Of a DNA stretch of 64,000 bases, positions 1 through 64,000 are shown piece by piece (positions within the stretch are counted from its first letter, which is position 1; every line of letters starts with the position of its first letter). The DNA is taken from positions 16,484 through 80,483 of the IMG/VR virus record IMGVR_UViG_3300030101_002616, one strand, 5' to 3'. The notes below the pieces were generated by a model. It ran no database searches. It saw only the letters and a program-made list of their open reading frames with translations, and was not told the DNA's origin. The DNA comes from a virus. The position numbers and the translations under genes were made by a program.

Positions 1-41
1 GTATGTACAAACTGGAGATATAGCATAATCTCTTAACATAT

Positions 42-82
42 AAGACTCGCAGGGGACTAGTTTCCCCTGTAGGTCTTTTTTT
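42..82 (+). terminator. Rho-independent terminator after an upstream gene (probable stop at 26-28)
   Basis: gcagggga-ctagtt-tcccctgt stem, outer aagac/gtctt pairing, followed by a T-tract. Confidence 0.8.
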
Positions 83-99
83 ACAAAAAACAAAACAAT

Positions 100-633
100 A
101 TGAGTTTAATAGTATCGTCTACAGCAGACTGCCAATATATAGTAATTAGAATACCAGCTAACTCTTATGGAGGAGGTAGTGGTTATCAAGGTGGAACTCC
201 TCTAACAGTAAAAGTATCTTTATTAGATAGTTTTTATGAATTTACTGTTGCTACAACTGCATCAGACGTTGTAACACTAGTTTCACCTAATCAGGTAGGT
301 GGTGGAGAGCATGGACTATTTTTAGTAGAAGCTATTCTGGACGGAAACGTTGTAGGAAAAGCAGGAGCATTATTAGCATGTGATGTATTATGCTGTATTG
401 CAAGTAAAATGGAAGAACTATTAGACTGCGACTGCGATTGTAACAAATGTTCAGAACACTTTGTTGAAGCACAAAAAATATTTTTACTGCTAAAAACAGC
501 AGAATCACAATTAGATACATCTTATCTTAATTCACCTACATTAAGTCAAATACACGCTATAATAGATAGCGCTAGAGAAAAATATGAAACTGCCCAAGAC
601 ATGTGCGCTGGCCATTGCGGGTGTAACTGTTAA
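100..633 (+). CDS. Cys-rich virion protein, possibly crAss-type tail ring/adaptor
   Basis: 177 aa with 12 Cys incl. CDCDCNKC and C-terminal CAGHCGCNC; first gene of the structural block here; ring call is inference. Confidence 0.45.
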   Translation: MSLIVSSTADCQYIVIRIPANSYGGGSGYQGGTPLTVKVSLLDSFYEFTVATTASDVVTLVSPNQVGGGEHGLFLVEAILDGNVVGKAGALLACDVLCCIASKMEELLDCDCDCNKCSEHFVEAQKIFLLLKTAESQLDTSYLNSPTLSQIHAIIDSAREKYETAQDMCAGHCGCNC

Positions 634-635
634 TT

Positions 636-3600
636 ATGGCAAAGGGATTACAAACTTTTCTTAGTTATAAATACCTAAAAGATGCTTCAGGTATTCAATA
701 TCTTGTACTTATATCTCATGTAAGTAATCCTGTTATTGGTGCTGCAGGTCTTGGAAAGGGTTTTACTTTAACTCCTAAAACTGTAAGTACTTTAAAAGAT
801 GGTAACAGAGAACAAGTATATACTTATACAGGTTCTGGTAATGTAACCGCAAATTTTAAAGAAGGTCAAACTATAACTATCAGTGTATCTGATATTCCAA
901 AAGGCAGTGAACTTGCAGTTCCTTTTGACTCCTTAGAAAGATCTTTTAATTTTGATGTATCATCTGAATCTTTACTTGGGTATGATATATCTGATGCTTT
1001 ATTCTATTCAGAAGGTACGGCTAGCTATAGAGAAAGTTATATACTACCACAATCTAGTAATCCTCATTTAGATACTAGTAGCAGAACAGATTTTTATTAT
1101 ACAGCAGATGGCTCTGCTGCATACATGGGATCTACCAGCCTACAAAACAAATTTTTAAATAATATAGGTTATAGTAATAGAGGATCTGATAGTACTGATT
1201 TAGGTAAATTCAGAGGAGGATCTGATGATAATACTTCAGTTGAATTTACTACTACCCACCAAACTCCAGTTGCCGGACAAACAACTGGTCCTGCAACGCA
1301 AGGGGGTATAGTAGCATTTAGTTTTATACCTAGAACTAGTGCTGTTGATGACACCCCATTACCTATTATTGATGTATGTCAAGATCCTCAAGCTACTAAT
1401 TTCTATTTAACAGGCTGTATAAACGAAGAGTTACCCTGTGTAGATTCAGGAACTACTCATGCTAATGATTGTGAAGGAGTTGCTTTAACAGCAGATATAA
1501 TAAATAACAGCGTCTTAACTAATGGGTCATGTTGTGAATATACAACTGGATGTGAAGATTTTAATGTAGTTATAGGTGATATAACAGCAGCTAATATAGA
1601 CGTAGCAAATGGTACTATTAATATAACAGTATCTGGAGGAACGCAAAATTATACTGCAGTAGTTGGTGCTATAGAACTAGATAATCCAGAAAATTCATTT
1701 AGCACTCAAACTACAAATAGTATTTCTACTGATGAATTTACTCTTAGCAGTTTATTTCCTGGTAAATATAATCTTAGTGTAACAGATTCTACATCAGGTA
1801 CAGCTTGTAATCAAAGAATAGAGTTTATTGTACCACCAAAAGGATCTGATCCTGGTGGTGAAGGAGATTTTGGATGTAAAGATACTAGCTCAGCAATCAA
1901 TCACGATAACTCTGTTACTACACACCAAGATAGACTATGTGTTTTTTGTGATGCTGACTCTGGTTTATTATTTGCAGATTCTACTAATCCAACATTTTTA
2001 GGAAATGCTTTTGTTCCTACTTCTGACAGTCCTATTTTTAATTTTAATAATGCTACAAGCACTCCAGAAGGTGTAAGTATTGAAAATGGTTCACTTACTT
2101 TTCTTGGTGTTCAACTATTTAATGAAGATATTAACTTATCTGAGCCTCCTGCAGTTCATAATTTTAATCCTCTTGAAGAGTTTACTACTGATCAAGCTAG
2201 TATGTTTGATTATCAGTTGTACAGAATTGATTCAGAAGTAGACGGGTTACTGAATGAAATTAATCTTGCTGAATCAGGAAATGTAAAAGCTTGGCTAACT
2301 GCTAATGCAACAGCTGTAGGAAGTGTGGTTCAAACTACGGGTGCAGCACACTCATTTACAAGTTTAGGTCCAGGAACCTATACAGTATTAGTTACATATG
2401 ATGCAGATGGAACTCCAAATGGTGATCCAGAAGAAGAACAATGTTATTATGTACCTATACCTCAAACTGTCTATCAAAGAGGATGTACTGATCCAACTGC
2501 TGATAACTACAACACTGCTTTTGAGTCTGATCCAAATTCATTTTTACCAAGTGAGGGTTGTTTTTATCCGCCCCAAACTTGCAATGATCCAGGAATAGTA
2601 TTTGATGCTGTAGTTTCATGCAATGCAGACGACGGAACTATACAAATTGACTCAATAGATTTTGTATCACTTAATCCTGATATATTAGATGCAGGAGTAA
2701 ATGGGTTTATTGTAACTCAGGATCATGTAAACCCACCATTTGGAGCAGGAGTAATTGTTGCTGCAGGAGGATCTGGATTTGCTGCTCTTCAATATATTGC
2801 GTGGGAACTTTTTTGTTACGATCTTTTTAATAGTAGTATTGATCCTAATATGCATTGGATGAGTTTACCAGTTGGATTTCCTCAAGGCTATGTAAACTCT
2901 GAAGGTGTTGTACCTGCTAGTGGGGCTGGTAACCTTGCAAACATGTATAGAATACTTTCAACAATAACTTTTGCTGATGGAACTGATTTATTTCTTGGAG
3001 AAATAGGTTTAGGTGACCTTTTACCAAATACAGTTCCTTTTGATACTCCAAATCTTGTAAATTATGGTGAAGTAACTTGTGAGCATATAAGTACACACGG
3101 TACTCCTACTTCTGTAACATTTAATTATAACTATGGGGAATATAATGTATATGGAGAAAGCGCATCTTATACACATATTTTTACAATAAGTCAACTAGAA
3201 CAATTTACTGGTTGTTGTGAATTTTCAGAACCTGAACCTGAAGGCTGTACTGATCCTACTGCAACAAACTTTGATCCAGCTGCTATAATAGACGACGGTT
3301 CTTGTATTTACCCTGAACCCCCAGTGGTTCCAGGTTGCACAGACCCTACAGCTACAAACTTTGACCCACTTGCTACAGTCGACGATGGATCATGTGAATA
3401 CATTCAACAAGGTTCTTGGTTACAAGCTGATTGTTTTACTTGTTCTTACAATGAAAACTTTCCTAATGGATTTGAAACCCAAGAAGAGTGTGAAGATTCT
3501 ATTGAGTCTAACACAGACTGTTGTGTTCTTGAGACTTATGTTAATAATGCTGGTGATATTATGGGTACCCTTCCAGTATTAGATACAACTAACTCAAGTT

Positions 3601-5102
3601 CAATTTTTAATGATGTGACAGGATTATGTGACGATCAATCTACTGGTTCGTTCGTTTTTACTTTTCCTTCTGGTTTAAACAACAGTGTATTTAATATGAC
3701 TAGCAATGTATCTTTCTTTTGGAGAGTAGGTACTCTTTGTTGTCCTAGTGTACAATATAGTAATATCTGGTCCGGAGCTCTAACTAATGATTTTGGAGAG
3801 GTTACTGATGCAATTACTAATATGGATACGTCAGATTTAATAGATTTAACTGGTGCAACCCAGTCCATTACTGTGAATGGTATAGAAAGTGGACAATACA
3901 TAATGTGGTTTTATTTCTTTGATATACCTTTTGATGCTACTGGGGCAGACCCAATAAATGGCCTACCATACCAAGATGGTGGACAATCTTGTACTACTTA
4001 CACAGTAAATATTGATATTGGCATAGATGATTGTGATGATAGTATTGTACATGGTTGTACTGATCCTGAAGCAGATAATTATAATGAAAGTGCAACTGTA
4101 GATGATGGAACATGTACATACACAGATATTAATGACGACAATCCTGATGGTGGTGATGGTGGTGATCCAGGAGGTCCTGGTGGTCCTGATGAAGAAGTTG
4201 GTTGTGATTGCGGAGATGGTACATATTCTCCAGCATGTTGTCCACCTACTGCAATTTGTGGATGTCAAGATCCAAATGCAAGTAATTTTAATCCAAATGC
4301 CACTTATTATGATCCAACCGCAGATGGTTGTGGGTGTGAATATGATGGAGATCCTCCATTTGTAGGTGATCCACCAATTACATCAACTGTTTTAGCTTGT
4401 GTTCCTAGAACTATTCATAAATTAATAAGATACAATAATGAGTGTATAGCAAGGGCAGGTCATAGAGTTTATACTAAACATATAACGGGATTAGGCAATA
4501 GTTGTTCTAATATGGAAACTATGAAAATGGTTATTATTAATGATCTTATTAGTAGACTAGGGCTACCTTGTATATTTAATTGTTCAGATAATGATACGCC
4601 TGCTCCAGATACAGCTTCTAATGTTTGTAAAGATAATTGGACTAATAATGGTTCTTTATACTGGAATCCAGCAGATGCAGCAGCTAATATATATAATTTA
4701 GGAATACATGTTAGAAGACCATTTGTACCTAACCCAGGTGGTTTACCAGCACCTATATATGTTGCTATATCTAACTCTGGATTAGACATAGATCCATTCT
4801 CTAACAATTCAGCTAGTGGATGGAAGTTATGTAAAACAGAATCTATAGTAAATGAAAAGAATAATTATTTACCAAACTTTCTTAAATTTGCACACGAGTA
4901 TTGTAAAAATTGTGGAATACCTCCATATAGAATAGATGATACTCTTTCTTCAAGTGTTACAGATACATTTACTACTGGTGGAAATGATATAACAGCAGGG
5001 GGGACTACATTTGATAATACTTCAGATCAAACAGATCTAACAACTCTTGACGATATAGAGGGAAATGAAACAGATAACGAAACAGGAGGTTTATACTCTT
5101 AA
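636..5102 (+). CDS. Large acidic, Cys-rich putative virion protein with GCTDP repeats
   Basis: 1488 aa; about 7 GC(T/Q/K)DPxAxN(Y/F)...DDG(S/T)C units; SprB-like segment (NGTINITVSGGT...PGKYNLSVTDS); no signal peptide. Confidence 0.6.
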   Translation: MAKGLQTFLSYKYLKDASGIQYLVLISHVSNPVIGAAGLGKGFTLTPKTVSTLKDGNREQVYTYTGSGNVTANFKEGQTITISVSDIPKGSELAVPFDSLERSFNFDVSSESLLGYDISDALFYSEGTASYRESYILPQSSNPHLDTSSRTDFYYTADGSAAYMGSTSLQNKFLNNIGYSNRGSDSTDLGKFRGGSDDNTSVEFTTTHQTPVAGQTTGPATQGGIVAFSFIPRTSAVDDTPLPIIDVCQDPQATNFYLTGCINEELPCVDSGTTHANDCEGVALTADIINNSVLTNGSCCEYTTGCEDFNVVIGDITAANIDVANGTINITVSGGTQNYTAVVGAIELDNPENSFSTQTTNSISTDEFTLSSLFPGKYNLSVTDSTSGTACNQRIEFIVPPKGSDPGGEGDFGCKDTSSAINHDNSVTTHQDRLCVFCDADSGLLFADSTNPTFLGNAFVPTSDSPIFNFNNATSTPEGVSIENGSLTFLGVQLFNEDINLSEPPAVHNFNPLEEFTTDQASMFDYQLYRIDSEVDGLLNEINLAESGNVKAWLTANATAVGSVVQTTGAAHSFTSLGPGTYTVLVTYDADGTPNGDPEEEQCYYVPIPQTVYQRGCTDPTADNYNTAFESDPNSFLPSEGCFYPPQTCNDPGIVFDAVVSCNADDGTIQIDSIDFVSLNPDILDAGVNGFIVTQDHVNPPFGAGVIVAAGGSGFAALQYIAWELFCYDLFNSSIDPNMHWMSLPVGFPQGYVNSEGVVPASGAGNLANMYRILSTITFADGTDLFLGEIGLGDLLPNTVPFDTPNLVNYGEVTCEHISTHGTPTSVTFNYNYGEYNVYGESASYTHIFTISQLEQFTGCCEFSEPEPEGCTDPTATNFDPAAIIDDGSCIYPEPPVVPGCTDPTATNFDPLATVDDGSCEYIQQGSWLQADCFTCSYNENFPNGFETQEECEDSIESNTDCCVLETYVNNAGDIMGTLPVLDTTNSSSIFNDVTGLCDDQSTGSFVFTFPSGLNNSVFNMTSNVSFFWRVGTLCCPSVQYSNIWSGALTNDFGEVTDAITNMDTSDLIDLTGATQSITVNGIESGQYIMWFYFFDIPFDATGADPINGLPYQDGGQSCTTYTVNIDIGIDDCDDSIVHGCTDPEADNYNESATVDDGTCTYTDINDDNPDGGDGGDPGGPGGPDEEVGCDCGDGTYSPACCPPTAICGCQDPNASNFNPNATYYDPTADGCGCEYDGDPPFVGDPPITSTVLACVPRTIHKLIRYNNECIARAGHRVYTKHITGLGNSCSNMETMKMVIINDLISRLGLPCIFNCSDNDTPAPDTASNVCKDNWTNNGSLYWNPADAAANIYNLGIHVRRPFVPNPGGLPAPIYVAISNSGLDIDPFSNNSASGWKLCKTESIVNEKNNYLPNFLKFAHEYCKNCGIPPYRIDDTLSSSVTDTFTTGGNDITAGGTTFDNTSDQTDLTTLDDIEGNETDNETGGLYS

Positions 5103-5116
5103 AATAATATAATAAA

Positions 5117-6637
5117 ATGGCAGAAATAACAACACTAAGTACCCTTTCAAAAACTAGCGTAGCGTCTACAGATTTTTTACTCGTAGCTAACTCTAGCACA
5201 AAATCGGCTAAAAAATTACAACTACAAACGTTGTTTCCAGCAGTGTCTACAGCAGGCACAAGCTCGCAAGAGCTCTATACGAGCGCTACACTAACAAATA
5301 AAAATCAGATTGTATTCAAAGGACTGAAGTCTGCTGATACTAAAGTAACTGTAACTACAGCAAGTAATAACTTAGTAATTACACTAGTAGAAGCACAGAT
5401 AGATCTTAATGCCTGTGATAATAGTAGTGCAGGATTCTTAAAGACAATTAATAACTCAAACTGGAGTGGTACTGACTTAGCAGTAGTAAATGGAGGTACA
5501 GGACTATCAGCGATAACAAAAGGTTCAGTTCTATATGCTAATGATACAGACACAATAGCAGCTACAGCAGCAATGTCTACAAACGGACAACTGCTTATAG
5601 GTAATGCAACTAATGGCTTTCCATCAGTAGCAACACTTACAGCTGGAGCTAATATGACTGTTACTAATGGTGCAGGTACAATTACACTTGCAGCTAGTTT
5701 AGCAAGTTTAGCATCTAATTTAGATACAGGTAGTTTTAATATTGACTTGAATACTAACTACATTAGTGATGATGGATCTGATAGAGGTATATATGTGCAT
5801 ACTAATGGTAAAACAATACTTAATGACTCAGGATCAACTTTAACTACAGGTGAAGCCACAGGTCAGTTAAATATACAAGGTAGTACAGCCACAGCAATTA
5901 CAATAGGTAATACTGCTGCATATCAATCTACGTACACTGTTCAAACCACAACATCAGCATCTGGAACTGCGGGGGCTAATTTAGCTGTAAATGCAGCTAC
6001 TGCGGGTGGTGGAAATATGGATGGTGGTGATTTAAGACTTTCAGCAGGTACTGCTACAGGATCTGGTAATGGAGGTGATGCATCACTATCCGGAGGAGAT
6101 GCAGCATCAGGAGATGCAGGTAATGTATTATTAAGAACATATACAAGTGGAGGATCAATAACTACAGCATTAACTGTAGATACTAATCAAGATGTATCAG
6201 TAGAAACAGGTAATCTATTTGTAAAAGCAAAACCTATTTATGCAAGAGCATCTAGTACGGCAGCATTTATACAATACCAAGGAGCTGAAGCTACTACAGA
6301 TGATGGCACTACAGCAGTATCAGCTGCTAACATATTAACAGGTATTGTAAAATGTACACCTACAGCTGATAGAAGTAAAGCTACAGATACAGCATCTAAC
6401 TTAATATCAGGATTATCTCTAACAGCAGATAACGATAGCTTTGACTTTAGTTTTATTAATTTAACAACTGACGGACAAGATAACGTAACGCTTACAGGAG
6501 GAACAGGTGTAACACTTGTAGGTAATATGGTAATACACGCACAGGATGCATCAGATGATGCAGTATCTATAGGTGTAGGAAGATTTAGAATAAGAAGAAC
6601 CGGTGCTAGTGCAGTAACCATGTACAGAATCGGATAA
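5117..6637 (+). CDS. Tail fibre/spike-like protein
   Basis: 506 aa, G/T/A/S-rich; LAVVNGGTG and GGDLRLSAG-type fibre repeats. Confidence 0.6.
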   Translation: MAEITTLSTLSKTSVASTDFLLVANSSTKSAKKLQLQTLFPAVSTAGTSSQELYTSATLTNKNQIVFKGLKSADTKVTVTTASNNLVITLVEAQIDLNACDNSSAGFLKTINNSNWSGTDLAVVNGGTGLSAITKGSVLYANDTDTIAATAAMSTNGQLLIGNATNGFPSVATLTAGANMTVTNGAGTITLAASLASLASNLDTGSFNIDLNTNYISDDGSDRGIYVHTNGKTILNDSGSTLTTGEATGQLNIQGSTATAITIGNTAAYQSTYTVQTTTSASGTAGANLAVNAATAGGGNMDGGDLRLSAGTATGSGNGGDASLSGGDAASGDAGNVLLRTYTSGGSITTALTVDTNQDVSVETGNLFVKAKPIYARASSTAAFIQYQGAEATTDDGTTAVSAANILTGIVKCTPTADRSKATDTASNLISGLSLTADNDSFDFSFINLTTDGQDNVTLTGGTGVTLVGNMVIHAQDASDDAVSIGVGRFRIRRTGASAVTMYRIG

Positions 6638-6662
6638 TATTAACCAATTAATTATATAGACA

Positions 6663-7064
6663 ATGAAAGTAAAAATGAAAAATGGTGAGTTTGTTGAATT
6701 GTTCAACGGACTAACAGCAGTACAACAACTAAAAGGAGTTAAGTTTGGATTGTTAGTATCTAAGAATATTAGAGTAATACAAGAAGAACTTAAGGACATC
6801 GAAGAAGCTAGTAAGCCTAGTGAAGAGTTTTTAGAGTTGTCACAGAAGATGCAAGTTCTTATGAACAAAAAAGATGACGAAGCAATAGCTAAGTTAGAAA
6901 AAGAAAATAAAGAACTTGTTGATGCTCGTAAAGAGCAGTTAGCTGAGATAGATAAACTACTATTAGAAGAAACTGAAGTTGAACTGCACGGCATACCAGA
7001 AAACTGTTTACCAACAGATATTACTGGTGAACAAATTATTAACATAGATAAAATTATAGAATAA
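6663..7064 (+). CDS. Hypothetical helical protein (possible fibre chaperone)
   Basis: 133 aa, E/K-rich, directly after a fibre gene. Confidence 0.4.
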   Translation: MKVKMKNGEFVELFNGLTAVQQLKGVKFGLLVSKNIRVIQEELKDIEEASKPSEEFLELSQKMQVLMNKKDDEAIAKLEKENKELVDARKEQLAEIDKLLLEETEVELHGIPENCLPTDITGEQIINIDKIIE

Positions 7065-7375
7065 TGGCTCAAACAATTTCAGAAAGCTTATTAAAAAATA
7101 CTCTTGATGTTTTAAGTGAAAGTATGTCTCCACAAGTAGTGCATATGATTGATGATACTGTAGAACATACAGGACCATATTTTGCAATAGCTGCATTAGA
7201 AGAATCTGTTATAGATACTTCAGAATGTACTACAAATATCACAGATGCAGCAGCAACAATTACAATACCAAAAGGTATGACTATATATGGTGATTTTGAC
7301 TCTATTGAGTTAGATAGTGGTAAAGTTTTAGCATACGCAAGAAAAGGAATAGTACCTGTAAATGCAGGCGGATAA
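7064..7375 (+). CDS. Small beta-rich hypothetical (putative virion) protein
   Basis: 103 aa, TAATG overlap with upstream gene. Confidence 0.45.
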   Translation: MAQTISESLLKNTLDVLSESMSPQVVHMIDDTVEHTGPYFAIAALEESVIDTSECTTNITDAAATITIPKGMTIYGDFDSIELDSGKVLAYARKGIVPVNAGG

Positions 7376-7400
7376 TATTAAATATTAATAAAAAAAGAAT

Positions 7401-7787
7401 ATGGGAACATTAAGTGTTAAATTAGAATTAATAAGTAGAGGTTTTGGAACCCCTACAAAAATAAGAGTTACAGATCTTATAACTACGACTAATCCTTCAC
7501 AAACTTTGTCTCGTGTAAGTGCAACCACTACAGGAGGTGACACTATCATTCTTCCTAATGCTAATGTAGAACGTTTTGTCTATATAAAACATTTAGGATT
7601 AAACTCAGCAGGAGCAAGAAACGTAACAGATAAATTAAAAGTAGAATATTCTGATGGCAATCATATAGCAGAGCTTAGAGCAGGAGAGTTTTTGTTTTTA
7701 CCTTATGACACAGGTGGATCAGCTCTTTTACAACTAGAAGCTTCTGCAAATACGATACAAGCAGAATATGCATTTTTTACTAGATAG
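7401..7787 (+). CDS. Small beta-rich hypothetical (putative virion) protein
   Basis: 128 aa, AT-rich leader. Confidence 0.45.
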   Translation: MGTLSVKLELISRGFGTPTKIRVTDLITTTNPSQTLSRVSATTTGGDTIILPNANVERFVYIKHLGLNSAGARNVTDKLKVEYSDGNHIAELRAGEFLFLPYDTGGSALLQLEASANTIQAEYAFFTR

Positions 7788-7788
7788 A

Positions 7789-8835
7789 ATGATTAGAGTA
7801 TTTGTAATATTATTAGTTTTCTTAATGTCTTGTGCAGCACCGAAAGAGTGTTGCTCACAGATTAAAAAAGCTATAAAGTTTTCTACATTCTATGTAGCAG
7901 CGAATGGAGGTACGTCTTTATCTGATAGAGAAGTATATTCTATAAATGGAAGTACACTTTTATATGATACTATTATTACTCCTTATGACTACTCATTATC
8001 TATGGGTATTCGTAAGATACAGAGGTTTCAATATGAAGGTACTTCACCATTTAAAGATGGTACAGAGTCATCATTTAGTGATGCTGCTAGTATAGGTAGA
8101 AACCCTTTTGAGTATTTATTTGAGATAGAATATAGAAGACAGGAGGGTGTAGAGTATTTTGATCAGCATCATTTTATAAGATATGCTAGATCTAAGTGGT
8201 TTACAAAAGCAGAATATATTAAAGATGGTTTTGCAGACATAGAGTATTTTGAGGGTACACACAGACTACGACTGAATGGTGGTAAAAAACTATCATTCAA
8301 CATAGGCGCTGTACAAAGATTAGCAGAGCCGTATGGATATGATCCATTAGAAGAGTGGACTATGTCTACAGGTGATATACACTATACACAACTAGCTATT
8401 GAAGAGGGATATAGTATAGATGTATATGAATCTGAGTATAGAGCACCAGATGGTGCAATTGTAGCAAATAGTGCTGAGGTATGGAATCAGATAGTTATGC
8501 CAGAAGTATTAGAAAATTATGTAGAAAAGAAACGAAATGAACTAGCTAATCAATGGCAGCATTCATTAGTAATAGGTTTTGATTTCTATCACTATAAGAA
8601 AAACTTTTGGTTACACTCTTGGGGTAACTTTATGCCTTACCATTATAATGATGGTGGACAATATTCTTATCATAATTTTAATGATGGAGAGCAGTGGTAT
8701 GATTACTCAGGAGGATTAATATTTGGACTGAAAGCAACAAAACACTTAGGATGTTTTATTGAAGGTAAATACAATAAGTATTGGAATAAAGAATGGTACG
8801 ATTTTAAATTAGGAATTAACTACGTTATATTTTAA
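7789..8835 (+). CDS. Putative outer-membrane beta-barrel protein with signal peptide
   Basis: Start at 7789 gives MIRVFVILLVFLMSC; aromatic-rich amphipathic strands; C-terminal YDFKLGINYVIF resembles a BamA beta-signal. Confidence 0.55.
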   Translation: MIRVFVILLVFLMSCAAPKECCSQIKKAIKFSTFYVAANGGTSLSDREVYSINGSTLLYDTIITPYDYSLSMGIRKIQRFQYEGTSPFKDGTESSFSDAASIGRNPFEYLFEIEYRRQEGVEYFDQHHFIRYARSKWFTKAEYIKDGFADIEYFEGTHRLRLNGGKKLSFNIGAVQRLAEPYGYDPLEEWTMSTGDIHYTQLAIEEGYSIDVYESEYRAPDGAIVANSAEVWNQIVMPEVLENYVEKKRNELANQWQHSLVIGFDFYHYKKNFWLHSWGNFMPYHYNDGGQYSYHNFNDGEQWYDYSGGLIFGLKATKHLGCFIEGKYNKYWNKEWYDFKLGINYVIF

Positions 8836-8837
8836 AA

Positions 8838-9116
8838 ATGGCAACTGAAATAGGAAAAGACACTAAAATTAAATTAAGTTTAGAAACAATAATATCTTTA
8901 GGATTTGTATTAGTAACTATGACTGGTATGTGGTTTACACTAAAAGGGGAGATAGCTGAAGCAAAAGAATTACCAGTAGCTCCAGATCCAGAAGTAACAC
9001 GTATGGAGTTTGATATGAAAGATCAAATGATACGTAACACTATTATGAATACTCAAGAAGATGTAACTGAAATAAAAGCTACATTAGAAAAGATAGAAGA
9101 TAAACTTTATAAATAA
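8838..9116 (+). CDS. Single-TM protein with C-terminal coiled coil
   Basis: IISLGFVLVTMTGMWFTL hydrophobic helix, then heptads VTEIKATLEKIEDKL. Confidence 0.55.
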   Translation: MATEIGKDTKIKLSLETIISLGFVLVTMTGMWFTLKGEIAEAKELPVAPDPEVTRMEFDMKDQMIRNTIMNTQEDVTEIKATLEKIEDKLYK

Positions 9117-9454
9117 TGTGGAAAGTTATATACAAGCATTTATTATTTTTATTTTTTTGTACGGTCTCGTATACTGCTTTTTCACAGATCACAGTGATTC
9201 ACTTTAACGCTGGCTGGAACGAAGCTAATGATGTAGAGTGGTTTGATAAATTATCAGACGCTGGTAAAAAAAGTTTAAGTATTGACGATAAAGACATACA
9301 AAAGGAATATGCTATTGCTATTGTACCTACTATCATTGTGTTTGATGAGGGCGAAGAAGTAAAACGTTTTCAAGCAGATCTTAGTTTTGAGATGGTGGCT
9401 ACAAGAAAAGAGATACAGAATTACATCGACGAATTAATAATGAGTAAATTTTAA
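9116..9454 (+). CDS. Secreted thioredoxin-fold protein lacking CxxC
   Basis: Signal peptide ending AFS-Q; VIHFNAGWNEAN where FxAxWCxxC is expected; YAIAIVPTIIVFDEGEEVKRF matches the Trx cis-Pro region. Confidence 0.65.
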   Translation: MWKVIYKHLLFLFFCTVSYTAFSQITVIHFNAGWNEANDVEWFDKLSDAGKKSLSIDDKDIQKEYAIAIVPTIIVFDEGEEVKRFQADLSFEMVATRKEIQNYIDELIMSKF

Positions 9455-9455
9455 T

Positions 9456-10337
9456 ATGGCAAATATTTTAGGATTAGGATTAAGCACAATAAAAGGATCA
9501 ACAGTTGATCAACCATATGCTACAAGGTTTGCTAGCTTTAATGGATCAAGTAGTAAGGCTTTAGCAGCACCAGGTAGACTGCCTTTAATATTAGCAGGTA
9601 GTGGTACTCTTGGAGAGAATATAACATTTTCTATGTGGATAAAGGCTACATGGACTATACCTGCAAGTCCAGCTGATGCAGTAGTTAACAATATACCATT
9701 TTTTATGTTAGGTAGTGATACAGATGTGCATGAAGCGTTTAGAATGTATTATATGATAGAAGACGGTTCTGCTAACAATAAAAATGATGTTGTTATGGAA
9801 CTAAGAAGTTCAACTCCTAGTAATTCTAGACAAAATGAAATAATGAGATTAAGCGCTACAGGCGGCAGTCCAAGCAATTCGACTATAACAGGTAGTAGTG
9901 CCGCTGATCACGATAAAATGTGGGACAGTGATAACTCTGCTATAACAACAAATAATGATGGATTTGTACATATAGTTTGTAGTAGAGGTACCTTAGATTG
10001 GAAAATATTTTGGAATGGTATTAACTGTGAAGTGATAGACAATGATTCAGGCTCATTAAACACAGATGTAACTGAGTTTGATTCTTTTAGTATAGGATAT
10101 TGGGAGTATGCTGATGCTTATGGTCAACTAGGTGTAAGAGATTTTGCAATATATAATAGTCAACTATCTGGTTCAGATGTAACTGCATTATACAATGGTG
10201 GAGTACTAGCTGATCATAGAGATTTAATTACACCACAGCCTATAGTATATTATCCTTTTGAAGAAGATGGTAATGACGTAATAATATCTACAGGACCACA
10301 CTTAACTTTAACCGATGTAACTTTTGAAAATATATAA
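9456..10337 (+). CDS. LamG/concanavalin-A-like domain protein
   Basis: ITFSMWIK, FVHIVCS, RDFAIYNSQLSGSDVTALYNGG, YYPFEE pattern. Confidence 0.65.
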   Translation: MANILGLGLSTIKGSTVDQPYATRFASFNGSSSKALAAPGRLPLILAGSGTLGENITFSMWIKATWTIPASPADAVVNNIPFFMLGSDTDVHEAFRMYYMIEDGSANNKNDVVMELRSSTPSNSRQNEIMRLSATGGSPSNSTITGSSAADHDKMWDSDNSAITTNNDGFVHIVCSRGTLDWKIFWNGINCEVIDNDSGSLNTDVTEFDSFSIGYWEYADAYGQLGVRDFAIYNSQLSGSDVTALYNGGVLADHRDLITPQPIVYYPFEEDGNDVIISTGPHLTLTDVTFENI

Positions 10338-12346
10338 TGAATAACTTTACTAAATTTTTATACGCATTTTTAATAGTCGCAGTATTTACTGCAGCTTCAG
10401 CGTTTGGACAATGTCCTCCAGGATCTTGGAGTTTAGATATAACTGTAAATCCTGATCAATATCCAGAAGAAACAACTTGGCATTTAGTTACGTTTAGTGG
10501 TGACACTTTGTTAGAAGGTGGGCCATATACTAATATAGTAGATTATGAACCACAGTACGCAGGTATATGTGTACCTGTTGATAGTTTTCTGTTTATATTA
10601 AACGATCAATATGGTGACGGTGTTGCAGGTAGCTTGTGGGGTGGTAATGATGGTTCTATTTATATAGAGCAATGTGGTGATACTATATGGACTTTACCTG
10701 TAGCTGATTTTGGCTATCAAATATATGATACAATATATACTTCTGGATGTCCTCCGCCCCCACCAATATACGGGTGTATGGATAGCAGTTATGTAGAGTT
10801 TGACTTAACAGCTACATTAGACACAGGTATGTGTTTTACACCAAAGATATATGGATGTACAGACTCATTAGCATATAATTATATAGACTCAGCTAATACA
10901 GATATAAATATAGATAGCTGTATGCATGAGTTAGAATTAACCGACTTAGCTGGAAATGGCTGGGCTGGTTCTTCATTAAAACTATCACAGGCAACTAGTA
11001 TGATGCCGCCATTTAACTATCAAGTTATTGGTACGTATACATTGCTAGATGGTTTTGATACAACGTTCTTTATAAATTTAGCAGCAGGGTATCCTGTTAG
11101 AGCAGTGTTTGAAATTACACAGCAATCAGACTTTACTGCAGTACAATGTGGCTATAGCTTATATTCTGAAGATTATGTAGCTATAGATATAGAAGGTGGA
11201 TTTGTAAATCCTATACCTCCATTCTTTCCTATTATGGGAGATCCATACTGCGGTAATAATTGTATAGAAAGAACATATGGTTGTATAGACAGCCTAGCAG
11301 TAAATTATAACAATACAGTAAATACAGATGATGGAACTTGTTACTATAATCCAGGGTGTACTAATCCACTTTATTTGGAGTATGACGCGGCTTATGACTA
11401 TGACGATGGTAGTTGTATTACGATGGTTGTATACGGATGTATGGACTCAACTGCACTTAATTACGATCCATTGGCTAACGTTGAGTTACCTAACTCTTGT
11501 ATTGCTATCGTAGAAGGGTGCACTGACAGTACAATGTTTAATTATAATATCAATGCAAATGTTGATGATGGTAGTTGTATATCTTTTTACTACGGATGTA
11601 CAGACCCAACAGCATTTAACTATGATAGCTTAGCGAACACAGACGACGGCTCATGCATATCCGTTGTTTGGGGCTGCACTGACCCTGCGGCCTTTAACTA
11701 CAATTCATTAGCTAATAGCGATGATGGATCATGTATACCAGTAATATTTGGTTGTACAGATCCTAGTATGTTTAACTATTGTGACACTTGTAACACAGAT
11801 AATGGTAGTTGTATACCTTACATATATGGATGTATGGATAGTACAGCTATGAATTATGATGCTACAGCTAACACAGATAATAACACTTGTATATATCCAT
11901 TCCCTGGTTGTATGGATATTACAGCTGTAAACTATGAACCGTTAGCTAATGTTACTGATAGTAGTTGTTACTATGAGTCAGGGTGTGATGCAAGTGTTCC
12001 ATATTATATACCTAACTCGTGTTTTGAATGGGTTATACAAGTAGATCCATATTGCTGTGATAATAGTTGGGATGAGCCTTGCTATGATTTATATAACTAT
12101 TGTGTAGATGGTTGGACAGGTCCTACAGACATAGCAATGTTTGAGAGAGTAGGCGTACTACCATATCCTAATCCATCAACAGGTGTAGTAAACTTTACAG
12201 CTGAGGTAGGAATAAAAGTATACGACATGTTAGGTAAGTTGATATTAGAAGATAAATCAAATACAATAAAACTTAACAAAGGTATATATCTAATTAAGAT
12301 TTCTAAGGAAAACTTAAACATAACAACAAAACTAATTATAGAATGA
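10337..12346 (+). CDS. Secreted GCTD-repeat protein with T9SS type-A C-terminal sorting domain
   Basis: Signal peptide ending AFG-Q; 11 GCxD repeats; C-terminal YPNPSTG...VYDMLGK...KGIYLIK...TKLIIE. Confidence 0.75.
   Translation: MNNFTKFLYAFLIVAVFTAASAFGQCPPGSWSLDITVNPDQYPEETTWHLVTFSGDTLLEGGPYTNIVDYEPQYAGICVPVDSFLFILNDQYGDGVAGSLWGGNDGSIYIEQCGDTIWTLPVADFGYQIYDTIYTSGCPPPPPIYGCMDSSYVEFDLTATLDTGMCFTPKIYGCTDSLAYNYIDSANTDINIDSCMHELELTDLAGNGWAGSSLKLSQATSMMPPFNYQVIGTYTLLDGFDTTFFINLAAGYPVRAVFEITQQSDFTAVQCGYSLYSEDYVAIDIEGGFVNPIPPFFPIMGDPYCGNNCIERTYGCIDSLAVNYNNTVNTDDGTCYYNPGCTNPLYLEYDAAYDYDDGSCITMVVYGCMDSTALNYDPLANVELPNSCIAIVEGCTDSTMFNYNINANVDDGSCISFYYGCTDPTAFNYDSLANTDDGSCISVVWGCTDPAAFNYNSLANSDDGSCIPVIFGCTDPSMFNYCDTCNTDNGSCIPYIYGCMDSTAMNYDATANTDNNTCIYPFPGCMDITAVNYEPLANVTDSSCYYESGCDASVPYYIPNSCFEWVIQVDPYCCDNSWDEPCYDLYNYCVDGWTGPTDIAMFERVGVLPYPNPSTGVVNFTAEVGIKVYDMLGKLILEDKSNTIKLNKGIYLIKISKENLNITTKLIIE
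11279..11972 (+). repeat. Nine tandem ~26-aa GCxDxxAxNY...DDGSC repeats
   Basis: Visible in translation, e.g. GCTDPTAFNYDSLANTDDGSCI / GCTDPAAFNYNSLANSDDGSCI. Confidence 0.85.
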
Positions 12347-12810
12347 AATTAGAAGTATTAAGATTTAGCTCACAGTCAGACTGTACACATGGATTGTTGT
12401 TTGAAGTAAATGATTTAGGCAGACACTTCTTGTGCTATACATTAGAAGACGAACATCGTGTTCTAAAAGTAAAAGGCGAGACAAGAATACCATCAGGTAC
12501 ATATAAAATAGAACTAAGAAAAGAAGGAGGATTTCATGCTAGATACGATAAAAAATATCCTGGTATACACCGTGGTATGTTGCATGTCATTGATGTTCCT
12601 GGTTTTGAGTATATTCTTATTCATACTGGAAACACTGACGAGCATACTGCTGGTTGTCTTATCGTTGGAGACAGTCAAGAAAACAATCTTATTCTCCGCG
12701 ATGGGTTCGTTGGTAAGAGCGTTAACGCGTATAAGAGGATTTATCCAGCTATTGCAAAGGCAATAGAACAAGGAGAAGAAGTAACGATAGAATATATTGA
12801 TTTTGATTAA
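12343..12810 (+). CDS. DUF5675-type putative peptidoglycan peptidase (endolysin candidate)
   Basis: CYTLED, ETRIPSGTY, ILIHTGNT..HTAGCLIVG His/Cys motif. Confidence 0.7.
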   Translation: MKLEVLRFSSQSDCTHGLLFEVNDLGRHFLCYTLEDEHRVLKVKGETRIPSGTYKIELRKEGGFHARYDKKYPGIHRGMLHVIDVPGFEYILIHTGNTDEHTAGCLIVGDSQENNLILRDGFVGKSVNAYKRIYPAIAKAIEQGEEVTIEYIDFD

Positions 12811-13964
12811 TGAAGTTTATAGGTCAGTACATACAAGATTTTATTGCTAGATTTAGAAGCGATGTTTACTTAGAAGATGTAAGCAGCGGTACTATTGCTA
12901 GTGGTGGTAACTTAGGTCTAGATTCAAACAACAAAATAGTCAAAGCAACTATAAGCAGCACAACAGATTTAGCTAGTGATGTTACAGGTACTTTACCTGT
13001 AGCTAATGGCGGAACTGGCGCAACAACCTTAACATCAAACTCTATATTAACAGGTAACGGTACATCTGCAGTTCAAGCAGAATCTGGATTAACATACGAT
13101 TCAGAAGCATTAGATGTTGGAGACGATGATGATGGCGCTGCTCAGATAAGAAGATTAAGACATACTGACGAGGCAGGAGGAGATTTATATATAAGAGGCG
13201 GTGATGCTACTGGTACAAATAAAGCAGGTGGAGATTTACAATTATTTGGCGGTAGAGCAACTGGTAATGCCAATGGAGGATCAATAATTTTACAAACAGG
13301 AGCTCTTGGTGAAAGTAGTGGAACGACTTTACGAGGCACAAGCACTATAGCTTCATTTAGAGGTTCTGATAAAAAAACATTATTAACTGGTAATTTAATA
13401 TTTGAAGGACCTGTAGTAGATGGTAATGACACAGAATTTTCTATAACAGAGCAAACTGCAAATAGAACAATAACGATTCCTGATGCTTCTGGTACTATAG
13501 CTTTTTTAGATAGTGATATTACAGGTACTGCGACTAACGCTACAAAACAAATATTTGTTACAACGCATAACTTTCAGCTAAACAACAATACTAGCATTAA
13601 AAATTATGTACCGTTTAATAACTTAAACGAAAGTACTAGCGGAGGTCCTATGAATAATTATTGGACTAGAACTTTAGCTCCTTATCCTGGTACTATAAAA
13701 AAGATAGCAGTAAGGTCTCAAACAAGCTTAGGTTCTAGCTGTGAGCTAAGAATATCAAAAATAACAGACACTACAGATAAATTAGAAGACGGTACGCATG
13801 TTGATAATACAGGCATAGATTTAAGTACTGCTCAAACAACTGTAATAACAACAATGAATACTAATAGTTTTGCCGCAGGAGATGCTGTAGGTGTAGCTCT
13901 TCAAAGAAGTGCTGGTACAGCCGCGCAAGTAATAGTAACAATAGTTTGGGAATATACAACATAA
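12810..13964 (+). CDS. Tail fibre-like protein
   Basis: VTGTLPVANGGTGATT, GGDLYIRGG/GGDLQLFGG repeats, TANRTITIPDASGTIA fibre motif. Confidence 0.6.
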   Translation: MKFIGQYIQDFIARFRSDVYLEDVSSGTIASGGNLGLDSNNKIVKATISSTTDLASDVTGTLPVANGGTGATTLTSNSILTGNGTSAVQAESGLTYDSEALDVGDDDDGAAQIRRLRHTDEAGGDLYIRGGDATGTNKAGGDLQLFGGRATGNANGGSIILQTGALGESSGTTLRGTSTIASFRGSDKKTLLTGNLIFEGPVVDGNDTEFSITEQTANRTITIPDASGTIAFLDSDITGTATNATKQIFVTTHNFQLNNNTSIKNYVPFNNLNESTSGGPMNNYWTRTLAPYPGTIKKIAVRSQTSLGSSCELRISKITDTTDKLEDGTHVDNTGIDLSTAQTTVITTMNTNSFAAGDAVGVALQRSAGTAAQVIVTIVWEYTT

Positions 13965-13967
13965 ATT

Positions 13968-14501
13968 ATGGCTTTAGCAAATAAAAAAATAACAGATATA
14001 TTTAATAAAAAAACTGGAGGAGCAAAAGACTCTAAGTCTATAACAGATTCAGTAGAGCTTGATATTAAAACTAAGTTTGACAACGGTGAGCATATTGAAG
14101 ATAATGGTATGTTTACTAATTTAGCTCCAGCTCTGTATGCCGTGCAGCAAGTTGCAGATGATATAGAAGAAATAAGAAGATTTATTACTAGCGAAATAAC
14201 TAGTATATCTACATCACAAGCTAATGCTATAACAGCTAATACGGCTAAGACTACTTTTCCTGGTTTTGGAACAAGTTCAGGCACAGCATTAGAAGGTGAT
14301 ACCACTACAATAACTACTACACAAGCAAATGAAATTACAGCTAACACAGCTAAAGTAAGTCAGGGTTTAAAAACTGCAAACATGTCGATGCAGTTTGATG
14401 TAGTAAATACAAAAGGAACATATACGTTAACAATAACTATTATTGATAGTACTAATCCTAAAGCGCCAGTAACTAAAACAGTAACTTTAAATTTAAAGTG
14501 A
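13968..14501 (+). CDS. Fibre-associated hypothetical protein
   Basis: Internal duplication SQANAITANTAK / TQANEITANTAK. Confidence 0.45.
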   Translation: MALANKKITDIFNKKTGGAKDSKSITDSVELDIKTKFDNGEHIEDNGMFTNLAPALYAVQQVADDIEEIRRFITSEITSISTSQANAITANTAKTTFPGFGTSSGTALEGDTTTITTTQANEITANTAKVSQGLKTANMSMQFDVVNTKGTYTLTITIIDSTNPKAPVTKTVTLNLK

Positions 14502-14941
14502 GGTATATATACAGAAATATAACAACAGCACACACTCCTGTGATATGTATTCCTAGAGAAAGGGAAGACTCAGTTATTGTAATACATAAATGTGATATAG
14601 CAAATGTAAGCGGTAGCGATGCTACTGTTAGTGTATATTTAGAAACTTATGATATTAATAAAACAGAACATCTATTTGGAAATCAAGACATAGGTAATTA
14701 TACTGAAACTATTGATGACTATACAGATAAAGCAGATCAAGAGATTTATTATAAGATAAAAAATGTTAGTGTACCGGTAGGAACTACACTATCACTATTT
14801 ACAGATCATCCTTGTGGTCATGATAACAAATTTAATTTTGTAATAGAGACTTCACAAAATGTAGATGTAATTTTAGATTATAAAATTAATGAAATAGAAA
14901 AATCTAGAAGCATAACAACAAGAACTATAAATCAATACTAA
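14498..14941 (+). CDS. Hypothetical protein
   Basis: 147 aa, GTG start overlapping the upstream stop. Confidence 0.45.
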   Translation: MRYIYRNITTAHTPVICIPREREDSVIVIHKCDIANVSGSDATVSVYLETYDINKTEHLFGNQDIGNYTETIDDYTDKADQEIYYKIKNVSVPVGTTLSLFTDHPCGHDNKFNFVIETSQNVDVILDYKINEIEKSRSITTRTINQY

Positions 14942-14942
14942 T

Positions 14943-15362
14943 ATGATACAAAAAGTAATGGGCGGATTATTTGGCAAAGTGCTAGACAACGCTGAAGGAA
15001 TACTAGACAAAGTAATTACAACTGATAAAGAAAGAGATCAGGCTAAGATAGAATTACAAAAGATAATGCTAGAAGCAGAACGTGAAGCTTTTGCTAAAGA
15101 AGTAGAAGATAGAAAGTCTGCAAGAGATATGTATAAAGATGATGCTATCATCCAAAAAGTGTTAGCAACTTTGTTCACAGTTGCATACTTTGGTATTAGT
15201 TTTGTGATGTTTAATCACTTTGTTCTAGGAGATATAAACTTGGGAGAGTTTGAAATTAGCTTTATTTCTACTATCTTTGGAGCAATGTCGGCAAAAGTCA
15301 ACACAATTGTTGATTTCTTTTTTGGCGGCAGTTCAAAGAAAAATAGTAACGAAGACAAATAA
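14943..15362 (+). CDS. Holin (3TM/GTA-holin-like)
   Basis: N-terminal amphipathic helix, coiled coil, DRKSAR, two TM helices, FFFGGSS end. Confidence 0.65.
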   Translation: MIQKVMGGLFGKVLDNAEGILDKVITTDKERDQAKIELQKIMLEAEREAFAKEVEDRKSARDMYKDDAIIQKVLATLFTVAYFGISFVMFNHFVLGDINLGEFEISFISTIFGAMSAKVNTIVDFFFGGSSKKNSNEDK

Positions 15363-15377
15363 CCAACAACCAATATT

Positions 15378-16508
15378 ATGACCAAAGACGAAGTAAAAGC
15401 TTTTCTAAAAGAGAAGCCTGGCTACCTTAAGGAAGGTGCTGCTAGACTATCAGAGAAGCTAAATTGTAGTGTAGAAACATGTAGACATGCATTAACAGAA
15501 GCGCGAATAGATGCAAAAGGATCTGACTTTGATCTGGATAACGTAAGTACTTCAGAGATAAGTGAGTTCAAACAGTTCTTAAAAGATAATGAAATAGAAG
15601 AAACAGATGTCAAGTCTGTAAAGTTTTGGCAAAACATGCAAGGGGATCATAGATTCTCTGTCGTAGTCAAAGGAGAAGACGATCTAATGAAGCAAGCAAA
15701 GGAAGAAATGATTGCACTTCTAGAGTCTTACAGCCCAAAGGTTGAACAGGATTACAACACCGTCCAAGACCCAGTTACATATGAGATCTCCTTACCAGAT
15801 ATTCACTATGGTAAGTATACTGGACAGACACTTGACCAAGCTGAGGAGGAGTATATGAATACTGTAAAAGATTTGTTGTCTAAGGCGGAAGGCCTAAACA
15901 TAGAAAGAATCTTGTTGCCTATAGGTAATGATGGTATGAACTCTGAGGGATATTCCCGTGCTACCACTAAAGGTACACCTCAGCAAGATTCAGCAGAATG
16001 GCAAGAAACATTTGTAGGATATTGTAACCTAATGGTAAGAGCAATAAACTACTTAGCTAAATCTGCACCTGTAGATGTGATTATTGTGCAAGGTAATCAT
16101 GACTATGAAAGAATGTTTTATGCAGGTGAATACCTGAGAGCGTTCTTTAAAAATGATGATAGAGTTGATGTTGATAATAACTTTGACTCTAGAAAATACT
16201 ATAAATACGGAGTTAACTTAATTATGTTTACACACGGAGATAAAGAGAAACCAGCTGAGATGCCGTTAATAATGGCTACTGAACAACCTATGTTATTTGC
16301 ACAGACTAAGTTTAGAGAGGTTCACTGCGGACATAAACATAAAGAACAAGTTAATGAATATCGAGGAGTAAAGGTAAGATTTATACCATCAATATGTGGT
16401 AATGACTCATGGCATAAGATGATGGGTTACGAAGCAAAGAGAACAGGCCAAGCACATATATGGAGTAAAGAGCGCGGATATGAAGGATATTTACAAACGA
16501 ACATATAA
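15378..16508 (+). CDS. Calcineurin-like metallophosphoesterase
   Basis: Motifs DIHYG, GND, GNHD, THGD, GHKH. Confidence 0.8.
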   Translation: MTKDEVKAFLKEKPGYLKEGAARLSEKLNCSVETCRHALTEARIDAKGSDFDLDNVSTSEISEFKQFLKDNEIEETDVKSVKFWQNMQGDHRFSVVVKGEDDLMKQAKEEMIALLESYSPKVEQDYNTVQDPVTYEISLPDIHYGKYTGQTLDQAEEEYMNTVKDLLSKAEGLNIERILLPIGNDGMNSEGYSRATTKGTPQQDSAEWQETFVGYCNLMVRAINYLAKSAPVDVIIVQGNHDYERMFYAGEYLRAFFKNDDRVDVDNNFDSRKYYKYGVNLIMFTHGDKEKPAEMPLIMATEQPMLFAQTKFREVHCGHKHKEQVNEYRGVKVRFIPSICGNDSWHKMMGYEAKRTGQAHIWSKERGYEGYLQTNI

Positions 16509-16511
16509 CAC

Positions 16512-17195
16512 ATGACACTAAATGAGATTGCATATAATATTTTAAACTTGGTTAGAGGTGGTAGATCTAGCAATAATGAACACATATCTCTTGATCAAGT
16601 TAAATTTAATGTGAAGTACTACAGAGCTATGCTTATACGTAGAGACTTTGCTAGAAACGGTACTATAACTAGACACTTAGAACAAGATCTTAAATGCTTA
16701 GAGCTAGTTAAAGTAGACGCGTCAAAGTGTTGCAATCTTCCTACAGAGTGTGCGGTGTATAAAACTATTAGAAAGATACCAAGAACAGTTAGATTTAATT
16801 TTAAGGATGCAGTTACTTATGTAGGCGCTATTGATGGTAAAACTAATATACCAATAGTAGAATCACACACGGTACAATGGTTACCATATGATAAGTACAC
16901 TAAAAATAAAATGAAAGCTTATATGATTGAAGATCATTTGTATGTATACAATGCAGATGGTCTGAAGTTTATAAATGTCAGAGGGATATTTGAAGACCCT
17001 GAAGAACTCTCTGAGTATGATTGTGACGGAAATGATTGCTATGATAGCGAATCACCATTTCCTATCCCTATGGATATGTTACAAACAATTACACAAGGTA
17101 TTATGAGCGGAGAGCTTATGATGCTATCAACGTCAGTAAATGACACAACTAATGATACGATGCAGGATCAGGGCAGACCTGCACCAAGACAATAA
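16512..17195 (+). CDS. crAss-type tail ring/structural protein
   Basis: MTLNEIAYNI...VRGIFEDPEE...FPIP pattern and synteny upstream of IHF-like, ring and muzzle genes. Confidence 0.55.
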   Translation: MTLNEIAYNILNLVRGGRSSNNEHISLDQVKFNVKYYRAMLIRRDFARNGTITRHLEQDLKCLELVKVDASKCCNLPTECAVYKTIRKIPRTVRFNFKDAVTYVGAIDGKTNIPIVESHTVQWLPYDKYTKNKMKAYMIEDHLYVYNADGLKFINVRGIFEDPEELSEYDCDGNDCYDSESPFPIPMDMLQTITQGIMSGELMMLSTSVNDTTNDTMQDQGRPAPRQ

Positions 17196-17219
17196 TTATA
17201 ATTATAAATATTTTTAAAA

Positions 17220-17960
17220 ATGAATAAGAAAAAAATGATGTACGGAGGGTCTAAGAAAAAGATGATGATGTACGGTGGTAAAAAAATGATGCAAAAAGGC
17301 GGTAAGCTAAGGATGGTAAAAGGTCCTGATGGCAAGATGGTTCCTTTCTATGCAGCTGACGGTAAAGGTAAGATGCAGATGGGCGGGAGTAATAGTTTGC
17401 CAGCTAAGGTACCAGCAGCAAAATTTGAGCGAGGTGATGGACCAGATAAAGGAATGTCTAAAAGAGATATGCGAAAGCGAGATAGAAAGAAAAGGAAAAT
17501 AGAAAAAAGAATTGGCAGGATAATAGGTAAGGAAGGAGCAGCCACAGCTAAAATGCAGATGGGCGGTAACTTAGCTGATGTTAACATGAAAGATGCTAGA
17601 GAAGCAAAAAGAACTAGACGTCGTGGTGAGAGAGGTATGGCAAAAGATGATGCTAAAAGAGCTAGAGCTGCTAACCGAATTAAGCGTGCTGGTGAAAGAG
17701 CTATGGCTAAGGACGATAGACAGAACAAAAGAGCTAGCAGAAAAGCAAACAGAAAAATGGATGCTGCTGAAAGAAAGCTGTTAGCTGGGAGACAAGCTAC
17801 TGCTCAAGGCAAGCTAAAGAAGGCTACTAGAAAAACTAGAAAAGTTGGTAAGAAACTTGGACAAGCTAGTAAAGCAATGATGGGCATGGGCGGTAAAAAG
17901 ATGATGTACCAAATGGGTGGATTCATCGAGCCAGGTGTATTTGACTTAGATAGAGACTAG
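17220..17960 (+). CDS. Highly basic K/R/M/G-rich protein with repeated xxGG motifs
   Basis: MMYGG x2, MQKGG, MQMGG x2, MGMGG, YQMGG. Confidence 0.6.
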   Translation: MNKKKMMYGGSKKKMMMYGGKKMMQKGGKLRMVKGPDGKMVPFYAADGKGKMQMGGSNSLPAKVPAAKFERGDGPDKGMSKRDMRKRDRKKRKIEKRIGRIIGKEGAATAKMQMGGNLADVNMKDAREAKRTRRRGERGMAKDDAKRARAANRIKRAGERAMAKDDRQNKRASRKANRKMDAAERKLLAGRQATAQGKLKKATRKTRKVGKKLGQASKAMMGMGGKKMMYQMGGFIEPGVFDLDRD

Positions 17961-18424
17961 TGCAACACACCATCTCTCACATATACAATGATTATGTAGA
18001 GGCTGACAGCAGTATATCAAAGCAAACTTTTGTAGATATATGCAGTGAGTTTAATATGATGATTATAGATTACATTCTAGACGGTAAAGAGTTTAACATG
18101 GGGTATAACCTATCAACTCTTTCCGTCGTAAGAATGGAGAGAGATCCTAGAAATCCAGGTATAGACTGGGGTGAGTCAAACAAATATAAAGCTGAGCTAT
18201 TAGAAAATGGTAGTAAGCTTTACAACAAAGACACTGGAGACGGTGTCAAATGGCACATATACTATACAGACAATGAGTATCTTAAATACTACTGGCGTAA
18301 AGGTAAGTGCAAAGTAAAGAACAAAACAGTTTACAGATTTGATGCTACACGAGGAGTGAAGGGCAACAAGGGTAGACTGAAGGAATTAGATGAACTAGAT
18401 TATTTAAAATTTAAAAAGAATTAG
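17960..18424 (+). CDS. crAss-type IHF/HU-like protein
   Basis: IIDYILDGKEFNMGYNLSTLSV resembles the HU helix-strand; IDWGES; synteny before tail ring and muzzle. Confidence 0.5.
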   Translation: MQHTISHIYNDYVEADSSISKQTFVDICSEFNMMIIDYILDGKEFNMGYNLSTLSVVRMERDPRNPGIDWGESNKYKAELLENGSKLYNKDTGDGVKWHIYYTDNEYLKYYWRKGKCKVKNKTVYRFDATRGVKGNKGRLKELDELDYLKFKKN

Positions 18425-18426
18425 AG

Positions 18427-19008
18427 ATGCCAAAAGACGCGTGTTATCATAAGGTTGTAGCCCGTTACGGTCCTAAGACATCTGCATACAGAAGTGGTGC
18501 GATGGCTAAGTGTCGTAAGGTTGGAGCTGCTAACTGGGGAAATAAAAGTAAAAAAGAAAAAGGTGGATTAGCTGCTAGTCTAATGTCAGACGTATATGGT
18601 AGTGGCCGCAAGTTAAAGAAAAGACAGAATGGCGGTCAGTCTAATATTGGACCAAAGTCGGCAAAGAGATTTAGAGAAAATCCATTTCCTGGTCCTGCGT
18701 TTACTAAGGAACAGGAAGCGCAAGCAGCAAGAGCAAGGAAGAAGGTTAAAAGGGCACTTAAAGACCCGTACGGAACACTCAGAAAGATAGGAAAGAAAAT
18801 AAGAAAGAAACTGAAAATGAAAAATGGAGGAGTTTCTAAAGTTAAAGGTGTTAGTACAGAAGGATTAACATCTAGACAAGCTACTACGTTAAAGAAACAT
18901 TCTGTACATCATACTAGAAAACATATACAATCAATGGTTAATGCTATGAAGAAAGGTGCATCATTTAGTGCATCACATAAGATGGCGCAGAAAAAAGTTG
19001 GATCATAA
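18427..19008 (+). CDS. Basic hypothetical protein
   Basis: KDACYHKV..Y...SAYRSGAMAKCRK motif I recall from marine phage proteins; three xxGG motifs. Confidence 0.55.
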   Translation: MPKDACYHKVVARYGPKTSAYRSGAMAKCRKVGAANWGNKSKKEKGGLAASLMSDVYGSGRKLKKRQNGGQSNIGPKSAKRFRENPFPGPAFTKEQEAQAARARKKVKRALKDPYGTLRKIGKKIRKKLKMKNGGVSKVKGVSTEGLTSRQATTLKKHSVHHTRKHIQSMVNAMKKGASFSASHKMAQKKVGS

Positions 19009-19298
19009 TGGCTGTAAGAAAAACTGCTGCAGGCGCTAGACTAAAGCGTTGGTTTAAAGAAAAGTGGAGAACACCTCGTGGTAATAAAGACTACAGTGGA
19101 GGTGAGAACACATTTAGACCTACTAGACGTATATCTAAAGATACACCATCTACGTGGTCTGAACTGTCTGCATCAGAGAAGGCTAGAGCTCAGCAAGAGA
19201 AGAATACTAAAGGAAGAGTTAGTAGATATAAAAAGAAAAAGAAAGTTAAACGTGCGAAGGGTGGTGGATTTATACTACCTGGACCAACAATGATATAA
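19008..19298 (+). CDS. Basic protein, DUF5872-like
   Basis: LKRWFKEKW...RPTRRISKDTPSTWSELS. Confidence 0.5.
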   Translation: MAVRKTAAGARLKRWFKEKWRTPRGNKDYSGGENTFRPTRRISKDTPSTWSELSASEKARAQQEKNTKGRVSRYKKKKKVKRAKGGGFILPGPTMI

Positions 19299-19300
19299 CT

Positions 19301-19570
19301 ATGGCAACACCAGCATGGCAAAGAAAAGCAGGAAAGAATCCTAGCGGTGGGTTAAACGCTGCAGGAAGACGATCTTATAATCAATCTACAGGTGGTAATT
19401 TAAAAGCTCCTAGTAAAAAGAAAGGAAACAAAAGACGCTCTAGTTTCTGTAGTAGAATGTGCGGCATGAAAGCTAAACGTACAGGAGCTAAAGGTCAAAG
19501 AGATCCTAAATCAAGAATTAACAAATCGCTACGTGCATGGAATTGTGGTAGCTGTAGTAACTGGAGATAA
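19301..19570 (+). CDS. Basic protein, DUF6321-like
   Basis: GKNPSGGLN...LKAP...RRSSFCSRM...SRINKSLRAWNC. Confidence 0.55.
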   Translation: MATPAWQRKAGKNPSGGLNAAGRRSYNQSTGGNLKAPSKKKGNKRRSSFCSRMCGMKAKRTGAKGQRDPKSRINKSLRAWNCGSCSNWR

Positions 19571-19571
19571 T

Positions 19572-20528
19572 ATGGCAGTATATAAGAACATATCAAGTAA
19601 AATGATTATACGTAAAGTTATGCGTGACTTGCGTCCTAATCATGCAGAATGGATAGATGATGCGGTAGAGTGGATAGGTGAGGCCTTAGAGCATATAGGA
19701 GCTGCATCACAACTTTGTCAAAAGCAATGCGTGCTTACAATAGAAGATCACAAAGCATGTTTGCCTGGAGACTTATACTTTATAAATCAAGTAGCAGTTA
19801 ATGGTACTGTCGGCACTTCTGCAAGTGATGAGCTTGATGTTCTTACAGAGCAAGTTAGAAAACTCAGAGCTGACATAGCAGAATACAACTCAACATTAGA
19901 AGAAGATGTAGCTAACAATGGAGCTAACATTACTAACGCAGATTTAACTACATATGATACACAATATAAATCAAATGTAACAGAACTTAGAGAGCTAATT
20001 AGTAGGATAACCGTTTTAGAGGGGATATATTTTAATACTAAGGGTGGGGGTGCTGGCCTAGAACCATTACGTTATGGGGCTAGCACTTTCCATAGCTCTA
20101 TGCACTGCGACGATTGTATTAATGAGCATGCACTAAACAATGAAAGTTATATAATAGATTGTGATTTTATAAAAACATCTTTTGCTAGTGGTAAGGTATG
20201 TATAAGCTATACAGCTTTTCCTATTGATGAAGATTGTTTTCCAATGATACCAGATGACATAAGTTATAAAGAAGCTATGTTCTGGTATATATACAAGCAA
20301 ATGTTGTTAGGTGGATATGATAAACCTAACAATAGAATAGATTATAACTTTGCTGATCAGAAATGGAAGTACTATTGTACTCAAGCTAGAAACGCTGCAA
20401 ACTACCCAGATATTGAAAGATATGAATCTTATATGAATCAGTGGGTTAGACTTATACCAGATATTAATGCACACGATTGCTTCTTTGAATACCTAAATCA
20501 TAGAGAAGATTTGAATAGAAATTACTAA
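19572..20528 (+). CDS. Tail tubular/ring protein (crAss Ttub-like)
   Basis: Start at 19572 (MAVYKNIS); WIGEAL, TSFASGKVCISY..FPIDEDCFPMIPD; directly upstream of muzzle. Confidence 0.65.
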   Translation: MAVYKNISSKMIIRKVMRDLRPNHAEWIDDAVEWIGEALEHIGAASQLCQKQCVLTIEDHKACLPGDLYFINQVAVNGTVGTSASDELDVLTEQVRKLRADIAEYNSTLEEDVANNGANITNADLTTYDTQYKSNVTELRELISRITVLEGIYFNTKGGGAGLEPLRYGASTFHSSMHCDDCINEHALNNESYIIDCDFIKTSFASGKVCISYTAFPIDEDCFPMIPDDISYKEAMFWYIYKQMLLGGYDKPNNRIDYNFADQKWKYYCTQARNAANYPDIERYESYMNQWVRLIPDINAHDCFFEYLNHREDLNRNY

Positions 20529-23500
20529 TGGCTAAATATATAAAAGGATTAAATAAAGATGCGGCTCCAATAGATCAGCCCGAAGGATCATACAGATATG
20601 CTAAAAATGTATTACTGAATGAAACTGCTGGTGCTATATCTAATGAGCCAGGGACACAGGTTCAGCCTTCAACTCTTCTAGGAACAGTTATAGGGACTAT
20701 AGAAACTACTGATGATAAGATTATTATCTATACTGTAGATGATAATGGTCGTTCTAGAATATATTTATTTGATAGTGCAGGTTCAGGCGCTACGTTTTTA
20801 ATACTTACAACTACTGCTGGTAATGTAATAAATGGTAATGATGTTGATTTAAAATTTGACAAAAAACATCCTATAGAAGGTACATATAAAATTGATCCTA
20901 ACGGAGATTTAATTGTATACTGGACTGATAATTTTAATCCTCCACGAAGTCTTAATATTACAAGACAGCAAACAAGTAATAATACTATTATATATGGAGT
21001 TGATCCTATTGGATCACCTAATAAAAATTACATAGATAGATTAAACTTATTTCCACATTCAGGTCCTGTTCCTAGAATAGCCTTTGATAGAATAGCAAAT
21101 GGTGGTGCATTAAAGTCTGGGACATATACTTTATTCTTAGCATATGTTGACGAAAACTTTACACAAACAAACTTTGTATCATATTCATTAGCAGTTCCTA
21201 TTGTAGAAGATGATGAAAGTGTAACACCAATAGAAAGATATGATGGATGTGAGCCTGATACACAAACAGGTAAATCTATTGTATGGGAAGTTGATAACTT
21301 AAATACAGATTATGAGTTTTTAAGACCTGTAGTAGTACATAGAAGTTTAGACAAAGATGGTTCTCCCGCAGAATTTGCTTTTAAATTAAATGATTTAGAT
21401 ATAAGTGCGGCTACAGCATCTGTTACATTTTCAGGACTAGAGGGCTATCAGTCATCTTCTGTAGATGAAGCTATTATAGATACAGTATCTTATGATACTG
21501 CTAAAACTGTTACACAATTAGATAGTGTTTTATATCTAGGTAATTTAACTGGAAATAAAGATATAGGTTATCAAAAGTACGCAAACTTTATATCGCTAGA
21601 GGCGGTAGCTGGACCTTCATTTAATCCTTTTGATCCGTATGAGTTAACTGCTGACAACTTAAATTATGGGTACATAGATACAGACCCTTATAGTCAGGTG
21701 CTATCTGGTATAACAAGACAAGGAGGTTTTAGAGATGTGGATAGATTATCATCTACTAGGAATGCTCCTGCAAGTAATCCTGAACAAGTTTTTAATAGAA
21801 GAAGTTATTTTAGAGATGAGGTATATGCATTTTATATAGCGTTTATACTTAATGATGGTAGCATGTCTTATGCTTATCATATACCTGGAAGATCAGCTAA
21901 GACAGACGTCGATGGCGGTTCTATTAGAAAAGTAGGAACTAATAATCCTATAGCAGGATCTGCTTCTGAACTTGATTCTACTGCAGACCCTGATCTTACA
22001 CAGCTAACACAAGGACAAGGGCAGTTGTTTCACTTTCATGACTTCTCTATTTTTGGAACAAGTAATACTAACTTTTGGCACAATAAAAATGAGTTCTATC
22101 CTAATACGGATGACTACTTAATGATTGATGCTAATGATCCTGATACTACAGTAGAAGACTTAAGAGGTAGCAATGTTAGACACCACCATATGCCTTGTAA
22201 CACTAATAGTGATATGAGGACTATTGTTTCAAATAACAGCAGTATCAATGAGGCTGTAGATGAAACAACTACTGTTTATTATTTCTATTGGGGGGATCTA
22301 GCAGATAGTCAATCTGGTTTGAATGAAACCCAGGATTTGCATGTAACAGACTTTTCTGCTAATACAAGCGCTATAGATGATACAGGTGGAATAGGTTGGG
22401 GGGATTGGGAGGATGGTTCTGAAGATCTTCAAGATGCTTTTGGTGATATTAGCACTTGGACATATCAAGTGCCTACTGCAGGTGATATTGCAAATGGTAA
22501 CTTACAAGGATATTTCTTATGGCGTTCTCCTGGTAATATTAATAGTGGGTTTACTACTGCTGAAGTGCAGGAGGTATTAAATAATGGAGATATAAATTTA
22601 AACCAAACTAATAGTGGTGGAGGTGTTTTTGATTGTCCTTGTGATCAGTTAAATACAGATCCTAATAATGTATATGGATATTTTGTTTGGCAGTCAACAA
22701 CTCCTGCAGTTGATGCAGCCGGTTCAATATCACAAGAAGTTAGGCCTTTAGGTGTACGTCTTGATGATATAAAAATACCAAAAAGTATTGCAGATAAAGT
22801 ACAAGGATTTAAAATATACTATGCAGAGCGTAAACACTCTAACAGAAGAATAATAGGACAGGATGTTTTAAAGAAGGCAGAAGATCTTGGTGAAAGAAAT
22901 ATAAGTGGATGTGAAGGAGAAAGTGGTAATGGATCTATTGAAGAGTTTATACTAAGTCCTGGGGCTTTAAGAAATGGGCCAATGACTACAGCAACCTTTC
23001 ATGACTTTTATTTATTACACAGAAAAAACAGTTTAGTTCCTGCTACACACACAAGTGAAGAGTATACAGTATCAATGTTTTCTATTAAAGGGCCTGGTCA
23101 CACTTATGATGATGTTGATGAAAATTTAACACCACTTGAAGCATGTCAGTATGGTAACTCTTATGTAACAGCTCACCTTGGAGGTACATATGGATTTTAT
23201 ACAGGTAATACTCTACCATTCTTCCACTTCCCAATAAGAGAAAAATGTAAAACCTATTTAAATGGTGACTCTATATATGATGGTAGAGGTATAGGATTTG
23301 GTAAAAGAATATTTAATATAGGGGGAGAAACCTCTATTTTACTAGGCTTCAAACCTACAAGACAACCAGTCCAAGCTCTTTGGCCACAGGCTGATGGAGG
23401 AGTGTTTTGGCATGATCCTATTCCCGGTTCTTCAGATCCTTTTTCTTATGAGGCACCCTCTTCACCACCAGTATTAAAACTGCATAATTTACATGCTTTC

Positions 23501-25450
23501 AAAACAGATATGTATTTATCGTTTGATACACAAGAGTTAGTGTGGACAGGATTTGAAGTAGTAGGAGATGAGTTAGATAACTATACAGTTGAAGATGACA
23601 ACACCTCTACTCCAGGAGCTACTCACCAAACTGGTAATATATTTGGAGGGGATACTTTTATATGTAGACATGGTTATCGTATAACTCACAGGCCTGCATA
23701 CCAAGGCACAGCGCCGTATGATCATAAATCTTTAATATATGTAATATCTGAGTCTACAGATAATATAAACTTTAGACACGAGACAGACGTAGATAGCACA
23801 TACTTTCCAGGATCTCCTGCTAAAAAATTATTAGACATAAAAGCAAATATAGATCTTACCAAGAAAGACAATATGAAGTATGATGAGTCTTTTTCTCTTG
23901 GGGTTGCAGATATAAAACCAGCAATACCATATCCACTAAGAGAAGCTGACCCTAGTATATTTCAAACAAGAGTACAGAGATCTGCAAAAGCAGATAACAC
24001 TAGTTTAATAGATAACTATCGCGTATTTTTAGCACTACAGTTTAAAGATCTACCACGTAATAGAGGCAGTTTACATAGACTGATTACCTTAAACAACTTG
24101 TTATATCTACATACTCAAGATAGTTTATTTAGAACTAAGGGTAAACAATCATTACAAATGTCAGATGGCACAGAGTCGTTTGTAGGTAGTGGTGATATAT
24201 TTGCTCAAGAGCCTGATGAGTTAATACAAACTAAGTTTGGTTATGGAGGTACACAATCTCAATGGGTTTCTATAGTTACTAAACACGGATACTTTTGTAT
24301 GGATTATAGAAATCGTAGAGTCTTTTTAATGAAAGATCAGCTATATGATATAGGTAAGACTGGATTAGAAAGTTGGTTTCAAGATAACATTCCATATGCC
24401 CTAGAACAACACGGCTTACCTATAGACTTTGATAATCCTATAGTAGGTATAGGTTTTAATGCAATGTATGATGAAAGATATGATAGAATACTATTAACAA
24501 AAAGAGACTTAAAACCAACTGCCGTTTTAGAAGAACTACTTGAAAATGCTAATGATAATTTTGCAGATGAAACTCAAACAATTGCAACATACGATGAAAC
24601 ACTGCAACAGTTTGTTACAAAGTTTGAAAATCAAAATGGTAATATTGTAATCACTCCTATAGACTTTACGGATGATTACTATTTTACACTTTCAGGTTGG
24701 ACAGTATCTTATAATGTAGAATCAAATGTTTGGGCATCTTTTCATGATTACATTCCATATAAGTATACTAGAATTAAAGATACATTAGTATCATTTAATG
24801 AAGGTAATAATGAAATTTGGATGCATAAAAGCGAAGAAAATCGTGGTAGTTTTTATGCTGTAGATTATGCTACAGAATTTGAGTTTATATATAATGCAGC
24901 TAAGGACAGTGACAAAATATTTTATAGTTTTGAATATACTATTGATGTAACTGATGAACATGCACCTACAATAGATGGTGGTAAATTACGTCACGATCAT
25001 GGATTTAATAGTTTTTATGTATATACCACACACCAACTATCTGGAGAAAGTCCTATAGAGTATATGATAAATACTCGTAGAGTTGGTAATGAGTGGAAAA
25101 TAAATAAGTTCAGAGACTTAGCAGATTTACAAAACAATCAACAATTAACGTATGTAGGGCCTGCAGGAGTAGGCACTTTTACTGGTAGCAACTTTGGTGT
25201 AACAAGCGCTAATGTTGCCGGCACAATAACAACAGGCGTTACAACCCATTTAGCTAATACTTCAATGTTTAATGTAGATGGTATGACTGAAACTATAAAC
25301 GCAGCCTTTATAAATGCTGCTAAATCATGGGAAACAAGAAGAAAGTTTAGAGATAAGTGGGTAGGAATTCGTTTAAAGTACGACAATGTTTCAAAAAAAT
25401 TAATAAATTTGTATTCCACCAACGTGGCTGCAAAAAAATTCTATAGATAA
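20528..25450 (+). CDS. Tail stabilisation/muzzle protein
   Basis: 1640 aa; KGLNKD..P, YWTDNFNPPR, RDEVYAFYI, FGGDTFI, WASFHDYIP. Confidence 0.7.
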   Translation: MAKYIKGLNKDAAPIDQPEGSYRYAKNVLLNETAGAISNEPGTQVQPSTLLGTVIGTIETTDDKIIIYTVDDNGRSRIYLFDSAGSGATFLILTTTAGNVINGNDVDLKFDKKHPIEGTYKIDPNGDLIVYWTDNFNPPRSLNITRQQTSNNTIIYGVDPIGSPNKNYIDRLNLFPHSGPVPRIAFDRIANGGALKSGTYTLFLAYVDENFTQTNFVSYSLAVPIVEDDESVTPIERYDGCEPDTQTGKSIVWEVDNLNTDYEFLRPVVVHRSLDKDGSPAEFAFKLNDLDISAATASVTFSGLEGYQSSSVDEAIIDTVSYDTAKTVTQLDSVLYLGNLTGNKDIGYQKYANFISLEAVAGPSFNPFDPYELTADNLNYGYIDTDPYSQVLSGITRQGGFRDVDRLSSTRNAPASNPEQVFNRRSYFRDEVYAFYIAFILNDGSMSYAYHIPGRSAKTDVDGGSIRKVGTNNPIAGSASELDSTADPDLTQLTQGQGQLFHFHDFSIFGTSNTNFWHNKNEFYPNTDDYLMIDANDPDTTVEDLRGSNVRHHHMPCNTNSDMRTIVSNNSSINEAVDETTTVYYFYWGDLADSQSGLNETQDLHVTDFSANTSAIDDTGGIGWGDWEDGSEDLQDAFGDISTWTYQVPTAGDIANGNLQGYFLWRSPGNINSGFTTAEVQEVLNNGDINLNQTNSGGGVFDCPCDQLNTDPNNVYGYFVWQSTTPAVDAAGSISQEVRPLGVRLDDIKIPKSIADKVQGFKIYYAERKHSNRRIIGQDVLKKAEDLGERNISGCEGESGNGSIEEFILSPGALRNGPMTTATFHDFYLLHRKNSLVPATHTSEEYTVSMFSIKGPGHTYDDVDENLTPLEACQYGNSYVTAHLGGTYGFYTGNTLPFFHFPIREKCKTYLNGDSIYDGRGIGFGKRIFNIGGETSILLGFKPTRQPVQALWPQADGGVFWHDPIPGSSDPFSYEAPSSPPVLKLHNLHAFKTDMYLSFDTQELVWTGFEVVGDELDNYTVEDDNTSTPGATHQTGNIFGGDTFICRHGYRITHRPAYQGTAPYDHKSLIYVISESTDNINFRHETDVDSTYFPGSPAKKLLDIKANIDLTKKDNMKYDESFSLGVADIKPAIPYPLREADPSIFQTRVQRSAKADNTSLIDNYRVFLALQFKDLPRNRGSLHRLITLNNLLYLHTQDSLFRTKGKQSLQMSDGTESFVGSGDIFAQEPDELIQTKFGYGGTQSQWVSIVTKHGYFCMDYRNRRVFLMKDQLYDIGKTGLESWFQDNIPYALEQHGLPIDFDNPIVGIGFNAMYDERYDRILLTKRDLKPTAVLEELLENANDNFADETQTIATYDETLQQFVTKFENQNGNIVITPIDFTDDYYFTLSGWTVSYNVESNVWASFHDYIPYKYTRIKDTLVSFNEGNNEIWMHKSEENRGSFYAVDYATEFEFIYNAAKDSDKIFYSFEYTIDVTDEHAPTIDGGKLRHDHGFNSFYVYTTHQLSGESPIEYMINTRRVGNEWKINKFRDLADLQNNQQLTYVGPAGVGTFTGSNFGVTSANVAGTITTGVTTHLANTSMFNVDGMTETINAAFINAAKSWETRRKFRDKWVGIRLKYDNVSKKLINLYSTNVAAKKFYR

Positions 25451-25452
25451 TT

Positions 25453-28400
25453 ATGGCAAAATCAAGAGCTCAACAAGCAGCAATAGCAATATCAATGAAG
25501 AAAGCAGGTAAGAAGCCTAGACTAAGAAAGAAACAAAAGGGTGGAGAGTATACTGTTAAGAGTGGAGATGCTATGTATAAAATAGCTAAGAAATATAACA
25601 TGTCCACAAGCGACTTAATGGCACTAAATCCTGAAATTAACGAAAGAGGTGATATTCGTCCAGGACAAAAGATAATTACAAAAGCGCCTTCAGAGTCTTT
25701 CTTTGACAACTTTAATCTGCCTTCAGGTAAAAAGGCGGTTAAAGAAGTTTTGCAAACATCTACTGGTATAAATCAGGCAGATTTCTTAGGGCTTATACCT
25801 GCAAATGTTAAAGCTTTTGTTTCTGATATTACAGGTATAGGTAAGTCAGAAGGTATTACTGAAAAAGATCTTAATAACAGGGAAAAGAAAGCTCTAAGAG
25901 AAGCTATAAAAAGAGCTGAGGAAAAAGGTAAAAATTATATTGAATATCCAGATTTTGCATCGGCTGCTGAACCAACATCAGACATCGGTGGAGGAACTTT
26001 TTTACAAGGCTTTGCTCCTATAACAAAATATTTTGATCCTAAGTATTCTATGAAAACTCTGTTAGGACAGGCTAAATTTAAAAAGAATAAAGATGGCACT
26101 TATACAGTGACTGATCAGTTTAATTTTAATGATGCTAGTAAAGCTGGATTTAAAGGAGTTATTGCAGACATTAAAGATCAAGGCATTGCAGGACTTTCTC
26201 CTTATAAGTTTGCAAGAAATATTGCAAGAAACTTTGGTTCTGCTGAAGGTGAGGGTATGGATGTAAACATTACATTTCAAAAAGGTGGTGTAAGCGATAC
26301 AATAAAAGTAAGCTCAACAGATCAAGCAGTTGCTAAAAAGAAACTTCAGAATAAGTTTAATGGTAGAATACCAAATAACGCAGTTCTTACTTATGACAAA
26401 GATACTGGGAAGTATACATACACAGTTCCTCCAACCCCTCCTAAAGTAGATCAAAAAAAGGAAGGCGGTTATCCTAAGAGCAGTAACAAAGAGTTCATGA
26501 GACGTATGGGTTACTACCAAGGAGGTGGATTAAATCAAACTCCTATGTACGGCTCTAACACTATACCGGGTACACCAGAAACAGCTGCTATCACATATCA
26601 AGAAGCAGATCAATCTAGACTAAAAGCATTAGAAGAACAATTAAAAGAAGCTCAAGAGTCAACTAAGTTTCAAGATGAAGCAGAGGCAGAAGTTGCTAAA
26701 CAAGCATCTACTATTAGTGGTATAGAACAAGGACTATCACAAGGTGTAAAAGGCCTAGATAAACTTGGAGCGTTTGATAAGTTAAAAGAGAAAGGTGCTG
26801 AAAAAACTGAAGCTTTATCAAAGCTAGGAGAGAATGCTGCTACAAATCTTGCTAGAGTAGGAGCTACTAAGGCAGACGAGGTAAGCAAAATTTTAGCTGA
26901 TCAGTTAATACCCAAAGGAGGAAAAGTTATTGACGTTGCTAAAGATAAACTAAACATGGGTTTAGGTACTGATTACATGGGTGGTTTTGGATCAGATCAA
27001 GCAGCGAAGTTTGGAGAGATGCTTCAGCAATCAAATCCACAACAAGTTATATTGAGAGAGGGTGCAGAAGAAGCACTTAAACAAACCACTACGAATGTAG
27101 CAAGTGGTTTAACTCCTGCTCAATACGGAAACATAGGGGCAGTTGCATCACTTGCAGGTGAAGGTATTAAGATGGCATCAGACGATAAAGATGCTACTAC
27201 AATGAATGTAGGAGAAAGTGTGGGTTCAGGACTGTCAGGTGTTGGTACAGGTATTGGTGCAGCAACAACTACAGCTATGCTAATGGGAGCTCCTTTAGGT
27301 CCTGTAGGTATGGCTGCAGGTGTAATTGGTGGAGCTGCATATGGTTTAGGTAAAGGACTTATACAAAGAGGTAAGGCTAGGAGAGAAGAAGAGAAAGCTG
27401 AAAGAAAAAAAGAGAAACAGTTATCAAAAATAGGAACACAGAGTAGATTAGAAGCACTTAAGTCTAAACAGTATTCAGGATTTGATTTTGGTGCTGATGT
27501 TAGACAGGGTGGAGGATTTAGTGGAACGTTAGATAACATACAAGACGGATTAACACTAGCTGGATTAGCAGGGCCTGTAGGACCTTTTGCAGATATAGCT
27601 AATACTGTTATTTCTGCAGGTAGAGGAATTTATTCTGGTGTAACAGGAGATACAACAGCAGCTAAAAAACATGCAGTGAACACAGGCCTTAATTTAGTTT
27701 CAGCTATACCAGTTATAGGTGATACAATATCAGCTCCTAAAGCAATAAAAGCAGGAGCAAATTTAGCTCAGAAGGCCGTAGTAAAAGGAAAGAAAGTTAA
27801 GTCAGGAGCAAATATATTACAAGCTGCAAACATTATAAATCCTGCTGGTAACTTCCAACCTTCTGTAGATATGAATCAAACATTTGCTTCAGAAACAACT
27901 GGGGTTAGACCTCCAATAATTCCAGAGATGATGAATTTACCTAAGTTTCCACAGCAACCTCCTATACCAAAGATAGGACCTAGTACAAGAAAAAATGGTG
28001 GTGTAAAACTGCCAGGTGGTGTAGCTAAGCCTATACCAGGATCTGATGCTATAGAGTTCAAAGGTAGAAGTCATGCACAAGGTGGTATCATGGTAGACCC
28101 TATGACAGAAGTAGAGGGCAATGAAACAATGGATAAAGTAACTATGAATAAAGGTGGTAAAAGAGATTACTTCTTCTCACAACATTTAAAGATGGGGGGC
28201 AAGTCATTCGCACAGAGACATAAAGATATATTAAAGAAAGGCGGTAGTCAAAAAGATATTGACTCGTTAGCTAAACTACAAGAAAAGAAAGCAGGTAGAA
28301 ATCCTAACACTGTTAAGTTAGGTGCAGGTGGTTACTATCAAGGTGGCGGAATGTTTAAGAAAAACCCTAACGATTTTGGTCAGACTTATGATGATGGAAC

Positions 28401-29526
28401 CCCAGTATACAATGACCAAGGTTTAGTACAACCTCCAGCTTCTTTAGTTCAAGATTTTCAAAATAGAATGTTCCCACAGGTAATACAAGATCCTGTAGTA
28501 GGTGATTTCGATCCTATAACAGACATACCTTCAGCAACAACAACTAATAATACTAAAAACGAACCTACTAATACCACTAATAATGAAGAGGAACGTATTG
28601 TAGATGGAAATGTTGAACTTTTAGATCCTATACAAGTTACTCAAATACCTGTAGACGATACCATGCCACCAACATTACAGCCTATTGCTGTTGATGAAAA
28701 TGGTATGCCTATAGAATCTGACTACAACTCGCTTTCAGATGAAGATAAGAGTGTAGTAGATAAAGCAAACTCAGGAGCTGATCTAACAGACTTAGAGAAA
28801 AAAGCTTTAAAGAGATTACGTAGAGATGTTCCTGGTCTAGCTATAGGTGCGGGGGTTGCACAACTTATTGCACCTGCATATGCATTCTTTAAGAAAGATA
28901 GAGTAGCAGAGCAGATGGGTGCGCCTGGTAGAATCAAAGCTCCTACACTAGATAGAGTAAGCTATAACACTGAGCGTGCTGCTAATGCTGCAGATAATAG
29001 AGCTATGAATAGGTTCATTGAGACTAGTGGTATTGGACCGGCTGGTATCATTGCTAAGATGTCTGCGTATAGACGTAAGCAAGAAGGTGATCTAAAGATT
29101 GCTGCACAAGAGTCTAGAGTAAATACTCAGATTGCAAATCAAGAAGCGCAGATGGCTCAGCAAGCTAATGCAAGAAACGTTGCTAATGCAATGCAGGCAG
29201 ATCAAATTAATACTCAGTTAAGAGAAGCACAGTTAGCCGCTAATCAAGATAGAAGACTAGAAGCTATAGACTCATTTACAGAAAGAACTGCAGGACTAGC
29301 TGGTGATCTAATGGCATACAAAGGTACTGAAAGGTTAGCAAGAGCTACTGGCGATATGGGTATCTATGAAAGAGATAGACTAAGAACATTCTTAAAGAAT
29401 CAAGTTAATCCTAGAACAGGTCAGCCATATACAAATGCTGAAATAGCTGAACTATTTAACAAACGTTTTGGTGAAGCTCAAGCAACTAAAGAAGATAAAG
29501 AAGATAAACAAGATGAGCAGATATAA
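25453..29526 (+). CDS. Virion cargo/ejection protein with LysM domain
   Basis: YTVKSGDAMYKIAKKYNMS...LNP...IRPGQKI (LysM); GRSHAQGGI..EVEGNE; G/A-rich hydrophobic segments; no Cys seen. Confidence 0.65.
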   Translation: MAKSRAQQAAIAISMKKAGKKPRLRKKQKGGEYTVKSGDAMYKIAKKYNMSTSDLMALNPEINERGDIRPGQKIITKAPSESFFDNFNLPSGKKAVKEVLQTSTGINQADFLGLIPANVKAFVSDITGIGKSEGITEKDLNNREKKALREAIKRAEEKGKNYIEYPDFASAAEPTSDIGGGTFLQGFAPITKYFDPKYSMKTLLGQAKFKKNKDGTYTVTDQFNFNDASKAGFKGVIADIKDQGIAGLSPYKFARNIARNFGSAEGEGMDVNITFQKGGVSDTIKVSSTDQAVAKKKLQNKFNGRIPNNAVLTYDKDTGKYTYTVPPTPPKVDQKKEGGYPKSSNKEFMRRMGYYQGGGLNQTPMYGSNTIPGTPETAAITYQEADQSRLKALEEQLKEAQESTKFQDEAEAEVAKQASTISGIEQGLSQGVKGLDKLGAFDKLKEKGAEKTEALSKLGENAATNLARVGATKADEVSKILADQLIPKGGKVIDVAKDKLNMGLGTDYMGGFGSDQAAKFGEMLQQSNPQQVILREGAEEALKQTTTNVASGLTPAQYGNIGAVASLAGEGIKMASDDKDATTMNVGESVGSGLSGVGTGIGAATTTAMLMGAPLGPVGMAAGVIGGAAYGLGKGLIQRGKARREEEKAERKKEKQLSKIGTQSRLEALKSKQYSGFDFGADVRQGGGFSGTLDNIQDGLTLAGLAGPVGPFADIANTVISAGRGIYSGVTGDTTAAKKHAVNTGLNLVSAIPVIGDTISAPKAIKAGANLAQKAVVKGKKVKSGANILQAANIINPAGNFQPSVDMNQTFASETTGVRPPIIPEMMNLPKFPQQPPIPKIGPSTRKNGGVKLPGGVAKPIPGSDAIEFKGRSHAQGGIMVDPMTEVEGNETMDKVTMNKGGKRDYFFSQHLKMGGKSFAQRHKDILKKGGSQKDIDSLAKLQEKKAGRNPNTVKLGAGGYYQGGGMFKKNPNDFGQTYDDGTPVYNDQGLVQPPASLVQDFQNRMFPQVIQDPVVGDFDPITDIPSATTTNNTKNEPTNTTNNEEERIVDGNVELLDPIQVTQIPVDDTMPPTLQPIAVDENGMPIESDYNSLSDEDKSVVDKANSGADLTDLEKKALKRLRRDVPGLAIGAGVAQLIAPAYAFFKKDRVAEQMGAPGRIKAPTLDRVSYNTERAANAADNRAMNRFIETSGIGPAGIIAKMSAYRRKQEGDLKIAAQESRVNTQIANQEAQMAQQANARNVANAMQADQINTQLREAQLAANQDRRLEAIDSFTERTAGLAGDLMAYKGTERLARATGDMGIYERDRLRTFLKNQVNPRTGQPYTNAEIAELFNKRFGEAQATKEDKEDKQDEQI

Positions 29527-31909
29527 GTTAAGACCATATGTTAGTGTTTATAGAGATCCAGGATCTGTACAAATAAACACACTACAAAGACAAAAGTTTC
29601 AACAAGCGTTTAATGCTGATGATGCTTTAGCAGGTGCAGTAGATCAAATGAAGGCTGCAGAATTTGAGGGAGATAAAGCTCTTAAAATGGAACTTGAACA
29701 AAACACTAGAGGTCAATTACAAGACAGAGCGGGTCGTGGTGATTATGAAACTATGACGATGGACGTAGCTAAAAGTGCAAGAAATTTTGAGCAGCAGTAT
29801 GCCCCTATAAATGCTAACTATGAAATATATCAAAACTATAAAAAAACTTTAGATGAGGATTACAAGAAAGGTGACATAGATGCATTTACTTATAGAAGAT
29901 CTTTAGATGCATCCAAGTATAACTATGAAGGGTTACAAAAGAATGAAGATGGAAGTATAGATGATGGTAGCTACTTTAAAGGGTATAACTATGTAAAGGA
30001 TGTAGACATACAAGGAAAAATGTCTGAACTAATGAAAGATCATGCTGTTAAAAAATATGGCAAAGATGTGCAAGTAATTAGTGAGGATGGTAACTACTAT
30101 ATTACTGATGGGTTTTCAAGAGAAACTATACCTGACACTGAGGTAGCTATGGTATTTAACAATCTTATTGCTCAACCTGATGTAGCTGCTTATCTTAATC
30201 AAAAGGCAGAGTTAAGTACTTTTGATATGACAGATGAGGATATTAGAAGTTCTCTAACTCGTAAACTGTATGGAGATGATGATCCAGAATCAGAAGACAA
30301 AGGTCTAATAGGACTGAGAGATAAAGCTATAGCTGCTGGAGATGATAAGTTAGCAGCTGACTACGATGTAATGATAAAAGAAGCTCAAGGCCTTTTACAA
30401 AATGCAGGCGTAGAAACTGAAGATGAAATGATTGCTAAGCGTAGAGACTATATCAAAGGTTCAGTTTTACAATCTGAAGCAAAAAGAGAACTAGATGTAT
30501 CTATAACTAGATTTGCATTTGATAATAGAGAGGTTAACAAAGCAATAAAGTATAGTGAAAAGTGGACAGCAGATTATGGCAAGTTCTTAGATATTTATCA
30601 GCCAGACATCTTAAAGAGAACTGGTGTTAGTGAGATAAGCAATCCTGGTGGAAACAATCCTTCAGCAATAAATGATTATATAAACGGACAGCTTCAAATA
30701 GAAGTAAATGAAGTAAATGCGTTTAATACTTTATACGCTGATGTATTAAAAGGTAGAAAGGTAACTGCTGAAGACATACTAAGTGGTAATGTGCCTGATG
30801 AACTTAAACAAGGAGATGTATATCAGAAACATAGAGATAAAATAATTCTATCCAGAACTCAAAGGTATCTGCAAAACAATCTATTAGACAAGGCAGACAA
30901 AGAAGCAGGAAGCGAATTTAAAGAAGAATTCTTAACTAGTAATTTAGATAGAAATGACCTTACTGGTCAAGACTTACTAGAGAAAGCTAGAGAAGTAACT
31001 GGAAATAGTAACCTAACTTTAATTGAGCTTGGATCTATAATGTCAGATGCTGCAGAACTTACTGCTTACAGCACTCGAAGAAGTGAAGCTATTAGTTTTG
31101 CTGCGGGAGACACTAAAACTGAAGAAGAGTTGAATAAACTTAGAAAGTCTAGAGATATTAAGAATCAAATATATGATGCACTTAATATAAGTAATTTCCA
31201 ACAAGCTGGTATAACAAGCTCATTTAGAGACTTAACTGATAAATATACAGATGGCGTAGAGGATTGGTTAGAAAATAATGCTAAGATTAATGTGGGAGAT
31301 TGGACAGCAAACAACTTCCCAGCTTTAGATAATCCTGCAAAAATTGCAGAAGTTACAGCTTATGTAAAACAATACTTTACTGGTAATGATAAAGGAGGAG
31401 GAGCAGGTAAGCCACTAGATCCAACATTTAAGATTTTCTATGATGGTAAAAAACAAGAAGGCACAGGAACTGTTGGAAGCTTCTTAGAAGATATGGAGTG
31501 GAAGAGTAAAGATGTAAAGGTTGTAGATGTAATGTTTGATCAAACTCCTTACATGGGAGAACCTACACTTCAATTAACAGTTAAAGGTGAAGAAGGGGAG
31601 TCTGGAGTTATTATACTACCATATAGTAATATACAAAATGATCAGATGGATCAGTACTTCCAACTTCCTGGATTTAGATTACAGCAAGAGCTTATGATGC
31701 ATAAACAAGCTAGGGCAGATAATGCTACTATAGGTTTATATGATAAAAAGACTGGAGCATTGGCAAGTCAAATGACTGTAACTTTTGATACAGACAGAGG
31801 AGATGTAGCATTAATAGATGGTAATTATTATCGTTTAGGTAGTAAGGAATTCTTGAAAATGATGGACAGTAACGCAGCTAATTTTGAGTTCAGAACAATA
31901 ACATATTAG
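29513..31909 (+). CDS. Virion cargo/ejection protein
   Basis: Start at 29513 (MSRYKLRPYVSVY); helical; no Cys seen. Confidence 0.55.
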   Translation: MSRYKLRPYVSVYRDPGSVQINTLQRQKFQQAFNADDALAGAVDQMKAAEFEGDKALKMELEQNTRGQLQDRAGRGDYETMTMDVAKSARNFEQQYAPINANYEIYQNYKKTLDEDYKKGDIDAFTYRRSLDASKYNYEGLQKNEDGSIDDGSYFKGYNYVKDVDIQGKMSELMKDHAVKKYGKDVQVISEDGNYYITDGFSRETIPDTEVAMVFNNLIAQPDVAAYLNQKAELSTFDMTDEDIRSSLTRKLYGDDDPESEDKGLIGLRDKAIAAGDDKLAADYDVMIKEAQGLLQNAGVETEDEMIAKRRDYIKGSVLQSEAKRELDVSITRFAFDNREVNKAIKYSEKWTADYGKFLDIYQPDILKRTGVSEISNPGGNNPSAINDYINGQLQIEVNEVNAFNTLYADVLKGRKVTAEDILSGNVPDELKQGDVYQKHRDKIILSRTQRYLQNNLLDKADKEAGSEFKEEFLTSNLDRNDLTGQDLLEKAREVTGNSNLTLIELGSIMSDAAELTAYSTRRSEAISFAAGDTKTEEELNKLRKSRDIKNQIYDALNISNFQQAGITSSFRDLTDKYTDGVEDWLENNAKINVGDWTANNFPALDNPAKIAEVTAYVKQYFTGNDKGGGAGKPLDPTFKIFYDGKKQEGTGTVGSFLEDMEWKSKDVKVVDVMFDQTPYMGEPTLQLTVKGEEGESGVIILPYSNIQNDQMDQYFQLPGFRLQQELMMHKQARADNATIGLYDKKTGALASQMTVTFDTDRGDVALIDGNYYRLGSKEFLKMMDSNAANFEFRTITY

Positions 31910-31910
31910 A

Positions 31911-34900
31911 ATGTCAGAAGAAATTAATCCATTAACCCAACTGCCATATGATGGCGACGCTACAATAGATGCCACTTCTGGTACTGCTGTAGAAATAAAT
32001 CCTCTAACAAAGCAGGCCTATGCTCCAACTACCTCTTATGAGAGTAAAATGAATCAACGTGGACTATCTACTATCTATCAAGATGATCGTGACATAGATC
32101 GTTTTAGAAAGTATAATGTTCCTAGAGGACAGCTGTTAGACTGGGAAGAGATTCGAGCTATGAATCAAACTACTGCAGATAAGTGGGGTAATGGTTTAGC
32201 AAAGATGGGGGTTACCGCTTTAGGAGCTGCAGCAGAAAATACTTTAGGTATACTATTTGGTCTAGGTGAAATGGCATTTGGTAGTGGTGTTTACTATGAT
32301 AATACGGTAGGTAAAGCTGTAGATAATACAAATGCTTGGATGCAGGAAAACATGCCTAACTACTACACAAGAGAAGAACAGAACATGAGCACTTTCAGTA
32401 AGCTAGGAACTGCAAACTTTTGGGCAGATACTTTTGCAAATGGGATAGGATACTCTTTAGGTTCTATTGCATCTATGTATCTTACAGGAGGTAGAGGAAT
32501 AATAGGTCTAGGTGCTAAAGGTGTACAGGCTTTAAGTAAAGCTAAACAAGCAAAAGCACTATACGATTCTACAAAAGCTGTTATAAATGGAACTAAACTG
32601 TCAAGACAGTTAAGTAAAGGGGCCAGCGCATTATCAAAATTTAAAAGACATGGGCAGGTATTAGATGCAGGTCTTATGATGTCTTTAGGAGAAGCTTCTG
32701 TAGAGGCAAGACAAAATCTTAATGATACAAGAGAAGCGCTGTTAGCTATTCATATGGAAAGAGAGGGTATTACAGACCCTGCAGATGTATCCGCAGAAGA
32801 TAGAAGAGAGATAGAAAGAATAGCCATTGCTTCAGGCAACACACACTTTGCAGCTCAACTACCAGTTCTTATGGGCACTAATCTAATGATGTTTGGTAAA
32901 CAGGTATCAGGATTTAGAGCTGCTCAAAGAGCTAGTAAAGATGTATCATTCATTGAGGCAACTCGTAAAGCTGTAAGTAAATATGCTAATGATGGTTTTT
33001 GGAAGGGCACGGCAAGAAGACTTACACCTGCAGCTAAAAATGCTGCGGAAGAGGCTTTCCAAGAAGGTTTTCAATTTGCATCAGGAGTATTTGCTAGTAA
33101 CTATCACACTGCAAAATATAAAAACAATGGTGTAGGAGATATGATGGCTGCATTAAATGAATCATTATCTGAGACATTTGGATCACAAGAAGGTTTAGAA
33201 TCTATATTAGTTGGAGCTTTGACTGGTAAAGTAATGGGAGCAGGTCAATCTATACTTAGTAAAGAGGTATCTACTAGAAAGGCAAACGCTCAAAGACTAG
33301 CTGACTTTATCAATGCTGGACTTCTTGACAATGTTCAAAATTCAATAATAAACTCTTCAGCACAGTCTGATGCAATGAAAAGAATGCAAGCCGCATTAGA
33401 GCGTAATGATCACAAAGCTTTTAAAGATGCACAGTTTGACCTTATATCTTACAACGCACTATATGCTTTAGAAACTGGAGGATTTGAACTGTTCAAAGAA
33501 AAGCTAGAAGATTCTAAGAATCTATCTGATGAAGAGTTTGCAAAACAGTTTAACATTACAGACAAGAATGGAGATCCATTAGATATTGTAAAGGCTACTG
33601 GAAAAACCAAAGCAAAAACCATTGAAGATTTACAAAAGAAACTTGACAACTTTGAAAAAATATATAATAATGTAAGTGATAGATTTGCATTGCCAGATAA
33701 AACTAGTGGACTGCCTAGAGCTCTGATGTCTGAAGAACAAAGAAAAGCTGAGGACCAAACATATGAGAATAGAGCTAGATTACGTAATCAGTTAATATTA
33801 TCAGGGGCTGCACTACAAGATAGAAATCGTAGAATGGAAAGCATCCAGGATAACATGTCAGAGATTATTGCAAACTCTTTGGCAGGTATTGGTGCTACAG
33901 GTAGAGACAAGTTAAACATAGATAAGATTCTTAATGAGTTTTCTATATTCCAAACAGAGCCCGGTGAAGCTGATGCTAAGGACTATGATCCAGACGCAAG
34001 ATTTCAAAAGCTAAGAGAAAACTTATTAACTGCTATTGCAGAAGTAAGTAGGATAGATCCTATTGCTGCAGAGGCTTTAACAGAGCAGGCAAAAGATTAT
34101 GTAGCTCTGGCCCAAGAAACAATAGAAGGACTAGATACTTACAATAAACTTGCATCAGATCCATATGCACAAGCAGAGTTTCAAAGACGAACAGAGGAAC
34201 AAGAAAAAGCAACACAGGCTAGAGAGCGTGCTAAGATGTTAAAGGAGAAGACAGATAAAGCAGAGACATCTGATGACATGAACGAAGCATTAAAAGATGC
34301 AACAGATGATGAGTCTAGAGTACATCTTAAGAAAAAGAATGAGCTTATAGCGAAAGAGAACAGTCTTAAAAAAGACTTTATTGCTAAGGCTAAAGGTGCA
34401 ACTCGTAAAGAAAAGATAGAAGACTTAGAAAAGAAAGATAAAACTAAGCTAACTCCTATACAAAAGAAAGCACTTAACTTAGCTATTGGAGAGTTGAAGA
34501 GACAAGATCAAGCTCAACAGGTAGATAAAGTAGAAGTAAAACCAGTAGACAATTCAGAAGACAATCTAGCACAAGAGGATCAAGGTACCCAGAATGTAGA
34601 AGAAGCATTTAATCCTGATAATATAGGAAAGATAGAAGCTGTATCTGAAGACGGTAGAACATTCCAAATAGATGGTGAAAACTTTTACAATAGATTTGAC
34701 AATCCTTTAGATGCTGTAAAAAGAGATGGTGCAACAGATGAAATCTATGCAGTAGTTCTTGAGGATGAGGATGGTAATACACATACAATACAAGGTCCTG
34801 AGTCTAGAGTAGACGCTCTTGCATATGGTATAATCATGTCAGAGTTATACAAAATAGAAGGTCAGACTACCTTAGACAGAGAAGCAGCTGAAATAAATGA

Positions 34901-37259
34901 AAACGCAATAGCTGAAAAAACTGATAAACTTGCTAAAACAGGTGTGCATGGTAAGAAAAATGATGCAACTCTTAGGTACGAAATATATAAACTTAGAAGA
35001 CTACAAGAGGCTTTATTAGAAAACAGAGACATAATAAGAACCTTGATGATTCAAGACGGCGCATCTAAAACAAAATTAAAAAACGATCGTGCTTTAAAAA
35101 GAATGTCTAAGAAGAATAGATCTTTAGCTAAACAAATCAGTGATAGAAAAAAAGTTCTTAGAGCTAGAGGGAAGTCAATTGGATTAAATCCTAATGAGTT
35201 TATAATGGTAGAGGGTCAAGCTATTGATGCTATTAAAGATACTGAGAAGTTAATACGAGATACTAAGAATGATATTACACGATTAGAGAAAGATGTAGAG
35301 CAACTAACTCAAGACAGAGAAAGATATATAGAGGGTAGGGATACAGAGTCTGCAGAGGCTGCAGCTAGAGATTTACAAGTAGCACAACAAGAGTTAGAAG
35401 ATAGAAAAAAAGATTTAGCTGAAGGTAAAGCTATCTTAGAACTAGAAAAAAATAATTTAAAAAGATTACAAAATGAAGAAGAAGGTAGGATTCCAAGAGA
35501 TGCAGAACAAGTTGCCGAAGGAAGTACAGGAGAAGCTAAAAGGAAAGTCGATGAAGGAGAAGATTCAAATAGGGCTGAAGCTGTTGAAGAAGAGGGGACT
35601 CCTGTAGAAGAAACTGCAGAGCCCAGAGATGTAGATGAGAAGGCTATAGAAAAATCATTGAATGATAAACAGTCTGTAGATAAAGCTAAAACACCTGCCA
35701 GTACTGCTGCGCCTGGTGTGCCTCTAAAAGATGATGAGGTAGTTGTAGATAGAGTACAGCTAATGCCTCCTGCAGAAGGACCAACACTTGGTGAAGCTTT
35801 ACAACAAGAAGCAAAGCCCCCCGTACAGGGTGACAACCTTCCAATGAAAAGTGCAATGGATGATCCTACTATTGGAAGAGGAGATACAAAAATACGTGTA
35901 AATGAAGAAGGTATACCCTTTGATAATACAGATGAGCTTGAACAAAGAATGGGTCTTAAAAGCTTACGTGTTGGGGATGAGGTAGAGTTTGTAATAATAG
36001 AAAACGACTTCTTTGTAGAAAACCATAAAGGTAAAGATACTGAGTTAGAATACTTACCAATATACTATCAAAAGAATGGTGTAATATTAGGTAAGCTACA
36101 GAGATCTACTAGTCAAGAAAAAGCTGAAATAGTAAGAAGACTTCGTGCGGGAGAGAGAGTAACAACTAGAGTATCCGAAGTATTTGCTCCTAACTACAAC
36201 AATGCAAGAATGTCTACACCAGACGGCACTGTAAAATACTTCTATGATCCTAGAGAAAGTTTAGGACAACAACCAATACTTGTATTCTCTGTTGTAGATG
36301 AAGATATACAGCAGCTAGTTGCACCACAAGATCCAGATGTAAACCTATCTTCAATAGATACTAGTAACATAGGAACAGGTCAAGTAGCATTTTTAATACC
36401 AAGTTCTGAGGTCCCCGGTGGACAAACAACTATATCTGTAGGTAGTACAGCTACACTTTCCTCAGCAGCGGTAGATACCACTATTGACCTTCTATCAAAA
36501 GGAGACTTAGAAGGAGCTGCAGAAATAGTTGCAACTAGTTCAGAAGTAGATAGAACATTATCATCAACAAAACGATCACATCTAGAGCTTTTAGAATTTA
36601 AGACAGAGGAGCAGGTAGTAGACAAAGTAGATTTAACTACTGGACAAAGTGTTGCATCTTCTGCCCCTGATAACAAAAGTATAGTATACTATAGTCCTAC
36701 TGCAAACAGACTAGTAAAAATTTCAAATAACAACTTTAAAAAAGCAATAGCAAATCAACCTTTTAAATTAAGTTTTGTTGAGGTTGTTGATGGTCAGTAT
36801 AAAACTAAAGGTGCTCCGGATGCAGAGTACAATAAAGTAAAAGATAATTTTCAAAAAGATTTTAGAGATCTTCTAAGTTCAAAAAAATATCAAGTTAGTA
36901 GAGATAGAATGCAAGCAGGTAACGCTCCATATACTAGCCGTGTAACTGGTAATAGATATGATAGTTATACTGACTATCTTTTTTCTCTTGAAGAAGGAGC
37001 AGTTAGAGAACAGGGAGCGCTAGGTCATAACTCTATACTTGCAACAGACTTAGTTAGAACAGCTGGTGGATTATTCCATAACCCTGTAGTATCATTTGCA
37101 AAAGAAGACATCTTTGGTAAGAGTACAGAACAAATTTCAGAAAATGTTACCTTTGCATCTTCACCTGAATCTACTGGTAAAACATTTAAAAATAAAATGG
37201 CGTCTCCATTTAGAGGTGATACAGCCAGAGAAGATTTTGATAACGACTGTAAACTATAA
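31911..37259 (+). CDS. Giant ejected protein upstream of vRNAP
   Basis: 1782 aa; N-terminal hydrophobic G/A helices, long coiled coils; single Cys at residue 1780. Confidence 0.6.
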   Translation: MSEEINPLTQLPYDGDATIDATSGTAVEINPLTKQAYAPTTSYESKMNQRGLSTIYQDDRDIDRFRKYNVPRGQLLDWEEIRAMNQTTADKWGNGLAKMGVTALGAAAENTLGILFGLGEMAFGSGVYYDNTVGKAVDNTNAWMQENMPNYYTREEQNMSTFSKLGTANFWADTFANGIGYSLGSIASMYLTGGRGIIGLGAKGVQALSKAKQAKALYDSTKAVINGTKLSRQLSKGASALSKFKRHGQVLDAGLMMSLGEASVEARQNLNDTREALLAIHMEREGITDPADVSAEDRREIERIAIASGNTHFAAQLPVLMGTNLMMFGKQVSGFRAAQRASKDVSFIEATRKAVSKYANDGFWKGTARRLTPAAKNAAEEAFQEGFQFASGVFASNYHTAKYKNNGVGDMMAALNESLSETFGSQEGLESILVGALTGKVMGAGQSILSKEVSTRKANAQRLADFINAGLLDNVQNSIINSSAQSDAMKRMQAALERNDHKAFKDAQFDLISYNALYALETGGFELFKEKLEDSKNLSDEEFAKQFNITDKNGDPLDIVKATGKTKAKTIEDLQKKLDNFEKIYNNVSDRFALPDKTSGLPRALMSEEQRKAEDQTYENRARLRNQLILSGAALQDRNRRMESIQDNMSEIIANSLAGIGATGRDKLNIDKILNEFSIFQTEPGEADAKDYDPDARFQKLRENLLTAIAEVSRIDPIAAEALTEQAKDYVALAQETIEGLDTYNKLASDPYAQAEFQRRTEEQEKATQARERAKMLKEKTDKAETSDDMNEALKDATDDESRVHLKKKNELIAKENSLKKDFIAKAKGATRKEKIEDLEKKDKTKLTPIQKKALNLAIGELKRQDQAQQVDKVEVKPVDNSEDNLAQEDQGTQNVEEAFNPDNIGKIEAVSEDGRTFQIDGENFYNRFDNPLDAVKRDGATDEIYAVVLEDEDGNTHTIQGPESRVDALAYGIIMSELYKIEGQTTLDREAAEINENAIAEKTDKLAKTGVHGKKNDATLRYEIYKLRRLQEALLENRDIIRTLMIQDGASKTKLKNDRALKRMSKKNRSLAKQISDRKKVLRARGKSIGLNPNEFIMVEGQAIDAIKDTEKLIRDTKNDITRLEKDVEQLTQDRERYIEGRDTESAEAAARDLQVAQQELEDRKKDLAEGKAILELEKNNLKRLQNEEEGRIPRDAEQVAEGSTGEAKRKVDEGEDSNRAEAVEEEGTPVEETAEPRDVDEKAIEKSLNDKQSVDKAKTPASTAAPGVPLKDDEVVVDRVQLMPPAEGPTLGEALQQEAKPPVQGDNLPMKSAMDDPTIGRGDTKIRVNEEGIPFDNTDELEQRMGLKSLRVGDEVEFVIIENDFFVENHKGKDTELEYLPIYYQKNGVILGKLQRSTSQEKAEIVRRLRAGERVTTRVSEVFAPNYNNARMSTPDGTVKYFYDPRESLGQQPILVFSVVDEDIQQLVAPQDPDVNLSSIDTSNIGTGQVAFLIPSSEVPGGQTTISVGSTATLSSAAVDTTIDLLSKGDLEGAAEIVATSSEVDRTLSSTKRSHLELLEFKTEEQVVDKVDLTTGQSVASSAPDNKSIVYYSPTANRLVKISNNNFKKAIANQPFKLSFVEVVDGQYKTKGAPDAEYNKVKDNFQKDFRDLLSSKKYQVSRDRMQAGNAPYTSRVTGNRYDSYTDYLFSLEEGAVREQGALGHNSILATDLVRTAGGLFHNPVVSFAKEDIFGKSTEQISENVTFASSPESTGKTFKNKMASPFRGDTAREDFDNDCKL

Positions 37260-37262
37260 TAT

Positions 37263-40200
37263 ATGGCTTGTAGATATATAAGAAATAAAAACAATAACAT
37301 TACTAGTGCTATAGCTCCTAATGGACAAAGATCAAAGTTGTTTGATTCTTTAGCTACTGCTACAGGTAACATAGATTCTGCTAGAAGTGTATATGAAAAT
37401 CTTTATACAAAACGTGGTAAAGAATTATATGGTGCTGATTTTGAAAACTTTGAAAAGTCACAAGACTTTTTAACTACTGATGACAACGGTGAGCCTATAC
37501 TAGCAGCTGGTAATGGTTTTTACTATATATTAAAAAAGAATGGTAAAGATAGAATAGTATTAAATTTAAAAAGACCAGTTAGACAGGTATCAAGTAACCT
37601 AAGCTTTGAGGAAGAGCGTGAGATAATTGATACCGCTATTAGTTTTGTAAATGATTTACGTGCACAGAACCCAGAATACTTCAAAGATCCTAAAAAAGTT
37701 ACACAGTTTTTTAATGAAAGCAAAGGTAGCAAAGGTATACTAGCAGAGATAATAGCTACAGAAGCTTTTGATGGTATACCAAATACTAAAGAGGGTAGAG
37801 AGTTAGCTGTAAGTTTAGTAAAGATTGGAAAAGAGCGGGGAGAACAAGCAATGTTAGATGCGCTCCCTGAAGGAGTTACATTGATAACTAAAAACGATAG
37901 GGGATATGTAATGCTTAGTGTGTATGACAACTGGAGTGATGAAATTGCAGATGATGGTACAGGTAACTTATCTAAAAAAGGATGGCGTTCCACTATACAA
38001 GAAGGTCTAGAAGAGTATGGACTAGTTCTACGAGATGATATTGGACAACTATTTGACATAGATGATACCCCAATACGTATACATGATGTATCTAGACTAG
38101 AAGAAAATCCAAAAGATAAACTATCTACTACAGTAAAAGCAATTCTTACAGATATTAGAAAGACAGAACCAAACTCGTTAGGATACTTTACAGCAATACC
38201 CTTAGATGAAATTTATGCAGATATGGCTGAAGCTACTGTTAATCAGCCTGATTTTAATAAGCAACTTACAAGACTAGAGTTTATGTCTAAGTATAAACCT
38301 AATCTTGTTCCTGTGGTAGAAACACTAAAAAGATTGGATAGAGAAGGACAAGCTGCAGTCTTTGCAAACTTTGCTAATTCTTATAAAAACTTTATACAGT
38401 TTAAAACTAGAGTAGAAGTAAAAGAATCTGGAACACGAAGTATAATAGAAATGTTTCCTTCTAATCGATCTAACACAGCGCGTATAGCTGCGACAAGATG
38501 GAATAGACAAGCTGCAAAGGACAGAGCTCCTAATGATAGAGCTCTATATCAATTAGATGAGGATGGAAAGAGAAACGTAATAGATAGTAAAAAGTCTGCT
38601 GCAACTACAGCCTATGAAAAACTATCAAAGTATGAAAATGTAAGAAGTATTCCTAATAATGGGATACAGCTAAATCAAGATGGAAACCCTGTTTTAACTG
38701 AAGAACTTGATGCTATAGTAGAAAATCTAAATGATATGCTGTATAATATGAGCATACAATATGGGCCTACAAAAGAAGCATCTGCAGAAAATCTTAAGAA
38801 ATATTTTACAATAGGAGAACCTAGAAAAAATGGATTTGATTTATATAAAGATTTTGTTGCACCTCCTGGAGGAGCATTACAGCTGCAGAAGTTAATAAAA
38901 AGAATTAATAAGAATGAAGATATATTCACAAAAGATAGAGATATAATAAAACATCTAGCATCTATTACTCCATATTTTAAAACACAAGCAGCAGATTCTT
39001 TTCTAAGTGGTGCAGGTAAAACATATTATCCTATTAATCAGTTAACTACTTTGGATGAAATAGTTAATCATGTTAGGTCAGAAGAGTTTACTAAGACAGT
39101 AGAAGATTTTCAGAATACTAGACTTTTTAATCCTAGCAGTGTAGAAACTAACTATAGATCTCAGTTCTTGTTTGCATTAGCAACCAACGATACATTTAAA
39201 GCTAAGTTTATGTCTGAGGTTCTTGACTCTACAAAAACAGCTAATGATTTTGGTATAGGACAAGACTACGAAAGTCAAAACAATAGAACATCTCTTATAG
39301 CTAGACTAAATGCATTTGCTAACAATGAAGATAAAACAGCATTTAAACTAGCGGTATCTACACAGGCAGATAGAAAGCGTATGGATTTTGTTACTATGAT
39401 AAGAATAGACAAATTACCTATTAGTCAGAGAGAAGCTATTAAAGCATTAATAGTTCAAGACCTTGCGGTAATGGATAAAGCAAATCAAGATATTGCTGAG
39501 ATGCCTGCAAACGAATTAATAAAGGGATACCACTATCTTACAGAACCGCAAGCAGCAGACGGCCCTGTATTTACTATGCCTCAGATAGGATTTTTAAAAG
39601 GAGACTATACTTCTGAGTTACGAGACAACATGACTCCGTATCTAGATGGAACACTTGATGAAACAACTAAGGCTAGAATAGATCAAGAAATAGAGTCGCT
39701 AGTTGATAAAGTATATAAACAGTTAGATGTTTATTACGATGGCTTAGTATCTGAGATGAGACGTTTAGATATAGATAATAAAGAGCTAAGAAGCAGTATT
39801 AGAAATGAGGCAGATCTAAAAAATTTCATAATAAATGATTTCTATGGTAGAATAGAGTTTAATAAACTTTCCCGTGGCGGTATGTCATTTGCTCAAAAAG
39901 GACCTAAAGATTATTACAAACGTATGAAGGGTATTAATACTCCTGGTACAAAACTAGCAATAAAAGGAAGCTTGGATGCAGATCCTAACTATGGCATGAT
40001 GCCTACCTATAATGCTATTACTATAGCTAAATTAGATTTTCAGGACCGTGCAAAAGCATTAAAAATTGCAGATGACATAAATAATAATCTTCAGGATGCA
40101 GGTCTAACAGAGACAGAAGCAAATGAGATAGCTTTACAATATGGAAGTGTAGATAAAGGTGATGCGCAGAGTTTTATATCTCTGGATATGTACCGAGGTA

Positions 40201-43200
40201 TCATGGAAGGAATGGGAGAGTATGGTCCTAAAGATATAGAAGCATATAACAATCATGAAAGTACAGATCCAACCAACCCTAACGCAGGTAGGTATGTAGA
40301 TAATCAGGGCAATGCTAGACCATTACGCCCAGTAAAACCATACGCTGAAGAGTTAACAGTTAGAAATGGTATACCGGTTCTAACCATGGATAAAAACTCT
40401 TATGTAACTATAACTAAAGAACTAGCTGCAGAGTATCCACAACTAGAAAAGATGCGTTCTATTATGGCTAGTCAAGACATACAGGTGGTGCATGAAGAGA
40501 ATGCAACTAAAGGCGGACGTAAAGATGTAAGAGATTTGTATACTAATGACTTACAAAACTTAACACCTATGACAATGGATTCTAGTAAACTTAGATTACC
40601 ATCCATAGAAAGAGATAAGAAGACTGGAGAGATAACATTCTCTAGACAGATCCGTAAAAACGTAATAGCTAACTGGCAATTACCGTTAGATGAATTTGTA
40701 GAGTATCAATCCCTAGTATCAGAAAATATTCAAGAAGACACTAAAAAGTTAGAAGATGAGCTAGGCATAACCAAGTTAAGAAATGCTATAAAAAATAATA
40801 ATGTAGAAGCTATAGCTGATGCTAAACTAGCCTACTTACAAAAACTTAGAGACAAGTTAAGATCCGCTGTAAAAGAAAGAGGATTACCTGACTCTTACAT
40901 AGGCGCACTAAACATTGTACCAAACGGATCGTTTGACTACAGATTTGACATACCGCTAGCATTCCCTAACTACCAAGCTAAGTTTGAACAGATATTTTTT
41001 AGTCTGTTTAATAATGGTATATTCAAACAAAAACTAAAAGGTAAAGAACTAGTTCAGATAGCAGAAGCTGGTGGACATGCGGTTGACAGTGAACTAGAGA
41101 TGTACAATGGTACCAAGCCTGCACAAGTAATGATGCGTCGTAGTGATTTAGGTATCTCAGAAAATGAAAACATAGAAGAGCTTATAGCAAACAATGACCC
41201 AAGAATAAAAGTAATAGGATACCGTATACCTAACCAAGGTAAGAACTCTATGCTTCCAATGCAAGTAATACGCTTTTTACCTGAGTCACACGAGAAAGGA
41301 ATAATTGTGCCGGGCGGTGTAACAAGGCAAATGGGTAGTGACTTTGATGTAGATAAGATGATTACTATACAAAGAGAAGAAGGGACTACTCCTAGAAACG
41401 AGCGTGATAAAAGAATATTTGATATAATGTATAATTCAATCACAGCTAAAGAACATCTATCAGAAGTTCTAGATCCGCTAGATGGTGAACGTCTTAGAAA
41501 CAAAGCAGCTGAAGTTGGTAGAGGAGAAAATGTTATAGACTATAACAACCCTCTATCAGAGCTTGATATGGAGATGCGTAATAAAGCAGGTATTAGACTA
41601 AGAGGTTCTTGGGCTAACATGCTGGCAGGACACAATGTAGCACAAGCAGGTAACCTAAGAATAGATCCAGGCTATGCACCTATTATAGGAGGTACAACTT
41701 ATGATAAACTAGGACAGGTATTTGAATTTGGTACAAAAAAATATAATACTGCTGCAATATCTGCTTATCTATCAGCGGCTGTAGATGCTGCAAACGATCC
41801 AATACAAGTAGATATAAATGATAATGAGTTTACTGTGCCTGTAGCGGGTATGATGCTAAGCGCAGGAGTGCCGCTAGAAAACGTAATAGATTTCTTAACT
41901 CAACCTGCTATACTAGAAGTAATACAGCACGCAAGAGATAATAGTTACCACATGGGACAATTGTATAAATCTATGTCTGCAATTAGAAGACAAAGAAAGT
42001 TGCCAGCATCGGCTGAAACTTCCTACAATATTTCATTACAAGAACTATCTGACAAATCAGAAGATACTCAAGCTAAGATGTTAGATAACTTCGAGTTATT
42101 CTATAAAGCAGGAATGTCTACAGCAAGAGCCTTTAAAGTAATAACACCTGATAACTTAGATAATCTAAATGAAATATCTTCTTTACGAGCTTGGTTAGAT
42201 ATAGAACAACAGTTTACTACAAATCAAGATACTAATATTATTTATGGAGCTGAAGAGTTTGTAACTGAACTGCAGACAGGTAGAGAATCTGTATATCCAA
42301 TACAAGTAGCATACCGAGGAATATTTAATACAATGCTAGGTGCGGCTGAAGAAGCTGGATTCATTAACAATAGACCTGCATTCTTTAGATTTAAAAACAT
42401 ACTAAAAAATAGTTTATTACAAACTAGATTTAATTCTGAGCAACATAAGTTTATTGATAGAGCATTGTTTTTAAAGATAATGGGACACCCGGACAGTCCA
42501 CTAGCAGACTATATGTCTAAGGATCGCTTTGAAAAATTATATACTGATCCTAATAACAACATAGCTATAAGACTAGACAATCTACAGAAGAGTGATAAAC
42601 TATCAAACAATAGATTCTTTCAGTTATTAGAAGCTTCTGATACTAATAATGAAAAAGGTAATCCAGTGTTTACTATACAGTTAAACTCTAATTATGACAT
42701 GACATCTCTAGAAAAAAATACTTTGACAGTTGGATTCAAAGAGATGTTAGAAAGTAAAGACCCAGTTATAGCAGAGTTTGCAAAAGATTTAATAGCTAAT
42801 CAACTAATGTCTACCGGATTCCATCCTAGTAAAAACTCTTACATGGATCTAATACCACCGGAAGCATTTACAACTAGTATATTAAACTCAGCTATGGAAA
42901 GCCCTACCATGTTCTTTAATAAAATTCAAACTGAAACAATAGGACATGACTTCTATAATGACTTTGTTCACGATTTTATTCGTAACTTTGGAAGCGCAAC
43001 GCCTGGCGGTGCTCCACTGTTGCCCGTAGTTAGAAACAGAAATCTTAGTCCTAACAACGAAGGTTTAGTAAGAGTAGATAAAGTAAGAAACCCAAGTATA
43101 TTTAATAAAACAAATGGGTATGCAGCCTACTTTATTACATATCCAAAAGGTGCGGCACCTAAAGTATATGTAAGAGTAAATGGAAACATATATCAAGAAT

Positions 43201-43388
43201 TGCAAATGAAGGGAATAAAAGGAAAACTAAATGAAGTAGGTAGCACTGCAGAAAGAAGTTCTATAAATAAAACAGGCACAACAAGCATGCCAAACATGGA
43301 TACTTACATTGCTAATGCTGTACAAGCTCCTACCCCAACAGATGTAGAACAACCAGTAGAACTAACTAAAGTTTGTAGAATAGGATAA
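37263..43388 (+). CDS. Virion-packaged two-barrel RNA polymerase (phi14:2 gp66-like)
   Basis: 2041 aa; YRIPNQGKNS followed by GSDFDVDK (DFDVD at 41340-41354); DAQ and AAVDAA motifs. Confidence 0.85.
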   Translation: MACRYIRNKNNNITSAIAPNGQRSKLFDSLATATGNIDSARSVYENLYTKRGKELYGADFENFEKSQDFLTTDDNGEPILAAGNGFYYILKKNGKDRIVLNLKRPVRQVSSNLSFEEEREIIDTAISFVNDLRAQNPEYFKDPKKVTQFFNESKGSKGILAEIIATEAFDGIPNTKEGRELAVSLVKIGKERGEQAMLDALPEGVTLITKNDRGYVMLSVYDNWSDEIADDGTGNLSKKGWRSTIQEGLEEYGLVLRDDIGQLFDIDDTPIRIHDVSRLEENPKDKLSTTVKAILTDIRKTEPNSLGYFTAIPLDEIYADMAEATVNQPDFNKQLTRLEFMSKYKPNLVPVVETLKRLDREGQAAVFANFANSYKNFIQFKTRVEVKESGTRSIIEMFPSNRSNTARIAATRWNRQAAKDRAPNDRALYQLDEDGKRNVIDSKKSAATTAYEKLSKYENVRSIPNNGIQLNQDGNPVLTEELDAIVENLNDMLYNMSIQYGPTKEASAENLKKYFTIGEPRKNGFDLYKDFVAPPGGALQLQKLIKRINKNEDIFTKDRDIIKHLASITPYFKTQAADSFLSGAGKTYYPINQLTTLDEIVNHVRSEEFTKTVEDFQNTRLFNPSSVETNYRSQFLFALATNDTFKAKFMSEVLDSTKTANDFGIGQDYESQNNRTSLIARLNAFANNEDKTAFKLAVSTQADRKRMDFVTMIRIDKLPISQREAIKALIVQDLAVMDKANQDIAEMPANELIKGYHYLTEPQAADGPVFTMPQIGFLKGDYTSELRDNMTPYLDGTLDETTKARIDQEIESLVDKVYKQLDVYYDGLVSEMRRLDIDNKELRSSIRNEADLKNFIINDFYGRIEFNKLSRGGMSFAQKGPKDYYKRMKGINTPGTKLAIKGSLDADPNYGMMPTYNAITIAKLDFQDRAKALKIADDINNNLQDAGLTETEANEIALQYGSVDKGDAQSFISLDMYRGIMEGMGEYGPKDIEAYNNHESTDPTNPNAGRYVDNQGNARPLRPVKPYAEELTVRNGIPVLTMDKNSYVTITKELAAEYPQLEKMRSIMASQDIQVVHEENATKGGRKDVRDLYTNDLQNLTPMTMDSSKLRLPSIERDKKTGEITFSRQIRKNVIANWQLPLDEFVEYQSLVSENIQEDTKKLEDELGITKLRNAIKNNNVEAIADAKLAYLQKLRDKLRSAVKERGLPDSYIGALNIVPNGSFDYRFDIPLAFPNYQAKFEQIFFSLFNNGIFKQKLKGKELVQIAEAGGHAVDSELEMYNGTKPAQVMMRRSDLGISENENIEELIANNDPRIKVIGYRIPNQGKNSMLPMQVIRFLPESHEKGIIVPGGVTRQMGSDFDVDKMITIQREEGTTPRNERDKRIFDIMYNSITAKEHLSEVLDPLDGERLRNKAAEVGRGENVIDYNNPLSELDMEMRNKAGIRLRGSWANMLAGHNVAQAGNLRIDPGYAPIIGGTTYDKLGQVFEFGTKKYNTAAISAYLSAAVDAANDPIQVDINDNEFTVPVAGMMLSAGVPLENVIDFLTQPAILEVIQHARDNSYHMGQLYKSMSAIRRQRKLPASAETSYNISLQELSDKSEDTQAKMLDNFELFYKAGMSTARAFKVITPDNLDNLNEISSLRAWLDIEQQFTTNQDTNIIYGAEEFVTELQTGRESVYPIQVAYRGIFNTMLGAAEEAGFINNRPAFFRFKNILKNSLLQTRFNSEQHKFIDRALFLKIMGHPDSPLADYMSKDRFEKLYTDPNNNIAIRLDNLQKSDKLSNNRFFQLLEASDTNNEKGNPVFTIQLNSNYDMTSLEKNTLTVGFKEMLESKDPVIAEFAKDLIANQLMSTGFHPSKNSYMDLIPPEAFTTSILNSAMESPTMFFNKIQTETIGHDFYNDFVHDFIRNFGSATPGGAPLLPVVRNRNLSPNNEGLVRVDKVRNPSIFNKTNGYAAYFITYPKGAAPKVYVRVNGNIYQELQMKGIKGKLNEVGSTAERSSINKTGTTSMPNMDTYIANAVQAPTPTDVEQPVELTKVCRIG

Positions 43389-46300
43389 TGGCAAAAAAAT
43401 GTAGCATACAAGTCAATGGACAAGAGCATATAATGCTAACACAGTTAGCTGATTATATAGATAACTCTGAACCAAACTCTAGAAGTATAGAAAAAGTAGT
43501 AGACATACTAAAAGAAGGTAAAGGTATAACTAGTGTTCAAGGCGTGCCTGGACTGTTTGTTACTGAAGATCAAAGAAAAGATATTAAGTTAATTAATAGT
43601 CAGGGCATGGTGCCAGGGTTAATTGATGTAAAGTACTTTGAATCAATTGCACAGGGACCAGATGGTAGTCCTACAAATATATATAAGATAGAAGTTAATG
43701 ATAATATTCTACAACAAAGACCTAAAGTAGGAGACTCAAACTCTAACTTTAACTATAATAATCAGTATGAGCTAGATCAGTTTAATAGACTAAGCGCTGA
43801 TAAAAAATCTACACAGACTACAGAAAAAGAAATACCAGATAAACCAGAATCTCCTAAAGTATACAGTACAAATGCGCAAGCACAAAACGAACTGCAACAG
43901 CTAGCACTAGATGCAAAAATTATTATTGAAGCACAGCTGCAAGAAGTAAAAGGCTTACCAGATGAAATGCGCGAGAAAAAAGAAATAAGACTTAAAAGAT
44001 TACAAGCAGCTGTAGATAAAATTAAAAGAGCTGATGATTTCTTCATGTTTGTGGTAGCTAATAGGGACAATATAAACAATGCTGTAGAGGAGTTTAATTC
44101 TATAATGGCATTACCTATAGAAGAAAGAGCTAAGCCTAAAAACATGAATCGAATGTATGAAATTAAAAATACACTTGATAGTGTGGATACGCTTGTAAAA
44201 CTTAAACAAGTTGTAATAGATCAAATAGGATTAGGTCAACAAGGAAGGCTGCAAGAAATATTAGATAATATAAAAAACACAATAGATAAAGCAGAAGAAT
44301 TAGATAATAGTTTTGAAAGAGAGATTATACCTATCATGGCAGAGGTATTAGTAGGGTACCATAACCAAGCCATAGATCCAAAGATTGATTCAATAATAAA
44401 AAACATAGAAAAGTTTGGGGACTGGAGAAGATTCAAATCAGAAGTTGATACAACTAATGAATACAAAGAGTTAGAGGAAAGATTAAAAGACGGAAAGATA
44501 ACAACGCAAGGATTTGAAGAAGCTGCAAAAAGAATGACCTTAGATAGTTTTAAAAACAGAAAGATCCTAGGCAGAGATAAGTTAATAAAAGAAATGACAG
44601 CGGCGCACAAAGATAAAAGTGCGTTTTCGTATTACTTTGATCCGTTAATATATTCATCTGAGGCTGCAATACAATTGTTTACTAAGTCTGTAAAAGAAGC
44701 AACGTTCAAGAAAAATGAAATGACTCTTGATTTTAAGTACATACTTAAAGAGGAGTATGATGCATTTACCGAGGGTATGAATGAAACGCAGATAGCTAAA
44801 CTAAATGATGATCTACTAGAAGTTGTCACATATTATAGAAGAGACGCAAATGGAGATATAAGTTCAACGGAGCTACTATCTTTAGTGCACCCGCTATTAA
44901 TAAATAAGTTCAACGAGGACAGAATAAAAATGCGAGAGCGTCTAAATAAAAAATACAATAGACCTCAAAGAGAAGATTATACAAGTAAAGCAGAATATGG
45001 TGAAGCAAATGCAGCTTGGGATAGATCTAAAAACAGAACTCTATATTACAAAGCAGAGCAGAAATGGATTCAAGAAAATACTGAACCAATTGAAGGATGG
45101 GAAAAAGAAATAGCCAAACTTAATAGAGAAATAGGAGAGGCAGAAAAAACATTACAGAAAGCAAAGGCCGCAGGACGTAGTGATGCAGAGTATAATGCTA
45201 TGCAACAAATAAAAGAAACAAGAAAAGCTATACGCTCTATGATAAATCCTGTAACAGGTAAACCCAAAGGGCCTTTAGTAAAACCAAAAACTTCTGTATA
45301 TACTAATCCAAAGTATACTGCCATACAGAACGATCCTAGAAAGAAAAGATATTATGACTTTACTTTAAAATCTCTCAGAGAAACTCAACAAATGATTGGT
45401 AAAAAGAGAATGAGAAGTCAAGTATACGATGAGTATTCATATCTAATGCCTTCAATACGTAAAAATGATTTTGATCGTGCTATGGAACAAGGTCTAGTAG
45501 CATCAGCAAAAGAATTATTATCAGATACATTTACAGTTCAAGAGACAGAAAAAGATGTATTTGGTAACTACAATGAGCAGACAGGAGAGCTACAACAAGC
45601 AGTTCCAGTATTCTATACCAACGAGGTAGATCATAAAGATATATCAAAAGATATAGCTAGTAGTCTATATCAATTTAGAGATATGGCAAACAACTATGTA
45701 ACTAAAAATGAAATAGTAGGACAAGTTATGTTGTTTAGAGATATACTAAAAAACAGAGATACTATGGAAGTGGATGCTGGAGGTGTTGCATATCTAAGTG
45801 GTATAGCAAACAAGTTAGGCGTAAAACTTCCTGCTAAAAAAGCTGGTGAGTCATATACGTTTAAGCACGTTGATGCTTTCATAGATACAATAATGTTTGG
45901 GCAAAGAGAGTTAAAAGAAAACTTTAAAATATTTGGAAAAGAAATATCTGCAAACAAATTTGCTAATGCATTGAATGCTTTTGTAGCAATGAATACGTTA
46001 TCATTTAACTTCTTGCAAGGTGCTAACCAAAGTATAATAGATAACATGGCTCTTATTAGTGAAGCAAACGCAGGTGAATTCTTTAGTCGTTCAGATCTAG
46101 CCTGGGCTAAGTCTCAGTATTGGTCTGAAGGTGCAGGATTATCTGACACTGGAAGATTCATACCTGACACAAAACTAGGTAAAGCATTAGAAATGTTCGA
46201 CGCCTTAACAGAGTTTACAGATCAAGAAGGTAGAAGATTAGTAGGGGGAAGATTACGTAAAGCGCTAGAAACAGGTAACTTATTAGTAGTACAGCAAGCA

Positions 46301-47254
46301 GCTGAACACGAAGTTGCAACTACCAGAATGTTAGCGCTGATGAAAAACTTAGAGGGAAAATTAAAGGATAAGGATGGTAATGTTATAAACAATGAAGATG
46401 GAAAGCCAGCTAATTTATATGACTTACTATCAATAGATAAGAAGACAGGAAAAATGTCAGTAGATTCTAGAGTTGCAAACTTTAATAAGAGTGACTTTAT
46501 AAATCTAGTGCAAGGATTAGCTAGAAGAACTAACCAAACTAAGGGTGGATTTGACAGACCAACTGCACAAAGAATGTGGTATGGTAAACTAGCAATGCTA
46601 TTCCGCAGCTGGCTAGTACCCGGACTAAGACGTCGTTATGGACACGGAGGATTTACAGGCCCAACAGTGCATGCTGATGAAGAGTTAGGAACTGTAACTC
46701 AAGGTATGTACATATCATTCTGGAACTTTTTACGTAAAAGTGTAGCAGATAGAGCATGGCCACATACTGTATTTGATCAACTAACTGAGATGGAGCAGCA
46801 AAATATAAAACGTACAGGAACAGAGTTTGGATCTTTAGCAGCAGCATTTGTTCTAATACAAGCCTTACAAAATCTAGATGATGATGAAGAAAACTTTGCA
46901 ACAAACTTTTTACTGTACCAAACATTAAGATACCAAGCAGAGATAGTACAATGGACTCCAGGTGTTGGAACTATGGAAGCTATTCGTATTTTAAAATCAC
47001 CAACAGCAACAGCAAGACACGTAGAAAAAGCTATTAAACTTTTTGGTCAAATTAAAGACGAAGGATTATATAATCTAGGATTCCCAATAGATGAAAAAGA
47101 TATATTCTATCAAAGAGATTCAGGACGTTATCAAAAAGGTGATAGAAAAATTAAAAAAAGTCTTGAAGATTTACTGCCAATACTCAGAGGTCTAAACAAA
47201 AGTAAGACCCCTGAAGAGGCAGCTCAATATTTCCTAGGAGGAACGTATAACTAA
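43388..47254 (+). CDS. Giant ejected protein downstream of vRNAP
   Basis: 1288 aa, helical; TAATG overlap with vRNAP; single Cys at residue 5. Confidence 0.6.
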   Translation: MAKKCSIQVNGQEHIMLTQLADYIDNSEPNSRSIEKVVDILKEGKGITSVQGVPGLFVTEDQRKDIKLINSQGMVPGLIDVKYFESIAQGPDGSPTNIYKIEVNDNILQQRPKVGDSNSNFNYNNQYELDQFNRLSADKKSTQTTEKEIPDKPESPKVYSTNAQAQNELQQLALDAKIIIEAQLQEVKGLPDEMREKKEIRLKRLQAAVDKIKRADDFFMFVVANRDNINNAVEEFNSIMALPIEERAKPKNMNRMYEIKNTLDSVDTLVKLKQVVIDQIGLGQQGRLQEILDNIKNTIDKAEELDNSFEREIIPIMAEVLVGYHNQAIDPKIDSIIKNIEKFGDWRRFKSEVDTTNEYKELEERLKDGKITTQGFEEAAKRMTLDSFKNRKILGRDKLIKEMTAAHKDKSAFSYYFDPLIYSSEAAIQLFTKSVKEATFKKNEMTLDFKYILKEEYDAFTEGMNETQIAKLNDDLLEVVTYYRRDANGDISSTELLSLVHPLLINKFNEDRIKMRERLNKKYNRPQREDYTSKAEYGEANAAWDRSKNRTLYYKAEQKWIQENTEPIEGWEKEIAKLNREIGEAEKTLQKAKAAGRSDAEYNAMQQIKETRKAIRSMINPVTGKPKGPLVKPKTSVYTNPKYTAIQNDPRKKRYYDFTLKSLRETQQMIGKKRMRSQVYDEYSYLMPSIRKNDFDRAMEQGLVASAKELLSDTFTVQETEKDVFGNYNEQTGELQQAVPVFYTNEVDHKDISKDIASSLYQFRDMANNYVTKNEIVGQVMLFRDILKNRDTMEVDAGGVAYLSGIANKLGVKLPAKKAGESYTFKHVDAFIDTIMFGQRELKENFKIFGKEISANKFANALNAFVAMNTLSFNFLQGANQSIIDNMALISEANAGEFFSRSDLAWAKSQYWSEGAGLSDTGRFIPDTKLGKALEMFDALTEFTDQEGRRLVGGRLRKALETGNLLVVQQAAEHEVATTRMLALMKNLEGKLKDKDGNVINNEDGKPANLYDLLSIDKKTGKMSVDSRVANFNKSDFINLVQGLARRTNQTKGGFDRPTAQRMWYGKLAMLFRSWLVPGLRRRYGHGGFTGPTVHADEELGTVTQGMYISFWNFLRKSVADRAWPHTVFDQLTEMEQQNIKRTGTEFGSLAAAFVLIQALQNLDDDEENFATNFLLYQTLRYQAEIVQWTPGVGTMEAIRILKSPTATARHVEKAIKLFGQIKDEGLYNLGFPIDEKDIFYQRDSGRYQKGDRKIKKSLEDLLPILRGLNKSKTPEEAAQYFLGGTYN

Positions 47255-47724
47255 CGACCTTCTCTTTCTATAGCCATAAGCAATAGTAATAGATAACCAA
47301 CTAGATCTCTAGCTGTGTCTTCTGTATCATCATTCAATCCTTTGTTAGCTATGCGGGCTAGCTTATCATCTATCCTAGCTTTGATAGCTTCACTTGCTCC
47401 AAGTTTACTAAATACACCAAGAGGGTTAAGCGCCGTGTTTCCATACGCAGCGTTCTTTTCCTTCAGTAAATCTGTAATGGATTCAGTAACTTTGTCCAAG
47501 TGCCATGCAAAATCTGCATTGTCAGGAACTTTCCAAGCAGGCACAGTGCATGCACCGGGCTCTACCTGTTCAATACAATCTTCTGGATACCAAAATGTAA
47601 ATGTAGTTTCACCCGGCATCACTAGTCTAAATCCATCTCTTGGATTCTTTTCTAGTACTTCATATATGTGACCCACCTTACCGCGGTGTCCACAATCTTT
47701 TATTATTCTTGCTAACTGTTTCAT
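47251..47724 (-). CDS. Nucleotide-modification-associated domain 1 (DUF1599-like) protein
   Basis: KNAAYGN...RIDDKLARI...EDTARDLVGYLLL. Confidence 0.65.
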   Translation of the reverse strand: MKQLARIIKDCGHRGKVGHIYEVLEKNPRDGFRLVMPGETTFTFWYPEDCIEQVEPGACTVPAWKVPDNADFAWHLDKVTESITDLLKEKNAAYGNTALNPLGVFSKLGASEAIKARIDDKLARIANKGLNDDTEDTARDLVGYLLLLLMAIEREGR

Positions 47725-47727
47725 AAT

Positions 47728-48444
47728 TTAAAAAGGTACTTCATTAAGTTGTCTAGGCAATGGTTCGCCACAGTATGTATTCCATTTAATAGGCGTTTCA
47801 AGAAACGTGTTGACTCTAGTAAAACTATTACTAGTATGGAAGCCAGCACTACCACCGGTATAAGCATCAGCTGCGGGATGCGGCGCTTTAACAATCTTGT
47901 TATCACCTTGTATGAATTTTTCATAATCTTGTGCTTTTTTGCCCCATAGAACATAAACAATATTATTCATGCTGCCTGAAAGACTGGTTAATAATTCTTT
48001 TGTAAACGTGTTCCACAACACAGTGTGTGAACCAGGCTTACCTCTTTCAACAGTCAAAGCTGTGTTAAGTAATAACACTCCTTGATCTGCCCAACTAGTT
48101 AAATCATAATCAAAATCAATACACAAGGTTTCATACTCATGTTCTAATGCCTTAGTTATCCATTGTAAACTAGGACTAATTTTTGGACTATGATTACTGT
48201 TAGCAAAAGCTAATCCAGTTGCACTGCCGTCGTGATACGGATCTTGCCCAAGTATAACTACTCTGAGTTTTGACAAGGGACAAAGTTTAAATGCACGAAA
48301 AGTAAGTTTTGTATCAGGGTATATAATTCTACCTTCTGCTTTACCTTTCTTTATTGTTGTAGTCAAGCTGTTAAAATAACTTGAAATTAATATTGGTTCA
48401 AGCAAGGGATACCAATCCCCCACTTGTTTTTGTATTGGATTCAT
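47728..48444 (-). CDS. ung: Uracil-DNA glycosylase, family 1
   Basis: VILGQDPYH, GLAF, SPSL, QGVLLLNTALTV, LWG, HP. Confidence 0.92.
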   Translation of the reverse strand: MNPIQKQVGDWYPLLEPILISSYFNSLTTTIKKGKAEGRIIYPDTKLTFRAFKLCPLSKLRVVILGQDPYHDGSATGLAFANSNHSPKISPSLQWITKALEHEYETLCIDFDYDLTSWADQGVLLLNTALTVERGKPGSHTVLWNTFTKELLTSLSGSMNNIVYVLWGKKAQDYEKFIQGDNKIVKAPHPAADAYTGGSAGFHTSNSFTRVNTFLETPIKWNTYCGEPLPRQLNEVPF

Positions 48445-49181
48445 ATATAAATTTTTGGGTTAAACGTTTCTTCTTTTATATCAATAATACTAAGCAACTC
48501 TGATCCAGGTTCAATCTCTGCATCAAGTTCCTCTTGCAATCTCAAGCGTCGCTTCTCATCTTGGAAAAGAATAGACGCCATCTGGCCATGTATAGTAAAG
48601 CCATGAAACTCTAGTATCTTGCTCTTGTAATTAGGACTAAACTTAGAGTACTTGCCTTCAATAAACATTTCGTAATCTCGTAAGTAATTTGCAGGCACAT
48701 CAAATACAAACATTACAAAGTATGGAGATGGATCAAATGTATCTTTAAAGTTTCTAAACTTTTTCAAAGCTTGTTCAAACTTCAAGAATACAGTATCACC
48801 AGAAAATCTGTACAACAAACCAATACATCTTTCGTATTGATCTACATTTATAAACGCATTAATAAACAACTTGTCATACATAAACAGTCTTCTGGTCCCA
48901 CCAAGCATAGGTAGTAAAAACAAGGAAGACTTGTTTAACCTAGCTACAGATAATTCATAACTAGGTTTCAAGTCTACAATTTCTAAATTTATGTTGTTGA
49001 CTTTAAAAGGTTTCTTATCTACGTTTATAGTCTCATGCAGTGTTATAGATCTATTGTCAAAGGACAGTGCCACTACTTCATCTGCAAGTGTTGTAGGTAT
49101 TATAGATGCAACATCACCTGTTATAACAAAAGATCTTGGATCTTTAATTACATAAAAACATTCTTTAGATTTTATTCCCAT
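48441..49181 (-). CDS. Hypothetical protein
   Basis: 246 aa, overlaps both neighbours. Confidence 0.5.
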   Translation of the reverse strand: MGIKSKECFYVIKDPRSFVITGDVASIIPTTLADEVVALSFDNRSITLHETINVDKKPFKVNNINLEIVDLKPSYELSVARLNKSSLFLLPMLGGTRRLFMYDKLFINAFINVDQYERCIGLLYRFSGDTVFLKFEQALKKFRNFKDTFDPSPYFVMFVFDVPANYLRDYEMFIEGKYSKFSPNYKSKILEFHGFTIHGQMASILFQDEKRRLRLQEELDAEIEPGSELLSIIDIKEETFNPKIYI

Positions 49182-49945
49182 GAGTCATCTTCATTTACAA
49201 CGGTTACTAATTCAGGGTTAGGAGTTGGCATAAACAAATGCTCTGGTATCTCGCCAACATCTTTCTCCGCTATATCTATATTAGTATGCATGCGTACAAG
49301 TTTAAACGTTTCATAGAATCTAGATATACCTTCATCTAATCTAAACTTTGCTAGATACTGAGATAGTACTACTGAATGGTGTGACAATACGTCTGGCATA
49401 TTATCAATAATTGAATCAGCTGTTTTGATACCCAGTCCAGGAATACCAGGTATACCATCAGTGCTATCGCCCATAAGAACCTGCTTCCATAAGAAGTCAC
49501 GAGCTTGATCATCTGTTGTTTCATGAAATTCTGCTTTTTGATAATTATAATGTTTACCTGGAAGTTGTTGTAACACATCTTTATCAGGACTGCAGATTAC
49601 ACAGTTATCATCTAACATGTGGCGAGCTATGCCCACAAGGTCATCAGCTTCTAGGCCTGTAAAGGATCTAAAGTTCCAGGGTTCTTGTTGTATGTATGCG
49701 TCTAATGCGTAGTATATAGGTGGTTTGCTTCCGTGTTTTCTATTGTACTTGTAAGGTTTACTTTTTGCCATGTCATATCTAAAACACTTGCCGCGTGTTA
49801 GATAACCAATGTAACTATCAGATTCTGTTTCTATCAGTATTTGTTGTATTCTATTGTTCAATCCTTCGATTGCTTCTTCAAGGGTATCTTTACCCATTTC
49901 ATAATACAGAAGACTATCTGCATCAATTAGTGCTACTCTATTCAT
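49172..49945 (-). CDS. 5'-3' exonuclease (T7 gp6/FEN-like)
   Basis: LIDADS, YKYNR, EADD, SPDKD, GDSTDGIPGIPGLG.KTA. Confidence 0.88.
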   Translation of the reverse strand: MNRVALIDADSLLYYEMGKDTLEEAIEGLNNRIQQILIETESDSYIGYLTRGKCFRYDMAKSKPYKYNRKHGSKPPIYYALDAYIQQEPWNFRSFTGLEADDLVGIARHMLDDNCVICSPDKDVLQQLPGKHYNYQKAEFHETTDDQARDFLWKQVLMGDSTDGIPGIPGLGIKTADSIIDNMPDVLSHHSVVLSQYLAKFRLDEGISRFYETFKLVRMHTNIDIAEKDVGEIPEHLFMPTPNPELVTVVNEDDSWE

Positions 49946-49972
49946 CGCATATGGTTTTATTAGGTTAAGAGC

Positions 49973-50000
49973 CTAGAAAGGGGCCGAAGCCCCCATCTAG
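49973..50000 (-). terminator. Hairpin with cUUCGg tetraloop after rIIB
   Basis: Minus strand ctagatgggggc-ttcg-gcccctttctag; short U-tract. Confidence 0.6.
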
Positions 50001-50019
50001 AATCATGAATACACAAACA

Positions 50020-51198
50020 TTACAGAGAGTTCATCTCCGCAATATCTTTATCTACTTCTTCTTTTATTTCGCTGTAGTCAGCGACTGCTTCTTTGCGCAT
50101 CTCTTCCCACTCAGCATCAGTCTTAGCTGCATAAGTAGAGCTGTGGTATATAGAACCATTTACACCTGCAAGTGAGGAGTGTACAAAATACTGTAGGCAT
50201 CTGATTGCACCAGTCTCATCGTCAGGCACTGCACCAATATGCATAGGATCAACAAAGATGTTGTGAATCTCACCGCTGTAGTATGCAATGTACTTAAGAC
50301 CACCGAAGTGTAAACCTTTAACACAAGATTGATTGTCATCTGTATTCACATAAGACCAGTCTGGTAATCTGTGTGTACAACCAACTTTGATAAAGTGTCC
50401 TGGGTTAGCATATCCGTTAGGGCCTTCACAGTAAAATGCATCACCACTACTACCCATAATAGCTGGCTGAAACAATCTATCTTCTACATGCTCAGGCAAT
50501 CCACCTTCTTCAATCTCACCTGTATCAGGATTGAATGTACGCTTGTAGCGATCTATCTGCTCACCAGTTTCTGTGTCATATGCATGCATAATCTCAGTAG
50601 ATACCTTGTAACCATTAAGTAAACCTTCACTAGTGATCTTCATCTGATACATAGTAGCTCTACATTCAGCAACTTCTTCACTTAGACCATGCTCATCCAT
50701 CAACTCTGCTTTGAGTTTAGGATGTACATACTGTAAGTTTACAAAGTTAAAGAACTTCTCAGTAAACTTCTCACCTTTCTCACAGTCACACTTGTTCATC
50801 TTCTCACGAAGAATAGGGTTACGTAAAAATCTAACCCACATCTTAACAAGTGGCATAAAGTCTACGCCCCTGTCAAGTGACTCAAAGATACGGTCAACTA
50901 AAGCTTGTGGCATAGGTATACTAGATACTACACCCTCGTGCTTCAAGAAGAACTCACCGGTTCCTTCATTGACATGAATCCATTCGCATTCAGTTTCTAC
51001 AGTTGTTTTGTAGTCTTGGACAGTAAGCTTAGCAAACTCTTCCATGAGTGCATTGTACTCGTCCATAGTTGTAACAGACTGTTGTCTGTCAGATAGCTCC
51101 ATCATCTTTTTATAAGTGTCTTCGGAGTAGTTGACACTAAACGGCGTGTCGCCGTACGAACCAGATATTTGGTTCTCAATAACGTTTATTGTAATCAT
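50020..51198 (-). CDS. rIIB: RIIB-like protein
   Basis: Start at 51198 (MITINV); KITSEGLLNGYK, DDNQSCVKGLHFG, VDPMHIGAVPDD..RC; follows rIIA. Confidence 0.7.
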   Translation of the reverse strand: MITINVIENQISGSYGDTPFSVNYSEDTYKKMMELSDRQQSVTTMDEYNALMEEFAKLTVQDYKTTVETECEWIHVNEGTGEFFLKHEGVVSSIPMPQALVDRIFESLDRGVDFMPLVKMWVRFLRNPILREKMNKCDCEKGEKFTEKFFNFVNLQYVHPKLKAELMDEHGLSEEVAECRATMYQMKITSEGLLNGYKVSTEIMHAYDTETGEQIDRYKRTFNPDTGEIEEGGLPEHVEDRLFQPAIMGSSGDAFYCEGPNGYANPGHFIKVGCTHRLPDWSYVNTDDNQSCVKGLHFGGLKYIAYYSGEIHNIFVDPMHIGAVPDDETGAIRCLQYFVHSSLAGVNGSIYHSSTYAAKTDAEWEEMRKEAVADYSEIKEEVDKDIAEMNSL

Positions 51199-51215
51199 GA
51201 TTAATAATTTAGTTA

Positions 51216-51246
51216 CAAAGTTAATATAAAAATTTTGTTTATACAA
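51216..51246 (-). promoter_or_regulatory. Bacteroidota primary-sigma promoter for rIIB
   Basis: Minus strand TTG-N20-TAACTTTG matches the -33/-7 consensus. Confidence 0.65.
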
Positions 51247-51279
51247 GTAATACAGGGGATATTTCACCCCTGTAACTTG
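51244..51279 (-). terminator. Hairpin between rIIA and rIIB
   Basis: caagt..tacagggg-atatttca-cccctgta-acttg inverted repeat. Confidence 0.55.
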
Positions 51280-51286
51280 CTGATTA

Positions 51287-54022
51287 TCACCAGTCTAGCC
51301 TGCCTTTAGCGTCCAGGTAAACCTTGATTTCTTTGATAAGATCTTGATCCAAATCTTCATCGCTATTAGGAGAGTATGATACTTCATCAATACAATCCAA
51401 TAATGTATGAACACCTTCAGACCATTCTTCAAGTTCATCAAACTTATCCATCAACTCTTGGTCTTGACCAACAGCTTCTGGTATGTCTAGTACAAATAAC
51501 TCACGACTCTTCTGCTGTATAGCAGCGGCGTCATCATTATCTTTGCAAAACTTGTGCATTTCCACAATCTTCCTGACCATAGGAAATATATCAGTCTGTT
51601 TAATCCACTGACTTGTTCTTACGTCTAGATTAGCTGCATTGTATACAGCTTCATACTTTTTAAACAAATCTGGATTAATGTCCTTAAGACAATATAAATA
51701 TGTCTTAGGTATTATAGCCTTCATTTTATCTGCAGTGTACCATTTAATTGCGTATTCATCCATAGTATATCCTCCATTAGGTGTTAGTTGTAAAAAGAAT
51801 TCATCAATGTGTTTAACATTAGAGTTCATACTAATGTGTTTAACATTGCTCTGTGAGACTCTGATAATCTGCGGCGTATCCCAATCAAAGTTAGTATTGT
51901 GATATACCGTACCATCATCTTTAGTAGTAGTAGTTGGTATTACATGTCGACTATTATCAAACCTAACAGCTGGTGTATCAAAGAAGAACACTCTGTCATC
52001 ATCTCCAGTTTGCCATCTCAGTATATCTTTATACACTTCATCCAATCTAGGAGCAAAAGGATGTATCATACCACAAGCTACCATCAGTTTCTCATCATCA
52101 GCTGCAGTACCATAGTAGGTAGTACGCTGAGTCTTCATAAGATCTTTTACCTTTGGCTCAATCTTATCTCTGATGTAACGGTGGTCACTTCCTGATGCAT
52201 GCCAATGCTTATCGTTATATCTAAAAGTGTATGCAACCATACGCTCTTCTATCTTACGACGTTCAGCTGGCGTGATGTTCTCGAACTGTGCAATCTCTTT
52301 AGCCTTAGTAATCTCATCTTTGTACTCTTCTAGCCACTCTTCATCTACCTCTATGTCGTCATAGTTACGACTGTGAGTAGACTCAGTAATTAGCTCAAGA
52401 ACTCTAGCGCGTTTAGCAAGTGCTTTCTTATTTGCTTTGACAGACTCAGCACTAACGACACTACTAGGCTCCCAGTTATCTACAGGCTTTATACAGATAA
52501 CAGGACCTTGACACTCGTGTATAAGGTACATATCTTTATACTTGCTATGATTCTCTTCGCCCATGATAAAGATATTATTCTCTCTCAACTGGCTGTAGTT
52601 CTCAATAGCAACTCTTTCAATAGTATCATCACCACTGTTGTAGTCTCTACTCTTACTTACAACCTCAACCTTCATACCTCTGAACAAAGCTTTTACAGAT
52701 TCATTCTTAAGTCTAGGGTCTGGGCCAAACTTAGGCTTGAGTTGTTCCTGATCAATGATATTAGATAGTCTACCAAGTACACTACCGCTGTCAGCTTTAG
52801 TCAAGACTTGCTTACAAGCTAGCAACCAAGACACAAAGTCTGTTTGCTTAAGCTCTTCTTGTACAATCTCGCTAGCTTCATCAGCAGCTGCCATAATAAC
52901 AGACTTGATGTAAGCTTTAGTATTCTCATTCCATATCACCTTCTCACGTGACGGCGTAACATCTACACCCTCTTGCAATACAATCTCTTCACCAGTTTCT
53001 GGGTCATTGATTACCTGTCTTGCAGGACATTTGAAAGCAATAGGTCCCCACATCTGCTGCATCTCCAACTCACGGAAGTCAACAAAGCCATAGTTAACAC
53101 CAGTTGGTGCACCTACATCCTTAGTCAACACAATGTGCGGTCTGCTAAACATATATGTATCAGAGATAATCAAGTTATCAGAGTTATGCATAATTGTTGG
53201 GTGAATATTCTCTTTCCTTTCATAGCCATCCTCTGCAATACGCTTGAACTTAATACTAGGCATATACATCAGCTGTTCTTCAACCGCATCACGATAGTCA
53301 CGTCTGTTATGTTTCTTCACACCAAACGATACTATAGTCTGATTCTTTGCATCAGTAGATACATAGTGCACTTTCGTTCCATCGCTAAGTACAACATGCG
53401 GATTAGGCTGACCGGCCTCTGGGTTAAATGCTGGTATAATAAAGTCTGTCTTGTAATTGTAACAGTTCATCTTGAATCTCTTACCATTGTGCACAGTTTC
53501 TATAGTATAAAAGTCTACACCAGTTGACAATGCAACCTTAGCACCAAGACCAAATGCACCAAAGTTCTCAGCCGTGTTACGCTTAGTTGAATAACCAAGT
53601 TCAAGCACACCTTCCAAACGACGTGCACCAATACCAACACCGTAATCATGTATAGTAACTACATCGCAGTATCCTGTTCCTTCATTCTCTGTGTATGTAA
53701 TTAGTACATCATTGTTCTCTGTGTCTAGGTGATCCAAGTCATAGTAACTTATATCAAAGTTACTATCATCATACTGTTCGCCGTGGCGTTCAATATAGTA
53801 GTCTTCAGCCTTTGCTTTACCACTTAGTATCTCTATAGCTATCTCTTTCTCACGCTGAGCGTCGGCACCATTGGTAGCCAACTCACGTACGGTAGAAGGA
53901 ATAGGTGTAGAATACTGTGTGGACTGCAAGATGTCAAAGACCATTTTCTCTGCGCCCTTGTTAATCTTCTTAGCAAGGCCTTCAGATCCTTTGATCTGCT
54001 TATCAATCGTTTTTATACTCAT
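51287..54022 (-). CDS. rIIA: RIIA-like protein with GHKL ATPase domain
   Basis: VRELATNGADA, DYGVGI, STKR...GAFGLGAK, VTPSRE. Confidence 0.8.
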   Translation of the reverse strand: MSIKTIDKQIKGSEGLAKKINKGAEKMVFDILQSTQYSTPIPSTVRELATNGADAQREKEIAIEILSGKAKAEDYYIERHGEQYDDSNFDISYYDLDHLDTENNDVLITYTENEGTGYCDVVTIHDYGVGIGARRLEGVLELGYSTKRNTAENFGAFGLGAKVALSTGVDFYTIETVHNGKRFKMNCYNYKTDFIIPAFNPEAGQPNPHVVLSDGTKVHYVSTDAKNQTIVSFGVKKHNRRDYRDAVEEQLMYMPSIKFKRIAEDGYERKENIHPTIMHNSDNLIISDTYMFSRPHIVLTKDVGAPTGVNYGFVDFRELEMQQMWGPIAFKCPARQVINDPETGEEIVLQEGVDVTPSREKVIWNENTKAYIKSVIMAAADEASEIVQEELKQTDFVSWLLACKQVLTKADSGSVLGRLSNIIDQEQLKPKFGPDPRLKNESVKALFRGMKVEVVSKSRDYNSGDDTIERVAIENYSQLRENNIFIMGEENHSKYKDMYLIHECQGPVICIKPVDNWEPSSVVSAESVKANKKALAKRARVLELITESTHSRNYDDIEVDEEWLEEYKDEITKAKEIAQFENITPAERRKIEERMVAYTFRYNDKHWHASGSDHRYIRDKIEPKVKDLMKTQRTTYYGTAADDEKLMVACGMIHPFAPRLDEVYKDILRWQTGDDDRVFFFDTPAVRFDNSRHVIPTTTTKDDGTVYHNTNFDWDTPQIIRVSQSNVKHISMNSNVKHIDEFFLQLTPNGGYTMDEYAIKWYTADKMKAIIPKTYLYCLKDINPDLFKKYEAVYNAANLDVRTSQWIKQTDIFPMVRKIVEMHKFCKDNDDAAAIQQKSRELFVLDIPEAVGQDQELMDKFDELEEWSEGVHTLLDCIDEVSYSPNSDEDLDQDLIKEIKVYLDAKGRLDW

Positions 54023-54314
54023 GTCTATTTATTTTACTTTGTTCATGTATTTCATTTAATTCACTAGCTAGCTCAGCATACTTAATTTCTTTAAAGAACT
54101 GTTGCTGTACATCTCTAACTAGAATGAAGAACTCTAAACCATATATAGGTTCAAAGATTCTGTCAAACTTTTCCAAGTCTTCAAGGTATCCAAATGTATT
54201 GTACCTTGTTTGTTCGTACAGCTTAGCAAGCTGACGCTTTGTGTCTATGGGACCATTAGACATATCTATCCCAAGACCATCCAGACGGATGATCAAATCT
54301 TCTGTGTATTCCAT
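54003..54314 (-). CDS. Hypothetical protein
   Basis: 103 aa within the operon. Confidence 0.5.
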   Translation of the reverse strand: MEYTEDLIIRLDGLGIDMSNGPIDTKRQLAKLYEQTRYNTFGYLEDLEKFDRIFEPIYGLEFFILVRDVQQQFFKEIKYAELASELNEIHEQSKINRHEYKND

Positions 54315-54317
54315 AAA

Positions 54318-54761
54318 TTAAAGTTGTTTAATTAATTCTATTGTTTGTAGTACCTGACCTTGGTTCTTAGGTAGGTATAGCACCGGAGGATTCTCCAACT
54401 GCATGAGGTGTTTCTTGAACATCTTCCATTTCAAAGGGAAGACATCATTTGCAAAACCTTTTACTTCTATAATCCACTTACCATTAGGATCTACAAAGTC
54501 AGGAGTATATGTAATATCTCTAACCTTGTACTCATTGTTAACATAGCCTTTTGTTTTGTGAGGCTCGTGACATTCAGCACTATAATGAAAACCTTCTTGT
54601 AAGATATACTTCTTCTTTTCATACAAAGATTTAATCTCTGCATCTTCTAGTTTCTTATACGTAAAAAGTTCAAGCTTAGACCTGAACTTAATACCTTTGT
54701 AAACCTTAGCGGTAGCGTTTCTTACTTTTTTGTTTTTTGGTTTTCGTGTGCGTCGCTTCAC
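54318..54761 (-). CDS. DUF1064-like PD-(D/E)XK endonuclease
   Basis: GIKFRSKLE, YTPDF, IIEVKG. Confidence 0.75.
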   Translation of the reverse strand: MKRRTRKPKNKKVRNATAKVYKGIKFRSKLELFTYKKLEDAEIKSLYEKKKYILQEGFHYSAECHEPHKTKGYVNNEYKVRDITYTPDFVDPNGKWIIEVKGFANDVFPLKWKMFKKHLMQLENPPVLYLPKNQGQVLQTIELIKQL

Positions 54762-55750
54762 AATTGTATGTCTATCAATGTTTGTAATCCTTCTGTTCGT
54801 TTAAAGTGCGCAGCATAATCTGATGGGTCTTTTAGTTTATACTCATCTGGTATAATTATATTACACATCGGATAATATTCTTTACAGATCTTAGTAGCCA
54901 TGGCTTGACCAGGATTACTTGGATTAGTAAAATCGTTATCATAAAATACTGCAACTTGTTTAAACCTTTCTTTAAGCTCAGTTACAACTTGCCGTCCTGG
55001 CAACTGCATTTCTGATTGCATGGCGATAGCGGGGATACCCATCTCGAAGAGACACATAACGTCTTTGAGACTTGATGTAATAATACAGAGATCGCCGCTT
55101 TTAGGTAGTTGATCATATCCTTGAATTTGTTTAGAGTTAGTATTGCTCATCCACTTTACTTCTTCGTAAGGTGAATAGATCTTATATTTGTTACCTATCT
55201 TATATGCATAGCTAAGCTTACATGTAAATCTACTGTCATTAATCCAGTAGTGAGAAATAGGCGTAACAGCAAACTTAATTAAAGTTTTCTTACTAATCAA
55301 GTATTGCGACCAAAACTTTGCATCTTTAAGCATCCAAGGCCTAGATTTCTTCTTAATTACAGTAACTTTCTTGTTTTCTACTCTAATATTAGAGCGGTAT
55401 CCAAGATACCCACGTGTAAAATCTATCTCTGCTTTCTTAGATCCTAGGTTCAAACCAAAATCAGTATCAATAATACGAAGAGCTGAGTAAAAAGAAACAT
55501 TGTATGTTGCCATAACATAGCCAAAACAATCAAATGTGTGTTCAGGATAAGCCCAATCTTTATACAAAAGCTTGCCTTTCCATAATACAATATTAACACC
55601 GGGCTTAGAGTCTTTACGTAACTCACTACAAAAAGGTTTACCAAGTTGTTTAAAAGAACTACAGTAGTATGCAAATATATCTACCTCACTTATTCTGGAA
55701 AGTATCATTTCTTTAGAGAGGTGTATCTCACTGTTTCTACTTCTAATCAT
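54758..55750 (-). CDS. DNA primase (crAss-type TOPRIM)
   Basis: LRKDSKP, TSSLKDVM, QSE, YDND..G, KDPSD. Confidence 0.75.
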   Translation of the reverse strand: MIRSRNSEIHLSKEMILSRISEVDIFAYYCSSFKQLGKPFCSELRKDSKPGVNIVLWKGKLLYKDWAYPEHTFDCFGYVMATYNVSFYSALRIIDTDFGLNLGSKKAEIDFTRGYLGYRSNIRVENKKVTVIKKKSRPWMLKDAKFWSQYLISKKTLIKFAVTPISHYWINDSRFTCKLSYAYKIGNKYKIYSPYEEVKWMSNTNSKQIQGYDQLPKSGDLCIITSSLKDVMCLFEMGIPAIAMQSEMQLPGRQVVTELKERFKQVAVFYDNDFTNPSNPGQAMATKICKEYYPMCNIIIPDEYKLKDPSDYAAHFKRTEGLQTLIDIQL

Positions 55751-55765
55751 AAGTTTGTAAATTTA

Positions 55766-55797
55766 AATAAAAAATGGGGAGCTTTTACACTCCCCAT
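55766..55797 (-). terminator. Rho-independent terminator
   Basis: Minus strand atggggag-tgtaaaag-ctccccat then tttttattt. Confidence 0.75.
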
Positions 55798-55822
55798 ATC
55801 TTATGGCCAAATGACTACTATA

Positions 55823-56572
55823 TTACACCCAGTCTTCATCTTCTGATACTTCTGCATCGTCTCCGTCTGGTGTAACTACAGCTAGCTCAGGAGTGAATGT
55901 ACCCCACGCAAGTGTAGTATCAAACTCTGCATTGAACGCACCATAGTCATCATTCAAGTTCTTAACAAATAAGTCATCACGCTGTGGTCTAACACGTCCA
56001 AATACTTTTGTGTACACAGTTTGATACTTACCATCTTTAACACCGACTAGCAATCTAACCTCGTTGCTTTCAAGTAACTTAACCAAAGCTTTCACTTCTG
56101 TTATGTCACCTTTTACAATCTTAGCTATGCTTTCAAAGTAAGCTTCGTCGCCGTTAGCAACATTAGCCCACTGCTTAACAAAGTTAATCAAGGTCTCTTC
56201 GCCTGTCAATGCTTTACGTAAACCTTCCTTCTTGAACCAATCATACTCAGGTTCACCATCAGACCAAGTAGACTGACCAATAGCATTTAGCCACTGATTC
56301 TTACCTGTCTGTGATACACGCTCAGTACCATTCATCAAGATGTCAAACCTTGTAGTAAGGTCAGCATTCTTAATCCAAAAGGTTAGTTTGAAATATTCTG
56401 TTCCGTTGAGATCAACGAAATAGTTAGGATCTTGTTTTACCATGATACCTAAATCATGCAGCTCCGCCATTGTAGGGTTCACTGCAATTACTTTAAAATT
56501 ACCAAGCCCAGAGTAAAGTTTTACTCCACCGCCTGCTACTTCGACATTACTGTCATTGCTTTTAATTGCCAT
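55823..56572 (-). CDS. Putative ssDNA-binding protein
   Basis: Acidic tail ending EDEDWV; lies between AAA ATPase and primase. Confidence 0.45.
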   Translation of the reverse strand: MAIKSNDSNVEVAGGGVKLYSGLGNFKVIAVNPTMAELHDLGIMVKQDPNYFVDLNGTEYFKLTFWIKNADLTTRFDILMNGTERVSQTGKNQWLNAIGQSTWSDGEPEYDWFKKEGLRKALTGEETLINFVKQWANVANGDEAYFESIAKIVKGDITEVKALVKLLESNEVRLLVGVKDGKYQTVYTKVFGRVRPQRDDLFVKNLNDDYGAFNAEFDTTLAWGTFTPELAVVTPDGDDAEVSEDEDWV

Positions 56573-56591
56573 AAATAAACTAGTTTAATAA

Positions 56592-56981
56592 TTAAAATTC
56601 ATCTTCATCTTCACCATACTCACCTATGAAAGGATCTTCTTCTTGTAGTTCAGGTGTAGCTTCTACAATCATAGATGCTTCTGTGTGTACATCTACATCA
56701 GGACCGGATTCCACAGGAATACTAGTCTGATTAGGATCTACAGCTGTATCATCTACAAAGTTGAAAGATAACTTACGGATCTTTCTAGCTTTCTTACCCT
56801 TCAATGCTGGGTGCTGGAACATCTGTGTTACTTCCCACTTTTCAAGACCATACTTTTCTTGGATAGCTGTACGGTCAATACCGTTGTCAAGATCTTCCAA
56901 GATCATAGATACTGTGATAGTGTTTGGTGTTTCGTTTTTCTGCGTGGCCTCGCCAGGATTGTTTGTGCGTGCTTCAATCAT
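56592..56981 (-). CDS. Hypothetical protein, HTH-like with acidic tail
   Basis: DRTAIQEKYGLEKWEVTQMF; C-terminal EDEDEF. Confidence 0.45.
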   Translation of the reverse strand: MIEARTNNPGEATQKNETPNTITVSMILEDLDNGIDRTAIQEKYGLEKWEVTQMFQHPALKGKKARKIRKLSFNFVDDTAVDPNQTSIPVESGPDVDVHTEASMIVEATPELQEEDPFIGEYGEDEDEF

Positions 56982-57000
56982 GATTTAAAATTTTACGCGG

Positions 57001-57702
57001 TTAATCAATAAATATATTTGACCATTCTAGAGGCATGGTCTGGCCCTTTAAGTGATCGCAACGTGAGCCTGCAGTTACATCATCCAAAGAGTTAAATGAA
57101 ACCATAGTCTCATCATCTTCTCTGTAGATATAACCAATAGCATCTGCGTTTGCGCATGTGATAGACTTAATCTTACCAGTCAAGTCAAGATCCTTGGCAG
57201 CGACTTCTTTGCCTTTCTTTTCAAGCATCTTATCTTTTAGGTGACCAACTAGTATGACATGATCTGCCAACTTGTTTAGTCTATCAATCCATTTCTTGTA
57301 TGCAATACGTAAGTAAAGGTAGCCTGCACCATTAGGCAAAGATAATACAGATGCACCAGGATTCTTTTGTTCAAAGTTCTTACCCATAGGTGTAGCCATG
57401 TAGATTCTCTTTGCATCTTCTTCACACCACTCTTCGAGCTTAGTGATAGTGTCAATAGCGATATACTTGTATGGTCTGCCATCTTTCATAATTGCTTTTC
57501 CAACTTCAGTTAGTTCTGACAGATCATTGACCTGCACCTTCAGTGCATCAACCATATCTGAACCATCTTCCAAGTCGATAATCAAACAATCATCTAGTTG
57601 TGATAATGCTGTAGTCTTACCTATCTTAGGTGGACCATAGATTACCATGTTCTTTGGTGACTTGCGCGTCGCCTTTACTTTCTGTTTTGGTAATGTAATC
57701 AT
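57001..57702 (-). CDS. AAA_24/Sak4-like ATPase
   Basis: YGPPKIGKTT, IDLEDG, IAIDTI. Confidence 0.8.
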   Translation of the reverse strand: MITLPKQKVKATRKSPKNMVIYGPPKIGKTTALSQLDDCLIIDLEDGSDMVDALKVQVNDLSELTEVGKAIMKDGRPYKYIAIDTITKLEEWCEEDAKRIYMATPMGKNFEQKNPGASVLSLPNGAGYLYLRIAYKKWIDRLNKLADHVILVGHLKDKMLEKKGKEVAAKDLDLTGKIKSITCANADAIGYIYREDDETMVSFNSLDDVTAGSRCDHLKGQTMPLEWSNIFID

Positions 57703-57703
57703 A

Positions 57704-58654
57704 TTAGTTTCTTTCTTTAATGTTAAACGTACTCATGTCTGCTTCATATCCAATCATACCAAGTAAACCATCACGATTCTTTTCCATGTGACATGCTAGT
57801 AACCCTTGTGGATTCTCTCCACAATATGTTTCTGTAATGCCATACAAATCATATGGTCTATTCAGTATCATAACAACATGCGCATCCTGACCAATAGAGT
57901 CACCACCAAACAAATCTGTTAGTAGTGGCTGATACTGGTTCTTAGCACGATGTTCTTGTTCTATGTTACGATTGAGCTGTGATAATAATATATTAATAAC
58001 TCCAAGTTTTGATTGCATCCACATACAACCCTTGGATATTGTATTAAGCCTACGTAATTCTGTTTCTTCATTACCACGTATCAAACGTGAATGGTCAAAC
58101 AGATTAATTACTGTGTGCTCTGGATGCTGATTAAATAAATCCTCATTTGTATTCATTATATACTCCATAGTACGAGGCACATTGTTGAAGTATATTGGAT
58201 AGTTGCCATACTTTTGTACCTTAGATGCATAAGTCTTGAAGTCTATGTCTGACAGCGGTGACTCCACCGACAATAGATCTGACATCTGTTTCTTTACATC
58301 TTTAGATGCGCTACGCATTACCTGTTGGTAACCGGGCATCTCAAAGGTCCAGTATAGTACTATTAATTTCTTAGCTTTGTTTGTATCTAGTACATCAAAG
58401 ATAAGTTGATTGCTAAATGCTGACTTGCCCACACCGGGACGGCCAGCTATCACATACATCTTGCCCTTTTGTAATCCACCTAGAAGATTCCTGTTTAGTC
58501 TTTTCCAAGACGTAGCTAGCACATTGCGCTGACCAAGCTTGGCCTGCTTTACAACTGCTATAGACTGATTGACAGCCTTATCTATCTTTTGAAACCCTCT
58601 AGTTTTGAATACATCAGAGCCGTCTTGTGATACGGTTTTCTGATTGTCCTGCAT
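57704..58654 (-). CDS. dnaB: DnaB-like replicative helicase (C-terminal domain only)
   Basis: AGRPGVGKS, FEM, LSQLNR, IGQDA, KNRDG. Confidence 0.85.
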   Translation of the reverse strand: MQDNQKTVSQDGSDVFKTRGFQKIDKAVNQSIAVVKQAKLGQRNVLATSWKRLNRNLLGGLQKGKMYVIAGRPGVGKSAFSNQLIFDVLDTNKAKKLIVLYWTFEMPGYQQVMRSASKDVKKQMSDLLSVESPLSDIDFKTYASKVQKYGNYPIYFNNVPRTMEYIMNTNEDLFNQHPEHTVINLFDHSRLIRGNEETELRRLNTISKGCMWMQSKLGVINILLSQLNRNIEQEHRAKNQYQPLLTDLFGGDSIGQDAHVVMILNRPYDLYGITETYCGENPQGLLACHMEKNRDGLLGMIGYEADMSTFNIKERN

Positions 58655-59159
58655 TTTCGTCCATGTTTATGTATTTTTCCCAAGTATGATTGTTCAACCA
58701 TACCTCTAGCTGCTGCATATATTCTAGTTTACCGCGTTCTACCCGTAGTTGTACATTCAATAACTTAATTATCTTGTCGTGTACAAACTTTTTAGTGCCT
58801 ACGATTCTACTATACTTAGCTTTAGCTTTCTCATTTGATTTACAGTTAGGATCTGCTGCATGTAATATTCTGTACCCTCTGTTAGTTGATACCTTCATTG
58901 GATATGTACTAATTAGTTCTGCAAACATCTGATCAAAGTCACTAGAAAACAAATCTATAAACTCTTGGCGTATGATGTGCTTCTCTACACTATCACCAAG
59001 CTTTACATATCCTTTGGATTGTAAGTCATCCCAGTTAGGATTTAGTTTTAGTTTATCTAGAGTCTTGAAACCCTTTCTGTATATAGCATACAGTGCTAAA
59101 AAATCATCAGCACTGATGCCATTTTCAACCAATAAATTTACGTCAATTTGTAATTGCAT
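58614..59159 (-). CDS. Putative replication initiator/helicase loader
   Basis: FDQMF..TYP and LEVWLNNHTWE motifs; overlaps dnaB. Confidence 0.4.
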   Translation of the reverse strand: MQLQIDVNLLVENGISADDFLALYAIYRKGFKTLDKLKLNPNWDDLQSKGYVKLGDSVEKHIIRQEFIDLFSSDFDQMFAELISTYPMKVSTNRGYRILHAADPNCKSNEKAKAKYSRIVGTKKFVHDKIIKLLNVQLRVERGKLEYMQQLEVWLNNHTWEKYINMDENAGQSENRITRRL

Positions 59160-59186
59160 AAGCCTATAAATTTACGAAAAATGTAC

Positions 59187-60362
59187 CTAATTATCAAGTA
59201 ACCAGGTAACATTATCTAGTTTTCTAACACTACTTTTCAACCACTTTTCTTCCTGACTACCTTCTACATACAAGACATGTATTTTGCCTATCTTGCCTTC
59301 TTGGTAGCGTATGATTCTACCCACACGCTGTATCATAGTCAAAGCTTTACTGGTTAAACCACATATTACAGCCATAGTTGCATCAGCAACATCAAAGCCT
59401 TGGTTCAAAGCTTTAGTAGAGCATAGCACAGGCTTGTCGCCTGATCTAAAATCTGCTAACGCTTGTTCCTTTTGCTTCTTTGTCCTACCACTGTGGTATA
59501 TAGAAGAGAATGTTTCAGTAGCATCTGCAAGTCTATTTGTAAACTCGTTACTACCACCAAACACAAGTATCTTTTCTCCTATATTCTTGATAACAATCTT
59601 TTGTAGCTCTGCTACTTTGTTATCAGCATGATCCACTACAGCCTTACGAGCTCTAATAGATCTGTAAAACTGTGCAGCTGCAGCTTTGTCTGCATTGCTA
59701 GCAGTATGCTTACCTGATCCCATAATATGTTTAGCCCTGTCAAACGCATCAAACTGTCCAAGACAATACTTAGCATATACAAACGTATTGTTTGCTTTCT
59801 TATACTCTTGCTCTTCATCATCTGTTAGTTTAACAGGTATACATATAATCTGATACGGTGACACTAGTCCCAGCTCTACACATTTATCAAGTGATATTTT
59901 GTACACAGTAGGAGCAAGACCAAATAGTATCTCTTTGTATTCAAACTCCTCTGGTAGTGTAGCAGTCATACACAGTATCCTGTCCCAAGTATTGTTCTCA
60001 AAGAACTTACGATACTCAGGTGATAGACCTAAATGTATTTCGTCACATACAACTACATGATAGTGTTTATTCTCTAGTTTATACGCAGAAGCATAACATA
60101 GAATATCAACACGATCTAGTATATGTTCATAACCCCACTTGATAAACTCTTCTTTGAACTGCTCTTGCAACTGATTAGTAGGAACTAGTACTAGTCCTTT
60201 AGCATCAGTATTGGTATCCAAAGACTTGCCAACAGCAATAACACCACACCTAGACTTGCCGAACCCTGTACCAGCAATAATACTACCAGTAAACTTAGAG
60301 TTAGCCCAAGCATTAATAGCTTTCTTCTGTTCTTCATCTTTTACTTTAATAAGATTATTCAT
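59187..60362 (-). CDS. Superfamily 2 helicase
   Basis: GTGFGKS, DEIH, TAT, QRVGRIIR; start may be 60389. Confidence 0.85.
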   Translation of the reverse strand: MNNLIKVKDEEQKKAINAWANSKFTGSIIAGTGFGKSRCGVIAVGKSLDTNTDAKGLVLVPTNQLQEQFKEEFIKWGYEHILDRVDILCYASAYKLENKHYHVVVCDEIHLGLSPEYRKFFENNTWDRILCMTATLPEEFEYKEILFGLAPTVYKISLDKCVELGLVSPYQIICIPVKLTDDEEQEYKKANNTFVYAKYCLGQFDAFDRAKHIMGSGKHTASNADKAAAAQFYRSIRARKAVVDHADNKVAELQKIVIKNIGEKILVFGGSNEFTNRLADATETFSSIYHSGRTKKQKEQALADFRSGDKPVLCSTKALNQGFDVADATMAVICGLTSKALTMIQRVGRIIRYQEGKIGKIHVLYVEGSQEEKWLKSSVRKLDNVTWLLDN

Positions 60363-60633
60363 CTCTATATCTATCTGGATCTGGCTCATAGTCTTTATAG
60401 TTTTCTTCTAGTATACCTTCAAGTTCATTCTTATCAAACTCATCAAAGCCTGTCATAAAATGTAGAATGTCTACCTTTATTAATTTGCCGTTGGCATCAT
60501 TTAAGTTTACCCACACAGCGTTGATTGTAGCACCACCCTGATAACCTGTACCATTATAATCTAATTCAGGTGAGTCATACTCATAATCAACTTGGACTGT
60601 GTATCCATTTTCTAATTCTAGTTCATGTATCAT
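60355..60633 (-). CDS. Acidic hypothetical protein
   Basis: 92 aa within the operon. Confidence 0.5.
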   Translation of the reverse strand: MIHELELENGYTVQVDYEYDSPELDYNGTGYQGGATINAVWVNLNDANGKLIKVDILHFMTGFDEFDKNELEGILEENYKDYEPDPDRYRDE

Positions 60634-61067
60634 GATAATAATTCTGTTACTTTATTAATTTGTTCTTTTAGTTCTGCATTCTCTTGCTCAAGATAGTCTA
60701 CACGAGCGGCAAAAGTTTTAATCATATCATCCTTGTCATTACAATCACCCATACCTTTGACTCCCACAGCTGTAGCACATATATTGAAAAACTCTTCATA
60801 TGCTTTATCTACATCCATAAGATCAGAGTGTACCTTGAATGCATGCAACACGGTAGTGTGATCTCTACGGAACACAGCAGCATTGACAATAGAACTGTAG
60901 TTTAACTTATCATTAATAAGCACCATACATATACGTCTAGCTGCAACCACTTCGCCATTTCTAGTTTTACCTCTAATTTTACTGATAGGGACTTCAGTAA
61001 GTCTAGATACAGTTGCAAGTATCCTTGCCACATTTGCATCTAATTTATATAATTTTACTTTTCCCAT
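60630..61067 (-). CDS. Stand-alone DnaA C-terminal (domain IV-like) protein with coiled coil
   Basis: IRGKTRNGEVVAARRICM...FRRDHTTVLHA. Confidence 0.75.
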   Translation of the reverse strand: MGKVKLYKLDANVARILATVSRLTEVPISKIRGKTRNGEVVAARRICMVLINDKLNYSSIVNAAVFRRDHTTVLHAFKVHSDLMDVDKAYEEFFNICATAVGVKGMGDCNDKDDMIKTFAARVDYLEQENAELKEQINKVTELLS

Positions 61068-62944
61068 GATTTACTAATATTTGTGTCTGCTTTCAACAGA
61101 CCGTTAGTTACTACCTCAAGAGCTGCTTGCTCCATCAGTCTTGTCATTTCAACTACCCACTCCTGTGCATAGTCCTCTCTACATATAGTATCCACCTGGT
61201 CATGCACTGTCATAACTATCTTTACAGGTGCATTATGCAACTTGATAAAGTCTCTGATAAGTATCATTGCTTTCTTAGTCATGTCAGCTGATGCGCCTTG
61301 TATAGGTGTATTCTTACTAGCACGTTCTATACTACCAAGTTCAAATGCTTGACTCTTCTCTTGATATATACGTGGGTACCATGTAGGAAACCAACGACGT
61401 CTATTGTAAGGTGGAAATGTTTTGATATAACCATACTTTTTACCAAAGGTTCCTAGTTTGTCTAAGAAACCACCGATAGCTGGAAAGGCATCAAAGTATT
61501 TATCAATCAAAACTTCAGCTGCTTTAGTATTTATATCAAGAGTATCTGCAAGTTTGTGAGGCCCCATACCATAGGCTAGTCCAAAGTTAATTGTCTTAAC
61601 ATTTGTACGTAGCCTACCGTGTCTGGGACACTTACATTTACTTTTGTTTATCATATAACTACAATTATCTTCAGCGGCATCCGCCCACTCTTGTCCGTAT
61701 ACAAGGTCAGCACATACACTATGTAAGTCTTGTCCTTGTTGAAGAGCTTTTATCCATACAGGGTCTTGACTACCGAATGCAATTACATTAAGTTCTTGAG
61801 AAGAGTAGTCAGAAGAAACGAAGCACCAGCCATTAGGAGCCAGAAAACAATTACGGAACTTATTATCCGCAGGTATCTGTTGCATGTTTGGCTTCTTGGA
61901 TGCGACACGTCCAGTGTCAAGTATTTGATTGAATTGCGTATGAATCTTACCATCGCTTGATACAAATTTAAAGAAGTCTTTACCGTAAGAAGTAGCCAGC
62001 TTCATCTTTTCTTTGTACTTAACATACAAGTCTATGATCTTATGCTGACGTCTGTACTTGTACATCTTCTTACCGTTAACGTCTTCTAGTTCAGGGACTA
62101 GTTTTTGAAATACTTTTAGAACTTGTGTAGGGCTAGTCCATTTGACCCCAACTTTACGTAGCTCTTCTTGAGGCGTAAACAAGTCACCTTGAACATGAGA
62201 TAACACAAAGCACGACAACTCTGGGACGATTAATACCAGGTTATCTAATTCATCTCTCATGTCCAAAGCTTCTTGTTCGCTTGCTCGTGCAATGACCTCC
62301 CAAGCATCCTTGTCAATATCAATACCATTGTATTCAATATCAGAGAATGCTAACACTGCACGATTTTCAAGTTCTACCACACGTTGTAGTTTAAACTCTT
62401 GTATTTTTGGGAGCTGCAGCTTACGTAGCTTACATAGATACTCTACATCTTTGGCACCGTATACTATCTGGTCATCACGATAGGCTTCACCGGATAACCC
62501 TATAAATTGGTTTCTGATTTCCTTATTCAATTCTACATTTAAGTAGCGTTTACAGAGGTCTTTCAGTCCATAACCTATGTGACGACCACAAGATAGTATT
62601 CGCTCTACCAAAAACGTATCGTAAACTCCATCACATTCTATGCCTGACCACTTCTTAATAAACTTGTAGTCAAACTTAGCATTGTGAAATATCTTTGTTA
62701 TAGCTGGTGATTCTAGTATGTTCTTCAAAGGACTGATGTCTATGAATCTAGTGTCAATAACAAACTGTTGATGTTCGTCACCAATCTGAAACATAATCAT
62801 CTTCTTGCATGTAAAGTCAAAACCTTCTGTTTCTGTGTCTACACCTAGAACCTCTTTGTTGTGGCAGTACTTGACCACGTCTTTAATAGTACCTAGTTTA
62901 TACGAGTCACTTAGACTCGTTGTCTTTGTTATTAATGTAATCAT
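61055..62944 (-). CDS. polA: Family A DNA polymerase with 3'-5' exonuclease
   Basis: DTETEG, HNAKFD, TGR, PNMQQIP, DYSSQEL, KTINFGLAYG, NTPIQG, VHD. Confidence 0.93.
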   Translation of the reverse strand: MITLITKTTSLSDSYKLGTIKDVVKYCHNKEVLGVDTETEGFDFTCKKMIMFQIGDEHQQFVIDTRFIDISPLKNILESPAITKIFHNAKFDYKFIKKWSGIECDGVYDTFLVERILSCGRHIGYGLKDLCKRYLNVELNKEIRNQFIGLSGEAYRDDQIVYGAKDVEYLCKLRKLQLPKIQEFKLQRVVELENRAVLAFSDIEYNGIDIDKDAWEVIARASEQEALDMRDELDNLVLIVPELSCFVLSHVQGDLFTPQEELRKVGVKWTSPTQVLKVFQKLVPELEDVNGKKMYKYRRQHKIIDLYVKYKEKMKLATSYGKDFFKFVSSDGKIHTQFNQILDTGRVASKKPNMQQIPADNKFRNCFLAPNGWCFVSSDYSSQELNVIAFGSQDPVWIKALQQGQDLHSVCADLVYGQEWADAAEDNCSYMINKSKCKCPRHGRLRTNVKTINFGLAYGMGPHKLADTLDINTKAAEVLIDKYFDAFPAIGGFLDKLGTFGKKYGYIKTFPPYNRRRWFPTWYPRIYQEKSQAFELGSIERASKNTPIQGASADMTKKAMILIRDFIKLHNAPVKIVMTVHDQVDTICREDYAQEWVVEMTRLMEQAALEVVTNGLLKADTNISKSWEK

Positions 62945-63128
62945 TTCTAAACTGTTTTAAGAAAGTTTCATCAAACTGTAGTAAGTATTCAGCATAAGCT
63001 AGTGATACTTGTCTACCGTGAACAAAAACAGTATCTCTGTTATCTTTTATAGCTAGCATATATGCAGCTTTTAATTCTTGGTCATAGCCTTGTTGCAAGT
63101 CCATGTATATTTCTTTCATCTTTCCCAT
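62907..63128 (-). CDS. Hypothetical protein
   Basis: 73 aa, MGKMKEIYM start. Confidence 0.5.
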   Translation of the reverse strand: MGKMKEIYMDLQQGYDQELKAAYMLAIKDNRDTVFVHGRQVSLAYAEYLLQFDETFLKQFRNDYINNKDNESK

Positions 63129-63325
63129 TATTTGTAAATTCTTATCGGTTCTTTTTTTCTTTCTTTATGAAGATCTTGCTCTATATCTAGTAATGTTTTA
63201 AGCAACACTCTATGCTTACGAAGTATTTCACTAGCATCATCGTATTTTTCAAGGCTTATAAGAGTACGCTGCACACTGTGTATAAGTAATGATACTTCAT
63301 CTCTGGTTAAAATTGTATTATTCAT
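63128..63325 (-). CDS. Hypothetical protein
   Basis: Start at 63325 (MNNTILT), downstream of the hairpin. Confidence 0.5.
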   Translation of the reverse strand: MNNTILTRDEVSLLIHSVQRTLISLEKYDDASEILRKHRVLLKTLLDIEQDLHKERKKEPIRIYK

Positions 63326-63347
63326 AGTTAAAAGTATTAAGACAACA

Positions 63348-63366
63348 AAGGGGCACAAGGCCCCTT
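63348..63366 (-). terminator. GC hairpin
   Basis: Minus strand aaggggc-cttgt-gcccctt then tgttgtc. Confidence 0.55.
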
Positions 63367-63401
63367 CATCATCAATAAAAAACAATTGTGTGAAATTATT
63401 A

Positions 63402-63584
63402 CTACTTAGTCTTAGACTTAGTAGTTTTCTTTGTAGACCCAGTAGGTCTTCCACGTCTTTTGGTTTTGGTTTTAGTCGTGGTGTTGAACAAGTCAATAGT
63501 AATCATTTTTTCAGTTACTGTGACATTGTGTGATGCAGATACTGTAGCTACTACTTTACCTGCACTCTTAATTAATGTATTCAT
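63402..63584 (-). CDS. Small basic protein with AT-hook-like motif
   Basis: KTKRRGRPTGSTKK; upstream promoter; tandem stops TAG TAA TAA. Confidence 0.55.
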   Translation of the reverse strand: MNTLIKSAGKVVATVSASHNVTVTEKMITIDLFNTTTKTKTKRRGRPTGSTKKTTKSKTK

Positions 63585-63632
63585 TTTCAATGATTTAGAT
63601 AATTATGTATAAATATTCTTTATAAAACATAG

Positions 63633-63663
63633 CAAATATAGTAAAAATGGATATACCACGCAA
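63633..63663 (-). promoter_or_regulatory. Bacteroidota primary-sigma promoter
   Basis: Minus strand TTG-N20-TATATTTG. Confidence 0.65.
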
Positions 63664-63679
63664 GTGATATACCCATTTT
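63643..63679 (-). terminator. Rho-independent terminator
   Basis: Inverted repeat whose two mismatches become G-U pairs on the minus strand, ending in TTTTT. Confidence 0.65.
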
Positions 63680-63686
63680 ATTTATA

Positions 63687-64000
63687 CTAGTTTACTATCT
63701 CTCCTGTTGCAACATCAACTTTCTGAATAGTAGGACTTTGCACTGGTGCTGTATCAGCCTTCAAGTACACATCTACTGGCTCGTTGAATACAATAGAGGA
63801 ACGAGTGAATATGTATTCACCGTTGTGTAGAATAAACTCTCCATCTCTACCCTTACGCTTAGCAGTGGTATTAATGTTAGCTCTTTGCCATTCAGTAGGC
63901 TCAGTAGTTTCTACAATTTGAACTCGTAATGGGAACTCCTGTCCTTCAAAAGAAGCAATAGGATTAAGAACATTTACGACAAGTATTTCGTTGCCCATAT
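63687..64000 (-). CDS. Hypothetical protein, probably truncated at the window edge
   Basis: Open frame reaches the end of the window; ends VDVATGEIVN. Confidence 0.5.
   Translation of the reverse strand, partial: MGNEILVVNVLNPIASFEGQEFPLRVQIVETTEPTEWQRANINTTAKRKGRDGEFILHNGEYIFTRSSIVFNEPVDVYLKADTAPVQSPTIQKVDVATGEIVN

What the first reader, a model, noticed from the sequence alone, without database searches (positions are those of the whole stretch)
10337..12346. Phage-encoded cargo for the host type IX secretion system
Seen: Sec signal peptide with Gln at +1, 11 Cys-paired repeats, and a C-terminal YPNP/YDMLG/GIY/KLIIE domain. Known: this signature is the type-A CTD that routes Bacteroidota proteins through T9SS to the surface. 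Inference: the phage uses host T9SS to display or release a disulfide-rich protein, which could mask receptors, exclude superinfection, promote adhesion or jam T9SS. It cannot be an ordinary virion protein assembled in the cytoplasm.
Basis: partly seen in the sequence, partly recalled or inferred. Interest (0 to 1): 0.78.

Follow-up and report, generated by a model that had tools for sequence, protein, structure and literature searches.

The report
Phage-encoded type IX secretion cargo
An uncultured marine crAss-like phage carries a gene for a cysteine-rich, adhesin-like protein bearing both export signals of its Bacteroidota host's type IX secretion pathway. The infected cell probably displays or releases this phage protein; the idea has been noted before in metagenomes but never tested.

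Summary
ORF 10337..12346 (+, 669 aa) has a Sec-type leader ending AFG|Q, 11 Cys-paired ~26-aa repeats, and a C-terminal domain that scores above the curated cut-offs of TIGR04183 (41 vs 23 bits) and PF18962 (40.6 vs 27).

The window is a real phage: an 80.5-kb IMG/VR crAss-like genome with terminase, portal, capsid, a phi14:2-type virion RNA polymerase, rIIA/B and a replication module. It is not a chimera, because independent assemblies and Logan contigs from two studies bridge both gene junctions.

The gene is widespread, with more than 7,400 homologues. It sits in a conserved four-gene envelope cassette: a 12-strand outer-membrane barrel, a membrane-anchored coiled coil, a CxxC-less thioredoxin fold, and the cargo.

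The passenger is conserved at 70-95%, while the leader and CTD drop to 30-40% yet stay under purifying selection (dN/dS 0.10-0.29). About a fifth of homologues replace the CTD with a short ~38-aa tail. That tail also ends dozens of secreted enzymes of uncultured marine Flavobacteriales.

Export through T9SS is well supported by sequence but untested, and the function is inferred. Phage-encoded T9SS cargo was already reported (Bellas 2020; de Jonge 2019). This scan has also noted the same cassette on other DNA. I class it as a new member of a known kind.

The parts
10337..12346 (+). Whole cargo gene, 669 aa: leader, two beta-sandwich domains, 11 Cys repeats, Cys-rich motif, type-A CTD
10337..10408 (+). 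Sec/SPI-type signal peptide (aa 1-24), predicted cleavage AFG|Q, following the Bacteroidetes Q-rule
   Evidence: sequence; Q25 kept in >=90% of homologues; leaders in all homologues; Q-rule in PMC5837995
10409..10756 (+). Domain nA (aa 25-140): beta-sandwich with an invariant D-x-YGDG-x-x-G loop
   Evidence: AF2 model pLDDT 85.5; best match is a Ca-dependent CBM, 2xhh, Z 6.6, which is only generic; invariant columns
10757..10927 (+). Cys repeats 1-2 (aa 141-197), after a PPPPP linker
10928..11254 (+). Domain nB (aa 198-306): second beta-sandwich with a D-x-x-GNGW-x-G loop
   Evidence: PLAT-like match 1lox, Z 6.0, generic
11255..11974 (+). Cys repeats 3-11 (aa 307-546); copy number varies between strains
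   Evidence: homologues range from 608 to 1117 aa; joints inside the array in Logan contigs
11975..12136 (+). Cys-rich module (aa 547-600) with invariant W-V-I-x-x-D-x-Y-C-C-x-x-x-W-D-x-x-C
   Evidence: invariant columns
12137..12343 (+). T9SS type-A C-terminal sorting domain (HMM match aa 610-669)
   Evidence: dN/dS 0.10-0.29
7768..8835 (+). Cassette partner 1: exported 12-strand outer-membrane beta-barrel, a phage-specific family ending in ...NYVIF. The likely start is the ATG at 7789.
   Evidence: AF2 pLDDT 75, pTM 0.70; Foldseek gives 155 OM-barrel hits at E<=1e-3; Tsx Z 13.6, EstA 12.7, KdgM 12.4, NanC 12.0; not PorP/SprF; only 409 clusters in 1.84 billion proteins
8838..9116 (+). Cassette partner 2: 92-aa protein with one N-terminal membrane helix and a charged helical tail
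   Evidence: sequence; conserved next to the barrel
9116..9454 (+). Cassette partner 3: exported thioredoxin-fold protein with no CxxC (FNAGWNEAN at the active-site position)
   Evidence: weak Trx hits; sequence; leaders ending in Q
9456..10337 (+). Optional insert: 293-aa leaderless ORF, found in only a few related phages
12343..12810 (+). Downstream neighbour DUF5675 (phrog_1501), overlapping the cargo stop codon by 4 nt
636..5102 (+). Leaderless 1488-aa Cys-rich tail-region protein carrying 3-4 copies of the same repeat

Best explanation
The gene encodes a phage-made substrate of the host's type IX secretion system.

Inferred pathway:
1. The Sec system exports the precursor and signal peptidase I cuts before Gln25, which fits the Bacteroidota 'Q-rule'.
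2. The 37-Cys passenger folds and oxidises in the periplasm.
3. The host T9SS translocon and shuttle (SprA/PorV type) recognise the C-terminal type-A CTD and carry the protein across the outer membrane.
4. The CTD is then cleaved, and the passenger is either anchored on the surface or released.

The passenger has no enzyme signature. It consists of two small beta-sandwiches with Ca/CBM-like loops, carried on a stalk of disulfide-stapled repeats. Marine Flavobacteriales use the same modules in their own giant T9SS surface proteins. It is therefore most likely a binding or coating protein.

It works within a conserved phage cassette with a phage-specific outer-membrane barrel, a membrane-anchored coiled coil and a redox-dead thioredoxin fold. 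Together these would remodel the envelope of the infected cell late in infection. The purpose I favour is to mask or occupy surface receptors, so that further phages, including progeny, are not wasted on infected cells and debris.

The sorting ends (leader and CTD) are exchanged between phage lineages, which I read as matching them to the host's secretion machinery.

Shown here: the signals, their conservation and selection, the cassette and the module sharing. Inferred: export, processing, surface display and purpose.
For: CTD: above the curated cut-offs in two libraries. It is aligned by profile to CTDs solved inside the F. johnsoniae translocon. 29 of 34 homologues hit TIGR04183. CTD dN/dS is 0.10-0.29.

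Leader: present in all complete homologues, and Q25 is nearly invariant. The barrel and Trx-like partners have leaders of the same Q type. The Q-rule is specific to Bacteroidetes (PMC5837995).

Phage identity: terminase, portal and capsid; virion RNAP like phi14:2 gp66, 6VR4; polymerase closest to crAss-like phages; rIIA/B, primase and helicases; CheckV 93%.

Not a chimera: start and stop codons overlap with both neighbours. The same gene order occurs in 51+80 IMG/VR loci from many samples. Logan contigs from two studies bridge positions 10337 and 12343.

Cassette linkage holds in both search directions, even where the gene order is permuted.

Host-type modules: the repeat occurs in more than 100 ORFs of marine Flavobacteriales MAGs. 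Some of these also carry nA/nB, MAM, SprB, CBM48 or fn3 domains together with PF18962. Those MAGs encode PorP/SprF-family T9SS proteins.

Signal swapping: the body is 70-95% identical while leader and CTD are 30-40%. L181 has a 70%-identical body but a different tail. CTDs are not interchangeable between species (PMC11285876).

Receptor context: T9SS and gliding mutations give phage resistance in Flavobacterium.
Against: No experiment, RNA or proteome evidence exists, and no RNA run holds the locus. The host is unknown, and no close donor of this CTD was found.

The gene sits in the late structural region among tail-fibre-like genes. The same Cys repeat occurs in a leaderless tail-region protein, so a link to the virion is not excluded.

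Structure matches for nA and nB are only generic (Z<=6.6), so 'binding module' is an inference. About a fifth of homologues lack any recognisable CTD model. The time available for export in a lytic cycle is unknown.
Confidence: 0.62

Rival explanations
1. T9SS decoy or jammer. The protein takes the same Sec-plus-CTD route, but its role is to occupy the translocon or PorV shuttles. Host cargo such as adhesins, gliding proteins and phage receptors would then stop reaching the surface. The passenger would matter mainly as a bulky, slow-to-transport load.
For: Genuine CTD and leader. A rigid passenger with many disulfides. T9SS-dependent surface proteins are linked to phage sensitivity in Flavobacterium. 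Earlier scan notes describe cargo-less CTD genes in other phages; these are unchecked leads.
Against: The passenger domains nA, nB and the repeats are the most conserved parts (70-95% identity, dN/dS 0.09-0.6). That argues the passenger has a specific function of its own. A plug would not need a conserved partner barrel and Trx-fold protein.
Confidence: 0.12
2. Part of the lysis or outer-membrane disruption apparatus. The barrel, the membrane-anchored coiled coil (i-spanin-like) and the exported proteins would act at the end of infection to breach the envelope. The CTD protein would be an accessory that reaches the outer membrane through T9SS.
For: The cassette lies beside DUF5675, which has a weak Tlde1-like hit, and a holin-like 139-aa ORF with a weak holin PHROG hit at 3e-4. 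The 92-aa protein has a single N-terminal membrane helix followed by a charged helical tail.
Against: No spanin, holin or lysin family hit was found for any of the four cassette genes. A 340-aa barrel and a 669-aa adhesin-like protein resemble no known lysis factor. DUF5675 and the holin-like gene are often separated from the cassette by several kb in relatives.
Confidence: 0.1
3. Virion (tail-fibre accessory) protein. The C-terminal domain would serve only as an Ig-like structural or binding domain, and the hydrophobic N-terminus would not be a functional leader, as with false signal-peptide calls on capsid proteins.
For: Location in the structural gene block near fibre-like ORFs. The same repeat occurs in the leaderless 1488-aa ORF. 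Ig-like domains are common on phage virions (own knowledge).
Against: The leader sequence varies greatly yet always keeps leader architecture and Gln at +1. Three neighbouring genes are also exported. The CTD is swapped for a tail that otherwise ends secreted host enzymes. No PHROG virion family matches.
Confidence: 0.07
4. Assembly artefact: a host gene stitched into a phage contig.
For: All modules of the protein also occur in Flavobacteriales genomes.
Against: Start and stop overlap with phage neighbours, and GC content is uniform. More than 130 independent viral contigs share the arrangement. Contigs from two studies bridge both junctions. Bacterial loci carrying the repeat lack the cassette.
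Confidence: 0.01

Closest known systems
Type-A CTD substrates of the Bacteroidota T9SS (TIGR04183/PF18962), e.g. the F. johnsoniae CTDs solved in translocon complexes 8GLJ and 8GLK, and P. gingivalis RgpB
   Same: N-terminal Sec leader, a passenger, and a ~70-aa C-terminal domain with the family motifs. The HMM match is full length and above the cut-offs.
   Different: It is encoded by a lytic-type crAss-like phage, not by the cell. The passenger is a compact non-enzymatic array of Cys repeats. Secretion has not been tested.
'Cryophage' T9SS-CTD genes: endoglucanase, GH39 and PA14 protein (Bellas et al. 2020, PMC7468147)
   Same: Phage genome from a metagenome encoding proteins with type-A sorting domains. 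The genes vary between phage variants. The authors proposed hijacking of the host T9SS.
   Different: Different phage type and habitat (glacier cryoconite). The passengers there are enzymes or PA14. No conserved partner cassette and no exchange of sorting signals was described.
T9SS sorting-domain proteins next to crAss-BACON ORFs in gut phage contigs (de Jonge et al. 2019, PMC6949934)
   Same: Phages of Bacteroidota with CTD-bearing ORFs near structural genes.
   Different: Gut lineages with BACON passengers. The paper mentions them only in passing, without analysis of leader, selection or neighbours.
Multidomain surface proteins of marine Flavobacteriales MAGs, e.g. loci L080 and L090
   Same: Same Cys repeat, nA/nB-like domains, leader and PF18962 CTD.
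   Different: The host proteins are 900-2300 aa and add MAM, SprB, CBM48 or fn3 domains. The phage version is a trimmed 600-800-aa form with its own conserved neighbours.
Phage-encoded envelope proteins that block receptors, e.g. T5 Llp and phi80/N15 Cor (own knowledge, not tested here)
   Same: A phage protein exported to the outer membrane of the infected cell. The proposed purpose is also the same: superinfection exclusion and protection of progeny.
   Different: Those are small lipoproteins of enterobacterial phages that use the Lol pathway. There is no sequence or fold relation, and the analogy is functional and hypothetical.

Membership tests
T9SS type-A CTD cargo (TIGR04183 / PF18962) | C-terminal domain matches the family model above the curated cut-off | tested here: met
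   41 bits vs 23; 40.6 bits vs 27; 29 of 34 homologues also match
T9SS type-A CTD cargo (TIGR04183 / PF18962) | The domain lies at the extreme C-terminus | tested here: met
   Match covers aa 610-669 of 669 and model positions 2-72 of 72
T9SS type-A CTD cargo (TIGR04183 / PF18962) | N-terminal Sec signal peptide for crossing the inner membrane | tested here: met
   Judged by inspection only, with no SignalP: n-, h- and c-regions with AFG|Q. Leaders are present in all complete homologues, and Q25 is kept in at least 90%.
T9SS type-A CTD cargo (TIGR04183 / PF18962) | Seven-strand Ig-like beta-sandwich fold of the CTD | not tested
The only evidence is a profile alignment to solved CTDs 8GLJ_D and 8GLK_D, E 3e-5.
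T9SS type-A CTD cargo (TIGR04183 / PF18962) | The producing cell has a T9SS (Bacteroidota/FCB) | tested here: inconclusive
   The host is unknown. Indirect evidence: Q-rule leaders; crAss-like lineage; modules shared with Flavobacteriales MAGs that encode 3-15 PorP/SprF-family proteins.
T9SS type-A CTD cargo (TIGR04183 / PF18962) | Secretion depends on T9SS genes and on the CTD | not testable with these tools
   Needs expression in wild-type and gldNO/sprA/porV mutant flavobacteria
T9SS type-B CTD (TIGR04131) or type-C CTD (NF033708) cargo | Match to the type-B or type-C model above its cut-off | tested here: not met
   Type B does not appear at E<=1. Type C scores 15.6 bits against a cut-off of 40.
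PorP/SprF outer-membrane partners of T9SS cargo (TIGR03519), considered for the neighbouring barrel | Sequence or profile similarity to the PorP/SprF family | tested here: not met
   No NCBIfam or Pfam hit. hhalign of A3 against 10 PorP-family proteins from Flavobacteriales MAGs gives probability 6.7%. The fold is a generic 12-strand barrel.
Thioredoxin (redox-active), considered for the neighbour 9116..9454 | CxxC active site | tested here: not met
   FNAGWNEAN stands at that position. Trx model hits are only sub-threshold.
crAss-like phages (Crassvirales-type genome) | Giant virion RNA polymerase of the phi14:2 gp66 type, plus family-A polymerase and capsid/portal/terminase genes of crAss type | tested here: met
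   The 2041-aa ORF hits 6VR4 at E 2.5e-25. The polymerase's best hits are cr108_1, cr111_1 and IAS virus. Terminase, portal and major head PHROGs match. Formal taxonomy was not assessed.

The most novel reading that the evidence does not exclude
The sorting ends of this phage cargo behave as exchangeable cassettes tuned to the host. On a conserved passenger, the type-A CTD is replaced in about a fifth of lineages by a ~38-aa tail (consensus ..LI.VTD[IL]LGR....KN.LLFFIY.DGTVEKK.I..) that no T9SS model recognises. The same tail ends at least 120 exported proteins of uncultured marine Flavobacteriales, including nucleases, a multicopper oxidase, an M43 peptidase, esterases and PKD proteins. If this tail is a functional, previously unmodelled minimal T9SS signal, it would define a new class of sorting tag. 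The tag on a phage's cargo would then become a culture-free marker of which Flavobacteriales clade that phage infects. The four-gene cassette, with its phage-specific barrel, would be a phage-built surface-display device.
Probability: 0.35. Interest if true: 0.75.

Novelty: new member of a known kind. Interest (0 to 1): 0.55.

Why it matters
T9SS substrates build the surface of Bacteroidota: adhesins, gliding proteins and enzymes. In flavobacteria that surface decides phage sensitivity.

This cargo gene is very common. It has more than 7,400 homologues and lies in at least 590 viral loci. It is under selection, and it belongs to a fixed envelope cassette of abundant marine crAss-like phages. 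That suggests infected cells are routinely re-coated by their phage, which would affect superinfection, particle attachment and carbon cycling in the sea.

The locus also offers natural domain-swap material for a practical question: which parts of a T9SS signal are recognised, and how specific is recognition to the host? The swaps include type-A CTD variants and a short tail on one conserved passenger.

Tried and rejected
1. I first read the megablast hit to Pelagibacter phage Greip as lying in the repeat region. It is given in query coordinates and lies at window ~19291-19546. Local blastn of the cargo against that locus finds nothing, so the lead was withdrawn.
I used IMG/VR loci instead.
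3. PHROGs gave no hit for the cargo, the barrel or the 293-aa ORF. tblastn of the barrel against GenBank phages gave no match. The cargo found only a repeat-level hit in one marine virus.
4. Foldseek with the two-domain model aa 25-312 found nothing at E<=1e-3. VIA-wide gave only generic beta-sandwiches at Z<=6.6, so no fold-based function is claimed.
5. The PorP/SprF hypothesis for the barrel was rejected by profile comparison.
6. A search for a bacterial donor of the window's own CTD found only generic CTD similarity at <=47% identity, so the host cannot be assigned this way.
7. The sigma-70 promoter and terminator scan was at background level, and Bacteroidota promoters are not covered by that tool.
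8. No listed sequencing run holding the locus is on record as RNA, so there is no evidence on expression either way.
A fixed degenerate pattern worked.
10. A literature search for a described short or new T9SS CTD class in marine Flavobacteriia found none in the held library.
Full report
OBSERVATION

Its first 24 residues form a classical Sec/SPI leader. There is a Lys-containing n-region, a 17-residue hydrophobic core, and A-F-G before Gln25. No signal-peptide predictor was available, so this is read from the sequence. However, all complete homologues have such a leader, and Gln25 is kept in at least 90% of them. Gln at +1 is the Bacteroidetes 'Q-rule' for SPI substrates (PMC5837995).

Eleven repeats of about 26 aa, each with a Cys pair 19-21 residues apart, start at aa 144, 171, 313, 338, 365, 392, 418, 444, 470, 496 and 522. 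The protein has 37 Cys in total.

The C-terminus matches TIGR04183 over the whole model (E 1.4e-10, 41 bits, cut-off 23) and PF18962 (40.6 bits, cut-off 27). Type B and type C models do not reach their cut-offs. A profile of the family aligns to CTDs solved inside F. johnsoniae T9SS substrate complexes, 8GLJ_D and 8GLK_D, at E 3e-5.

IS IT A PHAGE, AND IS THE GENE REALLY PART OF IT?

The window is bases 16484-80483 of an 80,483-bp IMG/VR virus record with a CheckV completeness of 93%.
- The upstream part encodes terminase, portal and major head protein.
- The window encodes virion structural proteins, rIIA/rIIB, primase, helicases and an exonuclease.
- Its family-A polymerase has crAss-like phages as nearest relatives.
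- A 2041-aa ORF is related to the virion RNA polymerase gp66 of Cellulophaga phage phi14:2, PDB 6VR4, E 2.5e-25.

It is therefore a marine crAss-like phage.

The cargo ORF shares its first base with the last base of the stop codon of the upstream ORF, and it overlaps the downstream ORF by 4 nt. GC content is uniform across the region.

The same arrangement recurs in 51 viral loci fetched with the cargo and in 80 fetched with the neighbouring barrel; that second search had at least 591 confirmed candidates. Logan contigs from two different studies bridge both junctions:
- X1 record 5 covers 9698-10885.
- X5 record 28 covers 9326-10851.
- X1 record 8 covers 11658-12294.
- X5 record 31 covers 12168-12374.

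A chimera is excluded. Four 'MAG' contigs that carry the gene also carry the phage cassette, so they are mis-binned phage.

ANATOMY OF THE PASSENGER

An AlphaFold model of aa 25-312 (pLDDT 85.5) shows two beta-sandwiches, nA and nB, separated by a proline linker and two repeats. Structure searches gave only generic matches. The best was a Ca-dependent carbohydrate-binding module (2xhh, Z 6.6) for nA and a PLAT domain (Z 6.0) for nB. I claim no more than 'small beta-sandwich, possibly a binding module'.

Both domains keep an invariant D-x-(Y)G(D/N)G-x-x-G loop. No enzyme family matches any part of the passenger.

All module types recur in exported proteins of uncultured marine Flavobacteriales. 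The repeat occurs in 111 ORFs of 70 loci, and nA/nB in seven. In those proteins they are combined with MAM, SprB, CBM48 and fn3 domains and with PF18962 tails. Three such genomes encode 3-15 PorP/SprF-family T9SS proteins.

The phage protein thus looks like a trimmed copy of a host-type T9SS surface protein.

Being Cys-rich does not by itself prove export.

THE CASSETTE

The cargo is almost always accompanied by three other exported proteins.

(i) A ~345-aa protein with a leader and a terminal ...NYVIF.
- It is predicted (pLDDT 75, pTM 0.70) to be a 12-strand outer-membrane barrel.
- Foldseek returns 155 hits at E<=1e-3, and every one of the about 40 listed is an outer-membrane-type beta-barrel or channel protein.
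- The top VIA matches are Tsx Z 13.6, EstA barrel 12.7, KdgM 12.4 and NanC 12.0.
- It is not related to PorP/SprF by profile comparison (probability 6.7%).
- Its family is small: 409 clusters among 1.84 billion representatives.

(ii) A ~92-aa protein with one N-terminal membrane helix and a charged helical tail.

(iii) A ~110-aa exported thioredoxin fold without CxxC.

The four genes stay together even where their order is permuted (L035, L047, L053, L055, L137, L180 and others). The one clear exception has the barrel directly followed by DUF5675 (L130).

The 293-aa ORF between the Trx-like gene and the cargo is an occasional insert. DUF5675 and a weakly holin-like ORF lie downstream.

EVOLUTION OF THE SORTING SIGNALS

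Across 26 close homologues, mean pairwise identity is:
- 73-80% in nA, nB and repeats 1-2
- 72% in repeats 3-11
- 36% in the leader
- 40% in the CTD

The combinations are mosaic. L012, for example, has 87% identity in the CTD but only 51-57% in nA and nB.

Within a CTD type, dN/dS is 0.10-0.29, so the domain is maintained by selection in phage genomes.

About a fifth of homologues (L040/43/44/51, L178-L204) end instead in a ~38-aa tail. That tail hits no type A, B or C model even at E<=1. One of these homologues, L181, has a body 70% identical to the window protein. The tail has therefore been exchanged on a conserved passenger.

A degenerate DNA pattern for the tail's core, IYxDGTVE[KR]K, should occur about once by chance under a uniform-composition estimate.
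- In 128 of 132 matches the motif ends 2-6 residues before a stop codon.
- The host consensus is ..kkLikivDiLGretk..kN.pLFYIYDDGTVEKKIIiE.
- Most complete carriers start with MKKLLL-type leaders.
- Their passengers include Exo_endo_phos nucleases, a multicopper oxidase, an M43 peptidase, an esterase, and PKD and LVIVD proteins.
- None of them hits PF18962.

By eye, the tail resembles the C-terminal half of a type-A CTD (VTDILGR against VYDMLGK, then a final hairpin ending in basic and hydrophobic residues). I could not test this structurally.

CTDs are not freely interchangeable between species (PMC11285876). That makes host-matching a reasonable reason for the swapping.

MECHANISM

Best-supported reading (confidence 0.62): Sec export, SPI cleavage before Gln25, oxidative folding in the periplasm, recognition of the CTD by the host T9SS, and surface display or release of a binding-type passenger. 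The protein would act together with the phage barrel, the coiled coil and the Trx-fold protein to remodel the infected cell's envelope.

I favour receptor masking, or protection of progeny from adsorbing to infected cells and debris. T9SS-dependent surface proteins govern phage sensitivity in Flavobacterium (10.1101/2020.10.02.323337 and PMC9804748). The purpose remains an inference.

The rivals are a T9SS-jamming decoy (0.12), a role in lysis or outer-membrane disruption (0.10), a virion accessory protein (0.07) and an assembly artefact (0.01).

COMPARISON AND NOVELTY

The gene meets the sequence-level criteria of a type-A CTD cargo. Dependence on T9SS and the CTD fold were not tested.

Phage-encoded T9SS cargo is not a new idea. 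Bellas et al. 2020 described three CTD-bearing genes in 'Cryophage' and proposed hijacking of the host system (PMC7468147). De Jonge et al. 2019 noted T9SS sorting-domain ORFs in gut phage contigs (PMC6949934). Q-rule leaders on P. gingivalis phage proteins were noted in PMC10367356.

This scan has also recorded similar findings on other DNA, including what appears to be the same four-gene cassette in another genome (e1-3410721). Those notes are unchecked and did not set my scores.

What this locus adds:
- a non-enzymatic, adhesin-like passenger
- its great abundance in marine crAss-like phages (more than 7,400 homologues)
- the fixed envelope cassette
- the exchange of sorting signals, including the short tail shared with many host secreted enzymes

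I class it as a new member of a known kind, with interest 0.55. The short tail is the lead most worth following.

TOOLS THAT WERE UNAVAILABLE OR UNINFORMATIVE

No RNA run holds the locus.

Noticed in passing
loci L220-L339 (marine Flavobacteriales MAGs); phage loci L040, L043, L044, L178-L204: A ~38-aa C-terminal tail (..kkLikivDiLGretk..kN.pLFYIYDDGTVEKKIIiE) ends at least 120 exported proteins of uncultured marine Flavobacteriales, including nucleases, a multicopper oxidase, an M43 peptidase, an esterase and PKD proteins. It replaces the type-A CTD on some phage cargo homologues. PF18962, TIGR04183 and the type B and C models do not recognise it. It may be an unmodelled short sorting tag.
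   Followed up: partly
window 636-5102 (+): A leaderless, very Cys-rich 1488-aa tail-region protein carries 3-4 significant copies of the same repeat as the secreted cargo, plus a weak SprB-repeat hit. How a cytoplasmically made virion protein handles so many Cys is unexplained.
   Followed up: partly
window 19301-19570 (+): An 89-aa very basic ORF is about 76% identical at the DNA level over ~256 bases to gp45 of Pelagibacter phage Greip (MT375525), which is annotated, doubtfully, as 'RecA-like'. A small gene is thus shared between phages of hosts from different phyla.
   Followed up: partly
window 11300-11950: Logan contigs show many skips and back-joins inside the repeat array, and homologues range from 608 to 1117 aa. 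Repeat copy number is polymorphic between strains.
   Followed up: partly
loci L053-L056: Contigs filed under Sphingobacteriales, Parvibaculum, Rickettsiales and Flavobacteriales MAGs carry the phage cassette. They are probably phage contigs mis-binned into MAGs.
   Followed up: partly
locus L130 (IMGVR_UViG_3300037847_004773): One relative has the barrel gene followed directly by DUF5675, with no coiled-coil, Trx-like or cargo gene. It is a natural 'cassette-minus' variant that could be useful for comparison.
   Followed up: no
window 7768-7860 and homologues: The barrel's leader comes in two forms among relatives. One is a plain SPI type ending ..AQ. The other is a lipobox-like ..SCA(x)PK(x)CCSQ form, which is the one in the window. 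The two forms suggest alternative lipoprotein or SPI processing.
   Followed up: no
window 12343-12810 and 14943-15362: DUF5675 (phrog_1501, with a weak Tlde1-like hit) and a 139-aa two-helix ORF with a weak holin PHROG hit travel together in many relatives. They may be the lysis genes of this phage group.
   Followed up: no
window 25453-29526 (+): A 1357-aa ORF in the giant-protein block has N-terminal LysM and endolysin-like matches (phrog_7348, E 3.7e-27). It is probably a virion-borne cell-wall hydrolase.
   Followed up: no

Follow-up and report, generated by a model that had tools for sequence, protein, structure and literature searches.

Cysteine-tipped giant cargo proteins of a Crassvirales locus: a probable head-to-tail disulfide chain rebuilt from a split polyprotein

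Introduction

Among the phages of the human gut, crassviruses are the most abundant; phi14:2, crAss001 and DAC15 are in culture. Known counterparts of the proteins studied here are encoded by phi14:2 (gp67-gp66-gp65) and crAss001 (gp47/gp50/gp49), in which a trio of proteins that includes the virion RNA polymerase (vRNAP) is packaged in the virion, and fused "polyprotein" forms of which are known (bioRxiv 10.1101/2020.03.07.982082; PMC10172136). The phi14:2 preprint supposes that the fused forms are cleaved, perhaps by a zincin domain in gp65 (bioRxiv 10.1101/2020.03.07.982082). In the crAss001 maps the three cargo proteins are not resolved, and inter-subunit disulfides are present elsewhere in the virion (PMC10172136); neither this structure paper nor the phi14:2 preprint mentions cysteines or a covalent link for the trio. 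How roughly 0.6 MDa of polymerase-associated cargo is packed and delivered in order is an open question according to both the crAss001 atlas (PMC10172136) and a 2026 study of N4 (PMC13434306), the latter also leaving open the correspondence between the three crass proteins and the domains of N4.

Two other systems bear on this question. In the N4-like phages (Schitoviridae), gp50 and its DEV equivalent gp71 form a giant ejected polymerase chain that is free of cysteine and is believed to travel through the tail as beads on a string, in a partly unfolded state (PMC11445570, PMC13434306). In cyanophage A4 (Anabaena phage A-4L), cryo-EM revealed a disulfide within the virion between Cys1715 of gp27, 3 residues from the C-end, and Cys5 of gp26 (PNAS 2025, PMC12002296). 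These are consecutive giant ejection proteins encoded head-to-tail, and in the A-4L record we found Cys1715 and Cys5 to be the sole cysteines of proteins of 1717 and 1114 aa. The A4 paper treats the bond as a local stabilizer, and contains no general rule, no account of cysteine purging and none of co-variation with gene fusion (PMC12002296).

Results

The window, that is, the whole stretch of 64,000 nucleotides analyzed here (positions 16,484 to 80,483 of IMG/VR virus record IMGVR_UViG_3300030101_002616), carries the following features relevant to this work.

20528..25450, + strand: crassvirus muzzle protein, 1640 aa, 9 Cys; crAss_MUZ PF25731, E = 8e-49
25453..29526, + strand: cargo protein with N-terminal LysM and endolysin-like region, 1357 aa, zero Cys
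29513..31909, + strand: second cargo protein, 798 aa, zero Cys
31911..37259, + strand: P1, putative first chain link, 1782 aa, 197 kDa; phrog_32390
37248..37250, + strand: P1 Cys1780 codon TGT, 2 residues before the C-terminus; tail ..NDCKL
37263..43388, + strand: vRNAP, putative middle chain link, 2041 aa, 230 kDa
37269..37271, + strand: vRNAP Cys3 codon TGT; N-terminus MACRY.., C3 invariant in the alignment
43374..43376, + strand: vRNAP Cys2038 codon TGT, 3 residues before the C-terminus; tail ..KVCRIG
43388..47254, + strand: P3, putative last chain link, 1288 aa, 147 kDa
43400..43402, + strand: P3 Cys5 codon TGT; N-terminus MAKKC.., C5 invariant in the alignment

The middle protein is identified by homology as a crass-type vRNAP of the two-barrel type with a DFDxD motif, homologous to gp66: its catalytic motif DFDVD occupies residues 1360-1364, it matches PDB 6vr4 (phi14:2 gp66) with E = 2.5e-25, and its tblastn matches extend across Crassvirales, including phi14:2 g066. 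In relatives, P1 and phi14:2 gp67 match the same initial segments (e.g., part 1 of loci L080 and L102), and P1 is assigned as the positional counterpart of gp67 and of the 2310-aa "RNA-polymerase subunit" of crAss001-like phages. As for P3, it aligns to the P3 parts of relatives, which also align to gp65, and we assign it as the counterpart of phi14:2 gp65 and crAss001 gp49. The window thus shares the same three proteins with the crass block, in the same order and likewise downstream of muzzle and cargo genes. We accordingly place its genes, by homology, in the Crassvirales vRNAP cargo block, whose presence in the virion and ejection are known for phi14:2 and crAss001 only. Gene order is identical to that of one related locus (L019), and a megablast search of the region against INPHARED phages returned no near relative. 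The muzzle protein, which belongs to the tail and is not ejected, marks the upstream crass structural block, and the two cargo proteins that follow it are placed outside the chain by their sequences, the first of them having no cysteine tips.

ORF translation of the window exactly reproduces an observation made in the earlier note, namely that P1, vRNAP and P3, which together comprise 5111 aa, contain just four cysteines. These are C1780 in P1 (its sole cysteine, invariant column C198 of the tail alignment), C3 and C2038 in the vRNAP (its only two) and C5 in P3 (its sole one). The outer ends, that is, the P1 N-terminus and the P3 C-terminus, carry none, and the same note was right that the cargo ORFs starting at 25453 and 29513 are free of cysteine; its estimate of a chain of ~570 kDa agrees with a summed mass of 574.4 kDa. 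The genes are tightly packed, with a gap of 3 nt between P1 and vRNAP and a P3 start that overlaps the vRNAP stop (TAATG). Given the background frequency of 1.72% in the other 37 ORFs of the window, ~88 cysteines would be expected in 5111 aa. The Poisson probability of finding four or fewer in the three proteins is ~2e-32, and that of four randomly placed cysteines all falling no more than 5 residues from the four facing ends is ~2e-11. A chance origin of the pattern in the window is excluded.

We then compared 107 related loci representing 78 lineages, among them phi14:2 and crAss001-like phages, a sample that combined the 80 best IMG/VR matches, out of at least 508, with chosen records. The first ATG served as the start of each ORF, and a cysteine was counted when it lay within 10 aa of an end. 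The same pattern recurs in 18 IMG/VR relatives at 27-51% identity, as well as in phi14:2, where gp67 has C1797 of 1797 (tail ..NTIC), gp66 has C3 and C2179 of 2180 (start MACK.., tail ..QECK), and gp65 has C3 (start MSCK..). The facing cysteines are also conserved in crAss001-like phages, DAC15 and Dulem virus 41. In crAss001-like phages the 2310-aa protein ends in ..AIRCS, the 2412-aa protein begins with MSKRC.. and has its C-terminal cysteine in ..DKICG.., and the 1349-aa protein begins with MAKKC... Across the 78 lineages, cysteine is found at 102 of 103 junction-facing C-ends and 101 of 103 junction-facing N-ends in the raw tally (102/103 for both after correction of miscalls), and at outer ends it is found in 2 of 52 N-ends and 1 of 70 C-ends. 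The exceptions, L055 apart, have individual explanations. Two are frameshifts inside continuous genes (L008 and L029) and one is a start-codon miscall (L078); in L030 and L046 the partner bearing the cysteine sits just below the ORF size filter, and the L055 locus does not include the P1 gene, which leaves no partner to score. Internal cysteines occur at 0.39 per 1000 aa over the 404,674 aa compared. Gut lineages tolerate a few of them.

The cysteine of the upstream product lies 0-4 residues from the C-end, at a distance that varies among lineages, and in P1 tails it is often preceded by acidic residues. Downstream of both breaks, the N-terminal modules look related (hhalign probability 83%, E = 8.6e-6). 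The terminal cysteines are encoded by TGT and TGC in a ratio of 89:14. P1 is encoded on the opposite strand in 27 crAss001-like loci, where its only cysteine is still found at the C-terminal end. Since both codons are used and P1 can be on the opposite strand, the constraint acts on the protein rather than on the DNA.

The distribution of cysteines follows the fusion state of the genes. Fusions of P1 and vRNAP retain only the C-end cysteine (e.g., 4209 aa with one Cys at -2), fusions of vRNAP and P3 retain only the N-end cysteine (3833 aa with one Cys at position 5), and six complete triple fusions of 5329-5711 aa contain no cysteine at all. In L016, it is exactly the P1 C-terminal and vRNAP N-terminal cysteines that are lost, which fixes the pairing as head-to-tail. 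Conversely, new breaks carry new cysteine pairs: one lies inside the RNAP, at about gp66 residues 1127-1145 (L058/L093), and several lie inside P3 (L080/L059). L089 has an additional link of 1167 aa. In L046, two GIY-YIG endonuclease genes cut out P3 fragments of 92 and 345 aa, both of which have a cysteine at each end. In a tree of the vRNAP core, the split or fused state changed at least nine times at break 1 and at least five times at break 2. Breaks were mapped using BLAST and a 42-chain MAFFT alignment, a rough placement at 20-25% identity; this replaced profiles of 400-aa terminal pieces, whose signal was too weak for locating the junction in fused proteins. The earlier note had suggested tabulating cysteines across Crassvirales to see whether the facing ones come and go together, and the outcome is stronger than it had proposed: pairs sit at breaks, are lost on fusion and are regained at new breaks. 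At the level of sequence, we regard the cysteine rule and its co-variation with gene breaks as established.

The pattern is analogous to that in A4: in both, sole or near-sole cysteines lie no more than about 5 residues away from the C-terminus of a protein and from the N-terminus of its successor. However, A4, a member of another phage family (Saffermanviridae), has one link, whereas crass loci have two to four, and its chain contains no RNA polymerase. No match was found when A4 gp26-29 were compared by BLAST with all chain parts, and phmmer searches of P1 and P3 against PDB sequences returned nothing meaningful. An AlphaFold2 model of P3 residues 1-450 was of moderate quality (mean pLDDT 68.3), and a Foldseek search of PDB with it gave no match at E <= 0.001, A4 gp26 not being among the rows. 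By these sequence and fold tests, the A4 pair is an analogue and not a relative. The comparison with N4 is of another kind. Its vRNAP is Cys-free, as the earlier note stated and as we confirmed in the literature (PMC11445570), and the window trio displays the same suppression of cysteine over thousands of residues as gp50. The N4 polymerase belongs to an unrelated RNAP family and is always one polypeptide, hence without terminal cysteine pairs. Its single chain is the equivalent of the all-fused crass chains with zero Cys.

Discussion

We propose that P1, vRNAP and P3 are probably the split form of one ejected polyprotein, rejoined head-to-tail by disulfides into a linear chain; the cysteine distribution points to this arrangement, and the bond itself, its chemistry, its timing and its role in ejection are what we infer from it. 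The polyprotein, of roughly 5100-5700 aa, would correspond to the single Cys-free gene of some Crassvirales. At each break, the upstream product would end in a flexible tail with one cysteine 0-4 residues from its end, and the downstream product would begin with M-x-C or M-x-x-x-C, after which comes a small N-terminal folded module. Inter-protein disulfides would, in the virion, join P1 Cys1780 to vRNAP Cys3 and vRNAP Cys2038 to P3 Cys5, restoring a linear chain of ~574 kDa whose joints have hardly any side branch, able to act like the fused protein or the single-chain vRNAP of N4. A predicted complex of the C-terminal 200 aa of P1 with the N-terminal 300 aa of vRNAP scored 0.21 against a mark of 0.32, with the fold of the partner itself uncertain, and speaks neither for nor against the first of these joints. 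Once packed, such a chain would pass through the tail in a partly unfolded form. Purging of the other cysteines, as in other ejected phage proteins, would prevent wrong cross-links.

Two circumstances count against the proposal: assembly of the particles takes place in a cytoplasm that is reducing, and the crassviruses of the gut live in the absence of oxygen. The bonds would probably form after lysis, inside the particle. No gene with a thioredoxin fold was found in the 80,483-bp record, and a search of that record for Erv1/Alr thiol oxidases gave no match, but its controls matched nothing either. The link from C-end to N-end suggested in the earlier note gains from the co-variation with breaks. 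The release in the reducing cytoplasm that it attached to this link cannot be essential, because fully fused relatives exist. That note also knew of no such description: we found no paper on end-to-end cysteine links for Crassvirales, although a single disulfide between ejection proteins has been published for A4 (PMC12002296). With regard to the proteolysis supposed for the fused forms, the HExxH zincin module is present in sister clades, but an HExxH motif is missing from window P3 and from four all-fused chains.

Other readings of the facing cysteines have to be weighed against the disulfide chain. A metal ion (Zn, Fe or Cu) bridging each pair, alone or with Asp, Glu or Lys, would produce the same topology, and co-variation cannot separate a disulfide from a two-thiolate metal bridge; the acidic residues frequent ahead of the P1 C-terminal cysteine would suit such a site. 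We nonetheless consider this unlikely, as there is a single cysteine per end and no conserved CxxC, second Cys or His partner, so that neither the CxxC nor the two or more ligands per partner of a zinc hook or zinc clasp are found. Moreover, a fusion at one break leaves two cysteines, too few for the usual tetrahedral site, and in A4, the one analogue with a solved structure, the bond is a disulfide. We rejected a Zn(Cys)4 knot uniting the four ends, since single fusions keep only two cysteines. It is also conceivable that each terminal cysteine acts alone, making homodimers or anchoring its protein to the portal, the inner capsid or other cargo. Structural disulfides are indeed many in the crAss001 virion (PMC10172136). 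We find independent action distinctly improbable, because it leaves unexplained why cysteines are placed at junction ends and essentially never at outer ends, why they are lost together on fusion and gained together at new breaks, and why the all-fused chains have none.

Cysteines on both sides of each break are reminiscent of extein junctions, and of split inteins, in which Cys likewise flanks a gene break and two products are rejoined, raising the idea that a thioester or intein-like ligation rebuilds the polyprotein through a true peptide bond. The crass proteins differ: the three contain no Hint or intein domain (Pfam) or intein fold, the tails extend 0-4 residues past the Cys and offer nothing intein-sized to excise, and removal of the initial Met would still not make the N-terminal Cys the first residue. 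No product spanning a junction is known, and phi14:2 virion proteomics annotates gp65, gp66 and gp67 as separate structural proteins. Ligation is, in our judgment, very improbable. As for a signal in the nucleotides, such as translational coupling or a recoding site, of which the Cys codons would be a by-product, the abutting genes of the window might have favored it. A junction motif of this kind is refuted by the loci with P1 on the opposite strand, where it is not adjacent to the vRNAP start, and by the use of both TGT and TGC, and the varying distance of the Cys from the end also speaks against it; with the chance probability calculated for the window alone, this leaves to a nucleotide signal or chance a likelihood that we regard as negligible.

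Beyond this locus, we lean, with some reserve, toward a general rule of "disulfide splicing" in Crassvirales. Cuts made by fission of the gene or by the invasion of homing endonuclease genes would be tolerated in many places provided that each new pair of ends gains terminal cysteines, the pieces would be rejoined in fixed order in the particle, and the thread would fall apart in the reducing cytoplasm into free enzymes, including the RNA polymerase. The same solution would have arisen independently in A4 and may be common in podophages that eject large proteins. For annotation, giant ORFs that are tipped with cysteine and otherwise free of it mark links of ejected chains, and a break without cysteine flags a frameshift, as in L008 and L029. 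If the disulfide chain is real, a covalent, redox-labile, head-to-tail connection would impose a 1:1:1 stoichiometry on the three proteins, give them a fixed order of exit and make them equivalent to the single-chain polymerase of N4. It would explain how the genes can be freely fused and split and why insertions of endonuclease genes are tolerated, and it may activate the polymerase on arrival.

Cysteines of the three giant proteins lie only at facing ends

The window (bases 16484-80483 of an 80,483-bp IMG/VR virus record with an estimated completeness of 93%) comes from a crass-like phage. Its + strand carries, in order, a muzzle ORF, two cargo ORFs and three giant ORFs, the middle one of which encodes the virion RNA polymerase (vRNAP).

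20528-25450, + strand: muzzle protein (crassvirus muzzle PF25731, E = 8e-49)
25453-29526, + strand: cargo ORF 1, zero Cys
from 29513, + strand: cargo ORF 2, zero Cys
31911-37259, + strand: P1, 1782 aa, sole Cys C1780
37263-43388, + strand: vRNAP, 2041 aa, Cys C3 and C2038 only
43388-47254, + strand: P3, 1288 aa, sole Cys C5
37248, 37269, 43374 and 43400, + strand: starts of the four Cys codons, from translation

The middle giant protein belongs to the crass type of virion RNA polymerase, with DFDVD at residues 1360-1364, a match to phi14:2 gp66 (PDB 6vr4) at E = 2.5e-25, and tblastn matches spread across Crassvirales. In the 25453-29526 cargo protein, an endolysin-like stretch (phrog_7348) accompanies an N-terminal LysM domain (PF01476, E = 2e-12), a make-up that fits an ejected protein acting on the cell wall.

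An earlier note had placed the only four Cys of P1, vRNAP and P3 at the ends facing each other across the two gene junctions, and had judged both cargo proteins Cys-free. Translation reproduces these exact positions and bears out the Cys-free cargo; the four-Cys observation is certain. The Cys share of the window's other 37 ORFs (1.72%) predicts ~88 Cys in 5111 aa, while four are observed, and the probability that four random Cys would all fall within five residues of the four facing ends is ~2e-11. Two very Cys-rich + strand ORFs, 636-5102 (1488 aa, 53 Cys) and 10337-12346 (669 aa, 37 Cys), contrast sharply with the Cys-free cargo block.

The terminal cysteines are conserved across lineages

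The same four-Cys pattern, with no further Cys, occurs in 18 IMG/VR loci at 27-51% identity. The facing Cys, which the earlier note's proposal would have recur in relatives, are kept in phi14:2, where gp67 (1797 aa; C1797), gp66 (2180 aa; C3 and C2179) and gp65 (1421 aa; C3) have no others. The crAss001-like Kehishuvirus, DAC15, cr85_1 and Dulem virus 41 likewise have terminal Cys, together with a small number of internal Cys. P1 of the crAss001-like arrangement is encoded on the opposite strand and is convergent with P3, and a sole Cys still terminates this P1 in 27 crAss001-like loci. Since this tip persists and is encoded by both Cys codons (TGT:TGC = 89:14), the constraint acts on the protein rather than on any signal in the DNA or RNA where genes abut. 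Two loci, L024 (cr52_1) and L066, have in-frame TAG codons within the giant genes, which are read through only with TAG recoded. Some crass-like phages are known to recode in this way.

Searching with an alignment of the vRNAP core added 80 diverse loci, the best 80 of at least 508 IMG/VR matches, giving a sample of 107 loci in 78 clusters at 80% core identity. With Cys within 10 residues of a protein end counted as terminal, they occur at 102/103 of the C-ends and 101/103 of the N-ends that face a junction, and at only 2/52 of the outer N-ends and 1/70 of the outer C-ends; 158 Cys in 404,674 aa are internal. All but one of the exceptions disappear when inspected. L078 is a start miscall (the real N-terminus is MAKKC), the partial upstream ORF of L030 terminates in ..KKKEC, and the next ORF of L046 begins MANC. 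Single frameshifts interrupt genes continuous in relatives in L008 (6100-6150) and L029 (12820-12850; real polymerase end ..INKKC). These are sequencing errors or recent damage, and it was the Cys rule that served to flag them. One exception remains, L055, whose locus does not include P1. Across these sequences, the case for an evolutionary Cys rule is very strong.

Cysteines come and go with gene breaks

The Cys count tracks the gene-break count across the 107 loci (best 80 of at least 508 matches included). As the earlier note had anticipated, facing Cys vanish on gene fusion: single fusions lose just that junction's pair, and all-fused chains are Cys-free. Where P1 is fused to the polymerase (L038, 4209 aa with a single Cys at -2; L036, L059, L080, L016, cr1_1), Cys are left only at the fusion C-end and the P3 N-end. 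Where the polymerase is fused to P3, they are left only at the P1 C-end and the fusion N-end, as in L088 (1772 aa, single Cys at -2, then 3833 aa, single Cys at position 5). Zero Cys are present in the triple fusions among the 107 loci, six of them complete (5329-5711 aa) and four partial. The old junction site is a Cys-free stretch in L016, cr1_1 and cr52_1, and in a rough alignment the break-equivalent stretch of fused relatives is gappy, polar, unconserved and linker-like. In a polymerase-core maximum-likelihood tree (74 representatives), split/fused state changes at least nine times at the P1/vRNAP break and at least five times at the vRNAP/P3 break, with several changes inside starred clades, among them the window's own 30-member clade.

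Breaks also occur at several non-homologous sites. The polymerase of L058/L093 is a two-piece catalytic protein (part 1 2256-2571 matches gp66 856-1127; part 2 23-462 matches gp66 1145-1548), cut between gp66 ~1127 and ~1145, ~190 aa before DFDxD, and a pair of Cys flanks this cut. In L080/L059 the break is within P3, and in L089 (14584-21650) an additional 1167-aa protein, with Cys at C4 and -2, stands between the P1-polymerase fusion and P3; past its first 80 residues, no similarity to other chain parts was detected. In L046 (7356-9949), two free-standing GIY-YIG endonuclease genes (Pfam E = 2e-8, 5e-8) interrupt P3, whose 92-aa (C4, C91) and 345-aa (C3, C345) fragments each have Cys at both tips. 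The 345-aa fragment has an ART-PolyVal ADP-ribosyltransferase domain and weak GNAT matches.

Anatomy of a joint

Among the best 80 of at least 508 matches and the other loci sampled, 0-4 residues lie beyond the C-terminal Cys in 95/102 and 2-4, including Met, lie ahead of the N-terminal Cys in 96/101, so a joint would have almost no side branch. In the upstream P1 tail, Cys is the sole invariant residue; in the downstream N-termini, M1 and Cys are invariant and a conserved small domain follows. The N-terminal ~45 residues of the polymerase and those of P3 (window 37263-37400 and 43388-43520) resemble two copies of a single small module of the form M-x-C ... NG..S.L ... (hhalign probability 83%, E = 8.6e-6, ~45 residues). 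Motif types such as C-P-N-x-N and C..NG..S.L are found after either break, varying by lineage. The residue after the Cys is commonly Lys or Arg, which, from general thiol chemistry, would favour a reactive thiolate.

A disulfide-linked chain as the likely explanation

A head-to-tail covalent link is probably the best explanation of the Cys rule. When P1 and the polymerase fuse, only the Cys of the P1 C-end and of the polymerase N-end are lost and the second pair is kept. This establishes the pairing as head-to-tail and opposes a single metal site formed by all four Cys. The fused forms have been proposed to be cleaved by a P3 zincin (bioRxiv 10.1101/2020.03.07.982082). Sister clades do have an HEFGH zincin module near residue 228 of a 1453-1494-aa P3. 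This module is missing from the window P3 (43388-47254) and its nearest relatives L001, L002 and L005 (1286-1290 aa), a difference that suggests a deletion of ~170-200 aa, and no HExxH occurs in the window's three chain proteins. Nor was HExxH found in four complete all-fused chains (L040, L041, L042, L047; 5472-5711 aa, zero Cys), for which self-cleavage by their own zincin therefore cannot hold. Cleavage by the P3 zincin is thus not general, given this sub-clade and these four chains.

Returning to the covalent link, its simplest form would be one inter-protein disulfide at each gene break. Its plausibility in a crass chain follows from crAss001 particles, which have many inter-subunit disulfides and whose cargo must unfold in part to pass constrictions <50 Å (PMC10172136), and from a gp27 Cys1715-gp26 Cys5 disulfide seen by cryo-EM in cyanophage A4 (PMC12002296). 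The two A4 proteins (1717 aa and 1114 aa in the A-4L record) are encoded head-to-tail and have no other Cys. No similarity of A4 gp26/gp27 to crass proteins was detected, which makes A4 an analogue. Its paper describes a single bond of this kind and no rule. The earlier claim of no prior description has to be qualified by this published A4 bond; for crass-like phages, the literature searched gave no mention of the terminal cysteines. A 2026 paper on N4 describes the ejection proteins of crass-like phages as unresolved (PMC13434306).

The thiols would probably be oxidised inside the released particle. No thioredoxin-fold gene was found across the 80,483-bp record. The bonds may have a part in packing or in an ordered exit, and the occurrence of all-fused chains means that reductive release cannot be essential. 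The disulfides would restore a linear chain of ~574 kDa, the equivalent of the fused polyprotein and comparable in function to the single-chain, Cys-free vRNAP of N4 (PMC11445570, PMC13434306).
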